A DNA stretch of 64,000 bases from Gammaproteobacteria bacterium (GTDB lineage Bacteria; Pseudomonadota; Gammaproteobacteria; G965277405), in the NCBI GenBank assembly GCA_965277405.1, contig OZ255726.1, positions 1,440,001 to 1,504,000 of the forward strand. The letters run 5' to 3'. How positions within the stretch are numbered: the stretch's first letter is position 1; each line of letters begins with the position of its first letter. The notes below the pieces were generated by a model. That model saw nothing but the letters and a program-made list of their open reading frames with translations, was not told the origin of the DNA and did no database searches. Made by a program: the position numbers and the translations under genes. This document shows, piece by piece, positions 1 to 64,000 of this stretch.

Positions 1-1
1 T

Positions 2-1957
2 GCAAGCAATCTCAGCAAATTTACGGCACAACTGCGCGACAATCTCAATATCGACTTCAATCCAATTGATACAGCACTCGATACACAAGTCGCCCGTTAC
101 CAAGCACTACACAGCTGGTCAATCAACAATATTGGCGAATTTTGGCAACAGGCATGGCAGTTTTGTGATGTCCATGCATCCCGCCAACCCAGTGCATTTT
201 TTGTCGCTGGGACCACCATGCGTGATGCGCAATGGTGCCCTGATGCGTTACTGAACTATAGCGAAAATCTGCTGCGCCAATCAGCAACGCTAGCCATTGC
301 ATTGATTGAAATCAAAGAAAATGGTCACTCGCGCAATATTTCAGGCAAACAATTAAATGACAGCGTATACGCATTTGCTGCGGGGCTGCAGCACCTTGGC
401 ATCAAGCGTGGCGATTGCGTAGCGGCGGTATTACCCAACGGTGCTGATGCAGTCATCGGCATGTTGGCGACGGCAGCATTAGGTGCAATATGGACATCGT
501 GCTCGCCAGACTTTGGCGTATGCGGGATGGTTGACCGGTTGCAATTAGTCCAACCCAAAGTGCTCATCAGCACAGATGGGTATTGGTATAACGGCAAGCA
601 AATCGACACCCAAGCGACGATGCAGCAAGTCATTGACCACATCCCATCAATCGAAACAATTATTCAAAGTCGCTATGTCGGTAACAACCAACAATTACAA
701 AGCGAGGCAACTATATTAGATTTCGCCAGCGTTGCAGAGTTAGCAACGCCACTGCATAGCTGTGTGCAAGTAGGCTTCACAGCGCCGTTATTCATCATGT
801 TTTCCTCAGGCACTACAGGTACACCAAAATGCATCGTCCATTGCCATGGGGGTGTCTTGTTAAAACAGATAACCGAGCTACAACTCCATTGCGATATCAA
901 AACTGGCGACCGGATGTGCTTTTACACCACAACCGGCTGGATGATGTGGAATTGGTCACTATCAACACTTGCATGTGGAGCAACGCTAGTGTGTTACGAC
1001 GGCTCACCAGCGTATGGCAACATCAACAAATTTTGGCAAATTATTAGCGACTACAACGTCAGCCACATGGGGACCAGCCCCAAATATTTAGCCAGTTGCC
1101 AAGCCAGTCAACAACCGTTGCCAGCTGCCCCCAACTTACGCTTAGTCATCACGAGTGCCGCACCGCTGGCATCAAACATATTTGAATGGTTGTATCAATC
1201 GAATGTTGCCCATGCACAACTCGCACCAATAGCAGGCGGAACAGATATCCTTGGCTGTTTTTTTGTACCATGCCCGTGGCTTGCTGTGATTACGGGAGAA
1301 ATGCAATGCGTTGCTTTGGCAACAGACGTCGTTGCCATGCAAGAAGACGGCAGCATTGTGTATGGCGCACACCAGCACGGTGAACTCATTTGCCGTCAAC
1401 CATTCCCCAGCATGCCTGTATATTTTTTGCACGATGTTAACAACCAACGCTACCACGACGCCTACTTTGCCCAAATACCACCGTATTGGGCGCATGGTGA
1501 CTACATCTCATTGCGCGGCAGCGCGCATGGCATCGTGATTTATGGTCGCAGTGACGCCACGCTGAATCCAGCCGGGGTGCGCATTGGCACCGCAGAACTA
1601 TATAACGTTGTTGAAGCGATGGACGAAATCACTGAAGCACTGGCAATAGGCTATGACCACGATAGCGACCAATCCATTGTATTATGCGTGATACTTGCCA
1701 GTAGGCAAACGCTCACGGATGACTTGCATCAAGTCATCCGTAACACTATCCGCACCGCACTCACCGTCCGCCATGTGCCACGTTGGGTCTTTGCCGTTAC
1801 TGATATTCCGCGAACCAGCAACGGTAAAAAGATGGAAAAAAACGCCAAGCAATGGCTGTGCGGACAAACCAGCAGCAACGACTCACTCACCGCAGCACAA
1901 CTCGTTAGCAGCTATCAGGCAATCGGTACGCAGATACGCAAGCAACTCGACGACTAA
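2..1957 (+). CDS. Acetoacetate--CoA ligase (acetoacetyl-CoA synthetase), 5' end outside the window
   Basis: The frame is open from base 2 (YQALHSWSINNIGEFW). Motifs: IMFSSGTTGTPKCIVH, WTSCSPDFG, YTTTGWMMWNW, GRSDATLNPAGVRIGTAE. Confidence 0.9.
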   Translation, partial: ASNLSKFTAQLRDNLNIDFNPIDTALDTQVARYQALHSWSINNIGEFWQQAWQFCDVHASRQPSAFFVAGTTMRDAQWCPDALLNYSENLLRQSATLAIALIEIKENGHSRNISGKQLNDSVYAFAAGLQHLGIKRGDCVAAVLPNGADAVIGMLATAALGAIWTSCSPDFGVCGMVDRLQLVQPKVLISTDGYWYNGKQIDTQATMQQVIDHIPSIETIIQSRYVGNNQQLQSEATILDFASVAELATPLHSCVQVGFTAPLFIMFSSGTTGTPKCIVHCHGGVLLKQITELQLHCDIKTGDRMCFYTTTGWMMWNWSLSTLACGATLVCYDGSPAYGNINKFWQIISDYNVSHMGTSPKYLASCQASQQPLPAAPNLRLVITSAAPLASNIFEWLYQSNVAHAQLAPIAGGTDILGCFFVPCPWLAVITGEMQCVALATDVVAMQEDGSIVYGAHQHGELICRQPFPSMPVYFLHDVNNQRYHDAYFAQIPPYWAHGDYISLRGSAHGIVIYGRSDATLNPAGVRIGTAELYNVVEAMDEITEALAIGYDHDSDQSIVLCVILASRQTLTDDLHQVIRNTIRTALTVRHVPRWVFAVTDIPRTSNGKKMEKNAKQWLCGQTSSNDSLTAAQLVSSYQAIGTQIRKQLDD

Positions 1958-2004
1958 TACCACCACGTTATGACTAATACGCAGCTGCGCGCTGCGGCAG
2001 ATAA

Positions 2005-3411
2005 TTACAGACTATAGTACATAGCAAATTCAGCTGGATGCGTTGACATGCGCACACGGTCAACATCTACTTGCTTGATTGCGATATATGCATCAATCAG
2101 GTCATCGCTAAATACCCCACCTTGCTTAAGAAAATCACGATCAGCAGCCAATGCCGCTAAGGCAACATCTAACCCTTGGGCAACAGTTGGCAGATTTTTC
2201 GCTTCTTCTGGTGGCAAATCGTACAAATCTTTATCTGCTGGATCACCTGGGTGGATTTTGTTGGTTATTCCATCAATACCGGCCATCATCATGGCAGCAA
2301 ACGCCAAGTAGGGATTCGCCGTGCAATCTGGGAAGCGGACTTCAATGCGGCGTCCTTTTGGATTGGCAATATACGGAATGCGAATTGATGCAGAGCGGTT
2401 ACGCGCAGAATATGCACAAATAACTGGTGCTTCAAAACCTGGCACTAAGCGCTTGTATGAGTTGGTAGATGCATTGGTGAATGCATTCAACGCTCGCGCG
2501 TGTTTAATAATGCCGCCGATATAATACAAGGCATCATCACTCAAGCCAGCATAGCTATCGCCAGAAAAAATATTGACACCATCTTTCATGATTGATTGGT
2601 GGCAATGCATCCCAGACCCATTATCACCAACCAACGGTTTTGGCATAAATGTTGCTGTTTTTCCATAGTTATGGGCAACATTATGCACACAATATTTATG
2701 AATTTGCAACTCGTCAGCCTTGCGCATCAATGAGTTAAACTTTGCGCCAATTTCGCATTGTCCGCCAGTTCCTACTTCATGGTGATGAACCTCTACCTCC
2801 AGCCCCATATCTGCCATTGCTTGACACATTTCAGCGCGTAAGTCGCTCAACGAATCCACAGGTGGTACTGGCAAATACCCGCCTTTAACTCCCGGGCGAT
2901 GTCCGGTGTTGCCGTCTGCAAACTTGCCGTTGCTACTCCACGCACCTTCTTCACTGTCAATTGAATATGCAGTGCTGTGCATATGCGTTTGCCAACGCAC
3001 AGAATCAAACACAAAGAATTCTGGTTCTGGTCCAAAATATGCGGTATCACCAAGGCCTGTTGACTTTAGATACATTTCTGCACGTTTTGCAGTCGCTCTT
3101 GGGTCTCTGCTGTATGATTGACCAGTCGCAGGCTCAATTATACAACAGCGCAATAATAATGTTGGGCGTTGGGCAAATGGATCCATGACTGCAGAGCTAT
3201 CGTCTGGCATCAAAATCATGTCAGATTCGTTAATCCCTTTCCAGCCTACAATTGATGACCCATCAAACATCCGTCCCGATTCAAATAAGTCTTCGTCAAT
3301 CGAATCGACGGGGTATGAAATATGTTGCTCTTTGCCGATGGTATCGGTGAAGCGAAAATCAACCCACTCAACTTTATGAGTTTCAATAAGTTCGAAAGTT
3401 TTTTCTGACAT
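2005..3411 (-). CDS. glnA: Glutamine synthetase type I
   Basis: [41 protein letters not shown], adenylylation site [10 protein letters not shown]. Confidence 0.98.
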
Positions 3412-3653
3412 GGTATTCCTCAAGTAAGCGATACAATATTATATTAACTATTAATTAATTAATTATTAATTAATGTGCACAAACATAGCTACTGGCTTGT
3501 ACTGATTTTACAATGTTTTAACACACAATATGCTGTTTTTTTGTATGGCTTAACGGAAACTCTGCTTAAAGTCATGATGGGCGAAAACAATGTATAGAGG
3601 TGCACATATGGCTGTAACCGTGGTGTGTTAGGACATAATTAAAGTGGGCTTAT

Positions 3654-3940
3654 GGAAGCTCTGATTAATTCCATGATGGGCGAGACGGAGAAAAAACGCT
3701 GCTGAAACTTAAGCACAGTGCGCAGATAATACTGGTGGTCTTGTGGGTGTTGCCAAGTGCTGCAACGACGCAGCGCAGCGTTTTTTCCCGTCCTTCTGTT
3801 GAATATATATGATGGTTTGCTGCAATTGCTGTGTTGCATCCCTTGGCGTATATGCTACGGCATGCGCCTGCGGAATGCGCCTTGCAATCATCAGCAATTG
3901 CAGGCAAACTCGCTCCATCAGCGAGTTAATCAGAGGTTCC
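3654..3940. mobile_element. MITE copy 1 (287 bp, IS5-type ends, TTAT target duplication)
   Basis: TIRs GGAAGCTCTGATTAA / TTAATCAGAGGTTCC. TTAT lies on both flanks (3650-3653, 3941-3944). No transposase inside. Multiple copies in the window. Confidence 0.9.
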
Positions 3941-4669
3941 TTATGTGAGGCTAGGTTGACTAAGCTCAGCAATAAATTTTTGTAAGAAAGGCCGCTCAAA
4001 TACATCGCCATTGACGATGGTGTTATTGTGGGTCAAAATATCCAAATCGATAATTCTTGGCGCAGTAGGCGCGGTGTTACGCCCCATAGCCACTTCTATC
4101 GCGCGCAGTTGTTGCTTGAGCAAAATAGGGTCTAACCACGAAATAATAGCGACAGCCGTATTAATGTAATCAGGTTGGTTTTCCACACCGACAGGAGCAG
4201 TTTGCAACTGCGCAGTTGCGCCTATGACGTTAAACTGTGTATGCAATAACCCTAGCGCTATGTTGATATTCTTGCTCGGGTCAATGTTCGACCCCAGCCC
4301 AATGACAAACTTTGACTTGTGGCGGGTGAGCGTCAGCGTAACCCCGGTACTGTGCGCATGGCGCAACGCCCTGCCTTTATCGATTGTTACCGTTGCCCGA
4401 GTAATGCGTGTATCAAAATCGAGCACCATTTTGGTAGCTTCAAGCACCAGCCGTTCGATTAGCCCAAAGTGCTGACTCGCGGCAAACGCGCGTATTGCGA
4501 CGCTGAGGGCTTTGTAATCGACTGTTGTCTCGATGTTGTCTGCAGCAAAACCATCATTCAGGTTGGCTTGCAACTCTATGGATAGCAGTAACCGCTGTTT
4601 GACGAGTTTTTCCCATGCATAAATGCCGACAGAGCAATCACAAGCGAGTTGTTTAATCCAAATTTGCAT
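3941..4669 (-). CDS. FolB-FolK fusion (dihydroneopterin aldolase + HPPK)
   Basis: N-half VGIYAWEKLVKQRL...TVDY (FolB). C-half IGLGSNI...QPDYIN...PRIIDLDIL (FolK). Confidence 0.88.
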   Translation of the reverse strand: MQIWIKQLACDCSVGIYAWEKLVKQRLLLSIELQANLNDGFAADNIETTVDYKALSVAIRAFAASQHFGLIERLVLEATKMVLDFDTRITRATVTIDKGRALRHAHSTGVTLTLTRHKSKFVIGLGSNIDPSKNINIALGLLHTQFNVIGATAQLQTAPVGVENQPDYINTAVAIISWLDPILLKQQLRAIEVAMGRNTAPTAPRIIDLDILTHNNTIVNGDVFERPFLQKFIAELSQPSLT

Positions 4670-5396
4670 GGTTTTGCATATGTTGTCCGTTATCAATAAA
4701 TAAAAGTTGCCCAGTAACCGCGGTGTTGCCGATTAAAAAATCAAGTCCGTTGCATATATCATCGATTACTACAGATTTTTTTAATGGGGTATTGATACAC
4801 ACTTGGGTAAACTGGCTAGGGTTATCAGCCGCAGCGAACACTGGCCCCGGGCAAAGCGCGTTGACACGAATTGTCGGCGCTAACGCCTGCGCTTGCATCA
4901 TGGTCGCAGCTGCCAGTGTTTGCTGGGTTAAAGTATAGCCAAAGTGGTCGCAACGCACTGCGGTAATCCGTGCGTCAATCATATGGATAATTGTAGGGCT
5001 GGATGGTGTATCTGTTTGCTCGGCATGAAATTGCGCGAATAATTTATTCAAAGCTATCGGAGTAAATATATTCAAGGCAAACTCTGCTGGTAACGTGGCA
5101 GCATCCAACTCAAAGAAAGAGACGTTTTCAAAGCTCGATGCATTATGAATTAGCACGTCACAACTGCCAAAATGGGTAATGACATCGGTAAACAACGCTA
5201 CCGCTGCATGTGGTTGGCGTAGATCCGCCTGAAAAACATGGCATCTATCAGGGCAAGCCGCCGCAATTACAGCGGCTTGCGCCGCGTTGCTGTGATAGTG
5301 CAACGCTACTTTATACCCTGCATTGGCAAAATATCTCGATAAGCCAGCCCCTACCCGCGTCGCCGCACCAGTGATCAATACAACAGGCATCCGCAT
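4653..5396 (-). CDS. Pteridine reductase / FolM-like SDR
   Basis: VLITGAATRVG, VALHYHS, IRVNALCPG, VTGQLLFIDNG. Lies next to folBK. Confidence 0.8.
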   Translation of the reverse strand: MRMPVVLITGAATRVGAGLSRYFANAGYKVALHYHSNAAQAAVIAAACPDRCHVFQADLRQPHAAVALFTDVITHFGSCDVLIHNASSFENVSFFELDAATLPAEFALNIFTPIALNKLFAQFHAEQTDTPSSPTIIHMIDARITAVRCDHFGYTLTQQTLAAATMMQAQALAPTIRVNALCPGPVFAAADNPSQFTQVCINTPLKKSVVIDDICNGLDFLIGNTAVTGQLLFIDNGQHMQNHANLD

Positions 5397-5528
5397 TCAC
5401 CGCTCCGAATATGCAAATAATGGATAATATACTCAATATACCTTGGATTAAGGTAATAAATCAATTGTCAAGCTGCTTGTTTTACTTACACTGCACGCCC
5501 TTTCTCTTTCTGAATTACAAATAAACAT

Positions 5529-5876
5529 ATGGTAGTTATACGACTCGCGCGTCGCGGCTCACATAAGCGTCCTTTTTATGCGATTACTGTTGCCGATAAA
5601 CGCGCTGCCCGCGATGGAAAATTTTTAGAACGAGTTGGTTATTTTAACCCGCTTGCCCGTGGACAAGAACAGCGACTGCATGTCGACCAAGCGCGTGTTG
5701 CCCATTGGATAGCGCAAGGCGCGCAGCCAAGCGACCGCGTGAAGCAATTAATCAGTGATGCCAACAAAGACCCCCAGCTGCTCGCAGAACAACGCCAAGT
5801 AAAACTGGATCGGCGTATAGCAAAACGCCAAGCAGCAAAACAAGCAGCGACGGCAACAGCAAGCGCAACATCATAA
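5529..5876 (+). CDS. rpsP: 30S ribosomal protein S16
   Basis: [17 protein letters not shown]...[13 protein letters not shown]. Confidence 0.97.
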
Positions 5877-5886
5877 TACCGTCAAT

Positions 5887-6438
5887 GTGGCTGACAAAAC
5901 GCTGATTCTTGTTGGTCAAGTTGGTAGGGCGTGGGGAATTACTGGGTGTAATAAATTTCAATCGTATACCCAACCGCAACAGCGTATCCGTGAGTACGCG
6001 CCGTGGTACTTGTTAGACAAAACCCACCTGCCTTTTGCAGATACACTGAGTGCAGCAGCTGTGCATGCAGAATTGATCGAAATCCAGCCGACGTGTACTG
6101 CAAATAATTCCATCCGTATCGCCCATTCTGATTCACCACATACGGCGCAACAATATGTTAACGCAGCTATTTACGTTGATTCAACCCAGTTACAAGCAAC
6201 TGACGCCGATGAGTTTTATTGGCATGAATTAATCGATAAACGCGTTATTCATCTCGACGATAGCGACTATGGTAGGGTTGATACATTACAAAGCGTTGGC
6301 AGCACCGATGTATTAGTCGTAGTTCCTGACCAGCAATCCTGCGATAACCAGCAACGCATGATTCCATTCATTATCGGTCGTTACATCCACCGCGTAGCGG
6401 CAACCGCAATCCACGTCGATTGGCCAGCAGACTACTAA
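5887..6438 (+). CDS. rimM: Ribosome maturation factor RimM
   Basis: VGQVGRAWGITG, DEFYWHELI, MIPF...IHVDW. Follows rpsP. Confidence 0.9.
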   Translation: MADKTLILVGQVGRAWGITGCNKFQSYTQPQQRIREYAPWYLLDKTHLPFADTLSAAAVHAELIEIQPTCTANNSIRIAHSDSPHTAQQYVNAAIYVDSTQLQATDADEFYWHELIDKRVIHLDDSDYGRVDTLQSVGSTDVLVVVPDQQSCDNQQRMIPFIIGRYIHRVAATAIHVDWPADY

Positions 6439-6504
6439 CAACTTTGAACATGGAGAGGAGCAACGCGGTGGTGGGATGCACGGCGGGGTGGGCGGTGAAT
6501 TACC

Positions 6505-6550
6505 GCGTTTTTTCTCCGTCTCGCCCATCATGGACTTAATCAGAACTTCC
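6505..6550. mobile_element. Isolated MITE end (terminal fragment)
   Basis: GCGTTTTTTCTCCGTCTCGCCCATCATGGACTTAATCAGAACTTCC followed by CTAA. It closely matches the reverse complement of the start of MITE copy 1. Confidence 0.85.
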
Positions 6551-6579
6551 CTAATAACCTCGTCTTGCTGTAGTATAGC

Positions 6580-6837
6580 TTAGCTAGTGTTGCGGTAATG
6601 TTCGATTATGCGGTTGATGAGCGGTTGCAATGATTGTTCTGCGGCAAGCCCACGTATCAGCCAGTCGAATAGCTGTGGGTCTTCGTGGGCAACAAGGCGT
6701 TGATATAGAGTAATTGCTGCTGGTGACATTGTGGCATAGTTATCGCGAATATACGTTGAAAGTAGTAAGTCTAGCTCGAGCATTCCCCGCGAACGGCTAT
6801 GCCAATACAACTGATTATAAAGTGAATGTGAGTCCAT
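6580..6837 (-). CDS. sdhE: FAD assembly factor SdhE
   Basis: LYWHSRSRGMLELDLLL...EDPQLFDWL. Divergent from ygfZ. Confidence 0.88.
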   Translation of the reverse strand: MDSHSLYNQLYWHSRSRGMLELDLLLSTYIRDNYATMSPAAITLYQRLVAHEDPQLFDWLIRGLAAEQSLQPLINRIIEHYRNTS

Positions 6838-7645
6838 GAATCGAGTAACTTGTGTAGTATCAAATTGGTCTGCGCTGCGCATTGTTGGCGATACAGCTGC
6901 GGCGTTGCTGCAAGGGCAATTAACGTGTGATTGCACGCCGCTGCAGCAGCAAGGTTTTGGGGCTGCGTGTAATACCAAAGGTAGAATAGTTGCTAATTTT
7001 GTTATTGTTCTACAAAATATCGATGATTACTTGTTATTTCTGCCAAGCGATAGCGCGGCATTGTTGCTGGCACATTTGCGGGTGTACGCCCCATTTTATC
7101 GTGGGGTACAATTGCAAATAATGCCGCAACAAGTTGTGGTGTGTTGGTGCGCTGAACTCGCGGATACAACCGATGCCAAGCAGCGCATGCAATACGCGCT
7201 AGCAAATTGCAGCTGGCGTATAGCAGAGGCTGAATATAACAGTGAAGATACCGCAACCAATGAACGCGCTTGGCATGCCTGGTGTATCCAGCATTTGCTG
7301 TATTTTGTCGATGCAGCGACCAGTGGGGAAAAATTAGTCCACGAACTTGGACTGCATTTGCTGGCAGTATCTTTTGAGAAAGGTTGCTACACGGGACAAG
7401 AGATTGTCGCGAGGGTTCATTATCGAGGGAAAAGCAAAAAGATTATTGGTTTTGGTACACTCAGCAGCGCTATCCACTGCAACAATGCGGTAATCATCGC
7501 CGCTAATGAAGTTGCCGGGCATGTGTTGACGTATGTTGCAGGGGAAACTACCACATACGTGTGCGGACAAATTCAGCGCAAGCATACAGCGGCAGAGCTG
7601 TGTATTGGCAATGAAAAATTGCAACTCGATTGTTGGGCCGAGTAA
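6836..7645 (+). CDS. ygfZ: Folate-binding Fe-S/tRNA-modification protein YgfZ
   Basis: LLQGQLTCD and the signature VSFEKGCYTGQEIVAR. Confidence 0.92.
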   Translation: MNRVTCVVSNWSALRIVGDTAAALLQGQLTCDCTPLQQQGFGAACNTKGRIVANFVIVLQNIDDYLLFLPSDSAALLLAHLRVYAPFYRGVQLQIMPQQVVVCWCAELADTTDAKQRMQYALANCSWRIAEAEYNSEDTATNERAWHAWCIQHLLYFVDAATSGEKLVHELGLHLLAVSFEKGCYTGQEIVARVHYRGKSKKIIGFGTLSSAIHCNNAVIIAANEVAGHVLTYVAGETTTYVCGQIQRKHTAAELCIGNEKLQLDCWAE

Positions 7646-7755
7646 TCCAAGTTGGGTTGCGAAAATTTTATACGGTATATCGTTGCATGGCGCAATAAAT
7701 CTATACACTCATCGGCTACCATATCGCCCACCATATAACATGATAATTTAATACT

Positions 7756-8892
7756 ATGCAACCGATTGACCAAACTGGAGTGGTCCAGCAAAGACTGATT
7801 ATCCGCATCCTTAAACACGGCTCATTTCCTGCTGCATTATTATTTTTGTCAACATCATTATGGATGCTGTCAGGGCACAATGAAAAAGGCGACGATGTGT
7901 CAATCGTGCAAAGCGTTGCTGTCAGTGATTTTCGCGTACAGGTACAACAGTTTCCAAAACAGCAAGTAGTGCAATTGCTAACATTGAACGGCTTAACCGC
8001 GGCAATGAAATCCGTCGACCTCGTCAGCGAATATTCGGGCACAGCCACCAAAGTATTTGTCGCTAACGGGGCCTTAATTGCCGCTGCTGCTAAAATCATC
8101 CAACTCAATCAAAACGCGCTCCCTGCAGTATTGGCGGCCAAACGCGCAGCTGTCCAATCAACTAGTTTAAATTACAATTCAATATTAAATCTACACAAAA
8201 AAGGCTTGGTTGCTGATGCTGCGTTGAAGAGCCAACTGGTTGTGTTGCGCAATGCGCAGGCAAGCGTTGCGACTACAACCCAACAACTCAAGCGGACGTT
8301 AATAAAATCGCCATTTGCGGGAGTGTTGGAACGCTTTAATATTGAAGTAGGCCAATATGTGGACTCTGGAGATGTAATCGGAACGGTAAATGACTTTAGC
8401 CATCTTAAGGTCAATGCGGTACTAAGCGAAAAGGAAGTGTTTGCCATTCGCAACCGTGGTGTGTCTTACGTAGACATTGTGTTTGCAGCAGGCGTTACCC
8501 AGTCTGCTGTTATCAATCATATTAGCACAGTAGCGGATAACAATAATCGCGGTTTCGCGCTTGAGTTGCTGGTCAACAATCCACCAGAACGTTTAAAAAT
8601 AGCGGGAGTAAGTGTCGAAATTTCAATTGCTGTCAAGCAGATAGATGCAGCAATCCTATCGCCTGCGTTGTTCTCGTTAAACAATCTTGGAGAAATAGGG
8701 ATCAAATATGTTGATACAAATAACAAAGTTGCATTTTTGCGCATAACCGTGCTGGGGACTCAACCCCAAGGAGCCCAGGTAATTGGCGAAGGATTGTTTG
8801 ACAAAAGAATTATTACATCTGGGCAAGGGTTCGTCAAAGAAGGACAAACAGTCGTTGCTGTGGCTGTTGCAACAGCCACAGGAGCACAATAG
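7756..8892 (+). CDS. RND efflux periplasmic adaptor (MFP)
   Basis: N-terminal TM segment, IKSPFAGV..VGQYV lipoyl-like hairpin. Directly upstream of the RND gene. Confidence 0.85.
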   Translation: MQPIDQTGVVQQRLIIRILKHGSFPAALLFLSTSLWMLSGHNEKGDDVSIVQSVAVSDFRVQVQQFPKQQVVQLLTLNGLTAAMKSVDLVSEYSGTATKVFVANGALIAAAAKIIQLNQNALPAVLAAKRAAVQSTSLNYNSILNLHKKGLVADAALKSQLVVLRNAQASVATTTQQLKRTLIKSPFAGVLERFNIEVGQYVDSGDVIGTVNDFSHLKVNAVLSEKEVFAIRNRGVSYVDIVFAAGVTQSAVINHISTVADNNNRGFALELLVNNPPERLKIAGVSVEISIAVKQIDAAILSPALFSLNNLGEIGIKYVDTNNKVAFLRITVLGTQPQGAQVIGEGLFDKRIITSGQGFVKEGQTVVAVAVATATGAQ

Positions 8893-8895
8893 AGC

Positions 8896-11800
8896 ATGGG
8901 GATTACGCAAAACGCCACTGGCTGGATAGATACTTTAATACAATATAAGCGCAGTGTTTTGATAATCACTGGCTTGGTTTTGGTGAATGCTGCTGTTGCG
9001 TTAGTCACAATAACGAAGGAAAACTTTCCTGATATTAACATTCCTATCCTGTATATCAGCATTAAGTTGAGCGGGATTAGCCCAGATGATGCAGAAACTT
9101 TATTGATAAACACGATTGAAGGCGAATTATCGGATATCGACGGGTTAAAACACATCACCACGACTGCAAGCCAGGGGCATGGGTCTATCCACCTAAGATT
9201 TAACGCTGGCACTGATATGAAAAAGGCGAAGGAGGACACCCAAGAGCGGCTCGACTCTGTCGAAAAAAATTTACCAGCTGACGCTGATAAACCGACGTTG
9301 CACGAGATCAATGTAGCGCTGTTTCCAATCATGTCTGTTGCGCTTGTCGGTGATGTTGATGAGCAAGAGCTATTGCGTGTTGCCCGCTTATTGAGCGATA
9401 AGTTTGAGAGTGTTCCAGGGGTATTAGAAGCAAAAATTATCGGTGAGCGTGAGGAATTGATTGAAATTGTTGTTGATTTGCAAAAGGTAAATAACCTTGG
9501 CTTAAATTTGCTGAGTGTCGCCAACATGATTCGCCGCAATAACCAATTGATTGCTGCTGGTTCATTTGACCCTGGGGTAGGTCGCTACACCCTCAAGGTG
9601 CCTGGAAGAATCGACACCATCCAACAGTTCTATGACCTGCCCGTGGCAAAGTTAGGTGCTGAAATAATCAAGCTGAAAGATGCTGCTGAAGTGCAAAGGA
9701 CATTTAAAGATGCGACAACACTGTCACGGTTTGATGGGCAACAAGCATTGACGATTGATATTTCTAAACGGGTTGGGGCTAATATTTTAGCGACAGTTGA
9801 CGGGGTTAAAGACGTGTTGGCACAAGCGCAACCACACCTGCCAAAAAATATTCAGTATGAAATCGCCAGCGACACCTCTGTCCAAACCAGGACATCGCTG
9901 GCAAGCTTATTTAACAATGTAATATTTTCTACGCTGTTGGTAATCATTGTGATTATGTCTATTTTAGGCGTTCGCAATTCAGTGTTGGTTGGACTGACCA
10001 TCCCGTGTTCTTTTTTGATAGGAATACTGTTGTTGCAACTGCTTGGCTATACGTTGAACATGGTAGTGTTGTTTAGTTTAATAATGAGCGTAGGTATTTT
10101 AGTTGATAGCGCAATTGTGGTTGTCGAAAGTGCTGATCGTTATATGCTGCAAGGAATGTCGCGCGCGCGGGCTTTTGCCATGGCATCAAAGATTATGGGT
10201 CCGCCAATTATTGCCTCGAATGCGACGACACTGGTAGCTTTTGCACCGTTGCTGTTTTGGCCCGATACGATTGGTGAATTCATGAAGTTTCTGCCAATAA
10301 CTTTAATCGCTACCTTGTGTGCATCAATTGTATTTGCCTTAATTATTATTCCTGTGGTTGGCTCAGTCATTGGTAGGCCTGGAGGAACGCCAAAATCTGC
10401 GCATGAAATTGATGCATTCTTTACTACTGGTAATGTTGCGGTTTTATCTGGTTTCACCAGCTGGTATGTGCGCATTATGAACACATTGATTGTGCATCCA
10501 ATGAAGGTGATTATTGCGATCGTGTGGGTGTTTGTAGCCGTTGTAGCGCTGTATGGGATGTATGGCAAAGGGACTAATTTTTTTCCTGCTGACGAGCCAG
10601 AACGTGGGCAAGTGACTGTTCGAGCTCGCGGTGATTTATCGATTACTGAGCGCGATGCAATCGTGCGTAAGGTTGAAGCTGCGCTATTTAGCTTTGGTGA
10701 AATCAAGCATATCAGCACCAAGGTTTTTACTACTCCTGCCAGGAACGTTGCCGCTGATACGATTGGCGAGTTAAATGTTGATTTCAAGGATTGGCAGATT
10801 CGCCGACCAGCCAAAGAGATTTTTGCTGATATCCGCAAGGCAACGAATAATCTGATACCAGGAGTGGTTGTTAACACGATGCTTGAACAAGATGGTCCTC
10901 CAGCTGCAGCAGATGTGATGCTCGATATTCGCGGGTCTAACATTGCCAATGTTGCTGATGGCGTTGCAAAAATAAAGACACTCCTTGAATCAATCGGTGG
11001 TTTGTATCAGATACAAGATAGCCGGCCATTAACTGGGCTTGAATGGTCAATTATCGTCGATAAGGCCGAAGCAGCAAAATATGGGCTGACTGTCGGAGAT
11101 GTTGGTTCAATGATCAAGTTGGTGACCAGCGGGGTGTTTGTCACAGATTATATTTCCCATGTTGGCTCTAATGATAAAATTGACGTTGTGGTGCGCCTGC
11201 CCCATACGCAAAGATCAATTCAAATGCTCGAACAGCTGCGCATTGTTACAACCAATGGTGAAGTAGCATTATCAAATTTAATTAGCCGTCAACCAAAACA
11301 AAAACAAGGTGCACTCGTCAAAATTGATGGTGAGTATTCGTATAGCATTCAGGCAGATATTGAGGCAGGGGCTGACAAGCCCAGTAGCATAAATAAGGTG
11401 GTTAGCGCAGTTAAAAAAGTTGGCTTTTTGGGTGATACAACATACCGTTTCCGCGGCAATCAAGAAAATCAAGAAAATTCACAACGGTTTTTAATGCAAG
11501 CATTTGGGATTGCATTCGTGGTGATGCTGCTGGTGTTGGTAACCACATTTAATAGCATTTCGCAAGCATTGTTGATCTTGAGTGCCGTCATGTTTTCCGT
11601 AATCGGAGTGTTTATTGGCTTGATGATTAAGGGCGAGCCGTTTGGTATCGTGATGAGTGGTGTGGGTATTATCGCGTTATCAGGAATTGTTGTTAACAAC
11701 AACATTATTCTGGTGGAAACCTTTAACACTATTCGCCAATCGATGAATTGTACGATTAAAGATGCAATTCTTAGAACGTGTGCGCAGCGACTGCGCCCGG

Positions 11801-12075
11801 TCGTTGTCACCAGCTTGACCACGATTGTTGGCTTATTGCCGCTGGTATTCCAAATCAATATCAATCTGGCTGATAGGTTGTATGTGTATCAACACCCATC
11901 GTCGCTGTTTTGGGTGCAGTTAGCGACAACTATTGCTGGCGGACTTGCAGTGTCGACAGTAATCACCATGCTCATCACCCCGAGCATGCTGTATTTATTC
12001 GAGACCAGACGCGTCCAATTTAAACAGTGGCGAAACAAGTGGCGAGACAATAGGAATGCAAGCACAACCATGTAA
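8896..12075 (+). CDS. AcrB/AcrD/AcrF-family RND permease
   Basis: 1059 aa. ENFPDINIP, GILVDSAIVVVE, GIVVNNNIILVE, RLRPVVVTSLTT. Confidence 0.93.
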   Translation: MGITQNATGWIDTLIQYKRSVLIITGLVLVNAAVALVTITKENFPDINIPILYISIKLSGISPDDAETLLINTIEGELSDIDGLKHITTTASQGHGSIHLRFNAGTDMKKAKEDTQERLDSVEKNLPADADKPTLHEINVALFPIMSVALVGDVDEQELLRVARLLSDKFESVPGVLEAKIIGEREELIEIVVDLQKVNNLGLNLLSVANMIRRNNQLIAAGSFDPGVGRYTLKVPGRIDTIQQFYDLPVAKLGAEIIKLKDAAEVQRTFKDATTLSRFDGQQALTIDISKRVGANILATVDGVKDVLAQAQPHLPKNIQYEIASDTSVQTRTSLASLFNNVIFSTLLVIIVIMSILGVRNSVLVGLTIPCSFLIGILLLQLLGYTLNMVVLFSLIMSVGILVDSAIVVVESADRYMLQGMSRARAFAMASKIMGPPIIASNATTLVAFAPLLFWPDTIGEFMKFLPITLIATLCASIVFALIIIPVVGSVIGRPGGTPKSAHEIDAFFTTGNVAVLSGFTSWYVRIMNTLIVHPMKVIIAIVWVFVAVVALYGMYGKGTNFFPADEPERGQVTVRARGDLSITERDAIVRKVEAALFSFGEIKHISTKVFTTPARNVAADTIGELNVDFKDWQIRRPAKEIFADIRKATNNLIPGVVVNTMLEQDGPPAAADVMLDIRGSNIANVADGVAKIKTLLESIGGLYQIQDSRPLTGLEWSIIVDKAEAAKYGLTVGDVGSMIKLVTSGVFVTDYISHVGSNDKIDVVVRLPHTQRSIQMLEQLRIVTTNGEVALSNLISRQPKQKQGALVKIDGEYSYSIQADIEAGADKPSSINKVVSAVKKVGFLGDTTYRFRGNQENQENSQRFLMQAFGIAFVVMLLVLVTTFNSISQALLILSAVMFSVIGVFIGLMIKGEPFGIVMSGVGIIALSGIVVNNNIILVETFNTIRQSMNCTIKDAILRTCAQRLRPVVVTSLTTIVGLLPLVFQININLADRLYVYQHPSSLFWVQLATTIAGGLAVSTVITMLITPSMLYLFETRRVQFKQWRNKWRDNRNASTTM

Positions 12076-12099
12076 TTGGGGTTAGAGGTTCCTTAGAGA

Positions 12100-13164
12100 A
12101 TGAACATGTCAGCATATAGCGTTGTCTTTTCCCAAATAATAGACATTGAATCCCAAGCACCAATCACCGAGTTTGCCAAGCTTGCGAGTGTTGTTGTGCA
12201 CCCAGACCGCGTTGTGGCAGTGGTGCGGCTAGACATCCCGTGCCAGTCGCGTCACCAACAGTTGCAGCAGCAAATTAGTAGTGCATTCCAACCGCACAGC
12301 ACATCGCCGATTGTTATTCAGTTGATATTGCATGTGCAAACGCATGCGCACAGCCATAGCCAGCTCCAACACGTTAAGAATATTGTGTTGGTGTCTTCGG
12401 CAAAAGGCGGTGTTGGTAAATCTACAACAGCTGTCAATCTAGCGTTAGGTCTTTGCCAAGAAGGGGCATGCGTAGGGTTGCTCGATGCTGATATTTATGG
12501 GCCAAGCATTCCGACAATGCTTGGCGTAACTGGTAAACCAGAATCAAACGACGGCAAGACTTTGCAGCCATTCAAGGCACACGCGATCGAAGTGATGTCA
12601 ATTGGCTTATTTATTGAAGGTGACACAGCAATGATTTGGCGAGGTCCAATGGTCACCAATACATTGTTGCAACTGCTACAGCAGACGCAATGGGGCGCTT
12701 TGGATTATTTAGTGGTGGACTTGCCTCCAGGAACAGGAGACATTCAACTCACTATGGCGCAAAAAGCACCGGTTACTGGTGCTGTGGTGATTACAACCCC
12801 ACAAGATATTGCGTTACAAGATGCGATTCGCGGTATCAAAATGTTTACTAAGGTTAATATTCCTGTGCTGGGGTTAATTGAAAACATGAGTATGCATGTG
12901 TGCAGTCATTGTGGACATGTTGAGCATATTTTTGGCGCGGATGGAACACGGCGCATCGCCACACAACTGGACACACCGTTGCTTGGTCAAATTCCGTTAG
13001 ATGCCACGATTGGCAGCCACGTCGAAATTGGCCAGCCGACAGTTGTCGCCGCGCCAGGTAGTCCAATTGCCTGCGAATATCTGCGTTTGGCGCGCTGCAT
13101 TGCAACCCATCTGGCGGCATTGCCTGTTACCAGTGATGACAACATCATTGCAGTCGCGACATGA
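12100..13164 (+). CDS. apbC: Mrp/ApbC Fe-S cluster carrier ATPase
   Basis: SAKGGVGKST, DADIYGPS, DLPPGTGD, ENMS..CSHC. Confidence 0.93.
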   Translation: MNMSAYSVVFSQIIDIESQAPITEFAKLASVVVHPDRVVAVVRLDIPCQSRHQQLQQQISSAFQPHSTSPIVIQLILHVQTHAHSHSQLQHVKNIVLVSSAKGGVGKSTTAVNLALGLCQEGACVGLLDADIYGPSIPTMLGVTGKPESNDGKTLQPFKAHAIEVMSIGLFIEGDTAMIWRGPMVTNTLLQLLQQTQWGALDYLVVDLPPGTGDIQLTMAQKAPVTGAVVITTPQDIALQDAIRGIKMFTKVNIPVLGLIENMSMHVCSHCGHVEHIFGADGTRRIATQLDTPLLGQIPLDATIGSHVEIGQPTVVAAPGSPIACEYLRLARCIATHLAALPVTSDDNIIAVAT

Positions 13165-14036
13165 AGATTGTCATCGCCACCAACAACCAACAGCGCCAAT
13201 GGTATGAGCAAGTGATTTTGCAACTCCCAGAGTATACAGTGTCCTTTGATAGTGGTAACAAACAACAATGTGACTATGCCTTGGTGTGGCAGTATCCAAA
13301 TGATTTTTTTATACGGACGCAGGTTGACAAAGGTATTTTTGTCCTTGGCGCAGGGTTTGAACACCTGCAAACAGATTCGAGCGTCCCTAATGTGCCGCTG
13401 CATCGCTTGGTTGATTGTGGTATGGGGGCGTTGTTGGCGCAATATGTTGTGTGGGCAATCGTGAATGCCTCGCGCTGTATGGGTTTTTATACAGTGCAAC
13501 AACGCCAACAACGCTGGCATAGCTATCCATATTCAACAGATCAAATCACAGTTGCTATTGTGGGTTGCGGGGTGCTGGGATTAGCGATTGCAACATCTTT
13601 GCATACCTGTAACTATCGAGTGCTGGGGTATAGCCGTTCACTACAGCCAGCACCACATCTTGATGCGATATGTACCGATGTTGCCCAACTACCAACGATG
13701 CTCGCTGCAGCAGATGTAGTGGTAAATGTGCTTCCAGGTGGCGTGCAGACGCGGGGGTTTTTATCGACACAGTTGTTGCAATGTTGCAAAGCAGGGTGTC
13801 ATATCGTGCAAATTGGTCGTGGTGAAACGCTGAGCGAGGCGGGGTTATTGCAGGGATTAGAGCACAATATTGGGCACGCAACCCTCGATGTATTTGCGCA
13901 AGAGCCGTTACCAGCTGATCACCCATTTTGGCAGCATCCAAAAATAACCATGACGCCGCATATCGCCGCAATCACCCCAATTAAACAAGCCGTTGCATAT
14001 ATAGCCAGTATTATCCAATCATCAGAACCATCATGA
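13161..14036 (+). CDS. Glyoxylate/hydroxypyruvate reductase A-like D-2-hydroxyacid dehydrogenase
   Basis: GCGVLG, IGRG, LDVFAQEPLP..HPFW.HPKITMTPHIAA. Confidence 0.85.
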   Translation: MKIVIATNNQQRQWYEQVILQLPEYTVSFDSGNKQQCDYALVWQYPNDFFIRTQVDKGIFVLGAGFEHLQTDSSVPNVPLHRLVDCGMGALLAQYVVWAIVNASRCMGFYTVQQRQQRWHSYPYSTDQITVAIVGCGVLGLAIATSLHTCNYRVLGYSRSLQPAPHLDAICTDVAQLPTMLAAADVVVNVLPGGVQTRGFLSTQLLQCCKAGCHIVQIGRGETLSEAGLLQGLEHNIGHATLDVFAQEPLPADHPFWQHPKITMTPHIAAITPIKQAVAYIASIIQSSEPS

Positions 14037-15178
14037 GTCTACCTTTTAGTCAAGCGCAGTTTCACCATCAATTGCTTCACGCTAAACGTTGGTCGAAATA
14101 TCCAGACAAAGTAATTCCGTTATGGATTGCAGATATGGATTTAGGCCACCCACTGGCAATCACTGACGCACTCAATGATTTCGCCCAGCATGCTAATTTT
14201 GGATACAGCAGCCCGAGCAAAGCTGTGCTCTTAGCTATTGTAGCATGGATGCAAGAAAAACATGGTTGGCAAATCCAACCAGAATGGGTTGTTTTTACCC
14301 ATAATTTGCACTCTGGGCTGCGGACTGTTGTTCGCGCGATGAGCCGGCGCCAAGATCAGGTATTGATTCCTGATACTATCTACCCACCAATACGCGCAAC
14401 CGCTGCGGATTTTGGCAGAGAAGTTGTTGCAGTGCCAATGCTGGTTAATGGTGATCACGGTTTTACTGTTGATTGGCATATGTTGGAACAATGCAGCGCG
14501 CCTGCAGGAACACTGCTGCAATGGTGTAGTCCACATAACCCATCTGGTACAGTCTGGGCGCATGCAGATTTAGAACGGCTAGCCGCGCTTGTCGTTGAGA
14601 AAGATTGGTATATTTGCAGCGATGAAATACACGCTGATTTGGTGTTAAATAACACCGTAAAACACACACCGATTGCGCGCATAAACGCGAAGATTGCCCA
14701 ACGCTGCATCACCTTGATGTCACCAAACAAAACATTTAATATCGCCGGAATTGGCTTAGGATATGCGATTATTTGCAACGACACTATCCGCAAAGTCTTT
14801 AGCGATACCTTGCAAGGCTACGGTGGCATAAATGGCTTTAGCTTTGCGGCGGCGCATGCTGCGTATACTTACGGCGAGCCATGGCGGCAAACCACGTTGC
14901 AACAATTGCGCAATAACTTGCAACAACTGCGTCAAGTGCTGGTTCCGTATGCTGATAAAGTCAAATTGATCGGTGGCGATGCCACTTACTTAGCATGGTT
15001 ACACACCCCGCAGCATGATTGTGATTGGCATGAAGTTTTACTGCGGTATAACCTTGCGGTGTATGATGGCAGACATTTTGGCAAAGCTGGGTATATGCGG
15101 GTTAACTTTGGCACACGCCCAGATATATTGCGCGAAGCACTCAAACGGCTAGATCGAGCGTTTTCACAACAGCTATGA
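14033..15178 (+). CDS. MalY/PatB-family PLP C-S lyase
   Basis: PLWIADMD, CSPHNPSG, SDEIHADL, SPNKTFNIAG, ATYLAWL. Confidence 0.9.
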   Translation: MSLPFSQAQFHHQLLHAKRWSKYPDKVIPLWIADMDLGHPLAITDALNDFAQHANFGYSSPSKAVLLAIVAWMQEKHGWQIQPEWVVFTHNLHSGLRTVVRAMSRRQDQVLIPDTIYPPIRATAADFGREVVAVPMLVNGDHGFTVDWHMLEQCSAPAGTLLQWCSPHNPSGTVWAHADLERLAALVVEKDWYICSDEIHADLVLNNTVKHTPIARINAKIAQRCITLMSPNKTFNIAGIGLGYAIICNDTIRKVFSDTLQGYGGINGFSFAAAHAAYTYGEPWRQTTLQQLRNNLQQLRQVLVPYADKVKLIGGDATYLAWLHTPQHDCDWHEVLLRYNLAVYDGRHFGKAGYMRVNFGTRPDILREALKRLDRAFSQQL

Positions 15179-15201
15179 GCGCTGCTGCCCGCTGTCTTTA
15201 A

Positions 15202-16080
15202 ATGCAGATTGAAGCATGGGTGTTGTTTACGTTGCTGGCTGCTGCTGCGCAAGTAATACGTACTGGATTGCAAAAAAAACTAGCTAAAGCTGCGAATATT
15301 GCGACTGCAACATATGCACGATATGTATTCGGTCTGCCATGGTTAATTGTATATGTGTTGCTGATGGTCGACACGGTGCCGACTATCAAGCCAATGTTTT
15401 ATCTGCTGGCTTTTGTGGGTGGGTTGGCGCAAATCACAGCAACAATTGCGATGTTGTACGTGATGGACCGCCGCAATTTCGCGGTCGGGTCACTGCTGGC
15501 GAAAACTGATGCTCTGGTGGTTGCGCTGGTGGGTACCTTCGTGTTTATGCAAGTGCTATCGCGCGGCGCTTGGCTGAGTATAGTGATGGGATTTGTCGGT
15601 GTTTTTGTGATGCAGCCGGTGTCATGGCAGGCACTGTGTAGCCATCGAGGCAGTTTACTATATGGGTTTGCCTCTGGAGTATTGTTCGCAGCGACAGCTT
15701 TCGTAATTTATTTTGCAAAAGATTACATCGACGCCCCTACCATCGAAGCCGCGGCGATTTTTCTGCTCGGGATGGTGTGTTTGCAAACATTGACGATGTA
15801 CGTATGGATCGTAACAACGAATAAAACCCTCAGGGTTGGCTGGCAAGGCCAGACCCCGCTGGCGCTGCGAATAGGTTTGTTTAGCGCAATCGGGTCAATT
15901 GGCTGGTTTACTGGAATGAGCCTCGTCAATCCAGCGTATGTCAAGGCGCTGGGTCAAATCGAAATAGTATTGGTTGTTTTGGTAACGTGGTTCGTGTTCA
16001 AAGAGCGAATATCAGCAAGAGAATTCGCGGGAATAATCTTGATTGGGACGAGTGTGCTATTCTTGGCAATTGTCAAATAA
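15202..16080 (+). CDS. DMT/EamA-family transporter
   Basis: About 10 hydrophobic segments. AYVKALGQIE, FKERIS.RE. Confidence 0.8.
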   Translation: MQIEAWVLFTLLAAAAQVIRTGLQKKLAKAANIATATYARYVFGLPWLIVYVLLMVDTVPTIKPMFYLLAFVGGLAQITATIAMLYVMDRRNFAVGSLLAKTDALVVALVGTFVFMQVLSRGAWLSIVMGFVGVFVMQPVSWQALCSHRGSLLYGFASGVLFAATAFVIYFAKDYIDAPTIEAAAIFLLGMVCLQTLTMYVWIVTTNKTLRVGWQGQTPLALRIGLFSAIGSIGWFTGMSLVNPAYVKALGQIEIVLVVLVTWFVFKERISAREFAGIILIGTSVLFLAIVK

Positions 16081-16099
16081 TTATTATCGGAGAAATTTT

Positions 16100-16810
16100 A
16101 TGCTGGAAAGCGCAAATGTTGATACAGATGAAATTAGCAAGTTTGATGGTGCAGCCCACCAATGGTGGAATACCGACGGACCATTTAAGCCGTTGCACGA
16201 CATTAACCCAGTGCGCGCCGCGCTGTTAAGCGACTATACCAATTTTGTCGATACGTCGTTTCTGGATATTGGCTGTGGCGGTGGCTTATTTACCGAAGAA
16301 ATAGCGAAACGTGGCGGCACAGTAACTGGGATTGATATGTCTGCTGTGGCAATTAATGTTGCGCAACAACACGCGCAGCAGCAAGGTCTTGATGTAACGT
16401 ATCAACAATGCGCGGTTGAATCGCTACCACGCAAAAAATTTGATGTCATTAGTTGCTTAGAAGTGCTCGAGCATGTTCCAGACCCTGCTGATATTATTGC
16501 GCATATTGCGGCATTACTCGAACCAAACGGGGTTATGATGCTATCTACAATAAATCGTACGGCGCGTGCCTTTGCGCTTGCAATTGTTGGTGCTGAATAC
16601 ATTATGAAACTGTTACCCAAAGGGACGCATACGTACGATAAGTTGCTACGTCCAAGTGAGATTGTTGCTATGTGTCAACGGCAAGGACTTAGCGTCGAAG
16701 CTATTGAAGGGTTACAATATAACCCGTTGACGCGGCATGCGAAATTATCCCGTAATTGTGCAGTGAACTACTTTTTAATCGCCAAAAAATCTGATGAACA
16801 AAGACAGTGA
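16100..16810 (+). CDS. ubiG: Ubiquinone biosynthesis O-methyltransferase
   Basis: NVD..EISKF...WW...GPFKPLHDINPVR, LDIGCGGG, LEVLEHVPDP. Confidence 0.95.
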   Translation: MLESANVDTDEISKFDGAAHQWWNTDGPFKPLHDINPVRAALLSDYTNFVDTSFLDIGCGGGLFTEEIAKRGGTVTGIDMSAVAINVAQQHAQQQGLDVTYQQCAVESLPRKKFDVISCLEVLEHVPDPADIIAHIAALLEPNGVMMLSTINRTARAFALAIVGAEYIMKLLPKGTHTYDKLLRPSEIVAMCQRQGLSVEAIEGLQYNPLTRHAKLSRNCAVNYFLIAKKSDEQRQ

Positions 16811-17771
16811 CTTGCGTTTTACCATGCACAGTAACATTCGTAAACATAATACTATACGTGAAAAAAACCCAGCCATGAATAGCGATAACCCCACTCCAAA
16901 ACCACTAACAAAGCAAGCAAAACCCGTAACTGATGCCAGCCCAAATGCAATGTTTGATGATGCGAGAAAAGTCAATTTGCGCAAGCGGGTCAAAGTATCA
17001 CAACAACAAACAATACATCAGAGTCTTAATAGCGATATTGCCGCTGAAAAAATGGACCCGCGGCAACGCCCCAAGCAACAGCGGCAACCAAAACAACCGC
17101 GAAAACCATTCGAAAACCCTTTTAAAAAATTGGCAAATACTGTTTTCATCCAACGCTTAATGCGCGTGCCGTTGATGAATTACCTCTGGCTTGGGCTATC
17201 GCTATGTATTGTTATTATAGATCAAGTTACCAAATATATTGCGGAACTTAAGCTACTCACAGATAATCAGTATCGATTGTTTTCATGGTTTAATTTTCAC
17301 TTATTCTATAATGAAGGAGCCGCCTTTAGTTTTCTTGCAGACATGGGTGGATGGCAAAAACCTATGCTTGCATTTATCTCTCTTGTGGTAAGTATCGTTA
17401 TTACTGTGATGCTCATACGCACACCACGCTATCAACGGTTGTATCCAATGGCGTTATCACTCGTGCTTGGCGGTGCGGTCGGTAATTTAATCGACCGGGC
17501 AACAACCGGGCGTGTTGTTGACTTTATTTCAGTGCATTATCAAGACATGTATTTCTTCCCAGCTTTTAACATTGCTGATAGTGCTATTTCTGTAGGTGCG
17601 GCATTGTTGATTATTGAATTGCTTTTTTATAAAAAGAAAGCGGCAATACCAGCGGCTAATACACCGACAGCAAGCGTTGCTAGCGAAGCAGATAAGGAAG
17701 ACCAATTTATCAACGACTTTAGTGAAATAGAAGACTTGTTTGACAAAGAATGGCAAGACGAGCAGCGCTAA
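16794..17771 (+). CDS. lspA: Lipoprotein signal peptidase II with long N- and C-terminal extensions (start uncertain)
   Basis: IDQVTK, NEGAAFSFL, GGAVGNLIDR, VVDFI, PAFNIADSAI. Upstream of ispH. Confidence 0.88.
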   Translation: MNKDSDLRFTMHSNIRKHNTIREKNPAMNSDNPTPKPLTKQAKPVTDASPNAMFDDARKVNLRKRVKVSQQQTIHQSLNSDIAAEKMDPRQRPKQQRQPKQPRKPFENPFKKLANTVFIQRLMRVPLMNYLWLGLSLCIVIIDQVTKYIAELKLLTDNQYRLFSWFNFHLFYNEGAAFSFLADMGGWQKPMLAFISLVVSIVITVMLIRTPRYQRLYPMALSLVLGGAVGNLIDRATTGRVVDFISVHYQDMYFFPAFNIADSAISVGAALLIIELLFYKKKAAIPAANTPTASVASEADKEDQFINDFSEIEDLFDKEWQDEQR

Positions 17772-17772
17772 T

Positions 17773-18750
17773 ATGCGACTGATTTTAGCGAACCCGCGCG
17801 GCTTTTGTGCTGGAGTCAACCGCGCGATTGACATCGTTGAACGCGTGCTATCGTTATACGCAGGCATCCCTGTATATGTGCGCCATCAAGTGGTGCATAA
17901 CGCGTATGTCGTCGAAACGTTGCGGCAGCGTGGTGCCATATTTGTTACAGAACTTGACGCTATCCCTGATAACAGCATTGTTATTTTTTCAGCACACGGC
18001 GTCGCGCAAGCGACGATGGACGCGGCAAAATCTCGGAGCATGCAAGTGTTTGATGCAACATGTCCTTTGGTAACCAAGGTCCATATTGAAGTAAGTACAT
18101 ATGCGCGCAAGGGGATGGACTGTGTTTTAATAGGACACCATGGTCATCCAGAAGTTGCAGGTACGATGGGGCGGTTTGACTCAAGTTACGGCGGGCAAAT
18201 TCATCTTGTTGAGAGTGTTGCTGACGTTGGCTTGCTCGATGTTGTTAACCCAAAAGGCGTTGGATATGTCAGCCAAACGACGTTATCGGTCGATGATACC
18301 GCTCAAATTATAGCAGCGTTACGCGATACTTATCCTGCAGTTGCTGCTCCACATAAAAACGATATTTGCTATGCAACACAGAATCGTCAAGACATCGTCA
18401 GAAAAATGGCGCAATATTGTGACGTGCTATTAGTTGTTGGTTCAACGAATAGCTCAAATTCAAATAGACTGAGTGAATTGGCAAGCCGTTGTGGTGCACG
18501 CGGTTATTTGATAGATTCTGCTGCAATGATTAACCCAGAGTGGTTTTACGACTGCAACAGTATTGGACTAACTGCTGGTGCATCTGCTCCAGATGTGTTG
18601 GTAGAACAAGTACAAAGTAGTATTATGCGCCAGTTTCCTAACATTACCGTTGAACAGGTAAATGGCGAACCAGAGCAAGTTGTTTTTAAAATTCCACATA
18701 TTTTGCAAAACGTTATAACGAAAGATTCATTGGTACAAGTTGCAGGGTAA
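17773..18750 (+). CDS. ispH: 4-hydroxy-3-methylbut-2-enyl diphosphate reductase
   Basis: LANPRGFCAGV, DATCPLVTKVH, DICYATQNRQ, SSNSNRL, TAGASAP. Confidence 0.97.
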   Translation: MRLILANPRGFCAGVNRAIDIVERVLSLYAGIPVYVRHQVVHNAYVVETLRQRGAIFVTELDAIPDNSIVIFSAHGVAQATMDAAKSRSMQVFDATCPLVTKVHIEVSTYARKGMDCVLIGHHGHPEVAGTMGRFDSSYGGQIHLVESVADVGLLDVVNPKGVGYVSQTTLSVDDTAQIIAALRDTYPAVAAPHKNDICYATQNRQDIVRKMAQYCDVLLVVGSTNSSNSNRLSELASRCGARGYLIDSAAMINPEWFYDCNSIGLTAGASAPDVLVEQVQSSIMRQFPNITVEQVNGEPEQVVFKIPHILQNVITKDSLVQVAG

Positions 18751-18776
18751 TAACTGACATTTAACACAAGGAAAAA

Positions 18777-19202
18777 ATGGCTATACAACATACATTTTCG
18801 ATCATAAAACCCGATGCCGTAGCACTTGATGCAATTGGCAAAATCAATCAACGCTTTGAAGACGCCGGTCTAAAAATCATTGCGATGAAAATGACCCACC
18901 TCACCAGAGAACAAGCCGCAGGGTTTTACGCTGAGCACAAAGGCAAAGTTTTTTTTGAGAATTTAGTGGAATATGTTACGTCTGGGCCAATCGTCATTCA
19001 AGTTTTAAGTGGTGAAAATGCAATCACGATAAATCGTGATTTGATGGGGGCAACCAATCCGCAACAAGCAGAACCTGGGACGATTCGCGCAGACTTTGCT
19101 GAATCTATCGAGGCGAATGCTGTGCACGGTTCAGATTCGCCAGATTCAGCACGCCGCGAAATCGCGTATTTTTTTGCTGCCGACGAGATATTTGTTCGCT
19201 AA
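18777..19202 (+). CDS. ndk: Nucleoside diphosphate kinase
   Basis: [26 protein letters not shown]. Confidence 0.98.
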
Positions 19203-19208
19203 ATAACA

Positions 19209-20324
19209 ATGAAGAATTTATTGGGGTGTAATCGCAACGATCTGCAAACATTGGTGGCGTCACTGGGAGAGAAAGCGTATCGAGCGCAGCAATTGATGCA
19301 GTGGATATATCAAAAGCAATGCACATCGCTTGATCAAGCTAGCAATCTTCCAGTGCGATTTATGCAAGCATTGCAAGATGCGGGCTGGGATATTCTGCTT
19401 CCAGAGGTTGAACATGTGCAGCAAGACCCAGATGGCACGAGAAAATGGGTGCTCCGCAGCGATGAGGATAACGCTATTGAAATGGTGCTGATACCTGAAA
19501 ATAACCGCAATACGTTGTGCATTTCCAGCCAGATTGGCTGCCCGGTTGATTGTAGCTTTTGTGCAACTGGTAAAATGGGTTTTAATCGTAATTTAACCAC
19601 AGCAGAAATTGTTGGGCAAGTAGTGTTAGCAGCGCAATCGATTGCTGCGCAGCCAATGGTGAATAACGCGCCAATCTCCAATGTGGTTTTCATGGGGATG
19701 GGTGAGCCATTGTTAAACTATGCCAACGTGATGACAGCGGTTGACGTGTTCACCGATGACTTTGCATATGGCTTATCGAAACGGCGCGTAACTGTCAGCA
19801 CGTCTGGGGTTGTCCCGCAAATTTTGAAAATGATCGGGCGTGTCGATGTGGCGTTGGCGCTATCGTTGCACGCCCCGAATGATGCGTTGCGTAGTGAGTT
19901 GGTGCCGCTCAATAATAAACACCCAATTGCCGAAGTTTTAGCTGCGTGTCATCAATATGTGGGCGCACAATCTCATAAAATGTCTGTAACGATTGAATAT
20001 GCGCTGCTGGCAGGAATAAATGACAGCGATGCGCTGGCGCATCAGTTAGGTGTGCTGCTTGCCCAATACCCGTGCAAAGTCAACCTGATTCCTTTCAACC
20101 CGCATCCATATGCTGACTATCAAAAGCCATCAAATAATAGATTGCATCGTTTTCAACAAATTGTCCGTGGCTATGGCATTGTAACAACAATTCGCACTAC
20201 ACGCGGCGATAGTATCGATGCGGCGTGCGGGCAACTTGTTGGCACAGTACGTGATCGCACGCAGCGCTATAAACGCTATAATAATAAAGTAAGCCACGCA
20301 ACGATTATTGAGACTGTACAGTAA
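19209..20324 (+). CDS. rlmN: Dual-specificity RNA methyltransferase RlmN
   Basis: CISSQIGCPVDCSFC, MGMGEPL, IDAACGQL. Confidence 0.97.
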   Translation: MKNLLGCNRNDLQTLVASLGEKAYRAQQLMQWIYQKQCTSLDQASNLPVRFMQALQDAGWDILLPEVEHVQQDPDGTRKWVLRSDEDNAIEMVLIPENNRNTLCISSQIGCPVDCSFCATGKMGFNRNLTTAEIVGQVVLAAQSIAAQPMVNNAPISNVVFMGMGEPLLNYANVMTAVDVFTDDFAYGLSKRRVTVSTSGVVPQILKMIGRVDVALALSLHAPNDALRSELVPLNNKHPIAEVLAACHQYVGAQSHKMSVTIEYALLAGINDSDALAHQLGVLLAQYPCKVNLIPFNPHPYADYQKPSNNRLHRFQQIVRGYGIVTTIRTTRGDSIDAACGQLVGTVRDRTQRYKRYNNKVSHATIIETVQ

Positions 20325-20335
20325 TGCGCCACCAT

Positions 20336-20368
20336 ATATTACTTGATATTACTTGATATTACTTGATA
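20336..20368. repeat. 10-bp tandem repeat (ATATTACTTG) x3
   Basis: Read directly. Intergenic between rlmN and pilF. Confidence 0.85.
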
Positions 20369-20375
20369 CAACACG

Positions 20376-21134
20376 ATGCGATCACTAGTCAGCCAGCCGT
20401 TCACCATGCGCTTACGACAGCTCATTGGCTGTGCGCTAACTGTCGCCTGCTGTGCCAGTTGTGCAGTGTCATCAGCAAAGTTGCAACAATACGAGCAGCA
20501 ATTAGCGCTCGGCAAGGCATATCTAGACACTAAAGACATACAAAATGCCCGCATTGCGTTTACTCAAGCGCAAGATATCTTGGCAGATGATGCGCGGACG
20601 TATCATGCCTTGGCGTTGTTGGCACAATACAGTGGGCAAATGGATAAAGCTGACAATCTGTATACCAAAGCGCTAGAAAAAGACATCGATTTTGCGGCGG
20701 CGCATAATAATTACGGGGTACTGCTCTTTAATCAAAAGAAAAACAATGCAGCAATTGTTCATTTTCGTTTAGCCGCAGAAAATCCAGAGTACAACAACAA
20801 TTATGTCGCATGGATAAATCTATCCCGTGCTGCCTTTGATTTAGAAAAATTTAAGTTAGCAGCAGATGCCTTGCAACAAGCAGTAAAAATTCGTGATGAT
20901 GTTGCCGAATATAGATTGCAAATGGCGCAATTATATTTCAAAATTGGCGAGCCTCTTTTTGCAAACTTGGCGTTTCAGAAATATCTAGCATTGCTCGACT
21001 CGAAAGGAAAAGAGCCTACGGTTGTCGATTTGAATTTAGGAATGGGAATTGCCAAACAACGCTTCGACCAACCAACATTTGATTATTATATGTTGTTGAA
21101 AAAAAGAATACAAGCAACGCTACCAGCGCAGTAA
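20376..21134 (+). CDS. TPR lipoprotein, PilF/PilW-like
   Basis: TPR motifs (AAAHNNYGVLL). Conserved rlmN-pilF-rodZ-ispG gene order. Confidence 0.8.
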   Translation: MRSLVSQPFTMRLRQLIGCALTVACCASCAVSSAKLQQYEQQLALGKAYLDTKDIQNARIAFTQAQDILADDARTYHALALLAQYSGQMDKADNLYTKALEKDIDFAAAHNNYGVLLFNQKKNNAAIVHFRLAAENPEYNNNYVAWINLSRAAFDLEKFKLAADALQQAVKIRDDVAEYRLQMAQLYFKIGEPLFANLAFQKYLALLDSKGKEPTVVDLNLGMGIAKQRFDQPTFDYYMLLKKRIQATLPAQ

Positions 21135-21140
21135 AATCAT

Positions 21141-22295
21141 ATGGAATACGAAAAAAAAAATAGTAAGTCGTCAGCAATACACATCGATGACGAATTAAAC
21201 GAATACCTTGTGGCGGAATTATCGGCAAAAGAAGAGCAGCGGGTAGACGATGATGCCATGAACGCAATAGGTGAACAACAAGTCGACGCTATTGCAACGA
21301 TCAATAGTAATGCAGCGTTGCGTGCCGCCAATGCACAATCACTAACAATGCCTGTGGCTGACACGATGACAATGCAGGCAACCGAAGCGAAAGAAAAGCA
21401 AGAAAAAATAAAAATAACTTTTGGTCAGTTTCTAGGAGACACTCGCAAAAACAGAAAACTCGACATATCGCTGGTAGCTCAAGAAACCAAAATAAACAAA
21501 CAGTATTTATTGGCACTTGAACAAGAAAAATTTTCCGCTATTCCCACCACGACGTTTTTGTATGGTTACGCGCGGGCATATGCTCGATTTTTGCACATCA
21601 ACGAAAGTGTTGTTATCAAGCTACTTGTAGTTGCTATTAACAATAATAAAGAGTATGTAGTGACCAAGCCAACAGCGAGCACAATCAATCGCAACAATGG
21701 ATACGGACCATCAATAGATTATTCAAAAACGCAATTTAATCTTAACGAACATAGCAATAAAAATTTGTTTGCGTTCGGGATAATCGTTATCATTATTCTT
21801 GGTATTATGGGGGTTGTATTGTATCAGATGTTGCAAATGCCAACGCCAAGCAATACCACTGCAGTCATCGAAATTCCGCAAATGCCAGCTGAACCTCCTG
21901 CAATACCTAGCGAGGAAACTGTTTTTCCAGTTATTGATGAAAACGCTGAATTTACAATATCCCCGCAGCAGCCTGCAACTGATGCATTTACAGCAGGCAT
22001 AGATGACATTAATACCATAGGCAGCACTGAGCCTATAATACCAGTAGCAATAACAAAGAAAGTTGAGTTGATACTTGATGGCGAACATTGGGTGCAAATT
22101 TTAGAAAAAAACAATAACTTGGTGATTTCACAAAATTTTTATGGGCAACAAACACTTACATATATGGTAACGCCGCCAATTCGTATTACTTACGGAAATG
22201 CTGCAAGTGTAAGGCTGTGGTATGATGGCAAATTCATTGATACGCGTCAGTATAACAAGCGAAATGTTGTGCGGATTACCTTGGGGAAGCTCTGA
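21141..22295 (+). CDS. rodZ: RodZ-like HTH / TM / DUF4115 protein
   Basis: HTH region YLLALEQEKF...GYARAYARFL, one TM segment, C-terminal HWVQI...YGNAASV. The last codons and stop come from the MITE TIR. Confidence 0.82.
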   Translation: MEYEKKNSKSSAIHIDDELNEYLVAELSAKEEQRVDDDAMNAIGEQQVDAIATINSNAALRAANAQSLTMPVADTMTMQATEAKEKQEKIKITFGQFLGDTRKNRKLDISLVAQETKINKQYLLALEQEKFSAIPTTTFLYGYARAYARFLHINESVVIKLLVVAINNNKEYVVTKPTASTINRNNGYGPSIDYSKTQFNLNEHSNKNLFAFGIIVIIILGIMGVVLYQMLQMPTPSNTTAVIEIPQMPAEPPAIPSEETVFPVIDENAEFTISPQQPATDAFTAGIDDINTIGSTEPIIPVAITKKVELILDGEHWVQILEKNNNLVISQNFYGQQTLTYMVTPPIRITYGNAASVRLWYDGKFIDTRQYNKRNVVRITLGKL

Positions 22296-22576
22296 TTAAG
22301 TCCATGATGGGCGAGACGGAGAAAAAACGCTGATGAAATTTAAGCGCAGTACGCAGATAACACTGGTGGTCTTGTGGGTGTTGCCAAGTGCTGCAACGAC
22401 GCAGCGCAGCGTTTTTTCCCGGCCTTCTATTGAATATATGATGGTTTGCCTACAAGCGGTACTTGCTGTGTTGCATCCCTTGGCGTATATGCTATGGCAT
22501 GCGCCTGCGGAATGCGCCTTGCAATCATCAGCAATTTCCGCAAACTCGCTCCATCAGCGACTTAATCAGAGCTTCC
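22285..22576. mobile_element. MITE copy 2 (292 bp)
   Basis: GGAAGCTCTGATTAA...TTAATCAGAGCTTCC. Flanks TTGG/TTAG. Highly similar to 3654-3940. Confidence 0.9.
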
Positions 22577-22686
22577 TTAGGGAAACTCTAATTAGGATAT
22601 GCTGACCGTAGCGGATAACACCATAACCAGCAATGTTATAGCATAGTGCGTTATTGTTCTGAACATTTAGTGGCGGGTATCCAAGC

Positions 22687-23769
22687 ATGATGATGCAACG
22701 GCGTCATTCATTAGTTGTTCGTGTTGGTTCCTGCGTTGTTGGCGGCGATGCGCCAGTGAGTGTGCAAAGCATGACGAATACCCCAACGTCTGATGTTGTT
22801 GCGACTGTTGCGCAAATCAAACAACTTGAGCAAGCTGGCGCAGATATTGTTAGAATTTCTGTGCCAGATAGTGCTTGTGTCGCTGCGTTTACCGCAATTC
22901 GCCAACAAGTAGATATTCCGCTGGTTGCCGATATTCATTTTGATCATTCTATTGCACTTGAAGTAGCAAAAGTTGGTGCGGATTGTTTGCGGATTAACCC
23001 TGGCAATATTGGCTCCGAACGTAAAATAACCGAAGTTATTCAATGCGCGAAACACCTTGATATTCCAATTCGTATTGGCGTGAATGCAGGTTCTTTAGAG
23101 AAGGATTTACAACGCAAATATGGTGAGCCGACAGCAGCAGCGTTGGTCGAGTCGGCAATGCGCCATGTGTCAATTTTACAGCGCCATAAGTTTGCACATT
23201 TTAAAGTCAGCGTTAAAGCCTCAGATGTGGCAATGTCGGTTGATGCGTATACGGCATTAGCAAAAGAAATCGAGCAACCGTTGCACCTTGGGATTACTGA
23301 ATCTGGAGGTATCCGCAATGGCGCAGTGCGCTCGGCAATTGGGATAGGCATGTTATTAGCTCGAGGGATTGGCGATACTATTAGGGTATCGTTGGCAGCA
23401 GACCCTGTAGAAGAAGTCAAAGTCGGTTGGGATATGTTAAAAGCGCTCAAGCTGCGTAGTCGCGGGGTAAACTTGATTGCCTGCCCGAGTTGTTCTAGAC
23501 AGAATTTTGACGTGATTGGCACGGTCAACGCATTGGAACAACGGTTTGAAGACATTGTCGACCCGATTGATATCGCCATCATTGGCTGTTATGTAAATGG
23601 CCCAGGTGAGTCGCGAGAAGTTGCGTTGGGTGTCACTGGCGGACCAAAAGATAATCTTATTTTTAGTGACGGCAAACCTGCTGATCGTGTTTCCAACGCA
23701 GCATTGCTCGATACATTCGAAGCCATGGTTCGAAAAAAAATTCACGGTGGCAGCGCTCCAAATGTGTAG
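22687..23769 (+). CDS. ispG: HMBPP synthase (flavodoxin)
   Basis: [47 protein letters not shown]. Confidence 0.97.
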
Positions 23770-26032
23770 CGCCTTCATCACCACAGTTAAGCGTCAATAT
23801 CGCGGTACTATGTTGTCGCTATGTGCTGTATTTCTTGTTGGCTGTGCGACGCATGTAAGTAATGTTGAGTTTGAGGAAGCTAAGCAAACGCAACGCGTTG
23901 TTGAGGAAGCTAAGCAAACGCAACGCGTTGTTAAAGAAACTGCTATGGTGGAAATACACGCATGGAGTGATGATGAGCTGATATCTAGAGAAAACATTGA
24001 TAGCACAGAAAACTTTAGCGTTGCAACTGATATAGCAGAACTTGAGGGAGCAGCAGAGAATGTTGCAGCAAAATATACAGCAGCGCGATCGTTATATAAT
24101 TTGCAACTATACGCGCTGGCACTTTCAGAGTTACATAGCGCCCCACAGCCAGAATCACTCTATGACCAGCAGCATGTCGATTGGCGGCGACTTGAATTTA
24201 AGTTGTGTCAATTCATGTACGACACCCGGTGCATTATTGATAGTGCCGCGTCGTTATTTCTGTTGGTGAATAGCACAGAAAAACAACAAATCAATGATGC
24301 TGCCCTGCGAACATTGTTAGCAATCCCACCATTTGTTTTCAACCAACAATGGCGAGAATATCAAGCAGCACAGGCTGTCGGCGAGACATCAACAGCAGAT
24401 ATTATTGAAATTGGCGATGTGTCGAAAAAACTATTCATTGGCAATGAAGGGCAGATTCACATGCTCCCAGGCCAGATTGACAAGCGCGGGCTATTCGCTG
24501 GTTGGGCTGCATTATTACGCTTGCTGCGCTTTGACTTGCAACACAGTGATGAGCTATTTCAAGGGTTTTCACAATGGCAGGCTACACATCCATCACACCC
24601 ACTAGCCATTGTTCCACCATTACTATTACAACCACAGCTGGTAGCAATACAGCCAATCCGCAATGTAGCGGTAATGCTACCATTTAGCGGAGGATTGCAA
24701 GCCATTGGTAAAACGATCCAACAGGGTATGCAAACGACGGCGTCAACATTGTTGCAATACCAATTTTATAATGTCTACGATGCAGCATCGCTGCAACTAG
24801 CGATTGCTACGATAGAGCAGAGTCCTGTAGATATTATTCTTGGACCGATTCAATCACCGTTGATTAAAACACTGCTACAACAGCATTGTTGTACCCCAGT
24901 CATCGCTTTCAATACCGTTTCCGTCAATCCGAATTTTGTTACCAATCAGAATTATTGGCAATATGGATTATTTCAACGCGACGATATAGACAGAATCGCC
25001 TATGCAATCACCCAAACGGATCAATTACCCAAGCAAATAAACGCGTATGCACTGACAGCAAGTTCAACCGAGCCAAAAGATATTGATCGTTTATTATTAG
25101 ACTGGCAGTTGCTGAATCACAAAATTTTGCCGCAATCTTTTAAGAAGATTAGTCAATTAAATGAATATATTTCAAGACTTACTGGTGTCAGCGGGGTTGA
25201 TATAAAAAAATTAAAAGCACTGAATAGACAACATAAAAAATTGATGGAACGTGCTGCTCTGCTGCCCCCCCTTGTCAATATATTACAAGATGCAATCCGT
25301 GCAGACCGGCAATTGCGCATAGCAGAACAACAACAGCTGCAGGACTATTTAGATACCAGCGCGGATATTACATTACAGTCTACTGCAAAGACGATATTTG
25401 ATGAAGCTAATAGCGTAGCTCAAAATTTGCGGCGGATTAACATGCAGTTGGATAACATCCAGAAAAAAGTGTCGATAAACTTTCTTGTGTATTTGGGAAA
25501 TGCAACAGGCAGTAGGCAATTAAGACCTTCGCTTAATTTTTATCTGGCAGAGGATATTCCTGTATATATGACATCACGCGGTTTCAAGATTGGTAGTGAT
25601 GCAATTACCAAGCGTGATTTACACGGAGTTTTTTTTAGCGATATTCCCAAGGTGAATATACCAGTTGAATACTGGGGCTATCCACTCAAAAAACCAGTGG
25701 AACAGAGTTTAGTGCGGTTGTATGCAATGGGCTTGGATGCAGGACGGCTTGCCCAGCAGTTTCGGTTTCTTTCGCAACATTCTGGTGTTTTAGTCGCTGG
25801 AGACACAGGCAGAATCGGCTTTGATAACGACAAAAAGCAGATCATCCGCATTCCTGCGATGTTTATGGTGATGAATGAGAAAATCAAAGCGTATGACCCA
25901 GATGCCATTGCATGCTTACCACCTGCTATAGATAGCCTAACAAATGCTAAATTTCCAACGCAAACAACTGACACAGAAAAAGATATGGCGTTTACTCGGC
26001 GGCAAAACACGATTTATATCAACTGTAACTGA
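23762..26032 (+). CDS. LpoA/LppC-family penicillin-binding protein activator lipoprotein (divergent)
   Basis: Lipobox [36 protein letters not shown]. Followed by yraN as in typical lpoA loci. Contains a 30-bp tandem duplication at 23871-23930. Confidence 0.72.
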
Positions 26033-26393
26033 ATACATTGCGCGCTGGTATTTGCGGGCGCACGGGGTGTCGATTGTTGCCTGTAACTACGGTTTCTTGC
26101 AACCACCTATGGCAATAGCAACAACAAAGCCACGCTTTCGTGGCGGTGAGATCGATATTATCGGCAGCCACCATGGAGTGCTGGTGTTTATTGAGGTGCG
26201 TTTTCGCAGAAATACATTGTTTTCTACTCCACTTGAATCGATAAGCAAAAAAAAATTTTATACTATGCAGCGAACGGCGCAAAAGTATAGAAACCAGACC
26301 GCTACACAACACATGCCGTGCCGATTTGACTGTATAGCGCTGGTGCTGCATCCTCCATCGATAACATGGTTTAAGGGCATCGCAGCAAAGTAA
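25944..26393 (+). CDS. yraN: YraN-family (UPF0102) protein, start uncertain
   Basis: RGGEIDII....LVFIEVRFR, PCRFDCI. Confidence 0.85.
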   Translation: MLNFQRKQLTQKKIWRLLGGKTRFISTVTEYIARWYLRAHGVSIVACNYGFLQPPMAIATTKPRFRGGEIDIIGSHHGVLVFIEVRFRRNTLFSTPLESISKKKFYTMQRTAQKYRNQTATQHMPCRFDCIALVLHPPSITWFKGIAAK

Positions 26394-26422
26394 TATCTTA
26401 AAACTGCAAGATAGCACCACTT

Positions 26423-27514
26423 ATGAAGCCACAAATACCCACACATATTCAATCATTACCCGCCTACCAAGGCGGAAAACCTATTGAAGAGGTTAAACGA
26501 GATTATGGTGTAGCTATAATTTATAAACTCGCGAGTAATGAATCGCATTTGCCGCCAAGCCAGAGGGTAATGGCAGCAATGCGGCATTCATTAGCAACAG
26601 TTGCTCAGTATCCAGACGGCAATGGCTGGAATCTCAAACAAGCACTTGCTAAAAAACATAGCATTGAAATCTCACAAATCACCATCGGCAATGGCTCGAG
26701 TGAAATTTTTGATTTTATGCTCCGCGTATTTGCAACAACAGGCGATTCAATAGTAGTCAGCGAATATGCGTTCATCATGTATAAACTTGTGGCGCAATCG
26801 TTGGGGGTTCGCTGCATCGTTGCCCCAGCGCTTAAGTATGGGCATGACTTAGACGCGATGTTAGCCGCGATTGACGACAGCACCCGCATTGTGTTTGTAG
26901 CCAACCCCAACAACCCTACTGGTACCATGATTGATCGAGATGATGTTCATACGTTCTGTCATCAAGTTCCAGAGCACATCATGATAGTGATTGATGAGGC
27001 CTACATCGATTTTGAAGACGATAGCGATAATTCGTTACCATGGATCAGCCAGCTGCCAAATATCGTGGTCAGCCGAACATTTTCCAAGGCGTTTGCGCTC
27101 GCTGGGATGCGCGTCGGCTATGCAATAAGCTCGGCTGCAGTGGCAGAACTGATGAATAGAGTCCGACCGCCATTTAATGTCACCACGCCAGCACTTGCAG
27201 CCGCGACGGCTGCGTGTCAAGAAGACGCATGGCTGGTAAATAGTGTGGAGCAACGCCATGTTGGCTGCCAACTGCTGCGCAGTATAAGTGCAGCGCTTGA
27301 GCTTAAAACGCTTGGTGCTCATGGTAATTTTGTTACCATACAACTGCCTGAGAACACCACAGCAGGACAAGTAAGCCACGATTTACTCGAGCATGGCTAT
27401 ATCACCAGAGATCTGACGAATTATGGCATGCCAGCTTATCTGCGCGTCAGTCTTGCAGATAATGCTGTGCTCAACAGTTTTGCAGTAGCTTTTCGCTCAG
27501 TATTGGGACGATGA
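26423..27514 (+). CDS. hisC: Histidinol-phosphate aminotransferase
   Basis: YQGGKPI, KLASNE, NPNNPTG, IDEAY, RTFSKAFALAGMRVGY. Confidence 0.93.
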   Translation: MKPQIPTHIQSLPAYQGGKPIEEVKRDYGVAIIYKLASNESHLPPSQRVMAAMRHSLATVAQYPDGNGWNLKQALAKKHSIEISQITIGNGSSEIFDFMLRVFATTGDSIVVSEYAFIMYKLVAQSLGVRCIVAPALKYGHDLDAMLAAIDDSTRIVFVANPNNPTGTMIDRDDVHTFCHQVPEHIMIVIDEAYIDFEDDSDNSLPWISQLPNIVVSRTFSKAFALAGMRVGYAISSAAVAELMNRVRPPFNVTTPALAAATAACQEDAWLVNSVEQRHVGCQLLRSISAALELKTLGAHGNFVTIQLPENTTAGQVSHDLLEHGYITRDLTNYGMPAYLRVSLADNAVLNSFAVAFRSVLGR

Positions 27515-29775
27515 ATACAGTCGTTTGCATTGTTGGTCTTGGCTTGATTGGCGGCTCGCTCGGCAAAGGGCTGCGCGCCAAAGGCTATGCCAGAGTTATT
27601 GGCGTCGACACCCATCTACCAAGTATCCAGCAGGCCAAAGCAGTTGGAGCGATTGATGAAATAGTTAGTTTAGCAGATGGATTAGCTCGCGCTGACATTG
27701 TTGTATTAGCCACCCCAGTACAAACATTTGCACAACTGGCACAGGCATGCGCGCAGCATTGTCAAAGCCATACCATCATCACCGATGTCGGCAGCACCAA
27801 GGTTAGCATGATTGCAGCATTCAAGCGCGCGTTTGCTGGGGTTCTCCCGCCACGGGTCATTCCAGCCCATCCCCTAGCAGGTGGCGAGCGGGTTGGCATC
27901 AATGCCGCGCAAGCCAGTTTATTTGAACATGCATTAGTGTTTTTAATCCGTGAAGAAGGCTGCGATTCACCAGCATTTCAAGCAGTGTTTGAAATGTGGA
28001 AAACCCTCGGCGCATCTCCTGTTGTGCTCAGCAGTGAATACCATGATCAAGTGCTCGCTGCGACCAGCCATTTACCCCATTTGCTTTCTTTTGCCTTGGT
28101 TGAGTTTTTAGCGAGTAAAAGTGAAAAATATGATATTTTTCGTTTCGCCAGTGGTGGATTTCGTGATTTCACCCGCATCGCATCGAGCAGCCCAGCGATG
28201 TGGCGCGACATTTTTTTAGCAAACAAACAACCAATACTTGAGCAAATTCGAGGGTTGCAACAAACACTCACTACCTTTGCGACAAAAATTGAGAACGAAG
28301 ATGCACAAGGGCTTGAACAATCATTACTGATAGCAAAAACAGCACGGGACTATTACGCACAAGGGCTTATGAAAAAACAACGTCGACCACAGCGCACTGC
28401 TGCAGCAATAACATGGAAATGCAGCGGCAAGCAACTCCAAGGTCAAATTGATATTCCTGGTGATAAATCTATTTCGCATCGTGCCATGATGCTTGGTGCT
28501 GTGGCAGAAGGTAGTACCAACATTCGCAATTTTTTAGAAAGCGAGGACTGCATGGCTACCTTGAATGCGTTTATTGATATGGGGGTTGCAATTGAAGGCC
28601 CGTTTCAAGGCAGTGTACACATTCATGGTGTCGGTCTGCGAGGTCTGCGCACTCCATTACGCCCGCTTGAAATGGGTAACTCTGGCACAGGGATGCGCTT
28701 GCTGGCAGGGCTGCTTGCTGGGCAAACATTTAGCAGTCAAATTCAAGGAGATGAGTCGTTAAATAGCAGACCAATGCAGCGGATTATTACCCCGCTGCGC
28801 CAGATGGCAGCCAACATTGCTGGTACACAAACAGGAACAGCTCCGTTGTTGATTGATGCAAGTGAACAGCTCCTAGGGATTCACTACGAGCTGCCTGTCG
28901 CCAGTGCTCAGGTAAAGTCAGCGCTATTGTTGGCGGGGATGTATGCTGATGCGGCTACGGTTATTCGCTCAAAACAAGTTACCAGAGACCATACCGAACG
29001 GATGATGCGCGCCTTTGATTGTCGTATTCAAGCTACATTTATCGATGGTATGTATACACAAACACTGCAAGGGCATGCACGACCACGTGGCTGTGACATT
29101 CGCGTCCCAGGCGATATTTCATCTGCTGCATTTTTTATTGGTGGCGCGTGTATCGCCCCGAATAGTTCATTAGTATTGCGTAATGTTGGGATAAACCCAA
29201 CGCGCGACGGGATACTAACAATCCTCAAAGCAATGGGTGCTCATATAACTTTTACAAATGCAACTGGAGACGATTTTGAGCCAGTAGCAGATATTGAAAT
29301 CGAACACCGCCGCCTGGTTGGTATCGATGTGCCTGCGGTGTTAGTGCCGCTGGCAATCGACGAGCTACCCTTGATTATGGCAGTTGCCGCGTGTGCCGAT
29401 GGGGTGACTACCATCCGCGGTGCCGCAGAATTGCGGGTGAAGGAATCAGACAGAATTGCGGCAATGGTGGATGGACTGCAAGTGCTGGGACTGACCGCAG
29501 AAGCGACTGCGGACGGTGCAATTATCCAAGGGGTTGGTCACGGTAATACCGTGTCTGGTGGCACGGTCAATAGTCAAGGAGACCATCGTATCGCTATGGC
29601 ATTTACGATGTTGGCGTTGCGCAGTTCTGCCCCAATCATAATTGAAGATTGCGCAAATGTTGCTACGTCGTTTCCGAATTTCGCGGTGCTGGCAAGACAA
29701 ACTGGTATTACCATTGAAGTTAAAGAGCCGTTGCAGCAATCTTGCAGCGGCGGGTCAGATGCACCGCTGCTGTAA
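27511..29775 (+). CDS. aroA: Bifunctional prephenate dehydrogenase / EPSP synthase (TyrA-AroA)
   Basis: N-half GLGLIGGS, TDVGSTK, SHLPH, GGFRDFTRIA. C-half PGDKSISHR, GNSGT, RVKESDRI, DHRIAM. Confidence 0.95.
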   Translation: MNTVVCIVGLGLIGGSLGKGLRAKGYARVIGVDTHLPSIQQAKAVGAIDEIVSLADGLARADIVVLATPVQTFAQLAQACAQHCQSHTIITDVGSTKVSMIAAFKRAFAGVLPPRVIPAHPLAGGERVGINAAQASLFEHALVFLIREEGCDSPAFQAVFEMWKTLGASPVVLSSEYHDQVLAATSHLPHLLSFALVEFLASKSEKYDIFRFASGGFRDFTRIASSSPAMWRDIFLANKQPILEQIRGLQQTLTTFATKIENEDAQGLEQSLLIAKTARDYYAQGLMKKQRRPQRTAAAITWKCSGKQLQGQIDIPGDKSISHRAMMLGAVAEGSTNIRNFLESEDCMATLNAFIDMGVAIEGPFQGSVHIHGVGLRGLRTPLRPLEMGNSGTGMRLLAGLLAGQTFSSQIQGDESLNSRPMQRIITPLRQMAANIAGTQTGTAPLLIDASEQLLGIHYELPVASAQVKSALLLAGMYADAATVIRSKQVTRDHTERMMRAFDCRIQATFIDGMYTQTLQGHARPRGCDIRVPGDISSAAFFIGGACIAPNSSLVLRNVGINPTRDGILTILKAMGAHITFTNATGDDFEPVADIEIEHRRLVGIDVPAVLVPLAIDELPLIMAVAACADGVTTIRGAAELRVKESDRIAAMVDGLQVLGLTAEATADGAIIQGVGHGNTVSGGTVNSQGDHRIAMAFTMLALRSSAPIIIEDCANVATSFPNFAVLARQTGITIEVKEPLQQSCSGGSDAPLL

Positions 29776-29828
29776 AGAACCAGGCAATAGCTGTTGGCAA
29801 ACTCGATGGCAATTTTGAGATTTTTTTA

Positions 29829-30467
29829 ATGAAGGTACGCATCATCACCATAGATGGACCAAGCGGGGTTGGTAAAGGCACGCTTGCAAAAAAAATTGCC
29901 GCTGTCTATGGCTATCATGTATTAGCAAGCGGGATGTTATACCGCGCGGTTGCTTTGATCGCCCAACAACGGCAATGTTTTGATGTTGAGCAATTACTGC
30001 CGCATTTACACCAGCTAGATTTATGTTGGCAGCAGCAACGCTATATTCTCAATGGTGAAGATGTGCACGGCGCACTCACCACAGAACAAACAGCGAAAAA
30101 CGCGTCTAAGCTCTCGAGTGACAGGCGGATTCGTGCGGCATTAGTCCAACGGCAACGCGATTTTGCCAAGCCGCCTGGGCTTGTTGCTGAAGGGCGGGAT
30201 ATGGGAACAATAGTGTTTGCTGATGCACAGATTAAAATATATTTAACAGCGTCTGTTGCCTGCAGAGCACAACGCCGCGCCGCGCAATTACAAGATGGCG
30301 ATATTCAAGCGATTACCCAACTAATGATTGAACGCGACAGACGAGATACGCAGCGCAGCCAAGCACCACTCAAACCAGCAGGCGATGCTGTCATTATAAA
30401 TACCAGCGCGCTTTCGTTCCAACAAGTCTTTGAAAAAACGCAAGGAATTATTCAAGGTGAGTTGTAA
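29829..30467 (+). CDS. cmk: Cytidylate kinase
   Basis: ITIDGPSGVGKGT, LVAEGRDMGTIVF, ERDRRD. Confidence 0.93.
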   Translation: MKVRIITIDGPSGVGKGTLAKKIAAVYGYHVLASGMLYRAVALIAQQRQCFDVEQLLPHLHQLDLCWQQQRYILNGEDVHGALTTEQTAKNASKLSSDRRIRAALVQRQRDFAKPPGLVAEGRDMGTIVFADAQIKIYLTASVACRAQRRAAQLQDGDIQAITQLMIERDRRDTQRSQAPLKPAGDAVIINTSALSFQQVFEKTQGIIQGEL

Positions 30468-31209
30468 CGACGCATTGTTTGCGCAAATACGGTTTGTGTT
30501 GGTCGAAACCAGCCATCCTGGCAATATTGGTGCCGCAGCCAGAGCTATGAAAGTGATGGGGTTTCACCACCTGGTGTTGGTGCGTCCAAAAAAATTTCCC
30601 CATCCACAAGCGTTTTGGCGGGCAAAACATGCTGAAGACATTGTCGAAAATGCTGTTGTTGTCGCCACGTTAGCACAAGCAGTGGCCGACTGCCATTTTG
30701 TATATGGCACCAGTGCACGGCAACGCAGCTTACCATGGCCACGACAAAGTGCTCGGGCCTGTGCGCGTGATGCATATGCCGCGTTGCAGAGCAACGCTAA
30801 GACATCAATTGCTTTTGTTTTTGGTCGTGAAGATAGCGGTTTGAATAATGAGGAGTTGCAGCGCTGCACCAAACATGCCACAATTCCTGCCAATCGGCGG
30901 TATTCGTCATTGAACTTGGCGCAAGCGGTGCAAATTATTGCATATGAGTTGTTTCAATTGGCTGAGGAATCGCCACCACAAGTACCTGGCTCAGAGGACT
31001 GGGACGCGCCTGTTGCTCCGCAACACCAAGTGGAATTACTCCTCAAACATCTGGAACAAGTGCTGACACAAATTGAATTTTTTGATCAAGATAATCCGCG
31101 CAAACTCATGCCGAGAATGCGCAGGTTTTTTCAACGAGCCGTGCTCGATACTAATGAAGTAGGTATCTGGCGTGGCATACTGACCAGCATGCAAAAAAAT
31201 TGTAAATAA
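30457..31209 (+). CDS. trmJ: tRNA (C/U32)-2'-O-methyltransferase
   Basis: VLVETSHPGNIGAAARAMK, FGRE.SGL.NEE, YSSLNLAQAVQ. Confidence 0.92.
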   Translation: MSCNDALFAQIRFVLVETSHPGNIGAAARAMKVMGFHHLVLVRPKKFPHPQAFWRAKHAEDIVENAVVVATLAQAVADCHFVYGTSARQRSLPWPRQSARACARDAYAALQSNAKTSIAFVFGREDSGLNNEELQRCTKHATIPANRRYSSLNLAQAVQIIAYELFQLAEESPPQVPGSEDWDAPVAPQHQVELLLKHLEQVLTQIEFFDQDNPRKLMPRMRRFFQRAVLDTNEVGIWRGILTSMQKNCK

Positions 31210-31228
31210 TTGAACTGTTATAAATACA

Positions 31229-31867
31229 ATGATTCATTTGATAGAAGATATCCAAACGATTCGCAGGCTTGACCCTGCATCACCTAATTCAATTGAAATT
31301 GTTTTAACATATGGTGGTCTCCACGCCATCTGGCTGTATCGAATCGGCCATAGGCTATGCCGTTGGCGGTTGCGGGTGTTGGGGCTGATGTTGTCGTATC
31401 TTGCCAAAATGATTACTGGGATAGAAATCCATCCGTCAGCAACAATTGGGCGACGATTTTTTATCGATCACGGTAGCGGCATTGTGATTGGTGGTACGGC
31501 TGTCATTGGCGATAATTGCACGTTATATCAAGGTGTAACTCTGGGTGGAATTTCGCTTGACCCAACAAAAAAACGTCATCCAACCCTAGAGGACTTTGTT
31601 ACTGTAGGTGCAGGCGCAAAAATACTTGGTGATATTGTGGTTGGTGCACACGCACAGATAGGCTCAAATGCTGTGGTGACCAAGCCCGTACCTGCAGGGG
31701 CGACAGTGATTGGCGTGCCTGGGCAGGTTGCCAACAAAACCAAAAAAAGTACGGCATTTCACCAATATGCGCACGACCCAAAATGTATTGACCCAATGCT
31801 GCAGCGGCTCAACGCCTTAGAAAAAGAAATCAAAGCGTTACAAGCTCAGCTCAAGAACGAGGAATAA
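31229..31867 (+). CDS. cysE: Serine O-acetyltransferase
   Basis: TGIEIHPSA.IGRRFFIDHG, KRHPTL, hexapeptide repeats. Confidence 0.93.
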   Translation: MIHLIEDIQTIRRLDPASPNSIEIVLTYGGLHAIWLYRIGHRLCRWRLRVLGLMLSYLAKMITGIEIHPSATIGRRFFIDHGSGIVIGGTAVIGDNCTLYQGVTLGGISLDPTKKRHPTLEDFVTVGAGAKILGDIVVGAHAQIGSNAVVTKPVPAGATVIGVPGQVANKTKKSTAFHQYAHDPKCIDPMLQRLNALEKEIKALQAQLKNEE

Positions 31868-31868
31868 C

Positions 31869-32495
31869 GTGGCGGCCCCTGTTTCTTTGCGAAAACGTTG
31901 CTTGTTGCAAGCATTGTGGTGGTGGATGCAGACATGGCGCTACGATGCCTTTCAGCTTGATTGCGAGCCAGCCGTAGTTGTGTTATGGCACCGCGATATT
32001 TTGCCGTTGCTGATGGTGACTGCAAACAACGACTTTGTCTGTCCGTTGAGTTCGAGTCGCGATGGGCAAATGCTGACCCATATTATCCAAAAGCAGCAAA
32101 ATATTCGTTATGTTTTTGGGTCATCAAACCGGCGCACAGTGCCAATGTTGCGTGGACTAATCCGCGCATTGGCGCAAGGAAAGAATATTTTTTTTGCCGC
32201 AGATGGTCCGAGGGGGCCAATGTTTATTGCCAAACAAGGACCGGTGTTTATTGCCAATCGTGCCGACGTTCCAATCGTATTGCTGTGCGCAAAGTTTACT
32301 GGTGGGCTGCGTTTTAGCAAGATGTGGGACGCTACAATCATTCCATGGCCGTGGAGCAAAATTAGCTTTGCTGCGCAACGTTTTGTATTGCCTGCGGATG
32401 TCAAAAAAGAACAAATTCCCCTGTATAGCCAACAGCTCAGTGAGCAACTCAACGCGGTAAATAGATGCAATGGTCGCGACACATGGAAGCGCTGA
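31869..32495 (+). CDS. DUF374 / lysophospholipid acyltransferase-like protein
   Basis: LWH, SSSRDG, GSSNR, DGPRGP, WD..IIP.PWS. Confidence 0.8.
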   Translation: MAAPVSLRKRCLLQALWWWMQTWRYDAFQLDCEPAVVVLWHRDILPLLMVTANNDFVCPLSSSRDGQMLTHIIQKQQNIRYVFGSSNRRTVPMLRGLIRALAQGKNIFFAADGPRGPMFIAKQGPVFIANRADVPIVLLCAKFTGGLRFSKMWDATIIPWPWSKISFAAQRFVLPADVKKEQIPLYSQQLSEQLNAVNRCNGRDTWKR

Positions 32496-32513
32496 TTAAC
32501 TCGCTGATTGAGC
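32485..32513. mobile_element. Isolated MITE end that supplies the DUF374 stop codon
   Basis: GGAAGCGCTGATTAACTCGCTGATTGAGC matches the start of the copy at 41805 with one mismatch. Confidence 0.75.
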
Positions 32514-32544
32514 AATATAACCGCAACAATAGTATGATACTGCA

Positions 32545-33546
32545 ATGAATATCAGCAACATCCACACTACAGATTTATTCGCATGGCATGCGCCGTTGTA
32601 TCAGCATTTAACCGAGCAAAATTCGACCAATCGTCTACCGCACGGCAATCTATTGCATGGGATAAAAGGTGTTGGCAAGTTGATCGTTGCTTATAAATTA
32701 GCCGCTAGATTATTGTGCAAAAGCGCATCAACAACTCCGTGTGGTTCATGCGCCAGTTGCCAGCTATTACAAGGTGGCTTTCATCCTGATTTGCAGTATA
32801 TCGATCGTGGCGAAAAAACTGTTATTGTCGTCGAAACGGTGCGCAAAATGATTGATGCGGTTGCACAAAAATCGCATCAAAATGGTAATAAAATTATCAT
32901 CATTAACGATAGCCATTTGCTACATAAAGCTGCAGAAAATGCGTTGCTCAAGGTCATAGAAGAGCCGTTCGCCAATACGTATATTTTTTTGCTTACTCCT
33001 TCGCTACACCAAATTATGCCAACCATCCGCAGTAGAATGCAAAAGATTGCTGTCCCCGCCCCAACGCAGCAGCAGGCTCATGCTTGGATTATTACTACGC
33101 TGCAGCAACGTGCTGGTAGCGATCAAATCGATCTGGCATTGATAGATGATATGTTGGTCGTAGCAAATAATGCCCCGTTGCAAGCATTAGCAATGTTGCA
33201 AGTACAGCCGAGAATAGTCGTCGATGCGATTGCTGCGTTGCAGCCAACGGCAACGTATGACGGTATACAACAACTAAGGGCATACCAGCCAATTGATGTG
33301 TTGTCTGTATTTGCGATGCTGTTGCACGATGTACTAGCAATACACTACCAAGCTCAAGTAATCAAATTGCAGCAATATCGTCAGTCTATCCAAGCGTTGG
33401 CAGACATGATTGACAACAAGAAAGTCGCTCGGCTGTTTGATGGTATTTATGACGGTATTCGTCAGCTGCAATTTCCTATTCATCCAAACTCATCGATGCT
33501 GTTGATGAGTTTTTTAACAAGGTGGCAACAATGCAGAATCAATTGA
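32545..33546 (+). CDS. holB: DNA polymerase III delta' subunit
   Basis: RLPHG.LLHG..GVGK, CGSCASC, HPDL, AENALLK.IEEP, PTIRSR. Confidence 0.9.
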   Translation: MNISNIHTTDLFAWHAPLYQHLTEQNSTNRLPHGNLLHGIKGVGKLIVAYKLAARLLCKSASTTPCGSCASCQLLQGGFHPDLQYIDRGEKTVIVVETVRKMIDAVAQKSHQNGNKIIIINDSHLLHKAAENALLKVIEEPFANTYIFLLTPSLHQIMPTIRSRMQKIAVPAPTQQQAHAWIITTLQQRAGSDQIDLALIDDMLVVANNAPLQALAMLQVQPRIVVDAIAALQPTATYDGIQQLRAYQPIDVLSVFAMLLHDVLAIHYQAQVIKLQQYRQSIQALADMIDNKKVARLFDGIYDGIRQLQFPIHPNSSMLLMSFLTRWQQCRIN

Positions 33547-34385
33547 ATGTCTGGTGTAATGGGGTGCTGGTGCCAAAAGCCGACGCCAAAATATCGGTGT
33601 TTGACCGTGGCTTTTTATTCGGTGATGGGGCGTATGAAGTTATCCCTGTCTATAATGGCAAATGTTTTGCGCTCACAGACCACTTGCTGCGGTTGCAGCG
33701 CACGTTACATCACATTGGCATTACCAACCCGCATACCCTCGATGAATGGCAGAGCATTATCCGGATATTGATTGACGACTTTGCCGAGTCAAATTGCGCG
33801 GTATACCTCCAAGTTAGCCGTGGAGTTGAGGACATTCGCAGTCATGTGTTTCCGCAGCAATCAGTTGCACCAACAGTTGTTGGGTTTTGTCAACGACGAA
33901 AAGTTGTTCGAGGTGACGCAGAAGTAGCGGCGATTACTGTTGATGATTACCGTTGGCAAAAGAATTGTTTGAAAACAACGTCGCTGATCGCCAATGTGTT
34001 GATTAGCCAACAGGCAATAACTCAAGGCGTGCAAGGAACAATATTATTGCGTGATGGCTATGTCACCGAAGGTGCAGCAACAAATGTTTTTATTGTGCGC
34101 AATGCTACGGTTGTTACCCCGCCGTGCACAGACTTGATTCTGTGGGGCATTACCCGTAAACACGTGTTGCAAGCGATGGCTGCCGCAGGAATTGCATATA
34201 CAGAAGCGGAAATTTCTTATAACCAGTTGTGCGCAGCTGACGAAATATGGCTAACGAGTTCGATGAAAGAAATTCTCGCAATCACTACACTAAATAATCA
34301 ACGTGTAGGTCATGGAAATATCGGCAACATTACAGCAAAAGCAGGAAAAGCGTTGCGCGACTATATTGCACAACATTTGGAATAA
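33522..34385 (+). CDS. Class IV PLP aminotransferase (D-amino-acid transaminase-like)
   Basis: ISVFDRGFLFGDGAYE, YLQVSRG, KTTSL, TEGAATN, ILWGITR, ADEIWLTSS. Confidence 0.88.
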   Translation: MATMQNQLNVWCNGVLVPKADAKISVFDRGFLFGDGAYEVIPVYNGKCFALTDHLLRLQRTLHHIGITNPHTLDEWQSIIRILIDDFAESNCAVYLQVSRGVEDIRSHVFPQQSVAPTVVGFCQRRKVVRGDAEVAAITVDDYRWQKNCLKTTSLIANVLISQQAITQGVQGTILLRDGYVTEGAATNVFIVRNATVVTPPCTDLILWGITRKHVLQAMAAAGIAYTEAEISYNQLCAADEIWLTSSMKEILAITTLNNQRVGHGNIGNITAKAGKALRDYIAQHLE

Positions 34386-34392
34386 TTGCGTA

Positions 34393-35256
34393 TTATTTGC
34401 TGGTTGGTTTGAGTTGAGATAAGCATACCCCAATACTAACAAGCGCTGCGCAAGCAATATCAAACCATGTCATCGGGGTAGCAAAAATCAGCCACGCTTG
34501 TAATATCGCTAAGATCGGTATGAAAGAGAAGAAAACGGCAGTCTGCGTTGCCCCTATTTTTTGTATCCCATCAAAATACCAAATAAAAGACATTGCGGTA
34601 GAAAATACACCAAGCACTGCGATCATCAGCCATAGCGAGAGGGTGATATCTGGCAACGTTGTCCATAATGCTTGCTGTTCATAGCTGGCAATAATTATCA
34701 GCGCAATAATAAATGCCCAGCAGTTAAGCTGCTGTGATGAGTACTTGACAAGTAAGCTCTTGCCAAGAAACGTAAACGTAGTCCAAGAGACGATAGCCAA
34801 CACTAAATACCCGTCGTATATCGTAATTGCTGACGTGTCAAAACGACCGTTGGTTGCGGCTAATATTGCCCCAAATAATGATAGCACGACCCCTAGCCAC
34901 TGTATTTTGCCAATAGTTTCTTTAAAAAAAAGCCAAGCACAGATGGCAATAACTGCCGGATTTGCTGGAATAATAGTAGCCGCACGCACCGTAGTAACGT
35001 GTTGTAGCCCTGTCATAAAGGCATAGTTGTAAATGACCACCCCCGTCAACGATAATGCGACGATGTACACAATGTCTTGCCAACGTTTAGGCAGCTGAAT
35101 GGCGGTATTCCAAGAAACCGCAAGGAGGATGACACTGCCAATGGCGTATCGATAAAACACCGCTACGTTTGGCTCAATTGTTGCGACAATTTTATGACTT
35201 AACACGAACGACAGTGACCATGAAAAGACAGCAGCAAAAACTTTTATGTATACCAT
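34393..35256 (-). CDS. DMT/EamA-family transporter
   Basis: Hydrophobic throughout, with an EamA-like pattern. Confidence 0.8.
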   Translation of the reverse strand: MVYIKVFAAVFSWSLSFVLSHKIVATIEPNVAVFYRYAIGSVILLAVSWNTAIQLPKRWQDIVYIVALSLTGVVIYNYAFMTGLQHVTTVRAATIIPANPAVIAICAWLFFKETIGKIQWLGVVLSLFGAILAATNGRFDTSAITIYDGYLVLAIVSWTTFTFLGKSLLVKYSSQQLNCWAFIIALIIIASYEQQALWTTLPDITLSLWLMIAVLGVFSTAMSFIWYFDGIQKIGATQTAVFFSFIPILAILQAWLIFATPMTWFDIACAALVSIGVCLSQLKPTSK

Positions 35257-35399
35257 TGCAGATTTCCGCTGTTAGATGCCTTTATTCTTGCGTAATGCCA
35301 ACGCTGTTGTGCTGTTGTATGTTAACCATATCGGTTGCAAGAATATTTGTCGATGTCAAAAAATTAGCAATACGCAGGGTGCAAGCGCAACGGCGGTGT

Positions 35400-35963
35400 T
35401 TATCGATCAAAAATGAACGTTCGTGTGAGGGTTATCGTAGCATGTAATTTGGCTACGGTTGCTGAAAAAATCGGATACGGAGCCGCCGCATATACCATAT
35501 CAAGTGCGGCTTGTTGCAGCAACGTAGCAGGTGTATTTGCATCAACAATATTTGCATCGATTATATCTCCACGTAGGTTGATGGTGAACGTAACACGGAC
35601 ACTTCCCTGGATGCTATGAGTATTTGGGTAATGGCTGTTGCCCCAATCTTCTAAATAATCGAGAATTCTATTCGCAGTATCATCGATTGTCTGGTCTGCG
35701 CTTAAGCGGCTAATCTGTTTATCAATCGTACGCAACGCATGTGAGTTGCTATCAACGTAGCTGCCGTCAAAAGCCGGAACATATTGAACATCGATTGTAT
35801 CAGGTGGACCTTGGTATGTTGGTATGATGCCATTGTGGTTGCTGAACCAGTGCCAACCACTGGCGAACATCATTACAGATATAATGCATAGCCGTGTATT
35901 TGCAGCCCCATATTCCAGCGACGGGCGTTGAATATGGCGCCAGATACAGCGCAAAGCTGACAT
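35400..35963 (-). CDS. TonB C-terminal-domain protein (start uncertain)
   Basis: GSVRVTFTINLRGDI...LQQAALDMVYAAAPYP...ITLTRTFIF. Confidence 0.55.
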   Translation of the reverse strand: MSALRCIWRHIQRPSLEYGAANTRLCIISVMMFASGWHWFSNHNGIIPTYQGPPDTIDVQYVPAFDGSYVDSNSHALRTIDKQISRLSADQTIDDTANRILDYLEDWGNSHYPNTHSIQGSVRVTFTINLRGDIIDANIVDANTPATLLQQAALDMVYAAAPYPIFSATVAKLHATITLTRTFIFDR

Positions 35964-36129
35964 GTGGTGTATTCAGGCGCAAGTAATATTAGCAATGTGC
36001 ACTGTATTTGCTCGAATAAGCTGGTCGACCGAGTCGCTCCATACCCGTATTGTGGTTGCATAAAAAACGCAATGCGACGCAATAGATAGCGTCCGCAGCC
36101 GTTCCTTGTCGCCAACCATGAATACCTAA

Positions 36130-37353
36130 TTATCTGGTTTGCATAACGATGCTGGCGTTGGTACCACCAAAGCCAAAGCTATTACTCATAATGATATTCA
36201 AAGCATGGGTCTTTTTTTCCGTAACAATTGGAAATGCTGCTGCGACTGGGTCGAGCTTATCGATGTTAATACTTGGAGCAATCCAGCCATGCTTGGCCAT
36301 CAGCAACGAATAAATCACCTCTTGTACCCCAGTCGCGCCGAGTGAGTGACCTGACATCGATTTTGTTGCCGAAATAAACGGAATATCATCAGCAAATACA
36401 GACTTAATGGCATGAAGTTCAGATACATCACCAACAGGGGTTCCTGTACCATGTGGGTTTATATAGTCAATTTTAACCCCAGCTGGCATCGCTCCGCGCA
36501 TCGCTGCAGCACCACCAAGACCAGACGGCGACACCATGTCATACCCATCAGATGTTGCGCTATACCCGATTATTTCCGCATAGATTGGCGCGCCTCTTTT
36601 TTCGGCATGTTCGAGCGATTCCATCGTCAGCATCCCCCCACCACCAGCAATAACAAAGCCGCCGCGGTCAACATCAAATGGGCGTGATGCGCGGTGCGGC
36701 TCATCATTAAAGTTTTCTGCCATCGCCCGCATGCCATCAAACAACACCGAAAGCGACCAATGTTCTTCTTCACTGCCGCCAGCAAGGACGACATCTTGGA
36801 CACCGTGTGCAATCAGCTCGTATGCATTACCAATACAATGTAAGCTGGTAGTACACGCTGATGAAATTGAATAACTAACGCCGTGTGTTTGTAGGAATGT
36901 CGACAATGCAGCAGAAACCCCACTTGCCATCGTTGGTGTTACCGCATACGGGCCGACTCGTTTTATCCCACGCTCACGCAAGGTATCTACGGCGTTGATC
37001 AACGTGCTGGTGCTGGGACCACCTGAACCTGCAATTACTCCACAGCGTGGTGATTGAATATCCTCAGGTCGCAGCCGTGCATCGGCAATAGCGTCGAGTG
37101 CAGAGACATATGCATAGCGCATATGGTCTGCCATGAATCGATTTTTCTTGCGGTCGATGCGACTATGAATCGATGCTAAAGCTGCAGCGGATATGCTGCC
37201 GGCTACATGGCTGCGAAAACCCAAGCGTTGGTATTCTTCTTGAAAAGTAATACCACTTTTCCCAGTCGCAAGAGCGTGAGCAACACTATCAACATCAAGC
37301 CCTAAACAAGAAACAATACCTAAACCCGTTATGACAACACGTTGCTGTTTCAC
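36130..37353 (-). CDS. fabB: Beta-ketoacyl-ACP synthase I
   Basis: RVVITGLGIVS, SISSACTTS, HGTGTPVGD, SNSFGFGGTN. Downstream of fabA. Confidence 0.95.
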   Translation of the reverse strand: MKQQRVVITGLGIVSCLGLDVDSVAHALATGKSGITFQEEYQRLGFRSHVAGSISAAALASIHSRIDRKKNRFMADHMRYAYVSALDAIADARLRPEDIQSPRCGVIAGSGGPSTSTLINAVDTLRERGIKRVGPYAVTPTMASGVSAALSTFLQTHGVSYSISSACTTSLHCIGNAYELIAHGVQDVVLAGGSEEEHWSLSVLFDGMRAMAENFNDEPHRASRPFDVDRGGFVIAGGGGMLTMESLEHAEKRGAPIYAEIIGYSATSDGYDMVSPSGLGGAAAMRGAMPAGVKIDYINPHGTGTPVGDVSELHAIKSVFADDIPFISATKSMSGHSLGATGVQEVIYSLLMAKHGWIAPSINIDKLDPVAAAFPIVTEKKTHALNIIMSNSFGFGGTNASIVMQTR

Positions 37354-37363
37354 TATTATGCTC

Positions 37364-37903
37364 CTATGCTCCGTTATCAAAAGTTTTTAGCTGGCTTGGG
37401 GAGAACATCCCAACGCGCAAATCTTTTGCCGAATAAATTTTTTGATCTGCAACATACAATTCACCGTCAGCAACTCCTAGTATTAACTTGCGCTGAATGA
37501 GACGTTTAATTGATATTTTATACGTGATTTTTGCAATATTCGGCAATACCTGCCCAGTAAAGCGTACTTCGCCACAGCCAAGCGCACGACCACGACCAGG
37601 CATCTCGCTCCAGCCCATAAAAAACCCCACCAGCTGCCACATGGCGTCAAGGCCTAAACAGCCTGGCATGACAGGGTCATGCTTAAAATGGCAGTCAAAA
37701 AACCAGAGTGAGGGGTCAATATCAAGCTCGGCGATAATTTCTCCTTTGCCATATATGCCTTGGGTAGCAGTGATAGAAATAATGCGGTCAGCCATCAGCA
37801 TGTTTGGTGCTGGGAGTTGGGCGTTACCAAGGCCAAATAACTCCCCGCGCGAACATGCGAGCAGCTCATCTTTTGTGTATGCGTTTTGTTTGTTTTTACT
37901 CAT
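37364..37903 (-). CDS. fabA: 3-hydroxydecanoyl-ACP dehydratase/isomerase
   Basis: [30 protein letters not shown]. Confidence 0.97.
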
Positions 37904-37931
37904 TTAATACATAAATATATATAATAAAGTT

Positions 37932-38507
37932 GTGTATACGGACAAATCACAACATGGATTTTCAATGATTGAATTACTCATTGTCATCGTGCTAGTTGGA
38001 TTGATGACAACCATTAGCATAACGAGTATTCGTTCATTGCTCAACAATACTGTAAGTGACTCTGAACAGCAAACAATGCTATCAATACTTAAACAAGCCA
38101 GAAATCACGCATTAACTGCAAATGTAACGGTGGTTGTTTGTCCAATCGATATCAATGGAAATTGTATCGCAGCTTGGGAGGAAACATGGATAGTATTTAT
38201 TGATAATAATGCAAATAAAAATATTAGCGCATCAGAGCGGGTTTTGTTGACATACCAGCCAAAAGGTCAAAATATTTTGCTTCGCTTTAGCGGATTTGGC
38301 GCAAGTTCAAGGTATATTCAGTTTATACCACAAGGAAGAATGAAAGCAAATAATGGCACCTTGGTATACTGCCAAGCTGGGGATTTATCATATGCCCGTG
38401 TCATTATCATCAATAGACAAGGGAGAGCACGGGTTGGTGTCGATGCAAATCAAAACGGAATTGTTGAAAACGCCAAGAATATTGATATTGCATGCGGATA
38501 TGACTGA
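37932..38507 (+). CDS. FimT/GspH-like minor pilin
   Basis: Prepilin site GFSMIELLIV, AR..A...NVTVVVCP. Confidence 0.82.
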   Translation: MYTDKSQHGFSMIELLIVIVLVGLMTTISITSIRSLLNNTVSDSEQQTMLSILKQARNHALTANVTVVVCPIDINGNCIAAWEETWIVFIDNNANKNISASERVLLTYQPKGQNILLRFSGFGASSRYIQFIPQGRMKANNGTLVYCQAGDLSYARVIIINRQGRARVGVDANQNGIVENAKNIDIACGYD

Positions 38508-38742
38508 AAACACCAACACCATCGATGCGCGCGGTTTGCGTTGCCCAGAGCCAATCATGCTGTTGCATACAGGGCTGTACAATGTGGCAGCAGGTCAACA
38601 TATCGAACTCCTAGCAGATGACAGCAACACCGCTACGGATTTACGCAAACTCTGCCATTATTTGGGGCATCAAATTATCGCTACCCACCACCATGCCTGC
38701 TATACGACGTTTGTCATACAAAAACGCGTAGCAGCACAATAG
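38500..38742 (+). CDS. tusA: Sulfur carrier TusA
   Basis: IDARGLRCPEP. Confidence 0.88.
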   Translation: MTENTNTIDARGLRCPEPIMLLHTGLYNVAAGQHIELLADDSNTATDLRKLCHYLGHQIIATHHHACYTTFVIQKRVAAQ

Positions 38743-38863
38743 TGAACACCAATCGGCTACCAAATATCATGAAGTTGAGCCAGCAGCTGCAGCAGCAAAC
38801 GGCGTATCCGCAACCCAATTTAACCAAGACTGTTGCTGCAATGGTATCCGTAAGGGCGTTAAC

Positions 38864-39916
38864 ATGCACCCATTGATGATGCAGCGCGCCATCAATACCG
38901 CGCAACAAGGGCTGTATACAACTGGCGAGAATCCTCGGGTGGGTGCGGTATTGGCAAGGGGCGACCAACTATTAGCAACAGGTTATCATGCCACGGATGG
39001 TGGCGACCATGCTGAAGTTGCATTGCTAAAAAATTTTACAACCGTGCCCGATGAAAGTACCATGTACGTCACCTTAGAGCCATGCTGTTATCGTGGCAAA
39101 ACCCCCGCGTGTACGGAGGCGTTGATACAGGCTGGGGTAACAAATATCTACGTTGCGATGCTTGACCCAAACCCGCGTGTTGCCGGCAAAGGTGTGGCGC
39201 TATTAAGGCAAGCTGGGTGCAAGGTTACTGTTACCAACACCCAACAGGCGCATGGTTTAAATATTGGGTTCATCCAACGGATGCAAACAGGAATGCCGTG
39301 GGTGCGGGTAAAAATCGCAGCTACGCTCGATGGCAATATTGCAGCAGCAGATGGTTCTAGCCAGTGGATAACTGCCCAGCCAGCGCGGGATGACGGGCAT
39401 CATTGGCGTGGACGAGCGCAAGCTATATTGACAACAGCAACAACAGTGATTGTCGATAAAGCGCGGCTTAATGCGCGGTTGGATGTGGTTGTTACCCAAC
39501 CTGACGTGTATGTGCTCGATACAAATTTTAGCTTGCCGCCAACAGCTGCAATATATCGCTGCACTTCACCACGCCAAGTCATACGGATTGGCAGCAATCC
39601 AGCCAAGGCAGAGGCTGATGATTGGTTGCTTGCAGGTGACATCGAGCTAGCAGCAATTATCCGCATGATTGGAGCGACTGGGGTGAACGAATTACACGTT
39701 GAGGCTGGCGGAACGTTGGTTGGCGCGCTGCAAGAGCAAGGGCTTATCGATGAAATTATCCTGTATCAAGCAGCTGCAATTGTTGGCGGGCAAGGAAGAA
39801 GAGCAATAGCGAATCAACGCGGGCTAACGCTGGCTGAACTCCAACATTGGCAGAGTATCGACACCCGCTGGTTTGGCAGCGATTTACGCAGGGTACTGCG
39901 CCCAGCAGCAAAATAG
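38864..39916 (+). CDS. ribD: Riboflavin biosynthesis deaminase/reductase
   Basis: NPRVG, HAE, TLEPC...TPAC, SQWIT, VEAGG. Confidence 0.95.
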   Translation: MHPLMMQRAINTAQQGLYTTGENPRVGAVLARGDQLLATGYHATDGGDHAEVALLKNFTTVPDESTMYVTLEPCCYRGKTPACTEALIQAGVTNIYVAMLDPNPRVAGKGVALLRQAGCKVTVTNTQQAHGLNIGFIQRMQTGMPWVRVKIAATLDGNIAAADGSSQWITAQPARDDGHHWRGRAQAILTTATTVIVDKARLNARLDVVVTQPDVYVLDTNFSLPPTAAIYRCTSPRQVIRIGSNPAKAEADDWLLAGDIELAAIIRMIGATGVNELHVEAGGTLVGALQEQGLIDEIILYQAAAIVGGQGRRAIANQRGLTLAELQHWQSIDTRWFGSDLRRVLRPAAK

Positions 39917-40172
39917 TATTGTCTGGATATGGCAGCTATGATGAACACAACGCGGTCTAGCTATTATTTGGGACATTGTAATGGCTAATTTAAGGTAGAA
40001 ATGGGATTGGGTTCAAGTTGCTATTCTTATTTACTCTTGCATAGGGGAAGATGGGAAATGTATTCCTTTTTTTTGTGTAATTTGTTGCCAAGATGATTAG
40101 TAATGTTTGAGGGTAAAACATATAGTATTAACGGATATGATATTTAAGAATTTTTTTATTTCAGGTGGAAAA

Positions 40173-41819
40173 ATGAACAAACAGATATTATTTTTAGCGC
40201 TAGGACTATTAGCTATAGCAGGCTGTAACAGTGATAGTAGCAGCGATAGTGAAACCAACAGTAGTAAAACCAACAGTAACGAAACTAGCAGTAGCGAAAC
40301 ATCTGCATCAGCAATCCCAGACGCACCAAGCAATGTAAGCGCAACAGCAGGTGATAGGGGAGGAGAAATAACCATTAGGTGGAATCCGGTATTTAATGCC
40401 GATTCATACAATCTATATTGGGCAACAACAGCTGGATATGGTAAATCTGCCAGCAAAATATCGCCAGTAACCAGCCCGTACACGCATACAGGGCGTTATA
40501 ATGAATCCACATACTATTACACAATAACCGCTAACAATGCCAGCGGTGAGTCTAGTACCAGTAACGAAGTTGCGGCAGGTCAAAATGATTCTAAGATTAA
40601 AACAATCTATGCAACCGACTTAGCTTTTGCCGCGCTTAAAAACGATGGGACTGTCGTTACTTGGGGGAGAGAGTATTACGGCGGCGATAGTGCAGCGGTG
40701 CAGCATCTACTGAATAACGTTACAGCAATCTATGCAGCCAGTCATGCTTTTGCCGCGCTTAAAAACGATGGGACTGTCGTTACTTGGGGTGCTAGAGGCG
40801 GCGATAGTGCAGCGGTGCAGCATCTACTGAATAACGTTACAGCAATCTATGCAGCCAGTCATGCTTTTGCCGCGCTTAAAAACGATGGGACTGTCGTTAC
40901 TTGGGGTGCTAGCGGCGGCGATAGTGCAGCGGTGCAGCATCTACTGAATAACGTTACAGCAATCTATGCAAACAGGGAAGCTTTTGCCGCGCTTAAAAAC
41001 GATGGGACTGTCGTTACTTGGGGTGATGAGGATTGGGGCGGCGATAGTTCAGCGGTGCAGCATCTACTGACTAACGTTAAAGAAATCTATTCAACTGGCG
41101 CTGCTTTTGCAGCGCTTACCAACGCCAGGACTGTCGTTACTTGGGGGATTGAGGATTACGGCGGTGATAGTGCAGCGGTGCAGCATCTACTGAATAACGT
41201 TACAGTAATCTATGCAACCTATTATGCTTTTGCCGCGCTTAAAAACGATGGGACTGTCGTTACTTGGGGGAGAGAGTATTACGGCGGCGATAGTTCAGGC
41301 GTGGAGGATCAACTGAATAACGTTACAGCAATCTATGCAAACACCCACGCTTTTGCCGCGCTTACAAACGATGGGACTGTCGTTACTTGGGGTGCTATCG
41401 GCGGCGATAGTGCAGCGGTGCAGCAGCAACTGACTAACGTTAAAGAAATCTATGCAAACATCGGGGCTTTTGCCGCGCTTACCAACGCTGGGAGTGTCGT
41501 TACTTGGGGTTCTGGTGGCGGCAGCGATAGTGCAGCGGTGCAGCAGCAACTGACTAACGTTACAGCAATCTATGCAACCGAAAGTGCTTTTGCCGCGCTT
41601 AAAAACGATGGGGGTGTCGTTACTTGGGGTAGTTATAGTGCAGGCGGCGATAGTGCAGCGGTGCAGCAGCTACTGAATAACGTTACAGCAATCTATGCAG
41701 CCAGTCATGCTTTTGCCGCGCTTAAAAACGATGGGACTGTCGTTACTTGGGGTGATCAGTATAACGGTGGCGATAGTTCAGGCGTGCAGCAGCAACTGCT
41801 CTCAGGAAGCGCTGATTAA
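40173..41819 (+). CDS. Array gene 1: lipoprotein with 1 FN3 domain and 10 RCC1-like repeats
   Basis: Lipobox LAIAGC. FN3 (PSNVSA..ITIRW..YNLYW..YYYTITA). Ten VVTWGxxxxGGDS repeats. The C-terminal GSAD* is encoded by the MITE TIR. Confidence 0.85.
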   Translation: MNKQILFLALGLLAIAGCNSDSSSDSETNSSKTNSNETSSSETSASAIPDAPSNVSATAGDRGGEITIRWNPVFNADSYNLYWATTAGYGKSASKISPVTSPYTHTGRYNESTYYYTITANNASGESSTSNEVAAGQNDSKIKTIYATDLAFAALKNDGTVVTWGREYYGGDSAAVQHLLNNVTAIYAASHAFAALKNDGTVVTWGARGGDSAAVQHLLNNVTAIYAASHAFAALKNDGTVVTWGASGGDSAAVQHLLNNVTAIYANREAFAALKNDGTVVTWGDEDWGGDSSAVQHLLTNVKEIYSTGAAFAALTNARTVVTWGIEDYGGDSAAVQHLLNNVTVIYATYYAFAALKNDGTVVTWGREYYGGDSSGVEDQLNNVTAIYANTHAFAALTNDGTVVTWGAIGGDSAAVQQQLTNVKEIYANIGAFAALTNAGSVVTWGSGGGSDSAAVQQQLTNVTAIYATESAFAALKNDGGVVTWGSYSAGGDSAAVQQLLNNVTAIYAASHAFAALKNDGTVVTWGDQYNGGDSSGVQQQLLSGSAD

Positions 41820-42122
41820 CTCGCTTATTGAGCGAGTTTGCTGGCAATTGCTGATGATTGCAAGGCGCAAACCGCTGAGCGCATGACCTAGCTATACGCC
41901 AAGGGGTGCAACACAGCAAGTAGCGCTGCCGCAAACCCAAAGTATATGCAACACAACGACGGGAAACAAGCGCTACTAACGTCGTTGCCGCACTTGGCAA
42001 TACCCGCACGTCCCCACCAGCACAAGCCCCACCAGTGTTAGCTGCGCACTGCGCCTTGCTATCCATCAGCCATTGAGCGTTTTTGCCGCGTTTCGCCCGT
42101 CATGGACTTAATCAGAGGTGCC
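41805..42122. mobile_element. MITE copy 3 (inverted relative to copy 1)
   Basis: GGAAGCGCTGATTAA...TTAATCAGAGGTGCC. Confidence 0.88.
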
Positions 42123-42180
42123 ATATGAGGAAGCGGGGAAATGTATTCCTTTTTTTTGTGTAATTTGTTGCCAAGATGAT

Positions 42181-42209
42181 TTGTATTGTTTGAGGGAAAA
42201 ACATATAGT
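42181..42209 (+). promoter_or_regulatory. Putative sigma70 promoter repeated before each array gene
   Basis: TTGTAT-N17-TATAGT, also at 46413-46441, 49491-49519 and 51358-51386. Gene 1 has TAGTAA-N17-TATAGT at 40098-40126. Confidence 0.5.
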
Positions 42210-42255
42210 TTTAACGGCTATGATATTTAAGAATTTTTTTATTTCGGGTGGGAAA

Positions 42256-45200
42256 ATGAACAAACAGATATTATTTTTAGCGCTAGGACTATTAGCTATA
42301 GCAGGCTGTAACAGTGAAAGTAGCAGCGATAGTGAAACCAACAGTAGTAAAACCAACAGTAGCGAAACATCTGCATTAGCAATCCCAGACGCACCAACCA
42401 ATGTAAGCGCAGCAGCAGGTGATGTGGGAGGAGAAATAACCATTAGTTGGGATAGTGTCAGTGGTGTAGCTGCATATAATTTGTATTGGTCAATAACGGC
42501 TGGATCTGGTAAATCTGCCAGCAAAATATCGCGAGTAACCAGCCCATACACGCATACAGGGCTTGCAAATACAGAGACATACTATTACACGATAACCGCA
42601 AACAATGACGGCGGTGAGTCTAGCTTGAGTAGCGAAGTTGCGGCAACAGCAACTGTATCCAATAACGACGGTGAGTCTAGCTCAAGTAGCGAAACATCTG
42701 CATCAGCAACCCCAGATGCACCAACCAATGTAAGCGCAGTAGTTGGAGTTGGAGAAATAACCATTAGTTGGAATCCAGTATATAATGCCGACACATACAA
42801 TCTATATTGGGCAACAACAGCTGGGTATGGTAAATCTGCCAGCAAAATATCGCGAGTAACCAGCCCCTACACGCATACAGGGCTTGCAAATACAGGGACA
42901 TACTATTACACAATAACCGCAAACAATGACGGCGGTGAGTCTAGCTTGAGTAGCGAGGTTGCGGCAACAGCAACTGTATCCAATAACGACGGTGAGTCTA
43001 GCTCAAGTAGCGAAACATCTGCATCAGCAACCCCAGATGCACCAACCAATGTAAGCGCAGTAGTTGGAGTTGGAGAAATAACCATTAGTTGGAATCCAGT
43101 ATATAATGCCGACACATACAATCTATATTGGGCAACAACAGCTGGGTATGGTAAATCTGCCAGCAAAATATCTGAGGTAACCAGCCCATACCTGCATACT
43201 GGGCTTGTAAATTCAGAGACATACTATTACACAATAACCGCAAACAATGACGGCGGTGAGTCAAGCTTGAGTAGCGAAGTTACGGCAGGTCAAAATTATA
43301 CTAAGATTAAAACAATCTATGCAACCGCCGATGCTTTTGCCGGACTTACCTACGCTGGGGGCGTCGTTACTTGGGGGGGTTATACTAGCGGCGGAAATAG
43401 TTCATACGTGCAGCAACAACTGATTGACGTTAAAACAATCTATGCGACCAAGTACGGGGCTTTTGCAGCGCTGACAACCGCTGGGGGCGTCGTTACTTGG
43501 GGTGATAATCGTTACGGCGGCGATAGTTCAGGCGTGCAGGGTCAACTGAATAACGTTAAAGAAATATATGCAACCCTCGGGGCTTTTGCAGCGCTGACAA
43601 CCGCTGGGGGCGTCGTTACTTGGGGGGGGATTGGTTACGGCGGCGATAGTTCAGCGGTGCAGCCGCAACTGACTGACGTTACAGCAATCTATGCAGCCAA
43701 GTATGCTTTTGCCGCGCTTAAAAACGATGGGACTGTCGTTACTTGGGGTGATGAAGATTACGGCGGCAATAGTTCAGGCGTGCAGCAGCAACTGACTAAC
43801 GTTACAGCAATCTATGCAACCGATAGGGCTTTTGCCGCGCTGACCAACGCTGGGGGCGTCGTTACTTGGGGTGATGAAGATTACGGCGGCGATAGTGCAG
43901 CGGTGCAGCAGCAACTGACTAACGTTACAGCAATCTATGCAACCGATAGGGCTTTTGCCGCGCTGACCAACGCTGCGCGCGTCGTTACTTGGGGTGATGG
44001 GTATGACGGCGGCGATAGTTCAGCCGTGCAGGATCAACTGACTGACGTTAAAGCAATCTATGCAACCGAGGGAGCTTTTGCGGCGCTGACAAATGCTGGG
44101 GGCGTCGTTACTTGGGGGAAAGTGTCTGGTTGGGGGGGGAGCACGTATGACGGCGGCGATAGTTCAGCCGTGCAGGATCAACTGACTGACGTTACAGCAA
44201 TCTATGCAACCAACTGGGCTTTTGCTGCGCTTACCAACGCTAGGAGCGTCGTTACGTGGGGGAGAGAGAATGCTGGCGGCGATAGTTCAGCCGTGCAGGG
44301 TCAACTGACTAACCTTAAAGAAATCTATTCAAACAAGTATGCTTTTGCCGCGCTGACAACCGCTGGGGGCGTCGTTACTTGGGGTCATGAGGATTACGGC
44401 GGGATTAGTGCAGACGAGCAGCAGCAACTGACTAACGTTACAGCAATCTATGCAACCGACGATGCTTTTGCCGCGCTTACCAACGCTGGGCGTGTCGTTA
44501 CTTGGGGGAGATATTTTAATGGCGGCGATAGTTCAGCGGCGCAGCAGCAACTGCTCTCAGGAAGTGCACCAACCAATGTAAGCGCAGCAGCAGGTGATAG
44601 TGGGGGAGAAATAACCATTAGTTGGAATCCGGTATTTAATGCAGATTCATACAATCTATATTGGGCAACAACAGCGGGATATGGTAAATCTGCCAACAAA
44701 ATATCGCCAGTAACCAGCCCGTACACGCATACAGGTCTTGTAAATTCAGAGACATACTATTACACAATAACCGCGAACAATGACGGCGGTGAGTCTAGCT
44801 TAAGTAGCGAAGTTGCGGCAGGTCAAAATTATACTAATATTAAAACAATCTATTCAGCAGGCTCTGCTTTTGCCGCACTTACCAACGCTGGGGGCGTCGT
44901 TACCTGGGGGAATCAGTATTCTGGCGGCAATAGTTCAGGCGTGCAGGATCAACTGACTAACGTTAAAACGGTTTATTCAAACTGGCAGGGTTTTATAGCG
45001 CTTAAAAACGATGATACTGTCGTTACTTGGGGTGATGGGTATTTGCGCGGCAATAGTTCAGGCGTGCAGGATCAACTGACTAACGTTAAAGCAGTCTATG
45101 CAACCTACAACACGATCTCCCCGGCTTATGCCGCGGTTATAAACGATGGGACTGTCGTTACTTGGGGTGATGAGGATGCAGGAGGCGATAGTTCAGACGT

Positions 45201-46095
45201 GCAGGATCAACTGACTAACGTTAAAGAAATCTATTCAACCAGAAGGGCTTTTGCTGCGCTTACAAACGCTGGGGGCGTCGTTACTTGGGGTGATGATGAT
45301 TTCGGCGCCGATAGTTCAGGCGTGCAGGGTCAACTGACTAACATTAAAGCGATCTATTCAACTAATGAACGGGCTTTTGCGGCGCTTACAAACGATGGGG
45401 GCGTCGTTACTTGGGGGAGTGATTTTTGGGGTATTAAGTGGGGCGGCGATAGTTCAGGCGTGCAGCGTCAACTGACTAACGTTAAAGCAATCTATGCAAC
45501 ATACAGGAGTTTTGCTGCGCTCACTAACGATGGGCGCGTCGTTACTTGGGGTGCTGGGGGTGCTGGCGGCGATAGTGCAGGCTTGCAGGATCAACTGACT
45601 GACGTTAAAGAAATCTATACAATCGACTATGCTTTTGCTGCGCTTACCAACGCTGGGGGCGTCGTTACTTGGCCGAGTTTCAATCCAGGCGGCGATAGTT
45701 CAGGCGTGCAGGATCAATTGACTAACGTTAAAGCAATCTATGCAAACGGCGGGGCTTTTGCTGCGCTTACCAACGCTGGGGGCGTCGTTACTTGGGGTCT
45801 TGAGGATTACGCCAGGATTAGTGCAGACGAGCAGCAGCAACTGACTGACGTTACAGCAATCTATGCAACCGACTTTGCTTTTGCCGCGCTTAAAAACGAT
45901 GGGACTGTCGTTACTTGGGGTAATGAGGATTGGGGCGGCGATAGTTCAGGCGTGCAGGATCAACTGACTAACGTTACAGCAATCTATTCAAATTACTCGG
46001 CTTTTGCCGCGCTTACCAACGCTGGGCGTGTCGTTACTTGGGGGAGTGTGGGTGGCGGCGGCGATAGTTCAGCGGTGCAGCATCTACTGCACTAA
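42256..46095 (+). CDS. Array gene 2: lipoprotein with 3 FN3, 10 repeats, FN3, 10 repeats
   Basis: Same signal peptide. A 321-bp internal FN3 duplication. Two blocks of 10 repeats. Confidence 0.85.
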   Translation: MNKQILFLALGLLAIAGCNSESSSDSETNSSKTNSSETSALAIPDAPTNVSAAAGDVGGEITISWDSVSGVAAYNLYWSITAGSGKSASKISRVTSPYTHTGLANTETYYYTITANNDGGESSLSSEVAATATVSNNDGESSSSSETSASATPDAPTNVSAVVGVGEITISWNPVYNADTYNLYWATTAGYGKSASKISRVTSPYTHTGLANTGTYYYTITANNDGGESSLSSEVAATATVSNNDGESSSSSETSASATPDAPTNVSAVVGVGEITISWNPVYNADTYNLYWATTAGYGKSASKISEVTSPYLHTGLVNSETYYYTITANNDGGESSLSSEVTAGQNYTKIKTIYATADAFAGLTYAGGVVTWGGYTSGGNSSYVQQQLIDVKTIYATKYGAFAALTTAGGVVTWGDNRYGGDSSGVQGQLNNVKEIYATLGAFAALTTAGGVVTWGGIGYGGDSSAVQPQLTDVTAIYAAKYAFAALKNDGTVVTWGDEDYGGNSSGVQQQLTNVTAIYATDRAFAALTNAGGVVTWGDEDYGGDSAAVQQQLTNVTAIYATDRAFAALTNAARVVTWGDGYDGGDSSAVQDQLTDVKAIYATEGAFAALTNAGGVVTWGKVSGWGGSTYDGGDSSAVQDQLTDVTAIYATNWAFAALTNARSVVTWGRENAGGDSSAVQGQLTNLKEIYSNKYAFAALTTAGGVVTWGHEDYGGISADEQQQLTNVTAIYATDDAFAALTNAGRVVTWGRYFNGGDSSAAQQQLLSGSAPTNVSAAAGDSGGEITISWNPVFNADSYNLYWATTAGYGKSANKISPVTSPYTHTGLVNSETYYYTITANNDGGESSLSSEVAAGQNYTNIKTIYSAGSAFAALTNAGGVVTWGNQYSGGNSSGVQDQLTNVKTVYSNWQGFIALKNDDTVVTWGDGYLRGNSSGVQDQLTNVKAVYATYNTISPAYAAVINDGTVVTWGDEDAGGDSSDVQDQLTNVKEIYSTRRAFAALTNAGGVVTWGDDDFGADSSGVQGQLTNIKAIYSTNERAFAALTNDGGVVTWGSDFWGIKWGGDSSGVQRQLTNVKAIYATYRSFAALTNDGRVVTWGAGGAGGDSAGLQDQLTDVKEIYTIDYAFAALTNAGGVVTWPSFNPGGDSSGVQDQLTNVKAIYANGGAFAALTNAGGVVTWGLEDYARISADEQQQLTDVTAIYATDFAFAALKNDGTVVTWGNEDWGGDSSGVQDQLTNVTAIYSNYSAFAALTNAGRVVTWGSVGGGGDSSAVQHLLH

Positions 46096-46355
46096 GGAAG
46101 CTCTGAAAACCGCTGGTGCAGGCGTAGCATATACGCCAACGCATGCAACTCAGCAAGTACCGCTGCCGCAAACCAGCATATATTCAACACAACAACGGGA
46201 AAAAAGCGGAACTAACGGCGTTGCAGCACTTGGCAATACCCGCGTCCCCACCAGCACAAGCCCCACCAGTGTTAGCTGCGCACTGCGCCTTGCTATCCAT
46301 CAGCCATCAGCGTTGTTGCTCCGTCTCGCCCATCATGGACTTAATCAGAGCTTCC
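46096..46355. mobile_element. MITE copy 4 (internally deleted)
   Basis: GGAAGCTCTGA...TTAATCAGAGCTTCC. Starts immediately after the gene 2 TAA. Confidence 0.85.
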
Positions 46356-46489
46356 ATAGGGGAAGAAGGAAAATGTATTCTTTTTTTTTGTGTAATTTGC
46401 TGCAAAGATGATTTGTATCGTTTGAGGGTAAAACATATAGTTTTAACAGCTATGATATTTAACAATTTTTTTATTTAGGGTGGAAAAAA

Positions 46490-49120
46490 ATGAACAAACA
46501 GATATTATTTTTAACACTAGCACTATTAGCTATAGCAGGGTGTAACGCTGAAAGTAGCAGCGATAGCGAAACCAACAGTAGTAAAACCAACAGTAGTAAA
46601 ACCAACAGTAGTAAAACCAACAGTAGTAAAACCAACAGTAGTAAAACCAACAGTAACGAAACTAGCAGTAACGAAACTAGCAGTAGCGAAACATCTGCAT
46701 CAGCAATCCCAGACGCACCAAGCAATGTAAGCGCAGCAGCTGGAGTTGGAGAAATAACCATTAGTTGGAATCCGGTATTTAATGCCGATTCATACAATCT
46801 ATATTGGGCAACAACCGCTGGGTATGGTAAATCTGCCAGCAAAATATCGCGAGTAACCAGCCCGTACACGCATACAGGGCGTTATGATGAATACACATAC
46901 TATTACACAATAACCGCAAACAATGGCGACGGTGAGTCTAGCTCGAGTAACGAAGTTGCGGCAACACCAACTGTATCCAATGACGGCTTTGAGTCTAGTT
47001 CCAGTAGCGAAGTTGCAGCAGGTCAAAATGATACTAAGATTCAAACATTCTATACAACCGACGGGGCTGCTGCCGTGCTTACAAACGCTGGGGGTGTCGT
47101 TACTTGGGGTGATGAGGATTACGGTGGCGATAGTTCAGGCGTGCAGCAGCAACTGACTAACGTTACAGCCATCTATGCAACCAACGGGGCTTTTGCCGTG
47201 CTTACAAACGCTGGGCGAGTCGTTACTTGGGGTGATGAGAATAACGGCGGTGATAGTGCAGCGGTGCAGCAGCAACTGACTAACGTTACAGCCATCTATG
47301 CAACCAACGGGGCTTTTGCGGCGCTTACAAGCGCTGGGACTGTCGTTACTTGGGGTGATCAGCATAGCGGCGGCGATAGTTCAGGCGTGCAGGGTCAACT
47401 GACTAACGTTACAGCAATCTATGCAACCGATGGGGCTTTTGCCGTGCTTACAAACGCTGGGGGCGTCGTTACTTGGGGGAGTGAGGAGGACGGCGGCGAT
47501 AGTGCAGCGGTGCAGCAGCTACTGAATAACGTTACAGCAATCTATGCAACCGATAGGGCTTTTGCCGCGCTGACCAACGCTGGGGGCGTCGTTACTTGGG
47601 GTGATGAAGATTACGGCGGCGATAGTTCAGCGGTGCAGCAGCAACTGACTAACGTTACAGCAATCTATTCAACCAGCTATGCTTTTGCCGCGCTTAAAAA
47701 CGATCGGAGTGTCGTTACTTGGGGTGATGTGGATTGGGGCGGCGATAGTTCAGCTGTGCAGCAGCAACTGACTAACGTTAAAGAAATCTATGCAACTGAA
47801 TGGGGTTTTGCGGCGCGTACAACCTTTGGGGGCGTCGTTACTTGGGGTGTTGATATTTACAGTGGCGGCGATAGTTCAGCGGTACAGCAGCAACTGACTA
47901 ACGTTAAAGAAATCTATGCAACCTTATTTGCTTTTGCCGCGCTGACAAACGCTGGGAGTGTCGTTACTTGGGGCCCCAATTTTGGCGGCGGCGATATTTC
48001 AGCGGTGCAGCTGCAACTGACAAACGTTAAAGAAATCTATGCAACTGGCTTAGCTTTTGCCGCGCTGACAAACGCTGGGGGTGTCGTTACTTGGGGGAGT
48101 GAGGATCACGGCGGCGATAGTTCAGGCGTGCAGCTGCAACTGACTAACGTTAAAGAAATCTATGCAACCACCTCTGCTTTTGCCGCACTTACCAACGATG
48201 GGACTGTCGTTACTTGGGGGAGTGAGGATGAAGGCGGCGATAGTTCAGCGGTGCAGCTGCAACTGACTAACGTTAAAGAAATCTATGCAACCTCCTCTGC
48301 TTTTGCCGCGCTTACAAACGCTGGGACTGTCGTTACTTGGGGGCGTAGCGGTGGCGATAGTTCAGCGGTGCAGCAGCAACTGACTAACGTTAAAGCAATC
48401 TATGCAACCAGCTATGCTTTTGCCGCGCTTAAAAACGATCGGAGTGTCGTTACTTGGGGTGATAATCGTTACGGCGGCGATAGTTCAGGCGTGCAGCATC
48501 TACTGACTAACGTTACAGCAATCTATGCAACCGACGATGCTTTTGCCGCGCTTACCGACGCTGGGGGCGTCGTTACTTGGGGTAATAATCGTTACGGCGG
48601 CGATAGTGCAGCGGTGCAGCAGCAACTGACTGACGTTAAAGCAATCTATTCAAACGACAGTGCTTTTGCCGCGCTTACAAACGCTGGGGGCGTCGTTACT
48701 TGGGGGGATAGTTATTTAGGCGGCGATAGTTCAGGCGTGCAGCATCTACTGACTAACGTTAAAGAAATCTATTCAACTTTCTTTGCTTTTGCCGCACTTA
48801 CCAACGCTGGGGGCGTCGTTACTTGGGGGAGTGATGATTTGGGCGGCGGCGATAGTTCAGCGGTGCAGCAACAACTGACTAACGTTAAAGAAATCTATTC
48901 AACTTTCTTTGCTTTTGCCGCACTTACCAACGCTGGAGGCGTCGTTACTTGGGGGAACAATTTTAGCGGCGGCGATAGTTCAGCGGTGCAGCAACAACTG
49001 ACTAACGTTAAAGAAATCTATTCAACTTTATTTGCTTTTGCCGCACTTACCAACGCTGGGGGCGTCGTTACTTGGGGGAGTGATTGGAGAGGAGGCGATA
49101 GTTCACCGGTGCAGTTTTAA
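46490..49120 (+). CDS. Array gene 3: lipoprotein with (TNSSK)n linker, FN3 and 17 repeats
   Basis: Lipobox LAIAGC and 17 VVTWG repeats. Confidence 0.85.
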   Translation: MNKQILFLTLALLAIAGCNAESSSDSETNSSKTNSSKTNSSKTNSSKTNSSKTNSNETSSNETSSSETSASAIPDAPSNVSAAAGVGEITISWNPVFNADSYNLYWATTAGYGKSASKISRVTSPYTHTGRYDEYTYYYTITANNGDGESSSSNEVAATPTVSNDGFESSSSSEVAAGQNDTKIQTFYTTDGAAAVLTNAGGVVTWGDEDYGGDSSGVQQQLTNVTAIYATNGAFAVLTNAGRVVTWGDENNGGDSAAVQQQLTNVTAIYATNGAFAALTSAGTVVTWGDQHSGGDSSGVQGQLTNVTAIYATDGAFAVLTNAGGVVTWGSEEDGGDSAAVQQLLNNVTAIYATDRAFAALTNAGGVVTWGDEDYGGDSSAVQQQLTNVTAIYSTSYAFAALKNDRSVVTWGDVDWGGDSSAVQQQLTNVKEIYATEWGFAARTTFGGVVTWGVDIYSGGDSSAVQQQLTNVKEIYATLFAFAALTNAGSVVTWGPNFGGGDISAVQLQLTNVKEIYATGLAFAALTNAGGVVTWGSEDHGGDSSGVQLQLTNVKEIYATTSAFAALTNDGTVVTWGSEDEGGDSSAVQLQLTNVKEIYATSSAFAALTNAGTVVTWGRSGGDSSAVQQQLTNVKAIYATSYAFAALKNDRSVVTWGDNRYGGDSSGVQHLLTNVTAIYATDDAFAALTDAGGVVTWGNNRYGGDSAAVQQQLTDVKAIYSNDSAFAALTNAGGVVTWGDSYLGGDSSGVQHLLTNVKEIYSTFFAFAALTNAGGVVTWGSDDLGGGDSSAVQQQLTNVKEIYSTFFAFAALTNAGGVVTWGNNFSGGDSSAVQQQLTNVKEIYSTLFAFAALTNAGGVVTWGSDWRGGDSSPVQF
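46571..46655 (+). repeat. 15-bp coding VNTR (ACCAACAGTAGTAAA) x5 plus a partial copy
   Basis: Read directly. Encodes TNSSK. Only one full unit in genes 1, 2 and 5. Confidence 0.9.
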
Positions 49121-49129
49121 CAGCACCCA

Positions 49130-49433
49130 GGAAGCGCTGATTAAGTCGCTGAGTGAGCGAGTTAGCCAGCAATTGCTGATGACTGCAAGGCGCATTCCGC
49201 AGGCGCATGCCGTAGCATATACGCCAAGGGATGCAACACAGCAAGTAGCGCTGCCGCAAACCCAAAGTATATGCAACACAACGACGGGAAACAAGCGCTA
49301 CTAACGTCGTTGCAGCACTTGGGCAATACCCGCACGTCCCCACCAGTGTTAGCTGCGCACTGCGCCTTGCTATCCATCAGCCATCGAGCGTTTTTGCCGC
49401 GTTTCGCCCGTCATGGACTTAATCAGAGGTGCC
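49130..49433. mobile_element. MITE copy 5
   Basis: GGAAGCGCTGATTAA...TTAATCAGAGGTGCC. Confidence 0.88.
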
Positions 49434-49565
49434 ATATGAGGAAGCGGGGAAATGTATTCCTTTTTTTGTGTAATTTGCTGCAAAGATGATTTGTATAGTT
49501 TGAGTGAAAAACATATAGTTTTAACAGATATGATATTTAACAATATTTTTATTTCTGGTGGGAAA

Positions 49566-51003
49566 ATGAACAAACAGATATTATTTTTAACGCTCGGACT
49601 ATTAGCTATAGTAGGCTGTAACAGCGATAGTTCAGCGGTGCAGCAGCAATTGACTAACGTTACAGCAATCTATGCAACCAACGGGGCTTTTGCCGCGCTT
49701 ACAGATGGTTAGCGGCGGCGATAGTGCAGAGGTGCGGCAGCAACTGACTAACGTTAAAACAATCTATGCAAACGAGTATGCTTTTGCCGCACTTACCAAC
49801 GCTGGAGGCGTCGTTACTTGGGGGTCTGAGGAATTCGGCGGCGAAAGTTCAAGGGTGCAGCAGCAACTGACTAACGTTACAGCAATCTATGCAACCAACC
49901 ATACTTTTGCCGCGCTTAAAAACGATGGGACTGTCGTTACTTGGGGTAATGAGGGTGGGGATGGCGATAGTGCAGAGGTGCAGCAGCAACTGACTAACGT
50001 TACAGCAATCTATGCAGCCGAGTATGTTTTTGCCGCACTTACCAACGCTGGTGGCGTAGTTACTTGGGGGAGTGAGGATTTCGGCGGCGATAGTTCAATG
50101 GTGCAGCAGCAACTGACTAACGTTACAGCAATCTATGCAACCAACGGGGCTTTTGCCGCGCTTACAACCGCTGGGGGCGTCGTGACTTGGGGGAGATGGG
50201 ATGACGGCGGCAATAGTTCAGGCGTGCAGCAGCAACTGACTAACGTTAAAGAAATCTATGCAACCAAGTACGGGGCTTTTGCCGCGCTTACCAACGCTGG
50301 ACGTGTCGTTGCTTGGGGGAGTCAGGATTTCGGCGGCGATAGTGCAGAGGTGCAGCAGCAACTGACTAACGTTAAAGAAATCTATGCAAACAAGTATGCT
50401 TTTGCGGCGCTTAAAAACGATGGGACTGTCGTTACTTGGGGGAGTGAGGATTATGGCGGTAATAGTTCAGTCGTGCAGCAGCAACTGACTAACGTTACAG
50501 CAATCTATGCAACCGACTATGCTTTTGCAGCGATTACCAACGCTGGGGGCGTCGTTACTTGGGGGAGTGAGGATGCCGGCGGCGATAGTTCAGACGTGCA
50601 GCAGCAACTGACTAACGTTAAAGAAATCTATGCAACCGGCGAGGCTTTTGCGGCGATTACCAACGCTGGGGGCGTCGTTACTTGGGGTAATGATGATTAC
50701 GGCAGCGATAGTTCAGGCGTGCAGCAGCAACTGGCTAACGTTAAAGCAATCTATTCAACCGTCAGGGCTTTTGCGGCGCTTACCAATGCTGGGGGCGTCG
50801 TTACTTGGGGTAACGCTGGGGGCGTCGTTACTTGGGGTAATGATGATTACGGCAGCGATAGTGCAGCGGTGCAGCAGCAACTGGCTAACGTTACAGCAAT
50901 CTATGCAACCGACAGGGCTTTTGCCGCGCTTAAAAACGATGGGACTGTCGTTACTTGGGGTGATGTGGATTACGGCGGCGATAGTTCATATTACTTGGGG
51001 TGA
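49566..51003 (+). pseudogene. Array gene 4: FN3 deleted, frameshifted near 49705, about 11 repeats
   Basis: The signal peptide GCNSDS runs directly into a repeat. The signal-peptide frame stops at 49712 and the repeats continue in another frame. A 40-bp tandem duplication (50951-51030) is at the 3' end. Confidence 0.78.
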
Positions 51004-51034
51004 TGTGGATTACGGCGGCGATAGTTCATATTGG

Positions 51035-51300
51035 TGATTGCAAGGCGCAAACCGCTGAGCGCATGACCTAGCTATACGCCAACGCATGCAACTCAGCAAG
51101 TACCGCTGCCGCAAACCAGCATATATTCAACACAACAACGGGAATAAAGCGGAACTAACGGCGTTGCAGCACTTGGCAATACCCGCACGTCCCCACCAGC
51201 ACAAGCCCCACCAGTGTTAGCTGCGCACTGCGCCTTGCTATCCATCAGCCATCAGCGTTGTTGCTCCGTCTCGCCCATCATGGACTTAATCAGAGCTTCC
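51035..51300. mobile_element. MITE copy 6 (left end truncated, chimeric)
   Basis: Right TIR TTAATCAGAGCTTCC. The 5' part resembles copy 3 and the 3' part resembles copy 4. Confidence 0.82.
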
Positions 51301-51434
51301 ATAGGGGAAGAAGGAAAATGTATTCCTTTTTTTTGTGTAATTTGCTGCAAAGATGATTTGTATCGTTTGAGTGAAAAACATATAGTTTTAACAGCTATGA
51401 TATTTAACAATTTTTTTATTTAGGGTGGAAAAAA

Positions 51435-53676
51435 ATGAACAAACAGATATTATTTTTAACACTAGCACTATTAGCTATAGCAGGGTGTAACGCTGAAAGT
51501 AGCAGCGATAGCGAAACCAACAGTAGTAAAACCAACAGTAGCGAAACATCTGCATCAGCAATCCCAGACGCACCAAGCAATGTAAGCGCAGCAGCAGGTG
51601 ATGGGGGAGGAGAAATAACCATTAGTTGGAATCCAGTATATAATGCCGATTCATACAATCTATATTGGGCAACAACAGCTGGATATGGTAAATCTGCCAG
51701 CAAAATATCGCGAGTAACCAGCCCGTACACGCATACAGGGCGTTATAATGAATCCACATACTATTACACGATAACCGCAAACAATGCCAGCGGTGAGTCT
51801 AGTACCAGTAACGAAGTTGCGGTAGGTAAAAATGCTACTAAGATTAAAACAATCTATGCAACCAACGGGGCTTTTGCCGCGCTTACAACCGCTGGGGCGT
51901 CGTTACTTGGGGTGATGAGGATGACGGCGGCGATAGTTCAGGCGTGCAGCAGCAACTGACTAACGTTAAAGAAATCTATGCAACCAAGGACGGGGCTTTT
52001 GCCGCGCTTACCAACGCTGGGACTGTCGTTACTTGGGGGATGAGTATTACGGTGGCGATAGTTCAGCGGTGCAGCAGCAACTGACTAACGTTGCAGCAAT
52101 CTATACAACCGACAGGGCTTTTGCCGCGCTGACAACCGCTGGGGGCGTCGTTACTTGGGGGGGCAGTTGGCCTGGCGGCGATAGTGCAGGCGTGCAGCAG
52201 CAACTGACTAACGTTACAGCAATCTATGCAACCTCCACTGCTTTTGCCGCGCTGACCAACGCTGGGGGCGTAGTTACTTGGGGGAATGAGAATTACGGCG
52301 GCGATAGTTCAGGCGTGGAGGATCAACTGAATAACGTTACAGCAATCTATGCAAACACCCACGCTTTTGCCGCGCTTACCAACGCCAGGACTGTCGTTAC
52401 TTGGGGGTATGAGGGTTGGGGTGGCGATAGTACAGGCGTGCAGCTTTTACTGACTGATGTTAAAGAAATCTATTATGCAACCGACTGGGCTTTTGCCGCG
52501 CTGACCAACGCTGGGACTGTCGTTACTTGGGGGCATGAGTATTACGGTGGCGATAGTTCAGCGGTGCAGCATTTACTGACTGACGTTAAAGAAATCTATG
52601 CAACCCGCTATGCTGTTGCCGCGCTGACCAACGCTGGGGGTGTCGTTACTTGGGGGATTGAGGATGACGGCGTCGATAGTTCAGCGGTGCAGCAGCAACT
52701 GACTGACGTTACTGCAATCTATGCAACCAACAGGGCTTTTGCCGCGATGAAAAACGATGGGACTTTCGTTACTTGGGGGTATGAGGATTGGGGCGGCGAT
52801 AGTTCAGGCGTGCAGCATTTACTGACTGACGTTACAGCAATCTATGCAACCGGCTATGCTTTTGCAGCGTTTACCAACGCTGGGGGCGTCGTTACTTGGG
52901 GTGATGAGGATTCGGGCGGCGATAGTTCAGGCGTGCAGCATCTACTGAATAACGTTCAAGCAATCTATGCAACCGACTGGGCTTTTGCCGCGCTGACCAA
53001 CGCTGGGGGCGTCGTTACTTGGGGACATGAGAATAGAGGCGGCGATAGTTCAGGCGTGCAGCATTTACTGACTAACGTTGCAGTAATCTATTCAACCAAG
53101 TGGGGGGGTGCTGCTGCGCTTACCAACGCCGGGGACGTTGTTACTTGGGGGTCATGGGATTACGGCGGCGATAGTTCAGGCGTGCAGCAGCAACTGACTA
53201 ACGTTAAAGAAATCTATGCAACCGACTGGGCTTTTGCCGCGCTGACCAACGCTGGGACTGTCGTTACTTGGGGTGGGAGCGGTGGCGATAGTACAGGCGT
53301 GCAGCAGCAACTGACTAACGTTACAGCAATCTATTCAACCGACTGGGCTTTTGCCGCGCTGACCAACGCTGGGACTGTCGTTACTTGGGGTGGGAGCGGC
53401 GGCGATAGTTCAGCGGTGCAGCAGCAACTGACTGACGTTAAAGAAATCTATTCAACCGACTGGGCTTTTGCCGCGCTGACCAACGCTGGGACTGTCGTTA
53501 CTTGGGGTGGGAGCGGCGGCGATAGTGCAGCGGTGCAGCATCAACTGACTAACGTTACAGCAATCTATTCAACCTACCGGGCTTTTGCTGCGCTTAAAAA
53601 CGATGGGACTGTCGTTACTTGGGGTGATGAGGATGACGGCGGCGATAGTGCAGCGGTGCAGCATCTACTGCACTAA
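51435..53676 (+). pseudogene. Array gene 5: lipoprotein with FN3 and 15 repeats, two -1 frameshifts in G runs
   Basis: G4 at 51894-51897 where paralogs have G5. G5 at 52035-52039 is one base short of TGG GGN GAT. Confidence 0.8.
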
Positions 53677-53677
53677 G

Positions 53678-54706
53678 TGTCAAAACTACACACGTTGTTT
53701 ACAAAAACCAACAATTCTAGCAGCTGGTGGTAGCTTCCCTAAAGCGGAATGTGTGCGACTGAGGTTATAGTGATTAAGATATTTTGGAAGAGCTTTGTTG
53801 TGCTCATCACTTGTTTGCTATGGCTGCGAAAATGCCCATTCCTTGCTAAGCGTTTGTATCAACCTTGCTGCTTTTCCGTTGGTCTGCGGTCTGTATGGTT
53901 TGGTAAAAACGTGCTTGATTTGACAAGCATCAAGATATCGATTGACGAACTTTGATCGATATGCAGGTCCGTTGTCTGTCATCAGCCGTTGCACCGCTAT
54001 TCCCAAAGATGAAAAATGCTCCAATGCTCGGTGTATAAACCCCTGAGTCGTTGCCTTTTTCACATCAGGAAGCACCTCCACAAACGCCCATCGACTATGG
54101 TCATCTATACAAACATGGGCGCACTCAATACCATGGCCTGTATTTGCTGTTGCAGGAGCACCAAATTTATGCCCAGTGGAGTAAAACGTTGCAGTTTGTT
54201 GATGTCCAGATGCAGCATGTCGCCTGGATGCTCATATCGATGCGCTTTTTCTCTTTTTAAGGTCTTTTTTGTCAGGCACAACCGTCTCAAAATTTTGGTG
54301 ACAGTGGCGTATGCCAATTGCAAATAGCTGGCAATGCTCCGTGCATTCATTTGTGACTCTAAATAGAGTTTTTGGATGCGTTGTGCCAAGGTCTCAGCGA
54401 GCTTAGCTGGGCTTGAAATTGGCCTGCTGGAAAGATTGTACAGTGCAGATGTTCCACCTGATGTATAGCGTCTGAGCCACTTGTAAACAGTTAGTAGCGA
54501 ATAGTAGCGAAATGGCAAAATCGTTGGCTACGCGATTCACAGGGTGCTTGTCGACAAGTACCCTGTGAACCATAACTTCTCGACTATGAAACGTTGTTTT
54601 GGCACAATGATGTGGGTTGTTCATGCTGTACTCCTTTGTTTAGTAACTATATAGAGTACCAGCTGCTTAGTTAGCTGATGTGTGAACAACCTCCGTAGCA
54701 TTTACA
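53678..54706 (-). mobile_element. IS481-family element, 1029 bp, transposase frameshifted
   Basis: Imperfect TGT-started IRs (TGTCAAAACTACACACGTTGTTTACA / TGTAAATGCTACGGAGGTTGTTCACA). Fragments TVYKWLRRY, YEHPGDMLHLDI, RLMTDNG, KPYRPQTNGKA occur in several frames. Flanks ACTAAG/ACTAGG. Confidence 0.88.
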
Positions 54707-54860
54707 ACTAGGAACTTACGAATCCACCTTAGTCTGTGGCTATCTCAAAAATAGCTTCATCTATTTCAATGGTGTCCCCAACCTCTTTCAGCCATTTTGT
54801 GAGAGTAGCTTCGGCAACACTCTCACCCATTTGCGGTAATTTTAGCTCAAATTTTGACAT
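54707..54860 (-). pseudogene. N-terminal lipoyl-domain fragment of a 2-oxoacid dehydrogenase E2 (Bacteroidota-like), disrupted
   Basis: My translation: MSKFELKLPQMGESVAEATLTKWLKEVGDTIEIDEAIFEIATD, then +1 nt, then KVDS*VPS. Cut by IS481. Confidence 0.8.
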
Positions 54861-54956
54861 ATTGTTATTTTATATGCTATTTATGGATAGTATTTTACAA
54901 AATTACTAAAAAAGAGTGTTTTATTAAATTAATAAAACATTTAATCTATTCGGGTT

Positions 54957-57900
54957 TTAACTAAATAATTCTTCAATACTTTCTTTAGATAATGATTTTA
55001 CAAAACTTTCTTCTGTTTGTATAATATCATCAGATAGTTGTTTTTTATTGGACTGATGCTGAACAATCTTTTCTTCTATAGTTCCTTTACATATCATTTT
55101 ATACGCCATTACATGTTTGCTCTGACCTATTCTATAACACCTATCTATTGCTTGAGCCTCTACTGCGGGGTTCCACCAAGGATCTACCAAATACACATAG
55201 TCAGCCGCAGTGAGGTTAAGCCCAGTTCCTCCTGCTTTAAGACTGATTAGAAATACTCTTATGTTTTCATCTTCCTGAAAGCTCTCTACTCTTTCTTGTC
55301 TGTTTTTAGTTTTACCATCTAAATATTCATACTTAATATTTTCCTTGTCTAGTTCATCTTTAATCAACCTTAGCATTTTTACAAATTGAGAAAAGATCAA
55401 TATTTTATGATTTCCTGTTTTTTCTGTAATATGCTGTATGAGTTCTTTTATTTTAATCGATTCCCCAGTATATTTTTCATCTTCCTTAAGCAGTTGTGGA
55501 GAGTCGCATATTTGTCGCAATTTTGTTAATCCTTCTAGCACATACATTTTTGATTTTCCCAATCCTGTCTCATCTATTTTATTCAGTAAATAATCACGGT
55601 ATTTATTTCTATAGGCATCATATAATTGTTGCTGTTCTGTATCCATAGTACAAAATAGTATCTGCTCTGTTTTTTCTGGCAATTCTGTTGCCACCTGTTC
55701 TTTAGTTCGTCTTAATAAAAAAGGATTGATCAGTTCTTTTAGTTCTTTTGCAACCTCTGTATCTCTATTTTTATCTATTGGAGTTGAAAATTCTTTTTTA
55801 AAATTCGCCATACTTCCTAAAAGACCGGGGTTTACAAAGGTCATTTGCGAATATAGATCAAACGTATTGTTTTCTATAGGGGTACCTGTAAGCACTATTT
55901 TATTTTTTGATTGTAATAATCGCACTGCTTTAAACCGTTGTGAGTTTGGGTTTTTTATGGCTTGTGATTCATCTAGAACTATATAATCAAAATTGTATTC
56001 TTTTAGATAATCTATATCTCTCATTACAATACCATAAGTAGTTAATACCAAATCGGTTTTCTTAAATATATCTGTATCTTTTTTCCTATCACCTCCTATA
56101 AGGGCAAATATTTTAAGTGTTGGGCAGAATTTTTTAATTTCTTCCTGCCAATTAAAGATTAAGGATGTTGGTACCACTATTAAATGTGCATTAGTGGTCT
56201 TTTTTTTATCTTTTAGATATTTAAAAAAAGTGATGATCTGTAATGTTTTCCCCAATCCCATATCATCTGCCAAACAGCCTCCAAAATTATACTCATCTAA
56301 AAAGTTAAGCCAATTAAGACCTTCTTTTTGGTAATCTCTCAATTTTGCCTTTACCCTACGGGGCTCCGTTATTTTATCAATTTCTTTAAAAGACTGCAAT
56401 TTCTTTTTCATCTCTCTATGATTTTTTATCATATCAGAGTCCTGATCTAGTTCATCATATAAACTGTCTATTGCCGAAAGCTGGTATTTAGAAATTGTTA
56501 TGCTATCTTTTTTTACGTCTCCTGTTCTGAACAGATGTTTGTATTTTTCTATCCACTCTTTAGGGAGTATTCCTATTGTTCCATCTTTTAATTCTATATA
56601 GTTGCTTTTATTAACAATAGATTTACTGACGTCTTTTAGGCTTACGGTTAGGTCTCCAAAAGCAATTTGTATATTAACATCGAACCAATCTGTTTCAGAA
56701 TTTACATTTACAGATATATTTGCCTTATTTCTATTGTATTTTATATTGGATAGGGTATCAAAACCAAATATTTCTATATCATTTTCTTTTAATACTTCAA
56801 AAGCATCTATAAACCAAGCTCCTTTAATAAAATCTTCCATAAAAAGATAGAAAAATGATTGATCTTGATTATAGAAATCCTGGTGCAGTGTTCTTATTGT
56901 ATCAAGAAACTCTTTTTCGTAATCAGCATCCCTTTTTACCCTAAATAATGTGCCATTTTTTATTTCTTCTGGCATTTTTTTACTTAAAACCCCTATATGT
57001 TGTTCGTTGTATTCCAAAACAGGTTTAAACAGTATAAAACCGTCGTGTTCTGACAAATACAATTGCTTTTTAAACTCGTTTATCTCGGGTGTTTTAGTTT
57101 TGTATTTTAGGTGTGTTGTTTCTATTTCATATTTTTCGCAAAGCGGTTTGATAAATTTTGAATAATAGGCATCAAAGCCCTCTTTTGGGATTCGTATTTC
57201 GGGGTTTGAATCAAAAAATATTAACGTCTTAGCATAATTGATAGATTTGTTAAGGTAATATGTATCCTTATCTTCCACAAAAAGAAAATTCCCGCCAATT
57301 TCCTTTTTGGACAATAAGCTCTTTTTTTCGTTTATAGTTATATAAGCTTTTAAAATATGGTGATGGACTTCTTCTACAATTTTAAATGAAAGTTCTGTGC
57401 TTTTTATAGATAGCTTAATCGGTGTTAATTGCCTTTTTGTAATTTGTTTACTATGCTCATAATAATTCATTTTATATATGAACTGGTTTTCTAATTTTGG
57501 CATTAGTTCTTTTAGTACTGTATGCTCATATTTTTCTATAACGAATTCATCCTCATTCCTTAAATCATAAAGTGAATGTTCGGATAATTTTAATGCACAG
57601 CTTAAAAGATTTATTTCTTCTTCTTTTAGGGAATATTTTTTTAGTATTAGGTCTTCTGCTTCTATTTCTTCTATTTTAGAAATCAAAGCTGCTCCATCCT
57701 TGTTTAAGTTTCCTCTTAAGGGGATTAAGATTACAGGGGGCGAATGATTTTGATATTCATGAAATATAAATCCTATGGCAATTCCTTTTGCTTTGGTTTT
57801 CTTTTCTAGCACAGGAGCGTATGGCAATTCATATTTTTTTACTTCTTCATCAGATACCAAAGTGTTAAGCATTATATTAAGCCCATCCTTTTCGTCTAAC

Positions 57901-58361
57901 TTAACCATACCTGGTTTCTTATTTAGGATCTCTACTCCATCAGTATTTAATTCAAAAGAAAAATACTCTTTGTAACTATTATCTTTTAAAGAAAATCCAT
58001 ATTCTCTTAGTTTTTGTTCTTTTATTTTGTCTAATTCTTTTTCAGAAATAAAGATTTGTTGCATTTCATTGCCTATATGTTCTAAATACAAATCTATTTC
58101 ATTTGCAACTGCTACTACGTGTTTACATACATTTCCCCAATCAAAAGGACAGGTACAAGAACTAGAGACCATTCCTGATTGTAACCCATACAAGTGAACG
58201 ACGTATCTGTTTCTACCACTACCTTGAACATTTGCTTTCACAGATTCATAATCTGGGGAAAATTTACAATCTACAATAGTTACTTTATCTCCCCTAGCCC
58301 TAATTGTAGATGTAGTATTATTGTTTATATATTCTCTAAGCCTAGCATTTTTAATTTTCAT
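54957..58361 (-). CDS. SWIM zinc-finger SNF2-family helicase, AT-rich
   Basis: SWIM CTCPF....CKH, LRDYQKEG, LADDMGLGKT, LDESQ, SLKAGGTGLNL, DPWWNP..E.QAIDR.YRIGQ. Confidence 0.92.
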   Translation of the reverse strand: MKIKNARLREYINNNTTSTIRARGDKVTIVDCKFSPDYESVKANVQGSGRNRYVVHLYGLQSGMVSSSCTCPFDWGNVCKHVVAVANEIDLYLEHIGNEMQQIFISEKELDKIKEQKLREYGFSLKDNSYKEYFSFELNTDGVEILNKKPGMVKLDEKDGLNIMLNTLVSDEEVKKYELPYAPVLEKKTKAKGIAIGFIFHEYQNHSPPVILIPLRGNLNKDGAALISKIEEIEAEDLILKKYSLKEEEINLLSCALKLSEHSLYDLRNEDEFVIEKYEHTVLKELMPKLENQFIYKMNYYEHSKQITKRQLTPIKLSIKSTELSFKIVEEVHHHILKAYITINEKKSLLSKKEIGGNFLFVEDKDTYYLNKSINYAKTLIFFDSNPEIRIPKEGFDAYYSKFIKPLCEKYEIETTHLKYKTKTPEINEFKKQLYLSEHDGFILFKPVLEYNEQHIGVLSKKMPEEIKNGTLFRVKRDADYEKEFLDTIRTLHQDFYNQDQSFFYLFMEDFIKGAWFIDAFEVLKENDIEIFGFDTLSNIKYNRNKANISVNVNSETDWFDVNIQIAFGDLTVSLKDVSKSIVNKSNYIELKDGTIGILPKEWIEKYKHLFRTGDVKKDSITISKYQLSAIDSLYDELDQDSDMIKNHREMKKKLQSFKEIDKITEPRRVKAKLRDYQKEGLNWLNFLDEYNFGGCLADDMGLGKTLQIITFFKYLKDKKKTTNAHLIVVPTSLIFNWQEEIKKFCPTLKIFALIGGDRKKDTDIFKKTDLVLTTYGIVMRDIDYLKEYNFDYIVLDESQAIKNPNSQRFKAVRLLQSKNKIVLTGTPIENNTFDLYSQMTFVNPGLLGSMANFKKEFSTPIDKNRDTEVAKELKELINPFLLRRTKEQVATELPEKTEQILFCTMDTEQQQLYDAYRNKYRDYLLNKIDETGLGKSKMYVLEGLTKLRQICDSPQLLKEDEKYTGESIKIKELIQHITEKTGNHKILIFSQFVKMLRLIKDELDKENIKYEYLDGKTKNRQERVESFQEDENIRVFLISLKAGGTGLNLTAADYVYLVDPWWNPAVEAQAIDRCYRIGQSKHVMAYKMICKGTIEEKIVQHQSNKKQLSDDIIQTEESFVKSLSKESIEELFS

Positions 58362-58403
58362 CTGTTTATAATTAATCACCTTGATGTTTAACCTATACAA
58401 CAA

Positions 58404-58680
58404 TCAGTTATACCATAATACTTTTAGATTGCTTATGGTCTTGAATTTTGGGCGGTTGTATCCTGTTAGCTGTCCGCGCAGCATGTATAAGTTCGTCAAT
58501 GCCAGCAAAGAAAATACTTGTACTCGATTCTTTTCTAGTCGTTTGTAGCGACCTTGCTGATAACCAAACTGACATTTGATTACGCGAAAACAGTGCTCAA
58601 TCCGGGCGCGCATTAGAGTTCTGTGTATTGCGTTTGCGCTGCGAGCCGCTCATTTGCTGCTTTTGTATGACCCTGCGGGC
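58404..58680 (-). pseudogene. IS5-family transposase C-terminal remnant
   Basis: RKRNTQNSN, frameshift, then RARIEHCFRVIKCQFGY...RYKRLEKN, which resembles the IS5 RARVEHPFR.IK.QFG..KARY motif. Confidence 0.8.
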
Positions 58681-58777
58681 AATTCAAGATGGTGGTTGCA
58701 GCAGGGATGGCATCGTCTATCAGCTCTATCTGGGCAAAACGCTGCATGCTTTCCATGTCTATAGTGCTTCTGCTACC

Positions 58778-58815
58778 CCTGGTCTGATACCTGGGTCTGA
58801 TACCTGGGTCTGATA
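58778..58815. repeat. ~13-bp tandem repeat (CTGGGTCTGATAC) x~3
   Basis: Read directly. Confidence 0.75.
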
Positions 58816-59054
58816 AAGGTGTACCATTGCTGTAAACAATACACGCGTAACATGGTCTGCATATTCATTGGTGGTCCTAGCCATTCCCTTTCTTTGGAAT
58901 AATGCGGTTGTATTAAGCCTAACAACCGCTATTAACGCTAACATGGAGCTAATTTATCCATCGATTGCAAGAATTTTTTTTGGTTTCGTTGTTACTTTCT
59001 TGTGGAAAGTATGCAGCACTGGCAAAAGTTGTTTGTTTCATAAGATTATCCGCT

Positions 59055-59102
59055 TATTCAAATATTCAAATATTCAAATATTCAAATATTCAAATATTCA
59101 AA
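59055..59102. repeat. 8-bp tandem repeat (TATTCAAA) x6
   Basis: Read directly. Confidence 0.92.
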
Positions 59103-59152
59103 TATATTCTCCATTAAATATTTTTGTATTTGATATTGCTGTTGCTTGGGGC

Positions 59153-59167
59153 TTAATCAGAGCTCCC
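59153..59167. mobile_element. Solo IS5/MITE-type terminal repeat
   Basis: TTAATCAGAGCTCCC followed by TTAG. Confidence 0.6.
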
Positions 59168-59348
59168 TTAGAGCATTATGACAGATTTAGTAGGATTTTT
59201 TGGGGTTTTGCAGCGATGCCTTAACATATATTCTAGATAGATGTTTCCCATTGGCATGAAAACTGGGGTACGATAGCGTTGTAATACAATAGACTTTGTG
59301 TTTACACACTACAAACGATCACAAAACAATCTTGCTAGGGGGTAACTT

Positions 59349-60311
59349 ATGTTGAAATTAACTTGCGCAATACTTACTTGCGGACTTTTTTCTACTGCGA
59401 GTTTTGCAGAAAAATGGCACATGCCAACGCCGTATGGTGACGGTAATTTACCGACTCAAATCGCCTATTCTTTTGCTAAAGAAGTGAAAGACAACACTAA
59501 TGGTGAACTGGATATTATCGTGCATTCTGGGGGTTCTTTGGTTAAACACACAGAAATCCCACGTTCAGTAAAAACGGGGCAAGTCCAAATAGGCGAAGTG
59601 TTCTTGGGTTTGTTGGGCAATGATCACCCAGTATTTAAACACGACAATATCCCTTTTATAGCGACAACGTTTGTAGACGCTGCAAAACTTTGGGAAGCGG
59701 CTAAACCCTCAGTTGCCAAACAATTAGATATAGACGGCATGAAGCTGCTATACGCTGTCGCTTGGCCTGCTCAAGGTCTGTACAGTAAAGAAGCTGTGCG
59801 GTCTTTGGCAGATCTAAAGGGTGCTAAAATGCGTACTTACAGTCCTTCCACATCTCGGCTTGCTGATTTGATGGGCACCGTACCTACGATCATTCAAGCG
59901 CCTGATATTCCACAAGCATTTAGCACTGGCATCATCCAAGCTATGATTACTTCTCCCTCGACTGGTGTTGACAGCCAAATATGGGATTACGTAAAATATT
60001 ACACGGATGTTAAAGCATGGGTTCCCAAAACCATGGTTATGGTCAATAAACGCGCTTTCCTGCGCTTGGATAAAGCCACTCAACAAATCATGCTGGATGC
60101 GGCGCAGCACGTCGAATCAATTGGTTGGATAAAAGTTGCTGCCCGCGCTGCAAAAGATACAGCAACCTTGCTTGCCAAAGGCATGGAGGTATCAGAGCCA
60201 TCTCCAAAGCTACTAAAAGAGCTACAAGCTATTGGCAAAATTATGATAGATGAATGGCGTGCTGAAGCGCCAAAAGAAGTTGGCGAGATTTTATCTCGTT
60301 ACCAGAACTGA
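59349..60311 (+). CDS. TRAP transporter substrate-binding protein (DctP family)
   Basis: Signal peptide, WHMPTPY, VHSGGSL, DLKGAKMR. Confidence 0.9.
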   Translation: MLKLTCAILTCGLFSTASFAEKWHMPTPYGDGNLPTQIAYSFAKEVKDNTNGELDIIVHSGGSLVKHTEIPRSVKTGQVQIGEVFLGLLGNDHPVFKHDNIPFIATTFVDAAKLWEAAKPSVAKQLDIDGMKLLYAVAWPAQGLYSKEAVRSLADLKGAKMRTYSPSTSRLADLMGTVPTIIQAPDIPQAFSTGIIQAMITSPSTGVDSQIWDYVKYYTDVKAWVPKTMVMVNKRAFLRLDKATQQIMLDAAQHVESIGWIKVAARAAKDTATLLAKGMEVSEPSPKLLKELQAIGKIMIDEWRAEAPKEVGEILSRYQN

Positions 60312-60359
60312 TACGCTGCTACAACAAAATCCGCTTAGGTAACCTAGCAAGTCTAAGCT

Positions 60360-60905
60360 ATGTTCTTCAGGGGAAAAGCGAATTATATAAGTTCTGTTAA
60401 AGAAAAATGCTATCAATGCTCTGGACTGTTATCTGGATTTTGCATTGTGGCTATTACGCTACTGTTACTTGCGCAAATTATTGGCCGTGTATGCGGTTTT
60501 ATAGTACCGTCTGCAGAAGATTTTGCAGGGTACGCACTGGCGGCTTCTACTTTTCTTGGGCTGGCTTATACTTTTCGCGAGGGTGGTCATATTCGTGTGA
60601 CTATGTTAATACAGCGTTTTTCACCTTTTCCACGTAGGATACAAGAAGGAATAATTCTCACCCTATCCTTGGGGCTACTGTGCTTTTTGTCTTACGCATG
60701 TTCCTTCATGGTATACGAATCTTATCTGTATGCAGAAGTCTCTTACGGCTACATCCCTGTGCCTTTGTGGATACCTCAAGTACCCGTCGCAGTTGGAGTG
60801 ATCGCCTTAAATCTTGCTGTCTTTGATGCTTGGTTAATGGTTATTCAAGGGCAGCGACCGACTTACAGTGAACAAGAAGACGCCCTATCTATGGGGAACC
60901 TCTGA
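60360..60905 (+). CDS. TRAP small permease (DctQ family)
   Basis: Four TM segments, GGHIRV, VPLWIPQ. The stop is supplied by the MITE TIR. Confidence 0.88.
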   Translation: MFFRGKANYISSVKEKCYQCSGLLSGFCIVAITLLLLAQIIGRVCGFIVPSAEDFAGYALAASTFLGLAYTFREGGHIRVTMLIQRFSPFPRRIQEGIILTLSLGLLCFLSYACSFMVYESYLYAEVSYGYIPVPLWIPQVPVAVGVIALNLAVFDAWLMVIQGQRPTYSEQEDALSMGNL

Positions 60906-61178
60906 TTAATTCCATGATGGGCGAGACGGAGAAAAAACGCTGATGATAACTAGACGCAGTGCGCAGATAATACTGGTGGTATTATTAAGTGCTGCAACGA
61001 CGTTAGCGCAGCGTTTTTTCCCGTCCTTCTGTTGAATATACTTTGGGTTTGCTGCAGTGGTACTTGCTGTGTTGCATCCCTTGGCGTATAAGCTTGGCAT
61101 GCGCTTAGCGGAATGCGCCTTGCAATCATCAGCAATGGCAGGCAAACTCGCTCCATCAGCGAGTTAATCAGAGGTTCC
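60895..61178. mobile_element. MITE copy 7 (284 bp) inside the TRAP operon
   Basis: GGAACCTCTGATTAA...TTAATCAGAGGTTCC followed by TTAG. Confidence 0.9.
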
Positions 61179-61192
61179 TTAGGAGAAATCTA

Positions 61193-62500
61193 ATGGATAT
61201 GATGTGGATTTCCATCCTGTTGGCGGTTGCCATGTTAGCCCTATTATCGATGGGGGTTTGGGTATCATTTACCCTGATTATCATCGGTGGTTTGGGGCTA
61301 ATTCTTTCAGAAAATTATCAGGTTTATTTACTTTTTGCTACCTCAAGTTGGGGGGCGAGCACCGCTTGGTCACTCACCGCTTTACCTCTATTTATTTGGA
61401 TGGGAGAAGTGTTATTTCGCACCCGTCTTTCTGAAGATTTGTTCAAGGGATTAGCCCCTTGGTTAGACGGTGTTCCTGGTAAATTGCTCCATGTAAATAT
61501 CTTAAGTTGCGGTATTTTTGCAGCGGTTTCTGGCTCGTCGGCCGCGACAGCGGCAACCATTGGGCGTATGACCTTACCAGAACTGCGTAGGCAGGGCTAC
61601 AGTGAGCGTATGGCGATTGGCACCTTGGCAGGGTCTGGAACTTTGGGGCTGTTGATCCCGCCTTCGATTATTTTGATCGTGTATGGCGTCGCGGCTGAAG
61701 TGTCTATTGCGCGTTTATTTATTGCTGGTGCTTTACCTGGCTTGTTGTTAATCGCCTTATTTATGGGCTTCACCATGATTTGGGGTTATTTGCATAAGAG
61801 CGAAATGCCTGCAACAATAGGGCAACAGACGAGCTGGCTAGCGCGGATGAAGGGCTTGCGCAAACTATTGCCTGTTGTTGGTTTAATTGGTTTTGTGTTG
61901 GGCTCTATTTACGGCGGTATTACCACCCCGATAGAAGCCGCTGCCATAGGGGTAAGCGGCGCTTTAGTTCTTGCCGCTGGTACTGGTTCTTTGAGCCTCC
62001 ATAGTTTTATGGAAAGCTTATTGGGAGCAGTAAAAAGTTCCTGCATGATAGGTTTTATTTTGGGTGGCGCGCATTTCTTAACCCTTGCTATGGGCTTCTT
62101 AGGTATTCCAAAAGCCTTAGCGGTATGGATTGTAGGGATGTCCCTCTCGCCAATGGAGCTGATTTTCGCGCTTAGCGTTCTTTTTATCGTACTCGGTTGT
62201 TTCTTAGATGGTATTTCTGTGGTAGTGCTGACTGTAGCGGTTATTTTACCTATGGTGCAAGCTGTCAATATTGACTTATTATGGTTTGGTATTTTGATCG
62301 TCTTGGTGGTGGAAATGGCGCAGATTACCCCTCCAGTGGGTTTTAACCTATTTGTTATTCAAGCGTTAACGGGGAAAAACATTCTATACGTGGCTAGGGC
62401 CGCTTTACCGTTTTTTTTGTTGATTGGTGTGGCCATTGTATTGATCAGTATCTTCCCTGAAATTGTCACCTACTTACCGGCAACTATGTCTAAGAATTAG
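61193..62500 (+). CDS. TRAP large permease (DctM family)
   Basis: ALPLFIWMG, FAAVSGSS.AT, GTLGLLIPPS, ITPPVG.NLFV. Confidence 0.93.
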   Translation: MDMMWISILLAVAMLALLSMGVWVSFTLIIIGGLGLILSENYQVYLLFATSSWGASTAWSLTALPLFIWMGEVLFRTRLSEDLFKGLAPWLDGVPGKLLHVNILSCGIFAAVSGSSAATAATIGRMTLPELRRQGYSERMAIGTLAGSGTLGLLIPPSIILIVYGVAAEVSIARLFIAGALPGLLLIALFMGFTMIWGYLHKSEMPATIGQQTSWLARMKGLRKLLPVVGLIGFVLGSIYGGITTPIEAAAIGVSGALVLAAGTGSLSLHSFMESLLGAVKSSCMIGFILGGAHFLTLAMGFLGIPKALAVWIVGMSLSPMELIFALSVLFIVLGCFLDGISVVVLTVAVILPMVQAVNIDLLWFGILIVLVVEMAQITPPVGFNLFVIQALTGKNILYVARAALPFFLLIGVAIVLISIFPEIVTYLPATMSKN

Positions 62501-62522
62501 TCGAGACTACAAGGAATTCAAT

Positions 62523-63281
62523 ATGAAATTGAACTGCGATATGGGCGAGGGTTTTGGTCGATGGAAGATGGGGTTGGATGAGCAAATTATGCCATTTGTC
62601 GACCAAGCCAATATCGCCTGCGGGTTTCACGCTGCCGATCCGCGCACCATGGCAACAACCGTTTGTTTGGCAAAACAGCATAATGTTACTATCGGCGCAC
62701 ATCCTGCCTACCCAGATTTGCTGGGTTTCGGACGGCGTAACATGGACATTGACCCCGCGGAATTGAAAGCTGTTATTCAATATCAAGTCGGTGCGTTAAC
62801 GGGTATATGCCAAAGTCAAGATGTGCAGGTGGGCTACGTCAAGCCCCATGGTGCTCTTTACAACCAAATGATGGCAGACTTCATGATTCTAGCAACCGTG
62901 ATGCAGGCAGTAAACGAATTAAATACGACGCTGCCCTTGATGGTGATGGCCATTCCAGAATCCCTTGAAGTAAAAAAAATGGCTAAGCAATATGGGGTTA
63001 CGCTGTGGTTCGAAGCCTTCGCCGACCGTTTGTACACAGACGACGGGCGTCTCACACCGCGCAACCAAGCCAACGCGGTGCACCCCACCTTGCAACTCAT
63101 CGAAAACCAGGTAGAACAACTGTGTGCAACAGGGACGATCACTACTTCATCTGGGAAACAACTTGCGCTTGATGCAGACACTATTTGTGTGCACGGAGAT
63201 GGTGTTCACGCTGTGGATGCCGTAACCCGTACCCGCACTCTCGTTAATCGGCTAACTACGGGTAGCGGAAATCAGCCATGA
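62523..63281 (+). CDS. pxpA: 5-oxoprolinase subunit A (LamB/YcsF)
   Basis: LNCDMGEGFG, ANIACGFHA.DP, YVKPHGALYN, TICVHGD. Confidence 0.93.
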   Translation: MKLNCDMGEGFGRWKMGLDEQIMPFVDQANIACGFHAADPRTMATTVCLAKQHNVTIGAHPAYPDLLGFGRRNMDIDPAELKAVIQYQVGALTGICQSQDVQVGYVKPHGALYNQMMADFMILATVMQAVNELNTTLPLMVMAIPESLEVKKMAKQYGVTLWFEAFADRLYTDDGRLTPRNQANAVHPTLQLIENQVEQLCATGTITTSSGKQLALDADTICVHGDGVHAVDAVTRTRTLVNRLTTGSGNQP

Positions 63282-64000
63282 TAGATGCGCATTTGCAGCA
63301 CGATTCGCTAGCCTCACCAGCAGGCATCCCCAACATCGACATGGTCAGTGACCATGCCTGCTTATTGAGTTTTAGCCAGAGCATTAGCGAGGCAACGTCT
63401 AAGCGGATTGCGCAGCTAACGCAGCATTTAAAATCAGTCGTCGGTGTGGTGGACCTAGTGCCGTCGTATACCACCTTATTAGTGGTGTTTGATGGTGACT
63501 ACTACGGCCGCATGGCTATTTGTAAAGCCATTCATCAAACTATAGCAGCAGCCAATCAAGATGATTTTGTTCTGGACAATCTACGTGAAGTAGTGCTCCC
63601 AGTGTATTATGCTCAAGAAGTCGGTTTCGACCTCGATTGTGTGGCAGAGCATTGTCAACTTGGCGTAGCCGAGGTCATTAAACTCCACAGTGAGAGAACC
63701 TATCGTGCCTACGCCATTGGTTTTACTCTGGGTTTTGCTTTTTTAGGCATTACTGCAGATGCATTACATATACCAAGAAAAGCTACTCCAAGGCTCAAAG
63801 TTCCCGCTGGTAGTGTCGCGATAGCTGAAAATCAAAGCGGGGTCTACCCGAGCGCCACCCCTGGCGGTTGGCAAATCATTGGTCGCACCCCAGTGCAATT
63901 AGTCGACTGGGATAGCGACAATATTGCGCTGATTGCCATGGGCGACTCAGTAAAATTTGAGCCGATATCTCGCGATGAATTTTTAGCATTAGGCGGGCAA
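63278..64000 (+). CDS. pxpB: 5-oxoprolinase subunit B, runs off the window
   Basis: My translation gives DLVPSYTTLL, LPVYY...GFDL, YAIGF.LGFAF, PRLKVPAGSVAIA, TPGGWQIIGRTP. Overlaps the pxpA stop (ATGA). Confidence 0.88.
   Translation, partial: MIDAHLQHDSLASPAGIPNIDMVSDHACLLSFSQSISEATSKRIAQLTQHLKSVVGVVDLVPSYTTLLVVFDGDYYGRMAICKAIHQTIAAANQDDFVLDNLREVVLPVYYAQEVGFDLDCVAEHCQLGVAEVIKLHSERTYRAYAIGFTLGFAFLGITADALHIPRKATPRLKVPAGSVAIAENQSGVYPSATPGGWQIIGRTPVQLVDWDSDNIALIAMGDSVKFEPISRDEFLALGGQ

Follow-up and report, generated by a model that had tools for sequence, protein, structure and literature searches.

The window analysed here—the whole stretch of 64,000 nucleotides—contains an array of five paralogous genes, A to E, of which only A, B and C are intact (Table 1). 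Every gene opens with a predicted signal peptide and a lipobox (LAIAGC followed by N, read from the sequence), and every copy, the broken ones included, has its own conserved 5' region, in which homopolymer tracts (T7-T9 and A5/A7) differ from gene to gene.

Table 1. Features of the array, in window coordinates; genes are given from their ATG codons.
Feature	Position	Strand	Description
Gene A	40173..41819	+	lipoprotein leader, S/T-rich linker, one FN3-like domain, 10 RCC1-type 41-aa repeats; 548 aa
MITE copy	41805..42125		about 300 bp; >100 genome copies
Conserved 5' region	42126..42255	+	common to all six family genes; T7-T9 and A5/A7 tracts before ATG
Gene B	42256..46095	+	leader, linker, 3 FN3, 10 repeats, 1 FN3, 10 repeats; 1279 aa
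Gene B fusion scar	44560..44567	+	first 8 nt of MITE end (GGAAGTGC), followed at once by the FN3 start from the adjacent gene
MITE copy	46096..46360		immediately 3' of gene B stop codon (CTAA, then GGAAGCTCTGA)
Gene C	46490..49120	+	leader, linker, FN3-like domain, 17 repeats; 876 aa
MITE copy	49130..49436		3' of gene C
Gene D, broken	49566..51032	+	11 anchors; leader fused directly to repeat
MITE copy	51032..51303		3' of gene D
Gene E, broken	51435..53676	+	leader, linker, FN3, 15 anchors
Dispersed repeat, distinct from MITE	53677..54100		bounds array; 8 genome matches including this copy
Transposase HTH fragment	54105-54518	-	next after the dispersed repeat

The final codons of gene A (GSAD and the stop) sit inside the MITE end GGAAGCGCTGATTAA, which provides the stop codon; B and E likewise terminate at or within a MITE end, the stop of C falls shortly ahead of one, and one comes after broken D. 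Gene B, with an FN3 match of 74.9 bits, consists of two adjacent genes fused in frame. The linker of gene C carries a 15-bp repeat 5.8 times (46569-46655). Gene D has lost its linker and FN3, its frame is shifted by a 94-bp tandem duplication (49624-49796) and ended by another of 40 bp (50951-51032), and gene E is split into three frames by two 1-bp deletions at G runs (51894-51898, with G4 instead of G5, and 52035-52040). A second family locus lies 936 kb from the array, where a paralogue forms an open frame of 2171 aa; its C-terminus is an F5/8 type C (discoidin) domain (E 1.6e-12) found in none of the window genes. The family totals six genes at two loci, with more than 100 near-identical 123-bp units. 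A further copy, the 788-kb remnant, is grouped with the broken or truncated ones.

The repeats are conveniently followed by the anchor GTCGTTACTTGGGG, which matches 73 times at three mismatches or fewer between 40653 and 53611, always on the + strand and exactly in 64 copies. Its distribution—10 in A, 10+10 in B, 17 in C, 11 in D and 15 in E—gives the same numbers as the first-pass annotation, one of the anchors of D being the product of an in-frame 27-bp duplication (50788-50840). Anchors are mostly spaced by 123 bp; 46 of the 65 complete in-frame window units have 41 aa and the remaining ones 39-48 aa, the differences being confined to two loops. Loop 1 is made of about four residues after VVTWG, and loop 2 of two residues in the hairpin IYAT-xx-AFAAL. 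The variation had been said to concentrate there, and the per-column entropy, computed on the 46 units of 41 aa, designates exactly these windows: the six most variable columns, 6-9 at 2.25-2.88 bits and 30-31 at 3.27-3.28 bits, make up 15% of the columns and account for 44% of the summed entropy, while six random columns would group into two runs or fewer with P = 0.0007. Variability is moderate (1.5-2.0 bits) in columns 15, 18 and 41. All the loops quoted at first reading (REYY, DEDW, DNRY, KVSGWGGSTYD, SDFWGIKW, RWDD and GSWP for loop 1; YY, EW, KYG, NW, RR and FF for loop 2) are found in the array. The framework DNA, claimed to be almost invariant even at many synonymous sites, has an identity of 0.866 (0.855 at third codon positions) against 0.475 in the loops. 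The proposed richness of the loops in Y, W, D, E, R, G and S holds for D (4.0x), Y (4.5x), E (2.9x) and W (3.1x) but not for G and R (1.1-1.2x).

The repeats are of the RCC1 type, as first proposed: the Pfam profile RCC1_2 gives 73-138 bits for a cut-off of 22, WD40_RLD exceeds its cut-off of 150 for genes B and C, and a profile built from the five domains of 10 repeats finds the HERC2 RLD (3kci, E 7.4e-7; 7q40, E 2.4e-6). At E <= 1e-3 the family comprises 27,332 cluster representatives. Within 57 homologues from other organisms, both the framework and the pair of variable windows are the same, and in seven Aeromonas relatives, taken as putative orthologues from the N-terminal region that they share, loop 1 has an identity of 0.165 against 0.78 for the framework. 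Lipobox-like leaders occur in 56 of the 223 homologues starting with M. The pattern is not special to this genome: thousands of proteins have the fixed framework, the two variable loops and 10 repeats as the canonical run. Genes C and E, with 17 and 15 repeats, deviate from this canonical number; some copies may therefore not fold or function. Highly repetitive RCC1/BLIP-II propellers have in addition already been catalogued (PMC9218822, in its available part). The idea of a special system not yet described in bacteria is not supported; the protein family is rather a very common one, yet unstudied.

Exchange of blades takes place inside genes, from gene to gene and with the second locus, in patches under about 15 nt. 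Units of one array are on average as similar to each other (mean identity 0.73-0.84) as units of different arrays (0.74-0.82), the locus 936 kb away included, and the nearest neighbour of a unit is often in a different gene. All four gametes are present in 223 of the 253 pairs of dimorphic framework sites, and r2 between framework sites drops from 0.17 to 0.03 beyond 15 nt. The loops reassort independently of each other: for the 46 unit pairs sharing loop 1 the identity of loop 2 is 0.59, compared with 0.50 over all pairs. The first-pass annotation had likened the array to the repeat shuffling of VLRs or TALEs. Reassortment of loops between blades agrees with this; on the other hand no dedicated machine is indicated, since no reverse transcriptase (RVT_1) was matched in the 98%-complete genome—control genomes being positive—no recombinase or other dedicated factor adjoins the array, and each copy keeps its own 5' region.

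Unit pairs with only 1-2 framework differences per 105 nt differ at about 8-9.5 of 18 loop nucleotides. The variability of the four loop-1 codons at positions 1/2/3 is.51/.52/.21,.38/.31/.24,.49/.28/.04 and.46/.42/.34, and each of the four bases is the starting point of loop changes about equally often, without adenine bias. This excess at positions 1 and 2, together with the changes from all four bases, argues for selection rather than a mutational hotspot. The piN/piS values (0.47/0.38 in loops; 0.138/0.167, a ratio of 0.83, in the framework) do not make a clean test in this array.

In the AF2 secondary structure, the order is strand VTAIYA, loop-2 turn, strand FAALK, NDG turn, strand VVTW, loop 1 and helix, so that both loops would exit at the same end of the sheet. 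The AF2 model of a 10-repeat domain is nevertheless poor (pLDDT 67.3, pTM 0.57), and compared with solved folds it gave no Foldseek match at E <= 0.001 and a best Z of 2.6 with VIA; ring closure, blade number and a common face therefore rest on topology and analogy. A single-sequence model of the 17-repeat array has implausibly long strands. Loop 1 is followed by loop 2 at +23, and loop 2 by the next loop 1 at +18. In BLIP-II, interface residues likewise make up two series, one offset by about +20-23 and the other by about +17-19 (PMC10817188, available part), an analogy by which the loops of one blade are probably placed on the same face.

We consider it probable that the array encodes a recombination-maintained, fast-evolving loop binding surface on envelope-anchored lipoproteins. 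In each paralogue, an S/T-rich flexible tether and an FN3 stalk would hold an RCC1/BLIP-II-type domain, canonically of 10 blades of 41 aa, each blade made of three strands and a short helix and lending two loops to one side of the domain. Together these loops may form an acidic, Y/W-rich surface that would bind something outside the cell, in the first place a glycan or a protein on a host, a prey or a particle. Binding is the most likely role of the array proteins; their leaders and stalks fit an extracellular setting, and they may be exposed at the surface. Ordinary homologous recombination (unequal crossing-over and short-patch gene conversion) among 123-bp units, without a dedicated machine, would keep the framework uniform and reassort the loops, while selection for amino-acid change would act on loop codons. 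Turnover would be fast, the repeat number drifting from 10 to 17, genes fusing, the MITE truncating them and copies decaying. Of the surface-binder repertoire initially imagined, the RCC1 blades, the lipobox leader and the two-loop variation are retained; a special system with its own assembly machine is not.

It is unlikely that the array is instead a contingency or antigenic-variation locus, as pilE/pilS, vlsE or msp2, where the intact genes are expressed and D, E and the 788-kb remnant serve as donor cassettes for frequent segmental conversions changing the exposed loops within a population. Short-patch mosaicism and exchange between loci, independent reassortment of loops, broken copies retained beside intact ones and the differing T7-T9 and A5/A7 tracts speak for this reading; however, the 5' region and leader kept by each copy do not fit one expression site with promoterless cassettes, and no dedicated factor adjoins the array. 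Unique contigs of two samples (X1 and X2) are moreover identical, all the apparent variants traced being paralogues, but as contigs are blind to rare variants this is weak evidence against variation within the population.

Proteobacterial lipoproteins by default reach the periplasmic face of the outer membrane, a fate that would favour a periplasmic inhibitor or immunity repertoire. The blade also resembles that of BLIP-II, a secreted high-affinity enzyme binder (PMC10817188, available part). We hold this reading to be similarly unlikely: sequence searches with the window proteins gave no BLIP-II match, a long tether with FN3 stalks and, in the paralogue, a discoidin domain are features typically seen in adhesins that face outwards, and relatives are joined, by their source names, to Ig-like domains, a DUF4347 domain and, in one case, a flagellin-like protein.

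Quite improbable, in our opinion, is a decaying recent amplification devoid of present function, homogenised neutrally, in which the loops would differ only where and because heterology prevents gene conversion. In favour of it, two genes out of five are broken, each gene has a MITE at its end or immediately past it, C and E have non-canonical repeat numbers, the framework piN/piS is 0.83, and many highly repetitive propellers are disrupted soon after arising (PMC9218822, available part). Yet the open frames of gene B and of the second locus persist, neutral divergence does not predict loop-1 codon positions 1 and 2 far more variable than position 3, and distant homologues, like the Aeromonas relatives, preserve the framework and vary in the same two windows. 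As for targeted hypermutation of the loops by a diversity-generating retroelement or a similar enzyme, the tight focus on 6 of 41 codons would suit it, but it is close to refuted by the missing RVT_1 match, the changes from all four bases and not adenine alone, the differing loop lengths and the more than 100 target units with no template repeat.

The recombination-maintained binding surface can be compared with several known proteins. Among uncharacterised ones are 'Ig-like domain-containing' lipoproteins of Aeromonas, 'RCC1 domain-containing' proteins of Photobacterium and Bdellovibrio, the 'tandem-95 repeat proteins' of the Shewanella oneidensis MR-1 megaplasmid (SO_RS22640, SO_RS22645 and SO_RS22660) and a Psychromonas lipoprotein (L021), all with the 41-aa repeat, runs of 10 and the same two windows. 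Those of MR-1 are tandem paralogues like the window genes, and Psychromonas has a frameshifted copy, like D and E. These homologues often have lipobox leaders too, but they share at most about 60% identity with the window proteins, their stalks are other domains (Ig-like, tandem-95) instead of FN3, and at the eight measurable loci framework DNA identity is 0.55-0.81 (third positions 0.39-0.69), below the values of the window. Lamprey VLRs and TALEs similarly build a binding surface from repeat modules, with a fixed scaffold and few variable residues. VLRs are assembled somatically from flanking cassettes by cytidine-deaminase-linked copy-choice, and TALE repeats read DNA with two residues each; no such machinery or target is indicated in the window, where shuffling is evolutionary.

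BLIP-II differs from the window proteins by its seven blades instead of runs of 10 and by being a single domain, soluble and secreted. Its blades are not known to be near-identical. According to the available part of its description, this exported binder of Streptomyces exfoliatus is nonetheless close in architecture: three strands and one helix make up each blade of about 40 aa, the interface is formed by turns and loops from one blade after another and is rich in W, Y, F, N, D and E, and every blade has two contact positions separated by about 20 residues (PMC10817188). Pereira and Lupas 2022 catalogued recently amplified, highly repetitive beta-propellers, 10% of them in a mostly bacterial RCC1/BLIPII group (PMC9218822). 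Like the window array, these have near-identical blades amplified from one blade, blade numbers above and below the lineage norm and, as D and E, frequent disruption by frameshifts or stop codons; the available text does not describe a 41-aa, 10-repeat lipoprotein subfamily with two hypervariable windows and inter-locus exchange.

The HNWD family of Podospora anserina, from what is available of its description (Paoletti, Saupe and Clave 2007, PMC1805685), differs in nature: its blades are WD40 and not RCC1/BLIP-II, its members are cytoplasmic NLR-type fungal proteins with an NTPase, absent from our FN3-stalked bacterial lipoproteins, and RIP may add mutations. It is also a multi-gene propeller-repeat family in which WD40 repeats of high internal conservation evolve in concert within and between loci, repeat number varies, pseudogenes are present and few residues per repeat are under diversifying selection. 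The diversity of the array matches the concerted evolution combined with diversifying selection on loops that shapes het-d and het-e.

The genes of the array (A to E) open with a common leader, MNKQILFL(A/T)L(G/A)LLAI(A/V)GC then N, whose signal peptide, as read from the sequence, ends in a lipobox with Cys at +1 (MNKQILFLALGLLAIAGC followed by N). In all but D, the leader precedes a Ser/Thr-rich linker, then FN3-type domains (four fn3 stretches in B, at up to 74.9 bits), and finally tandem 123-bp repeats, each coding for a blade of 41 aa; D is without linker and FN3. The linker is encoded by 15-bp repeats, of which C has about six and A, B and E have a single one. An anchor search, which counts a conserved DNA word in each blade, gives 73 repeats (10, 10+10, 17, 11 and 15), with GTCGTTACTTGGGG exact in 64 of them; together with a check of the loops, it agrees with all the repeat counts and every loop sequence quoted in the first-pass annotation. 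With about 31 more at a second locus, a paralogous lipoprotein gene, the genome, a single contig of 2.17 Mb whose positions 1440001-1504000 are the window, carries 104 blades. The 5' regions of the five genes (40060-40172, 42140-42255, 46380-46489, 49455-49565 and 51325-51434) differ in their T tract, from T7 to T9, and the A tract between the ribosome-binding site and the ATG is A5 or A7; such tract differences could give the family genes different expression levels. Promoter-like and terminator-like sites were fewer in our scan than in shuffles, Rfam had zero matches within the window, NCBIfam assigned no family, and for gene A PADLOC returned a chance-level match only.

Coordinates of the family loci and of the associated elements (window positions unless marked as genome)
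Feature	Position	Description	Basis
Genes A to E	40173-53676	five genes, co-oriented	sequence
Second-locus lipoprotein gene	genome 544320-550709 (L016:821-7210)	2,129 aa from the leader ATG; open frame of 2,171 codons	
Third locus	genome 787000-790500 (L017)	collapsed family copy: FN3 and last repeat, stop codons	
IS5-type MITE end (GGAAGC.CTGATTAA)	41805-41819, 46093-46110, 49130-49145	at or just after the 3' ends of family genes	
MITE-end scar in gene B, 8 nt	44560-44567	first 8 nt of a MITE end, running directly into the next gene's FN3 start	
Low-GC island (0.30-0.36)	54105-58403	transposase HTH fragment and a lone 1148-aa helicase	

Per-column entropy, computed over the 46 window units of exactly 41 aa, places the six most variable columns at 6-9 (loop 1, after VVTWG) and 30-31 (loop 2, in IYAT-xx-AFAAL). 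These six hold 44% of the total entropy, and their clustering has P = 0.0007 for random columns, so that variation is indeed concentrated in the two windows named by the first-pass annotation. Among the residues that it had described as abundant there, D, Y, E and W are enriched (2.9-4.5x); G and R are not. The framework, i.e. the remaining columns, has a DNA identity of 0.866 (0.855 at third codon positions) and the loops one of 0.475; unit pairs with one or two framework differences per 105 nt still differ at about 8-9.5 of the 18 loop nt. Loop divergence is uncoupled from framework divergence. In loop 1, variability at codon positions 1 and 2 is far above that at position 3 (e.g..49/.28/.04), and the variants form a graded network where the nearest neighbour is 0-3 nt away for 65 of the 71 units.

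Mean unit identity is 0.73-0.84 within arrays and 0.74-0.82 between arrays, the second locus, 936 kb away, included; the nearest-neighbour unit often belongs to another gene, also across the two loci. All four gametes occur in 223 of 253 dimorphic framework site pairs, linkage being lost beyond about 15 nt, and loop 2 is 0.59 identical in pairs with a common loop 1 against a background of 0.50. The array is in a state of concerted evolution, with short-patch exchange accompanied by selection for amino-acid change. Concerted evolution with amino-acid selection, the same process, is described for the WD repeats of fungal het-d/het-e in the portion of PMC1805685 available. The array also fits the highly repetitive propellers of Pereira and Lupas, in whose set, according to the available portion of that work, RCC1/BLIPII propellers account for 10%, most are bacterial, and disruption by frameshift is common (PMC9218822). 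We favour, with some reserve, the reading that the array makes a binding surface anchored in the envelope, which evolves fast and is kept up by ordinary recombination together with selection.

A more elaborate reading takes the two loci for a receptor-diversification system, in which the broken and truncated copies would be a reservoir of loops, short-patch conversion into the expressed genes would be frequent, and clone lineages would show different binding faces, for antigenic or host-range variation. We hold this to be improbable. Broken copies and exchange between the loci are there. Three read runs of one study contain the stretch (word shares 0.50, 0.48 and 0.21), and inside the repeats their contigs are pieces of about 150-260 bp, which say little on variation within a strain or population, or on whether the frameshifts are real. 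In these fragmented contigs, every apparent variant that we traced is a paralogue: the insertion at 52034 with G>C at 52039 equals the paralogous unit at 52519, and the change at 41220-41240 in the third read sample equals the second-locus unit at genome position 549901. No contig listed for the three runs repairs any frameshift of the array, and the genes beside it suggest no dedicated recombinase. If this reading were nevertheless true, the hypervariable 10-repeat propeller would be a widespread and unrecognised class of adaptive surface binder. A scheme with one expression site and promoterless silent cassettes, of the pilE/pilS, vlsE or msp2 type, disagrees with the six family genes, which all keep the 5' region and the leader. 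A diversity-generating retroelement is excluded as far as an RVT_1 scan of the genome and a count of loop changes reach: the scan gave no match, and the changes arise from all four bases with no adenine bias.

The array also bears traces of gene turnover. Each intergenic spacer consists of a dispersed MITE of about 300 bp, present in more than 100 genome copies, then of about 130 bp of common 5' region. The MITE copies of the array are 85-97% alike and at most 84% alike to the other copies; being closer to each other, they were duplicated together with the gene. Gene A takes its last four residues and its stop codon from the MITE end. In B the stop codon sits at the MITE target site, and the same probably holds for E, judged from C-terminal residues identical to those of B. 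The family genes look truncated by one old MITE insertion, which was then copied with the gene. The 8-nt scar at the internal junction of B shows that this gene is an in-frame fusion of two 10-repeat genes: its 10+10 architecture arose when the MITE, promoter, leader and linker that separated two neighbours were deleted. Further events have disrupted the last two genes: D carries tandem duplications of 94, 27 and 40 bp, and E two apparent 1-bp deletions at G runs.

The second-locus gene has the same leader and 5' region as A to E. Its first 10 repeats are followed by two FN3, the next 10 by five FN3, and the last, about 11 in number, by a C-terminal F5/8 type C (discoidin) domain (E 1.6e-12), which none of the window genes has. 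At the third locus, beside the collapsed copy, the family leader and S/T-rich linker are joined to a cargo that is unrelated and without a match in Pfam (L017:2349-2717 and 1431-2333, - strand).

The RCC1-type nature that had been attributed to the repeats holds: RCC1_2 (PF13540) matches the five repeat-bearing products, namely A, B, C, the D ORF and the second E fragment, at 73.4-137.6 bits for a cut-off of 22. The 174-aa N-terminal fragment of E gives no repeat match in Pfam. With WD40_RLD (PF25390), whose cut-off is 150 bits, B (181.3) and C (176.5) are above and A (127.1), D (147.5) and E (109.4) below. A profile of the five 10-repeat domains of the organism matches the RLD of HERC2 (3kci, E 7.4e-7; 7q40, E 2.4e-6) with the WG and AL motifs aligned; in this alignment loop 1 falls among the residues that follow WG, and loop 2 immediately precedes the H..AL strand. 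Gene A alone had no match by phmmer against PDB sequences, and BLIP-II and UVR8 were absent from the PDB sequence matches up to E 10. The ESM Atlas neighbours of the homologue P0043 are RCC1_2 families. Going by motif, certain surface residues of UVR8 may correspond to the two loop windows here. The residues concerned are R286, R234, R338, D96 and D107, located on the dimer surface in the available portion of PMC5091643.

The AF2 model of the 10-repeat domain, made from a 5-sequence alignment, has a pLDDT of 67.3 and a pTM of 0.57. Foldseek found nothing at E <= 0.001 with this model (the best were GyrA C-terminal domains, TM about 0.1), VIA gave a best Z of 2.6, its overall shape resembling no solved fold, and BLIP-II was not among the fold matches of what is a poor model. 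At the level of the single repeat, DSSP assigns with moderate confidence three strands and a short helix, in the order strand VTAIYA, turn (loop 2), strand FAALK, NDG turn, strand VVTW, loop 1, short helix. In an antiparallel meander the chain makes its first turn and leaves its third strand at the same end, so that this topology would place both loops on one side of each blade. In a single-sequence model of 17 repeats the strands extend over about 26 residues, which looks like an artefact.

Homologues are numerous: phmmer against 1.84 billion representatives gave 27,332 proteins at E <= 1e-3 and 3,633 at E <= 1e-30, and a word-based search at least 3,225. Among the matches listed, those with a name include 'Ig-like domain-containing' proteins of Aeromonas, 'RCC1 domain-containing' proteins of Photobacterium and Bdellovibrio, DUF4347 proteins of Synechococcus and Desulfobulbus, and many proteins of Symbiodinium, where, in the available portion of PMC4083563, the RCC1 family is expanded and 52 of the 86 members analysed cluster with prokaryotes. 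Runs of consecutive anchors in 239 homologues have a sharp maximum at 10, with 76 such runs and 2 of 11, so that tens of 41-aa repeats are the norm in the family. The RCC1 propeller is a closed ring of seven blades of about 50-60 aa each; the AF2 model is too poor to show ring closure. Within the 57 homologues with at least six 41-aa units, the entropy peaks lie in the same places, at 1.3-2.0 bits in columns 6-9 and 2.1-2.2 bits in columns 30-31. Between seven Aeromonas relatives, which a common N-terminal region makes putative orthologues, identity is 0.70 in that region, 0.78 in the repeat framework and 0.165 in loop 1. A lipobox-like leader is present in 56 of the 223 homologues starting with M. 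A lipoprotein of Psychromonas sp. (L021:2998-5432), with about 19 family repeats split by a frameshift at 3894-3897, is a second disrupted example, and the megaplasmid of Shewanella oneidensis MR-1 (NC_004349.1, 90085-104757; L092) has three tandem 'tandem-95 repeat protein' genes ending in this domain, in an organism that is a tractable model for tests of the family. Two of these genes are annotated with one protein accession, and an OmpA family gene adjoins; the homologue H4 matches the C-terminal end of the first, and that record contains 12 matching places.

The homologue data thus indicate that the scaffold is fixed and two loops vary elsewhere in the family too, where lipoprotein anchors, paralogues in tandem and broken copies also occur, and the new diversification system proposed in the first-pass annotation is not borne out. 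What stands out here is the degree of DNA uniformity, together with the high blade load. At other loci framework identity is 0.55-0.81, and 0.39-0.69 at third positions, as measured on 8 of 74 loci, the other 66 having too few strict units. Neither metagenome contigs nor genome contigs gave a single match to the framework DNA pattern. Among 40 genomes of the same class no relative was closer than the class, and the FN3 part alone was matched, in two; a phage collection gave three weak matches, at about 26% identity.

The array is flanked upstream by housekeeping genes and downstream by the transposase fragment and the lone SNF2 helicase of the low-GC island. The helicase matches SNF2-family and bacterial SNF2-associated domains in Pfam. 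In PADLOC its matches are the models for DpdE and ZorD, whose partner genes are not found near it. Two genes upstream of the array there is also a lone gene for a GspH/FimT-type minor pseudopilin (37932-38507).

Found in Aeromonas, Vibrio and Shewanella and greatly expanded in Symbiodinium, the 41-aa, 10-repeat RCC1/BLIP-II-type domain is among the commoner extracellular modules without assigned function, and the literature searched held no functional study of this subfamily. In this genome its evolution can be followed with unusual clarity: the scaffold is nearly uniform, each blade has two loops under selection, and units are exchanged between loci far apart. Should binding be shown, these proteins would offer a naturally occurring scaffold for antibody-like binders and would mark host or particle recognition in aquatic bacteria; for the present, a known evolutionary pattern is extended to one more protein family.

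Two known systems compare with the array. The blade of BLIP-II, of about 40 aa with three strands and one helix in the available portion of PMC10817188, matches the window repeats as assigned by DSSP on the AF2 model, at moderate confidence; the spacing of the interface residues listed in that portion also fits the two windows here. The likeness to HNWD/WRAP proteins concerns the mode of evolution: near-identical repeat DNA, exchange within and between loci, and few variable positions with a signature of amino-acid selection are all found in the array. By contrast the STAND/NLR NTPase is not found by Pfam in the array proteins, which consist only of lipoprotein leader, FN3 and repeats. The missing NTPase lowers the likelihood that these are HNWD/WRAP proteins, not that they evolve like them.
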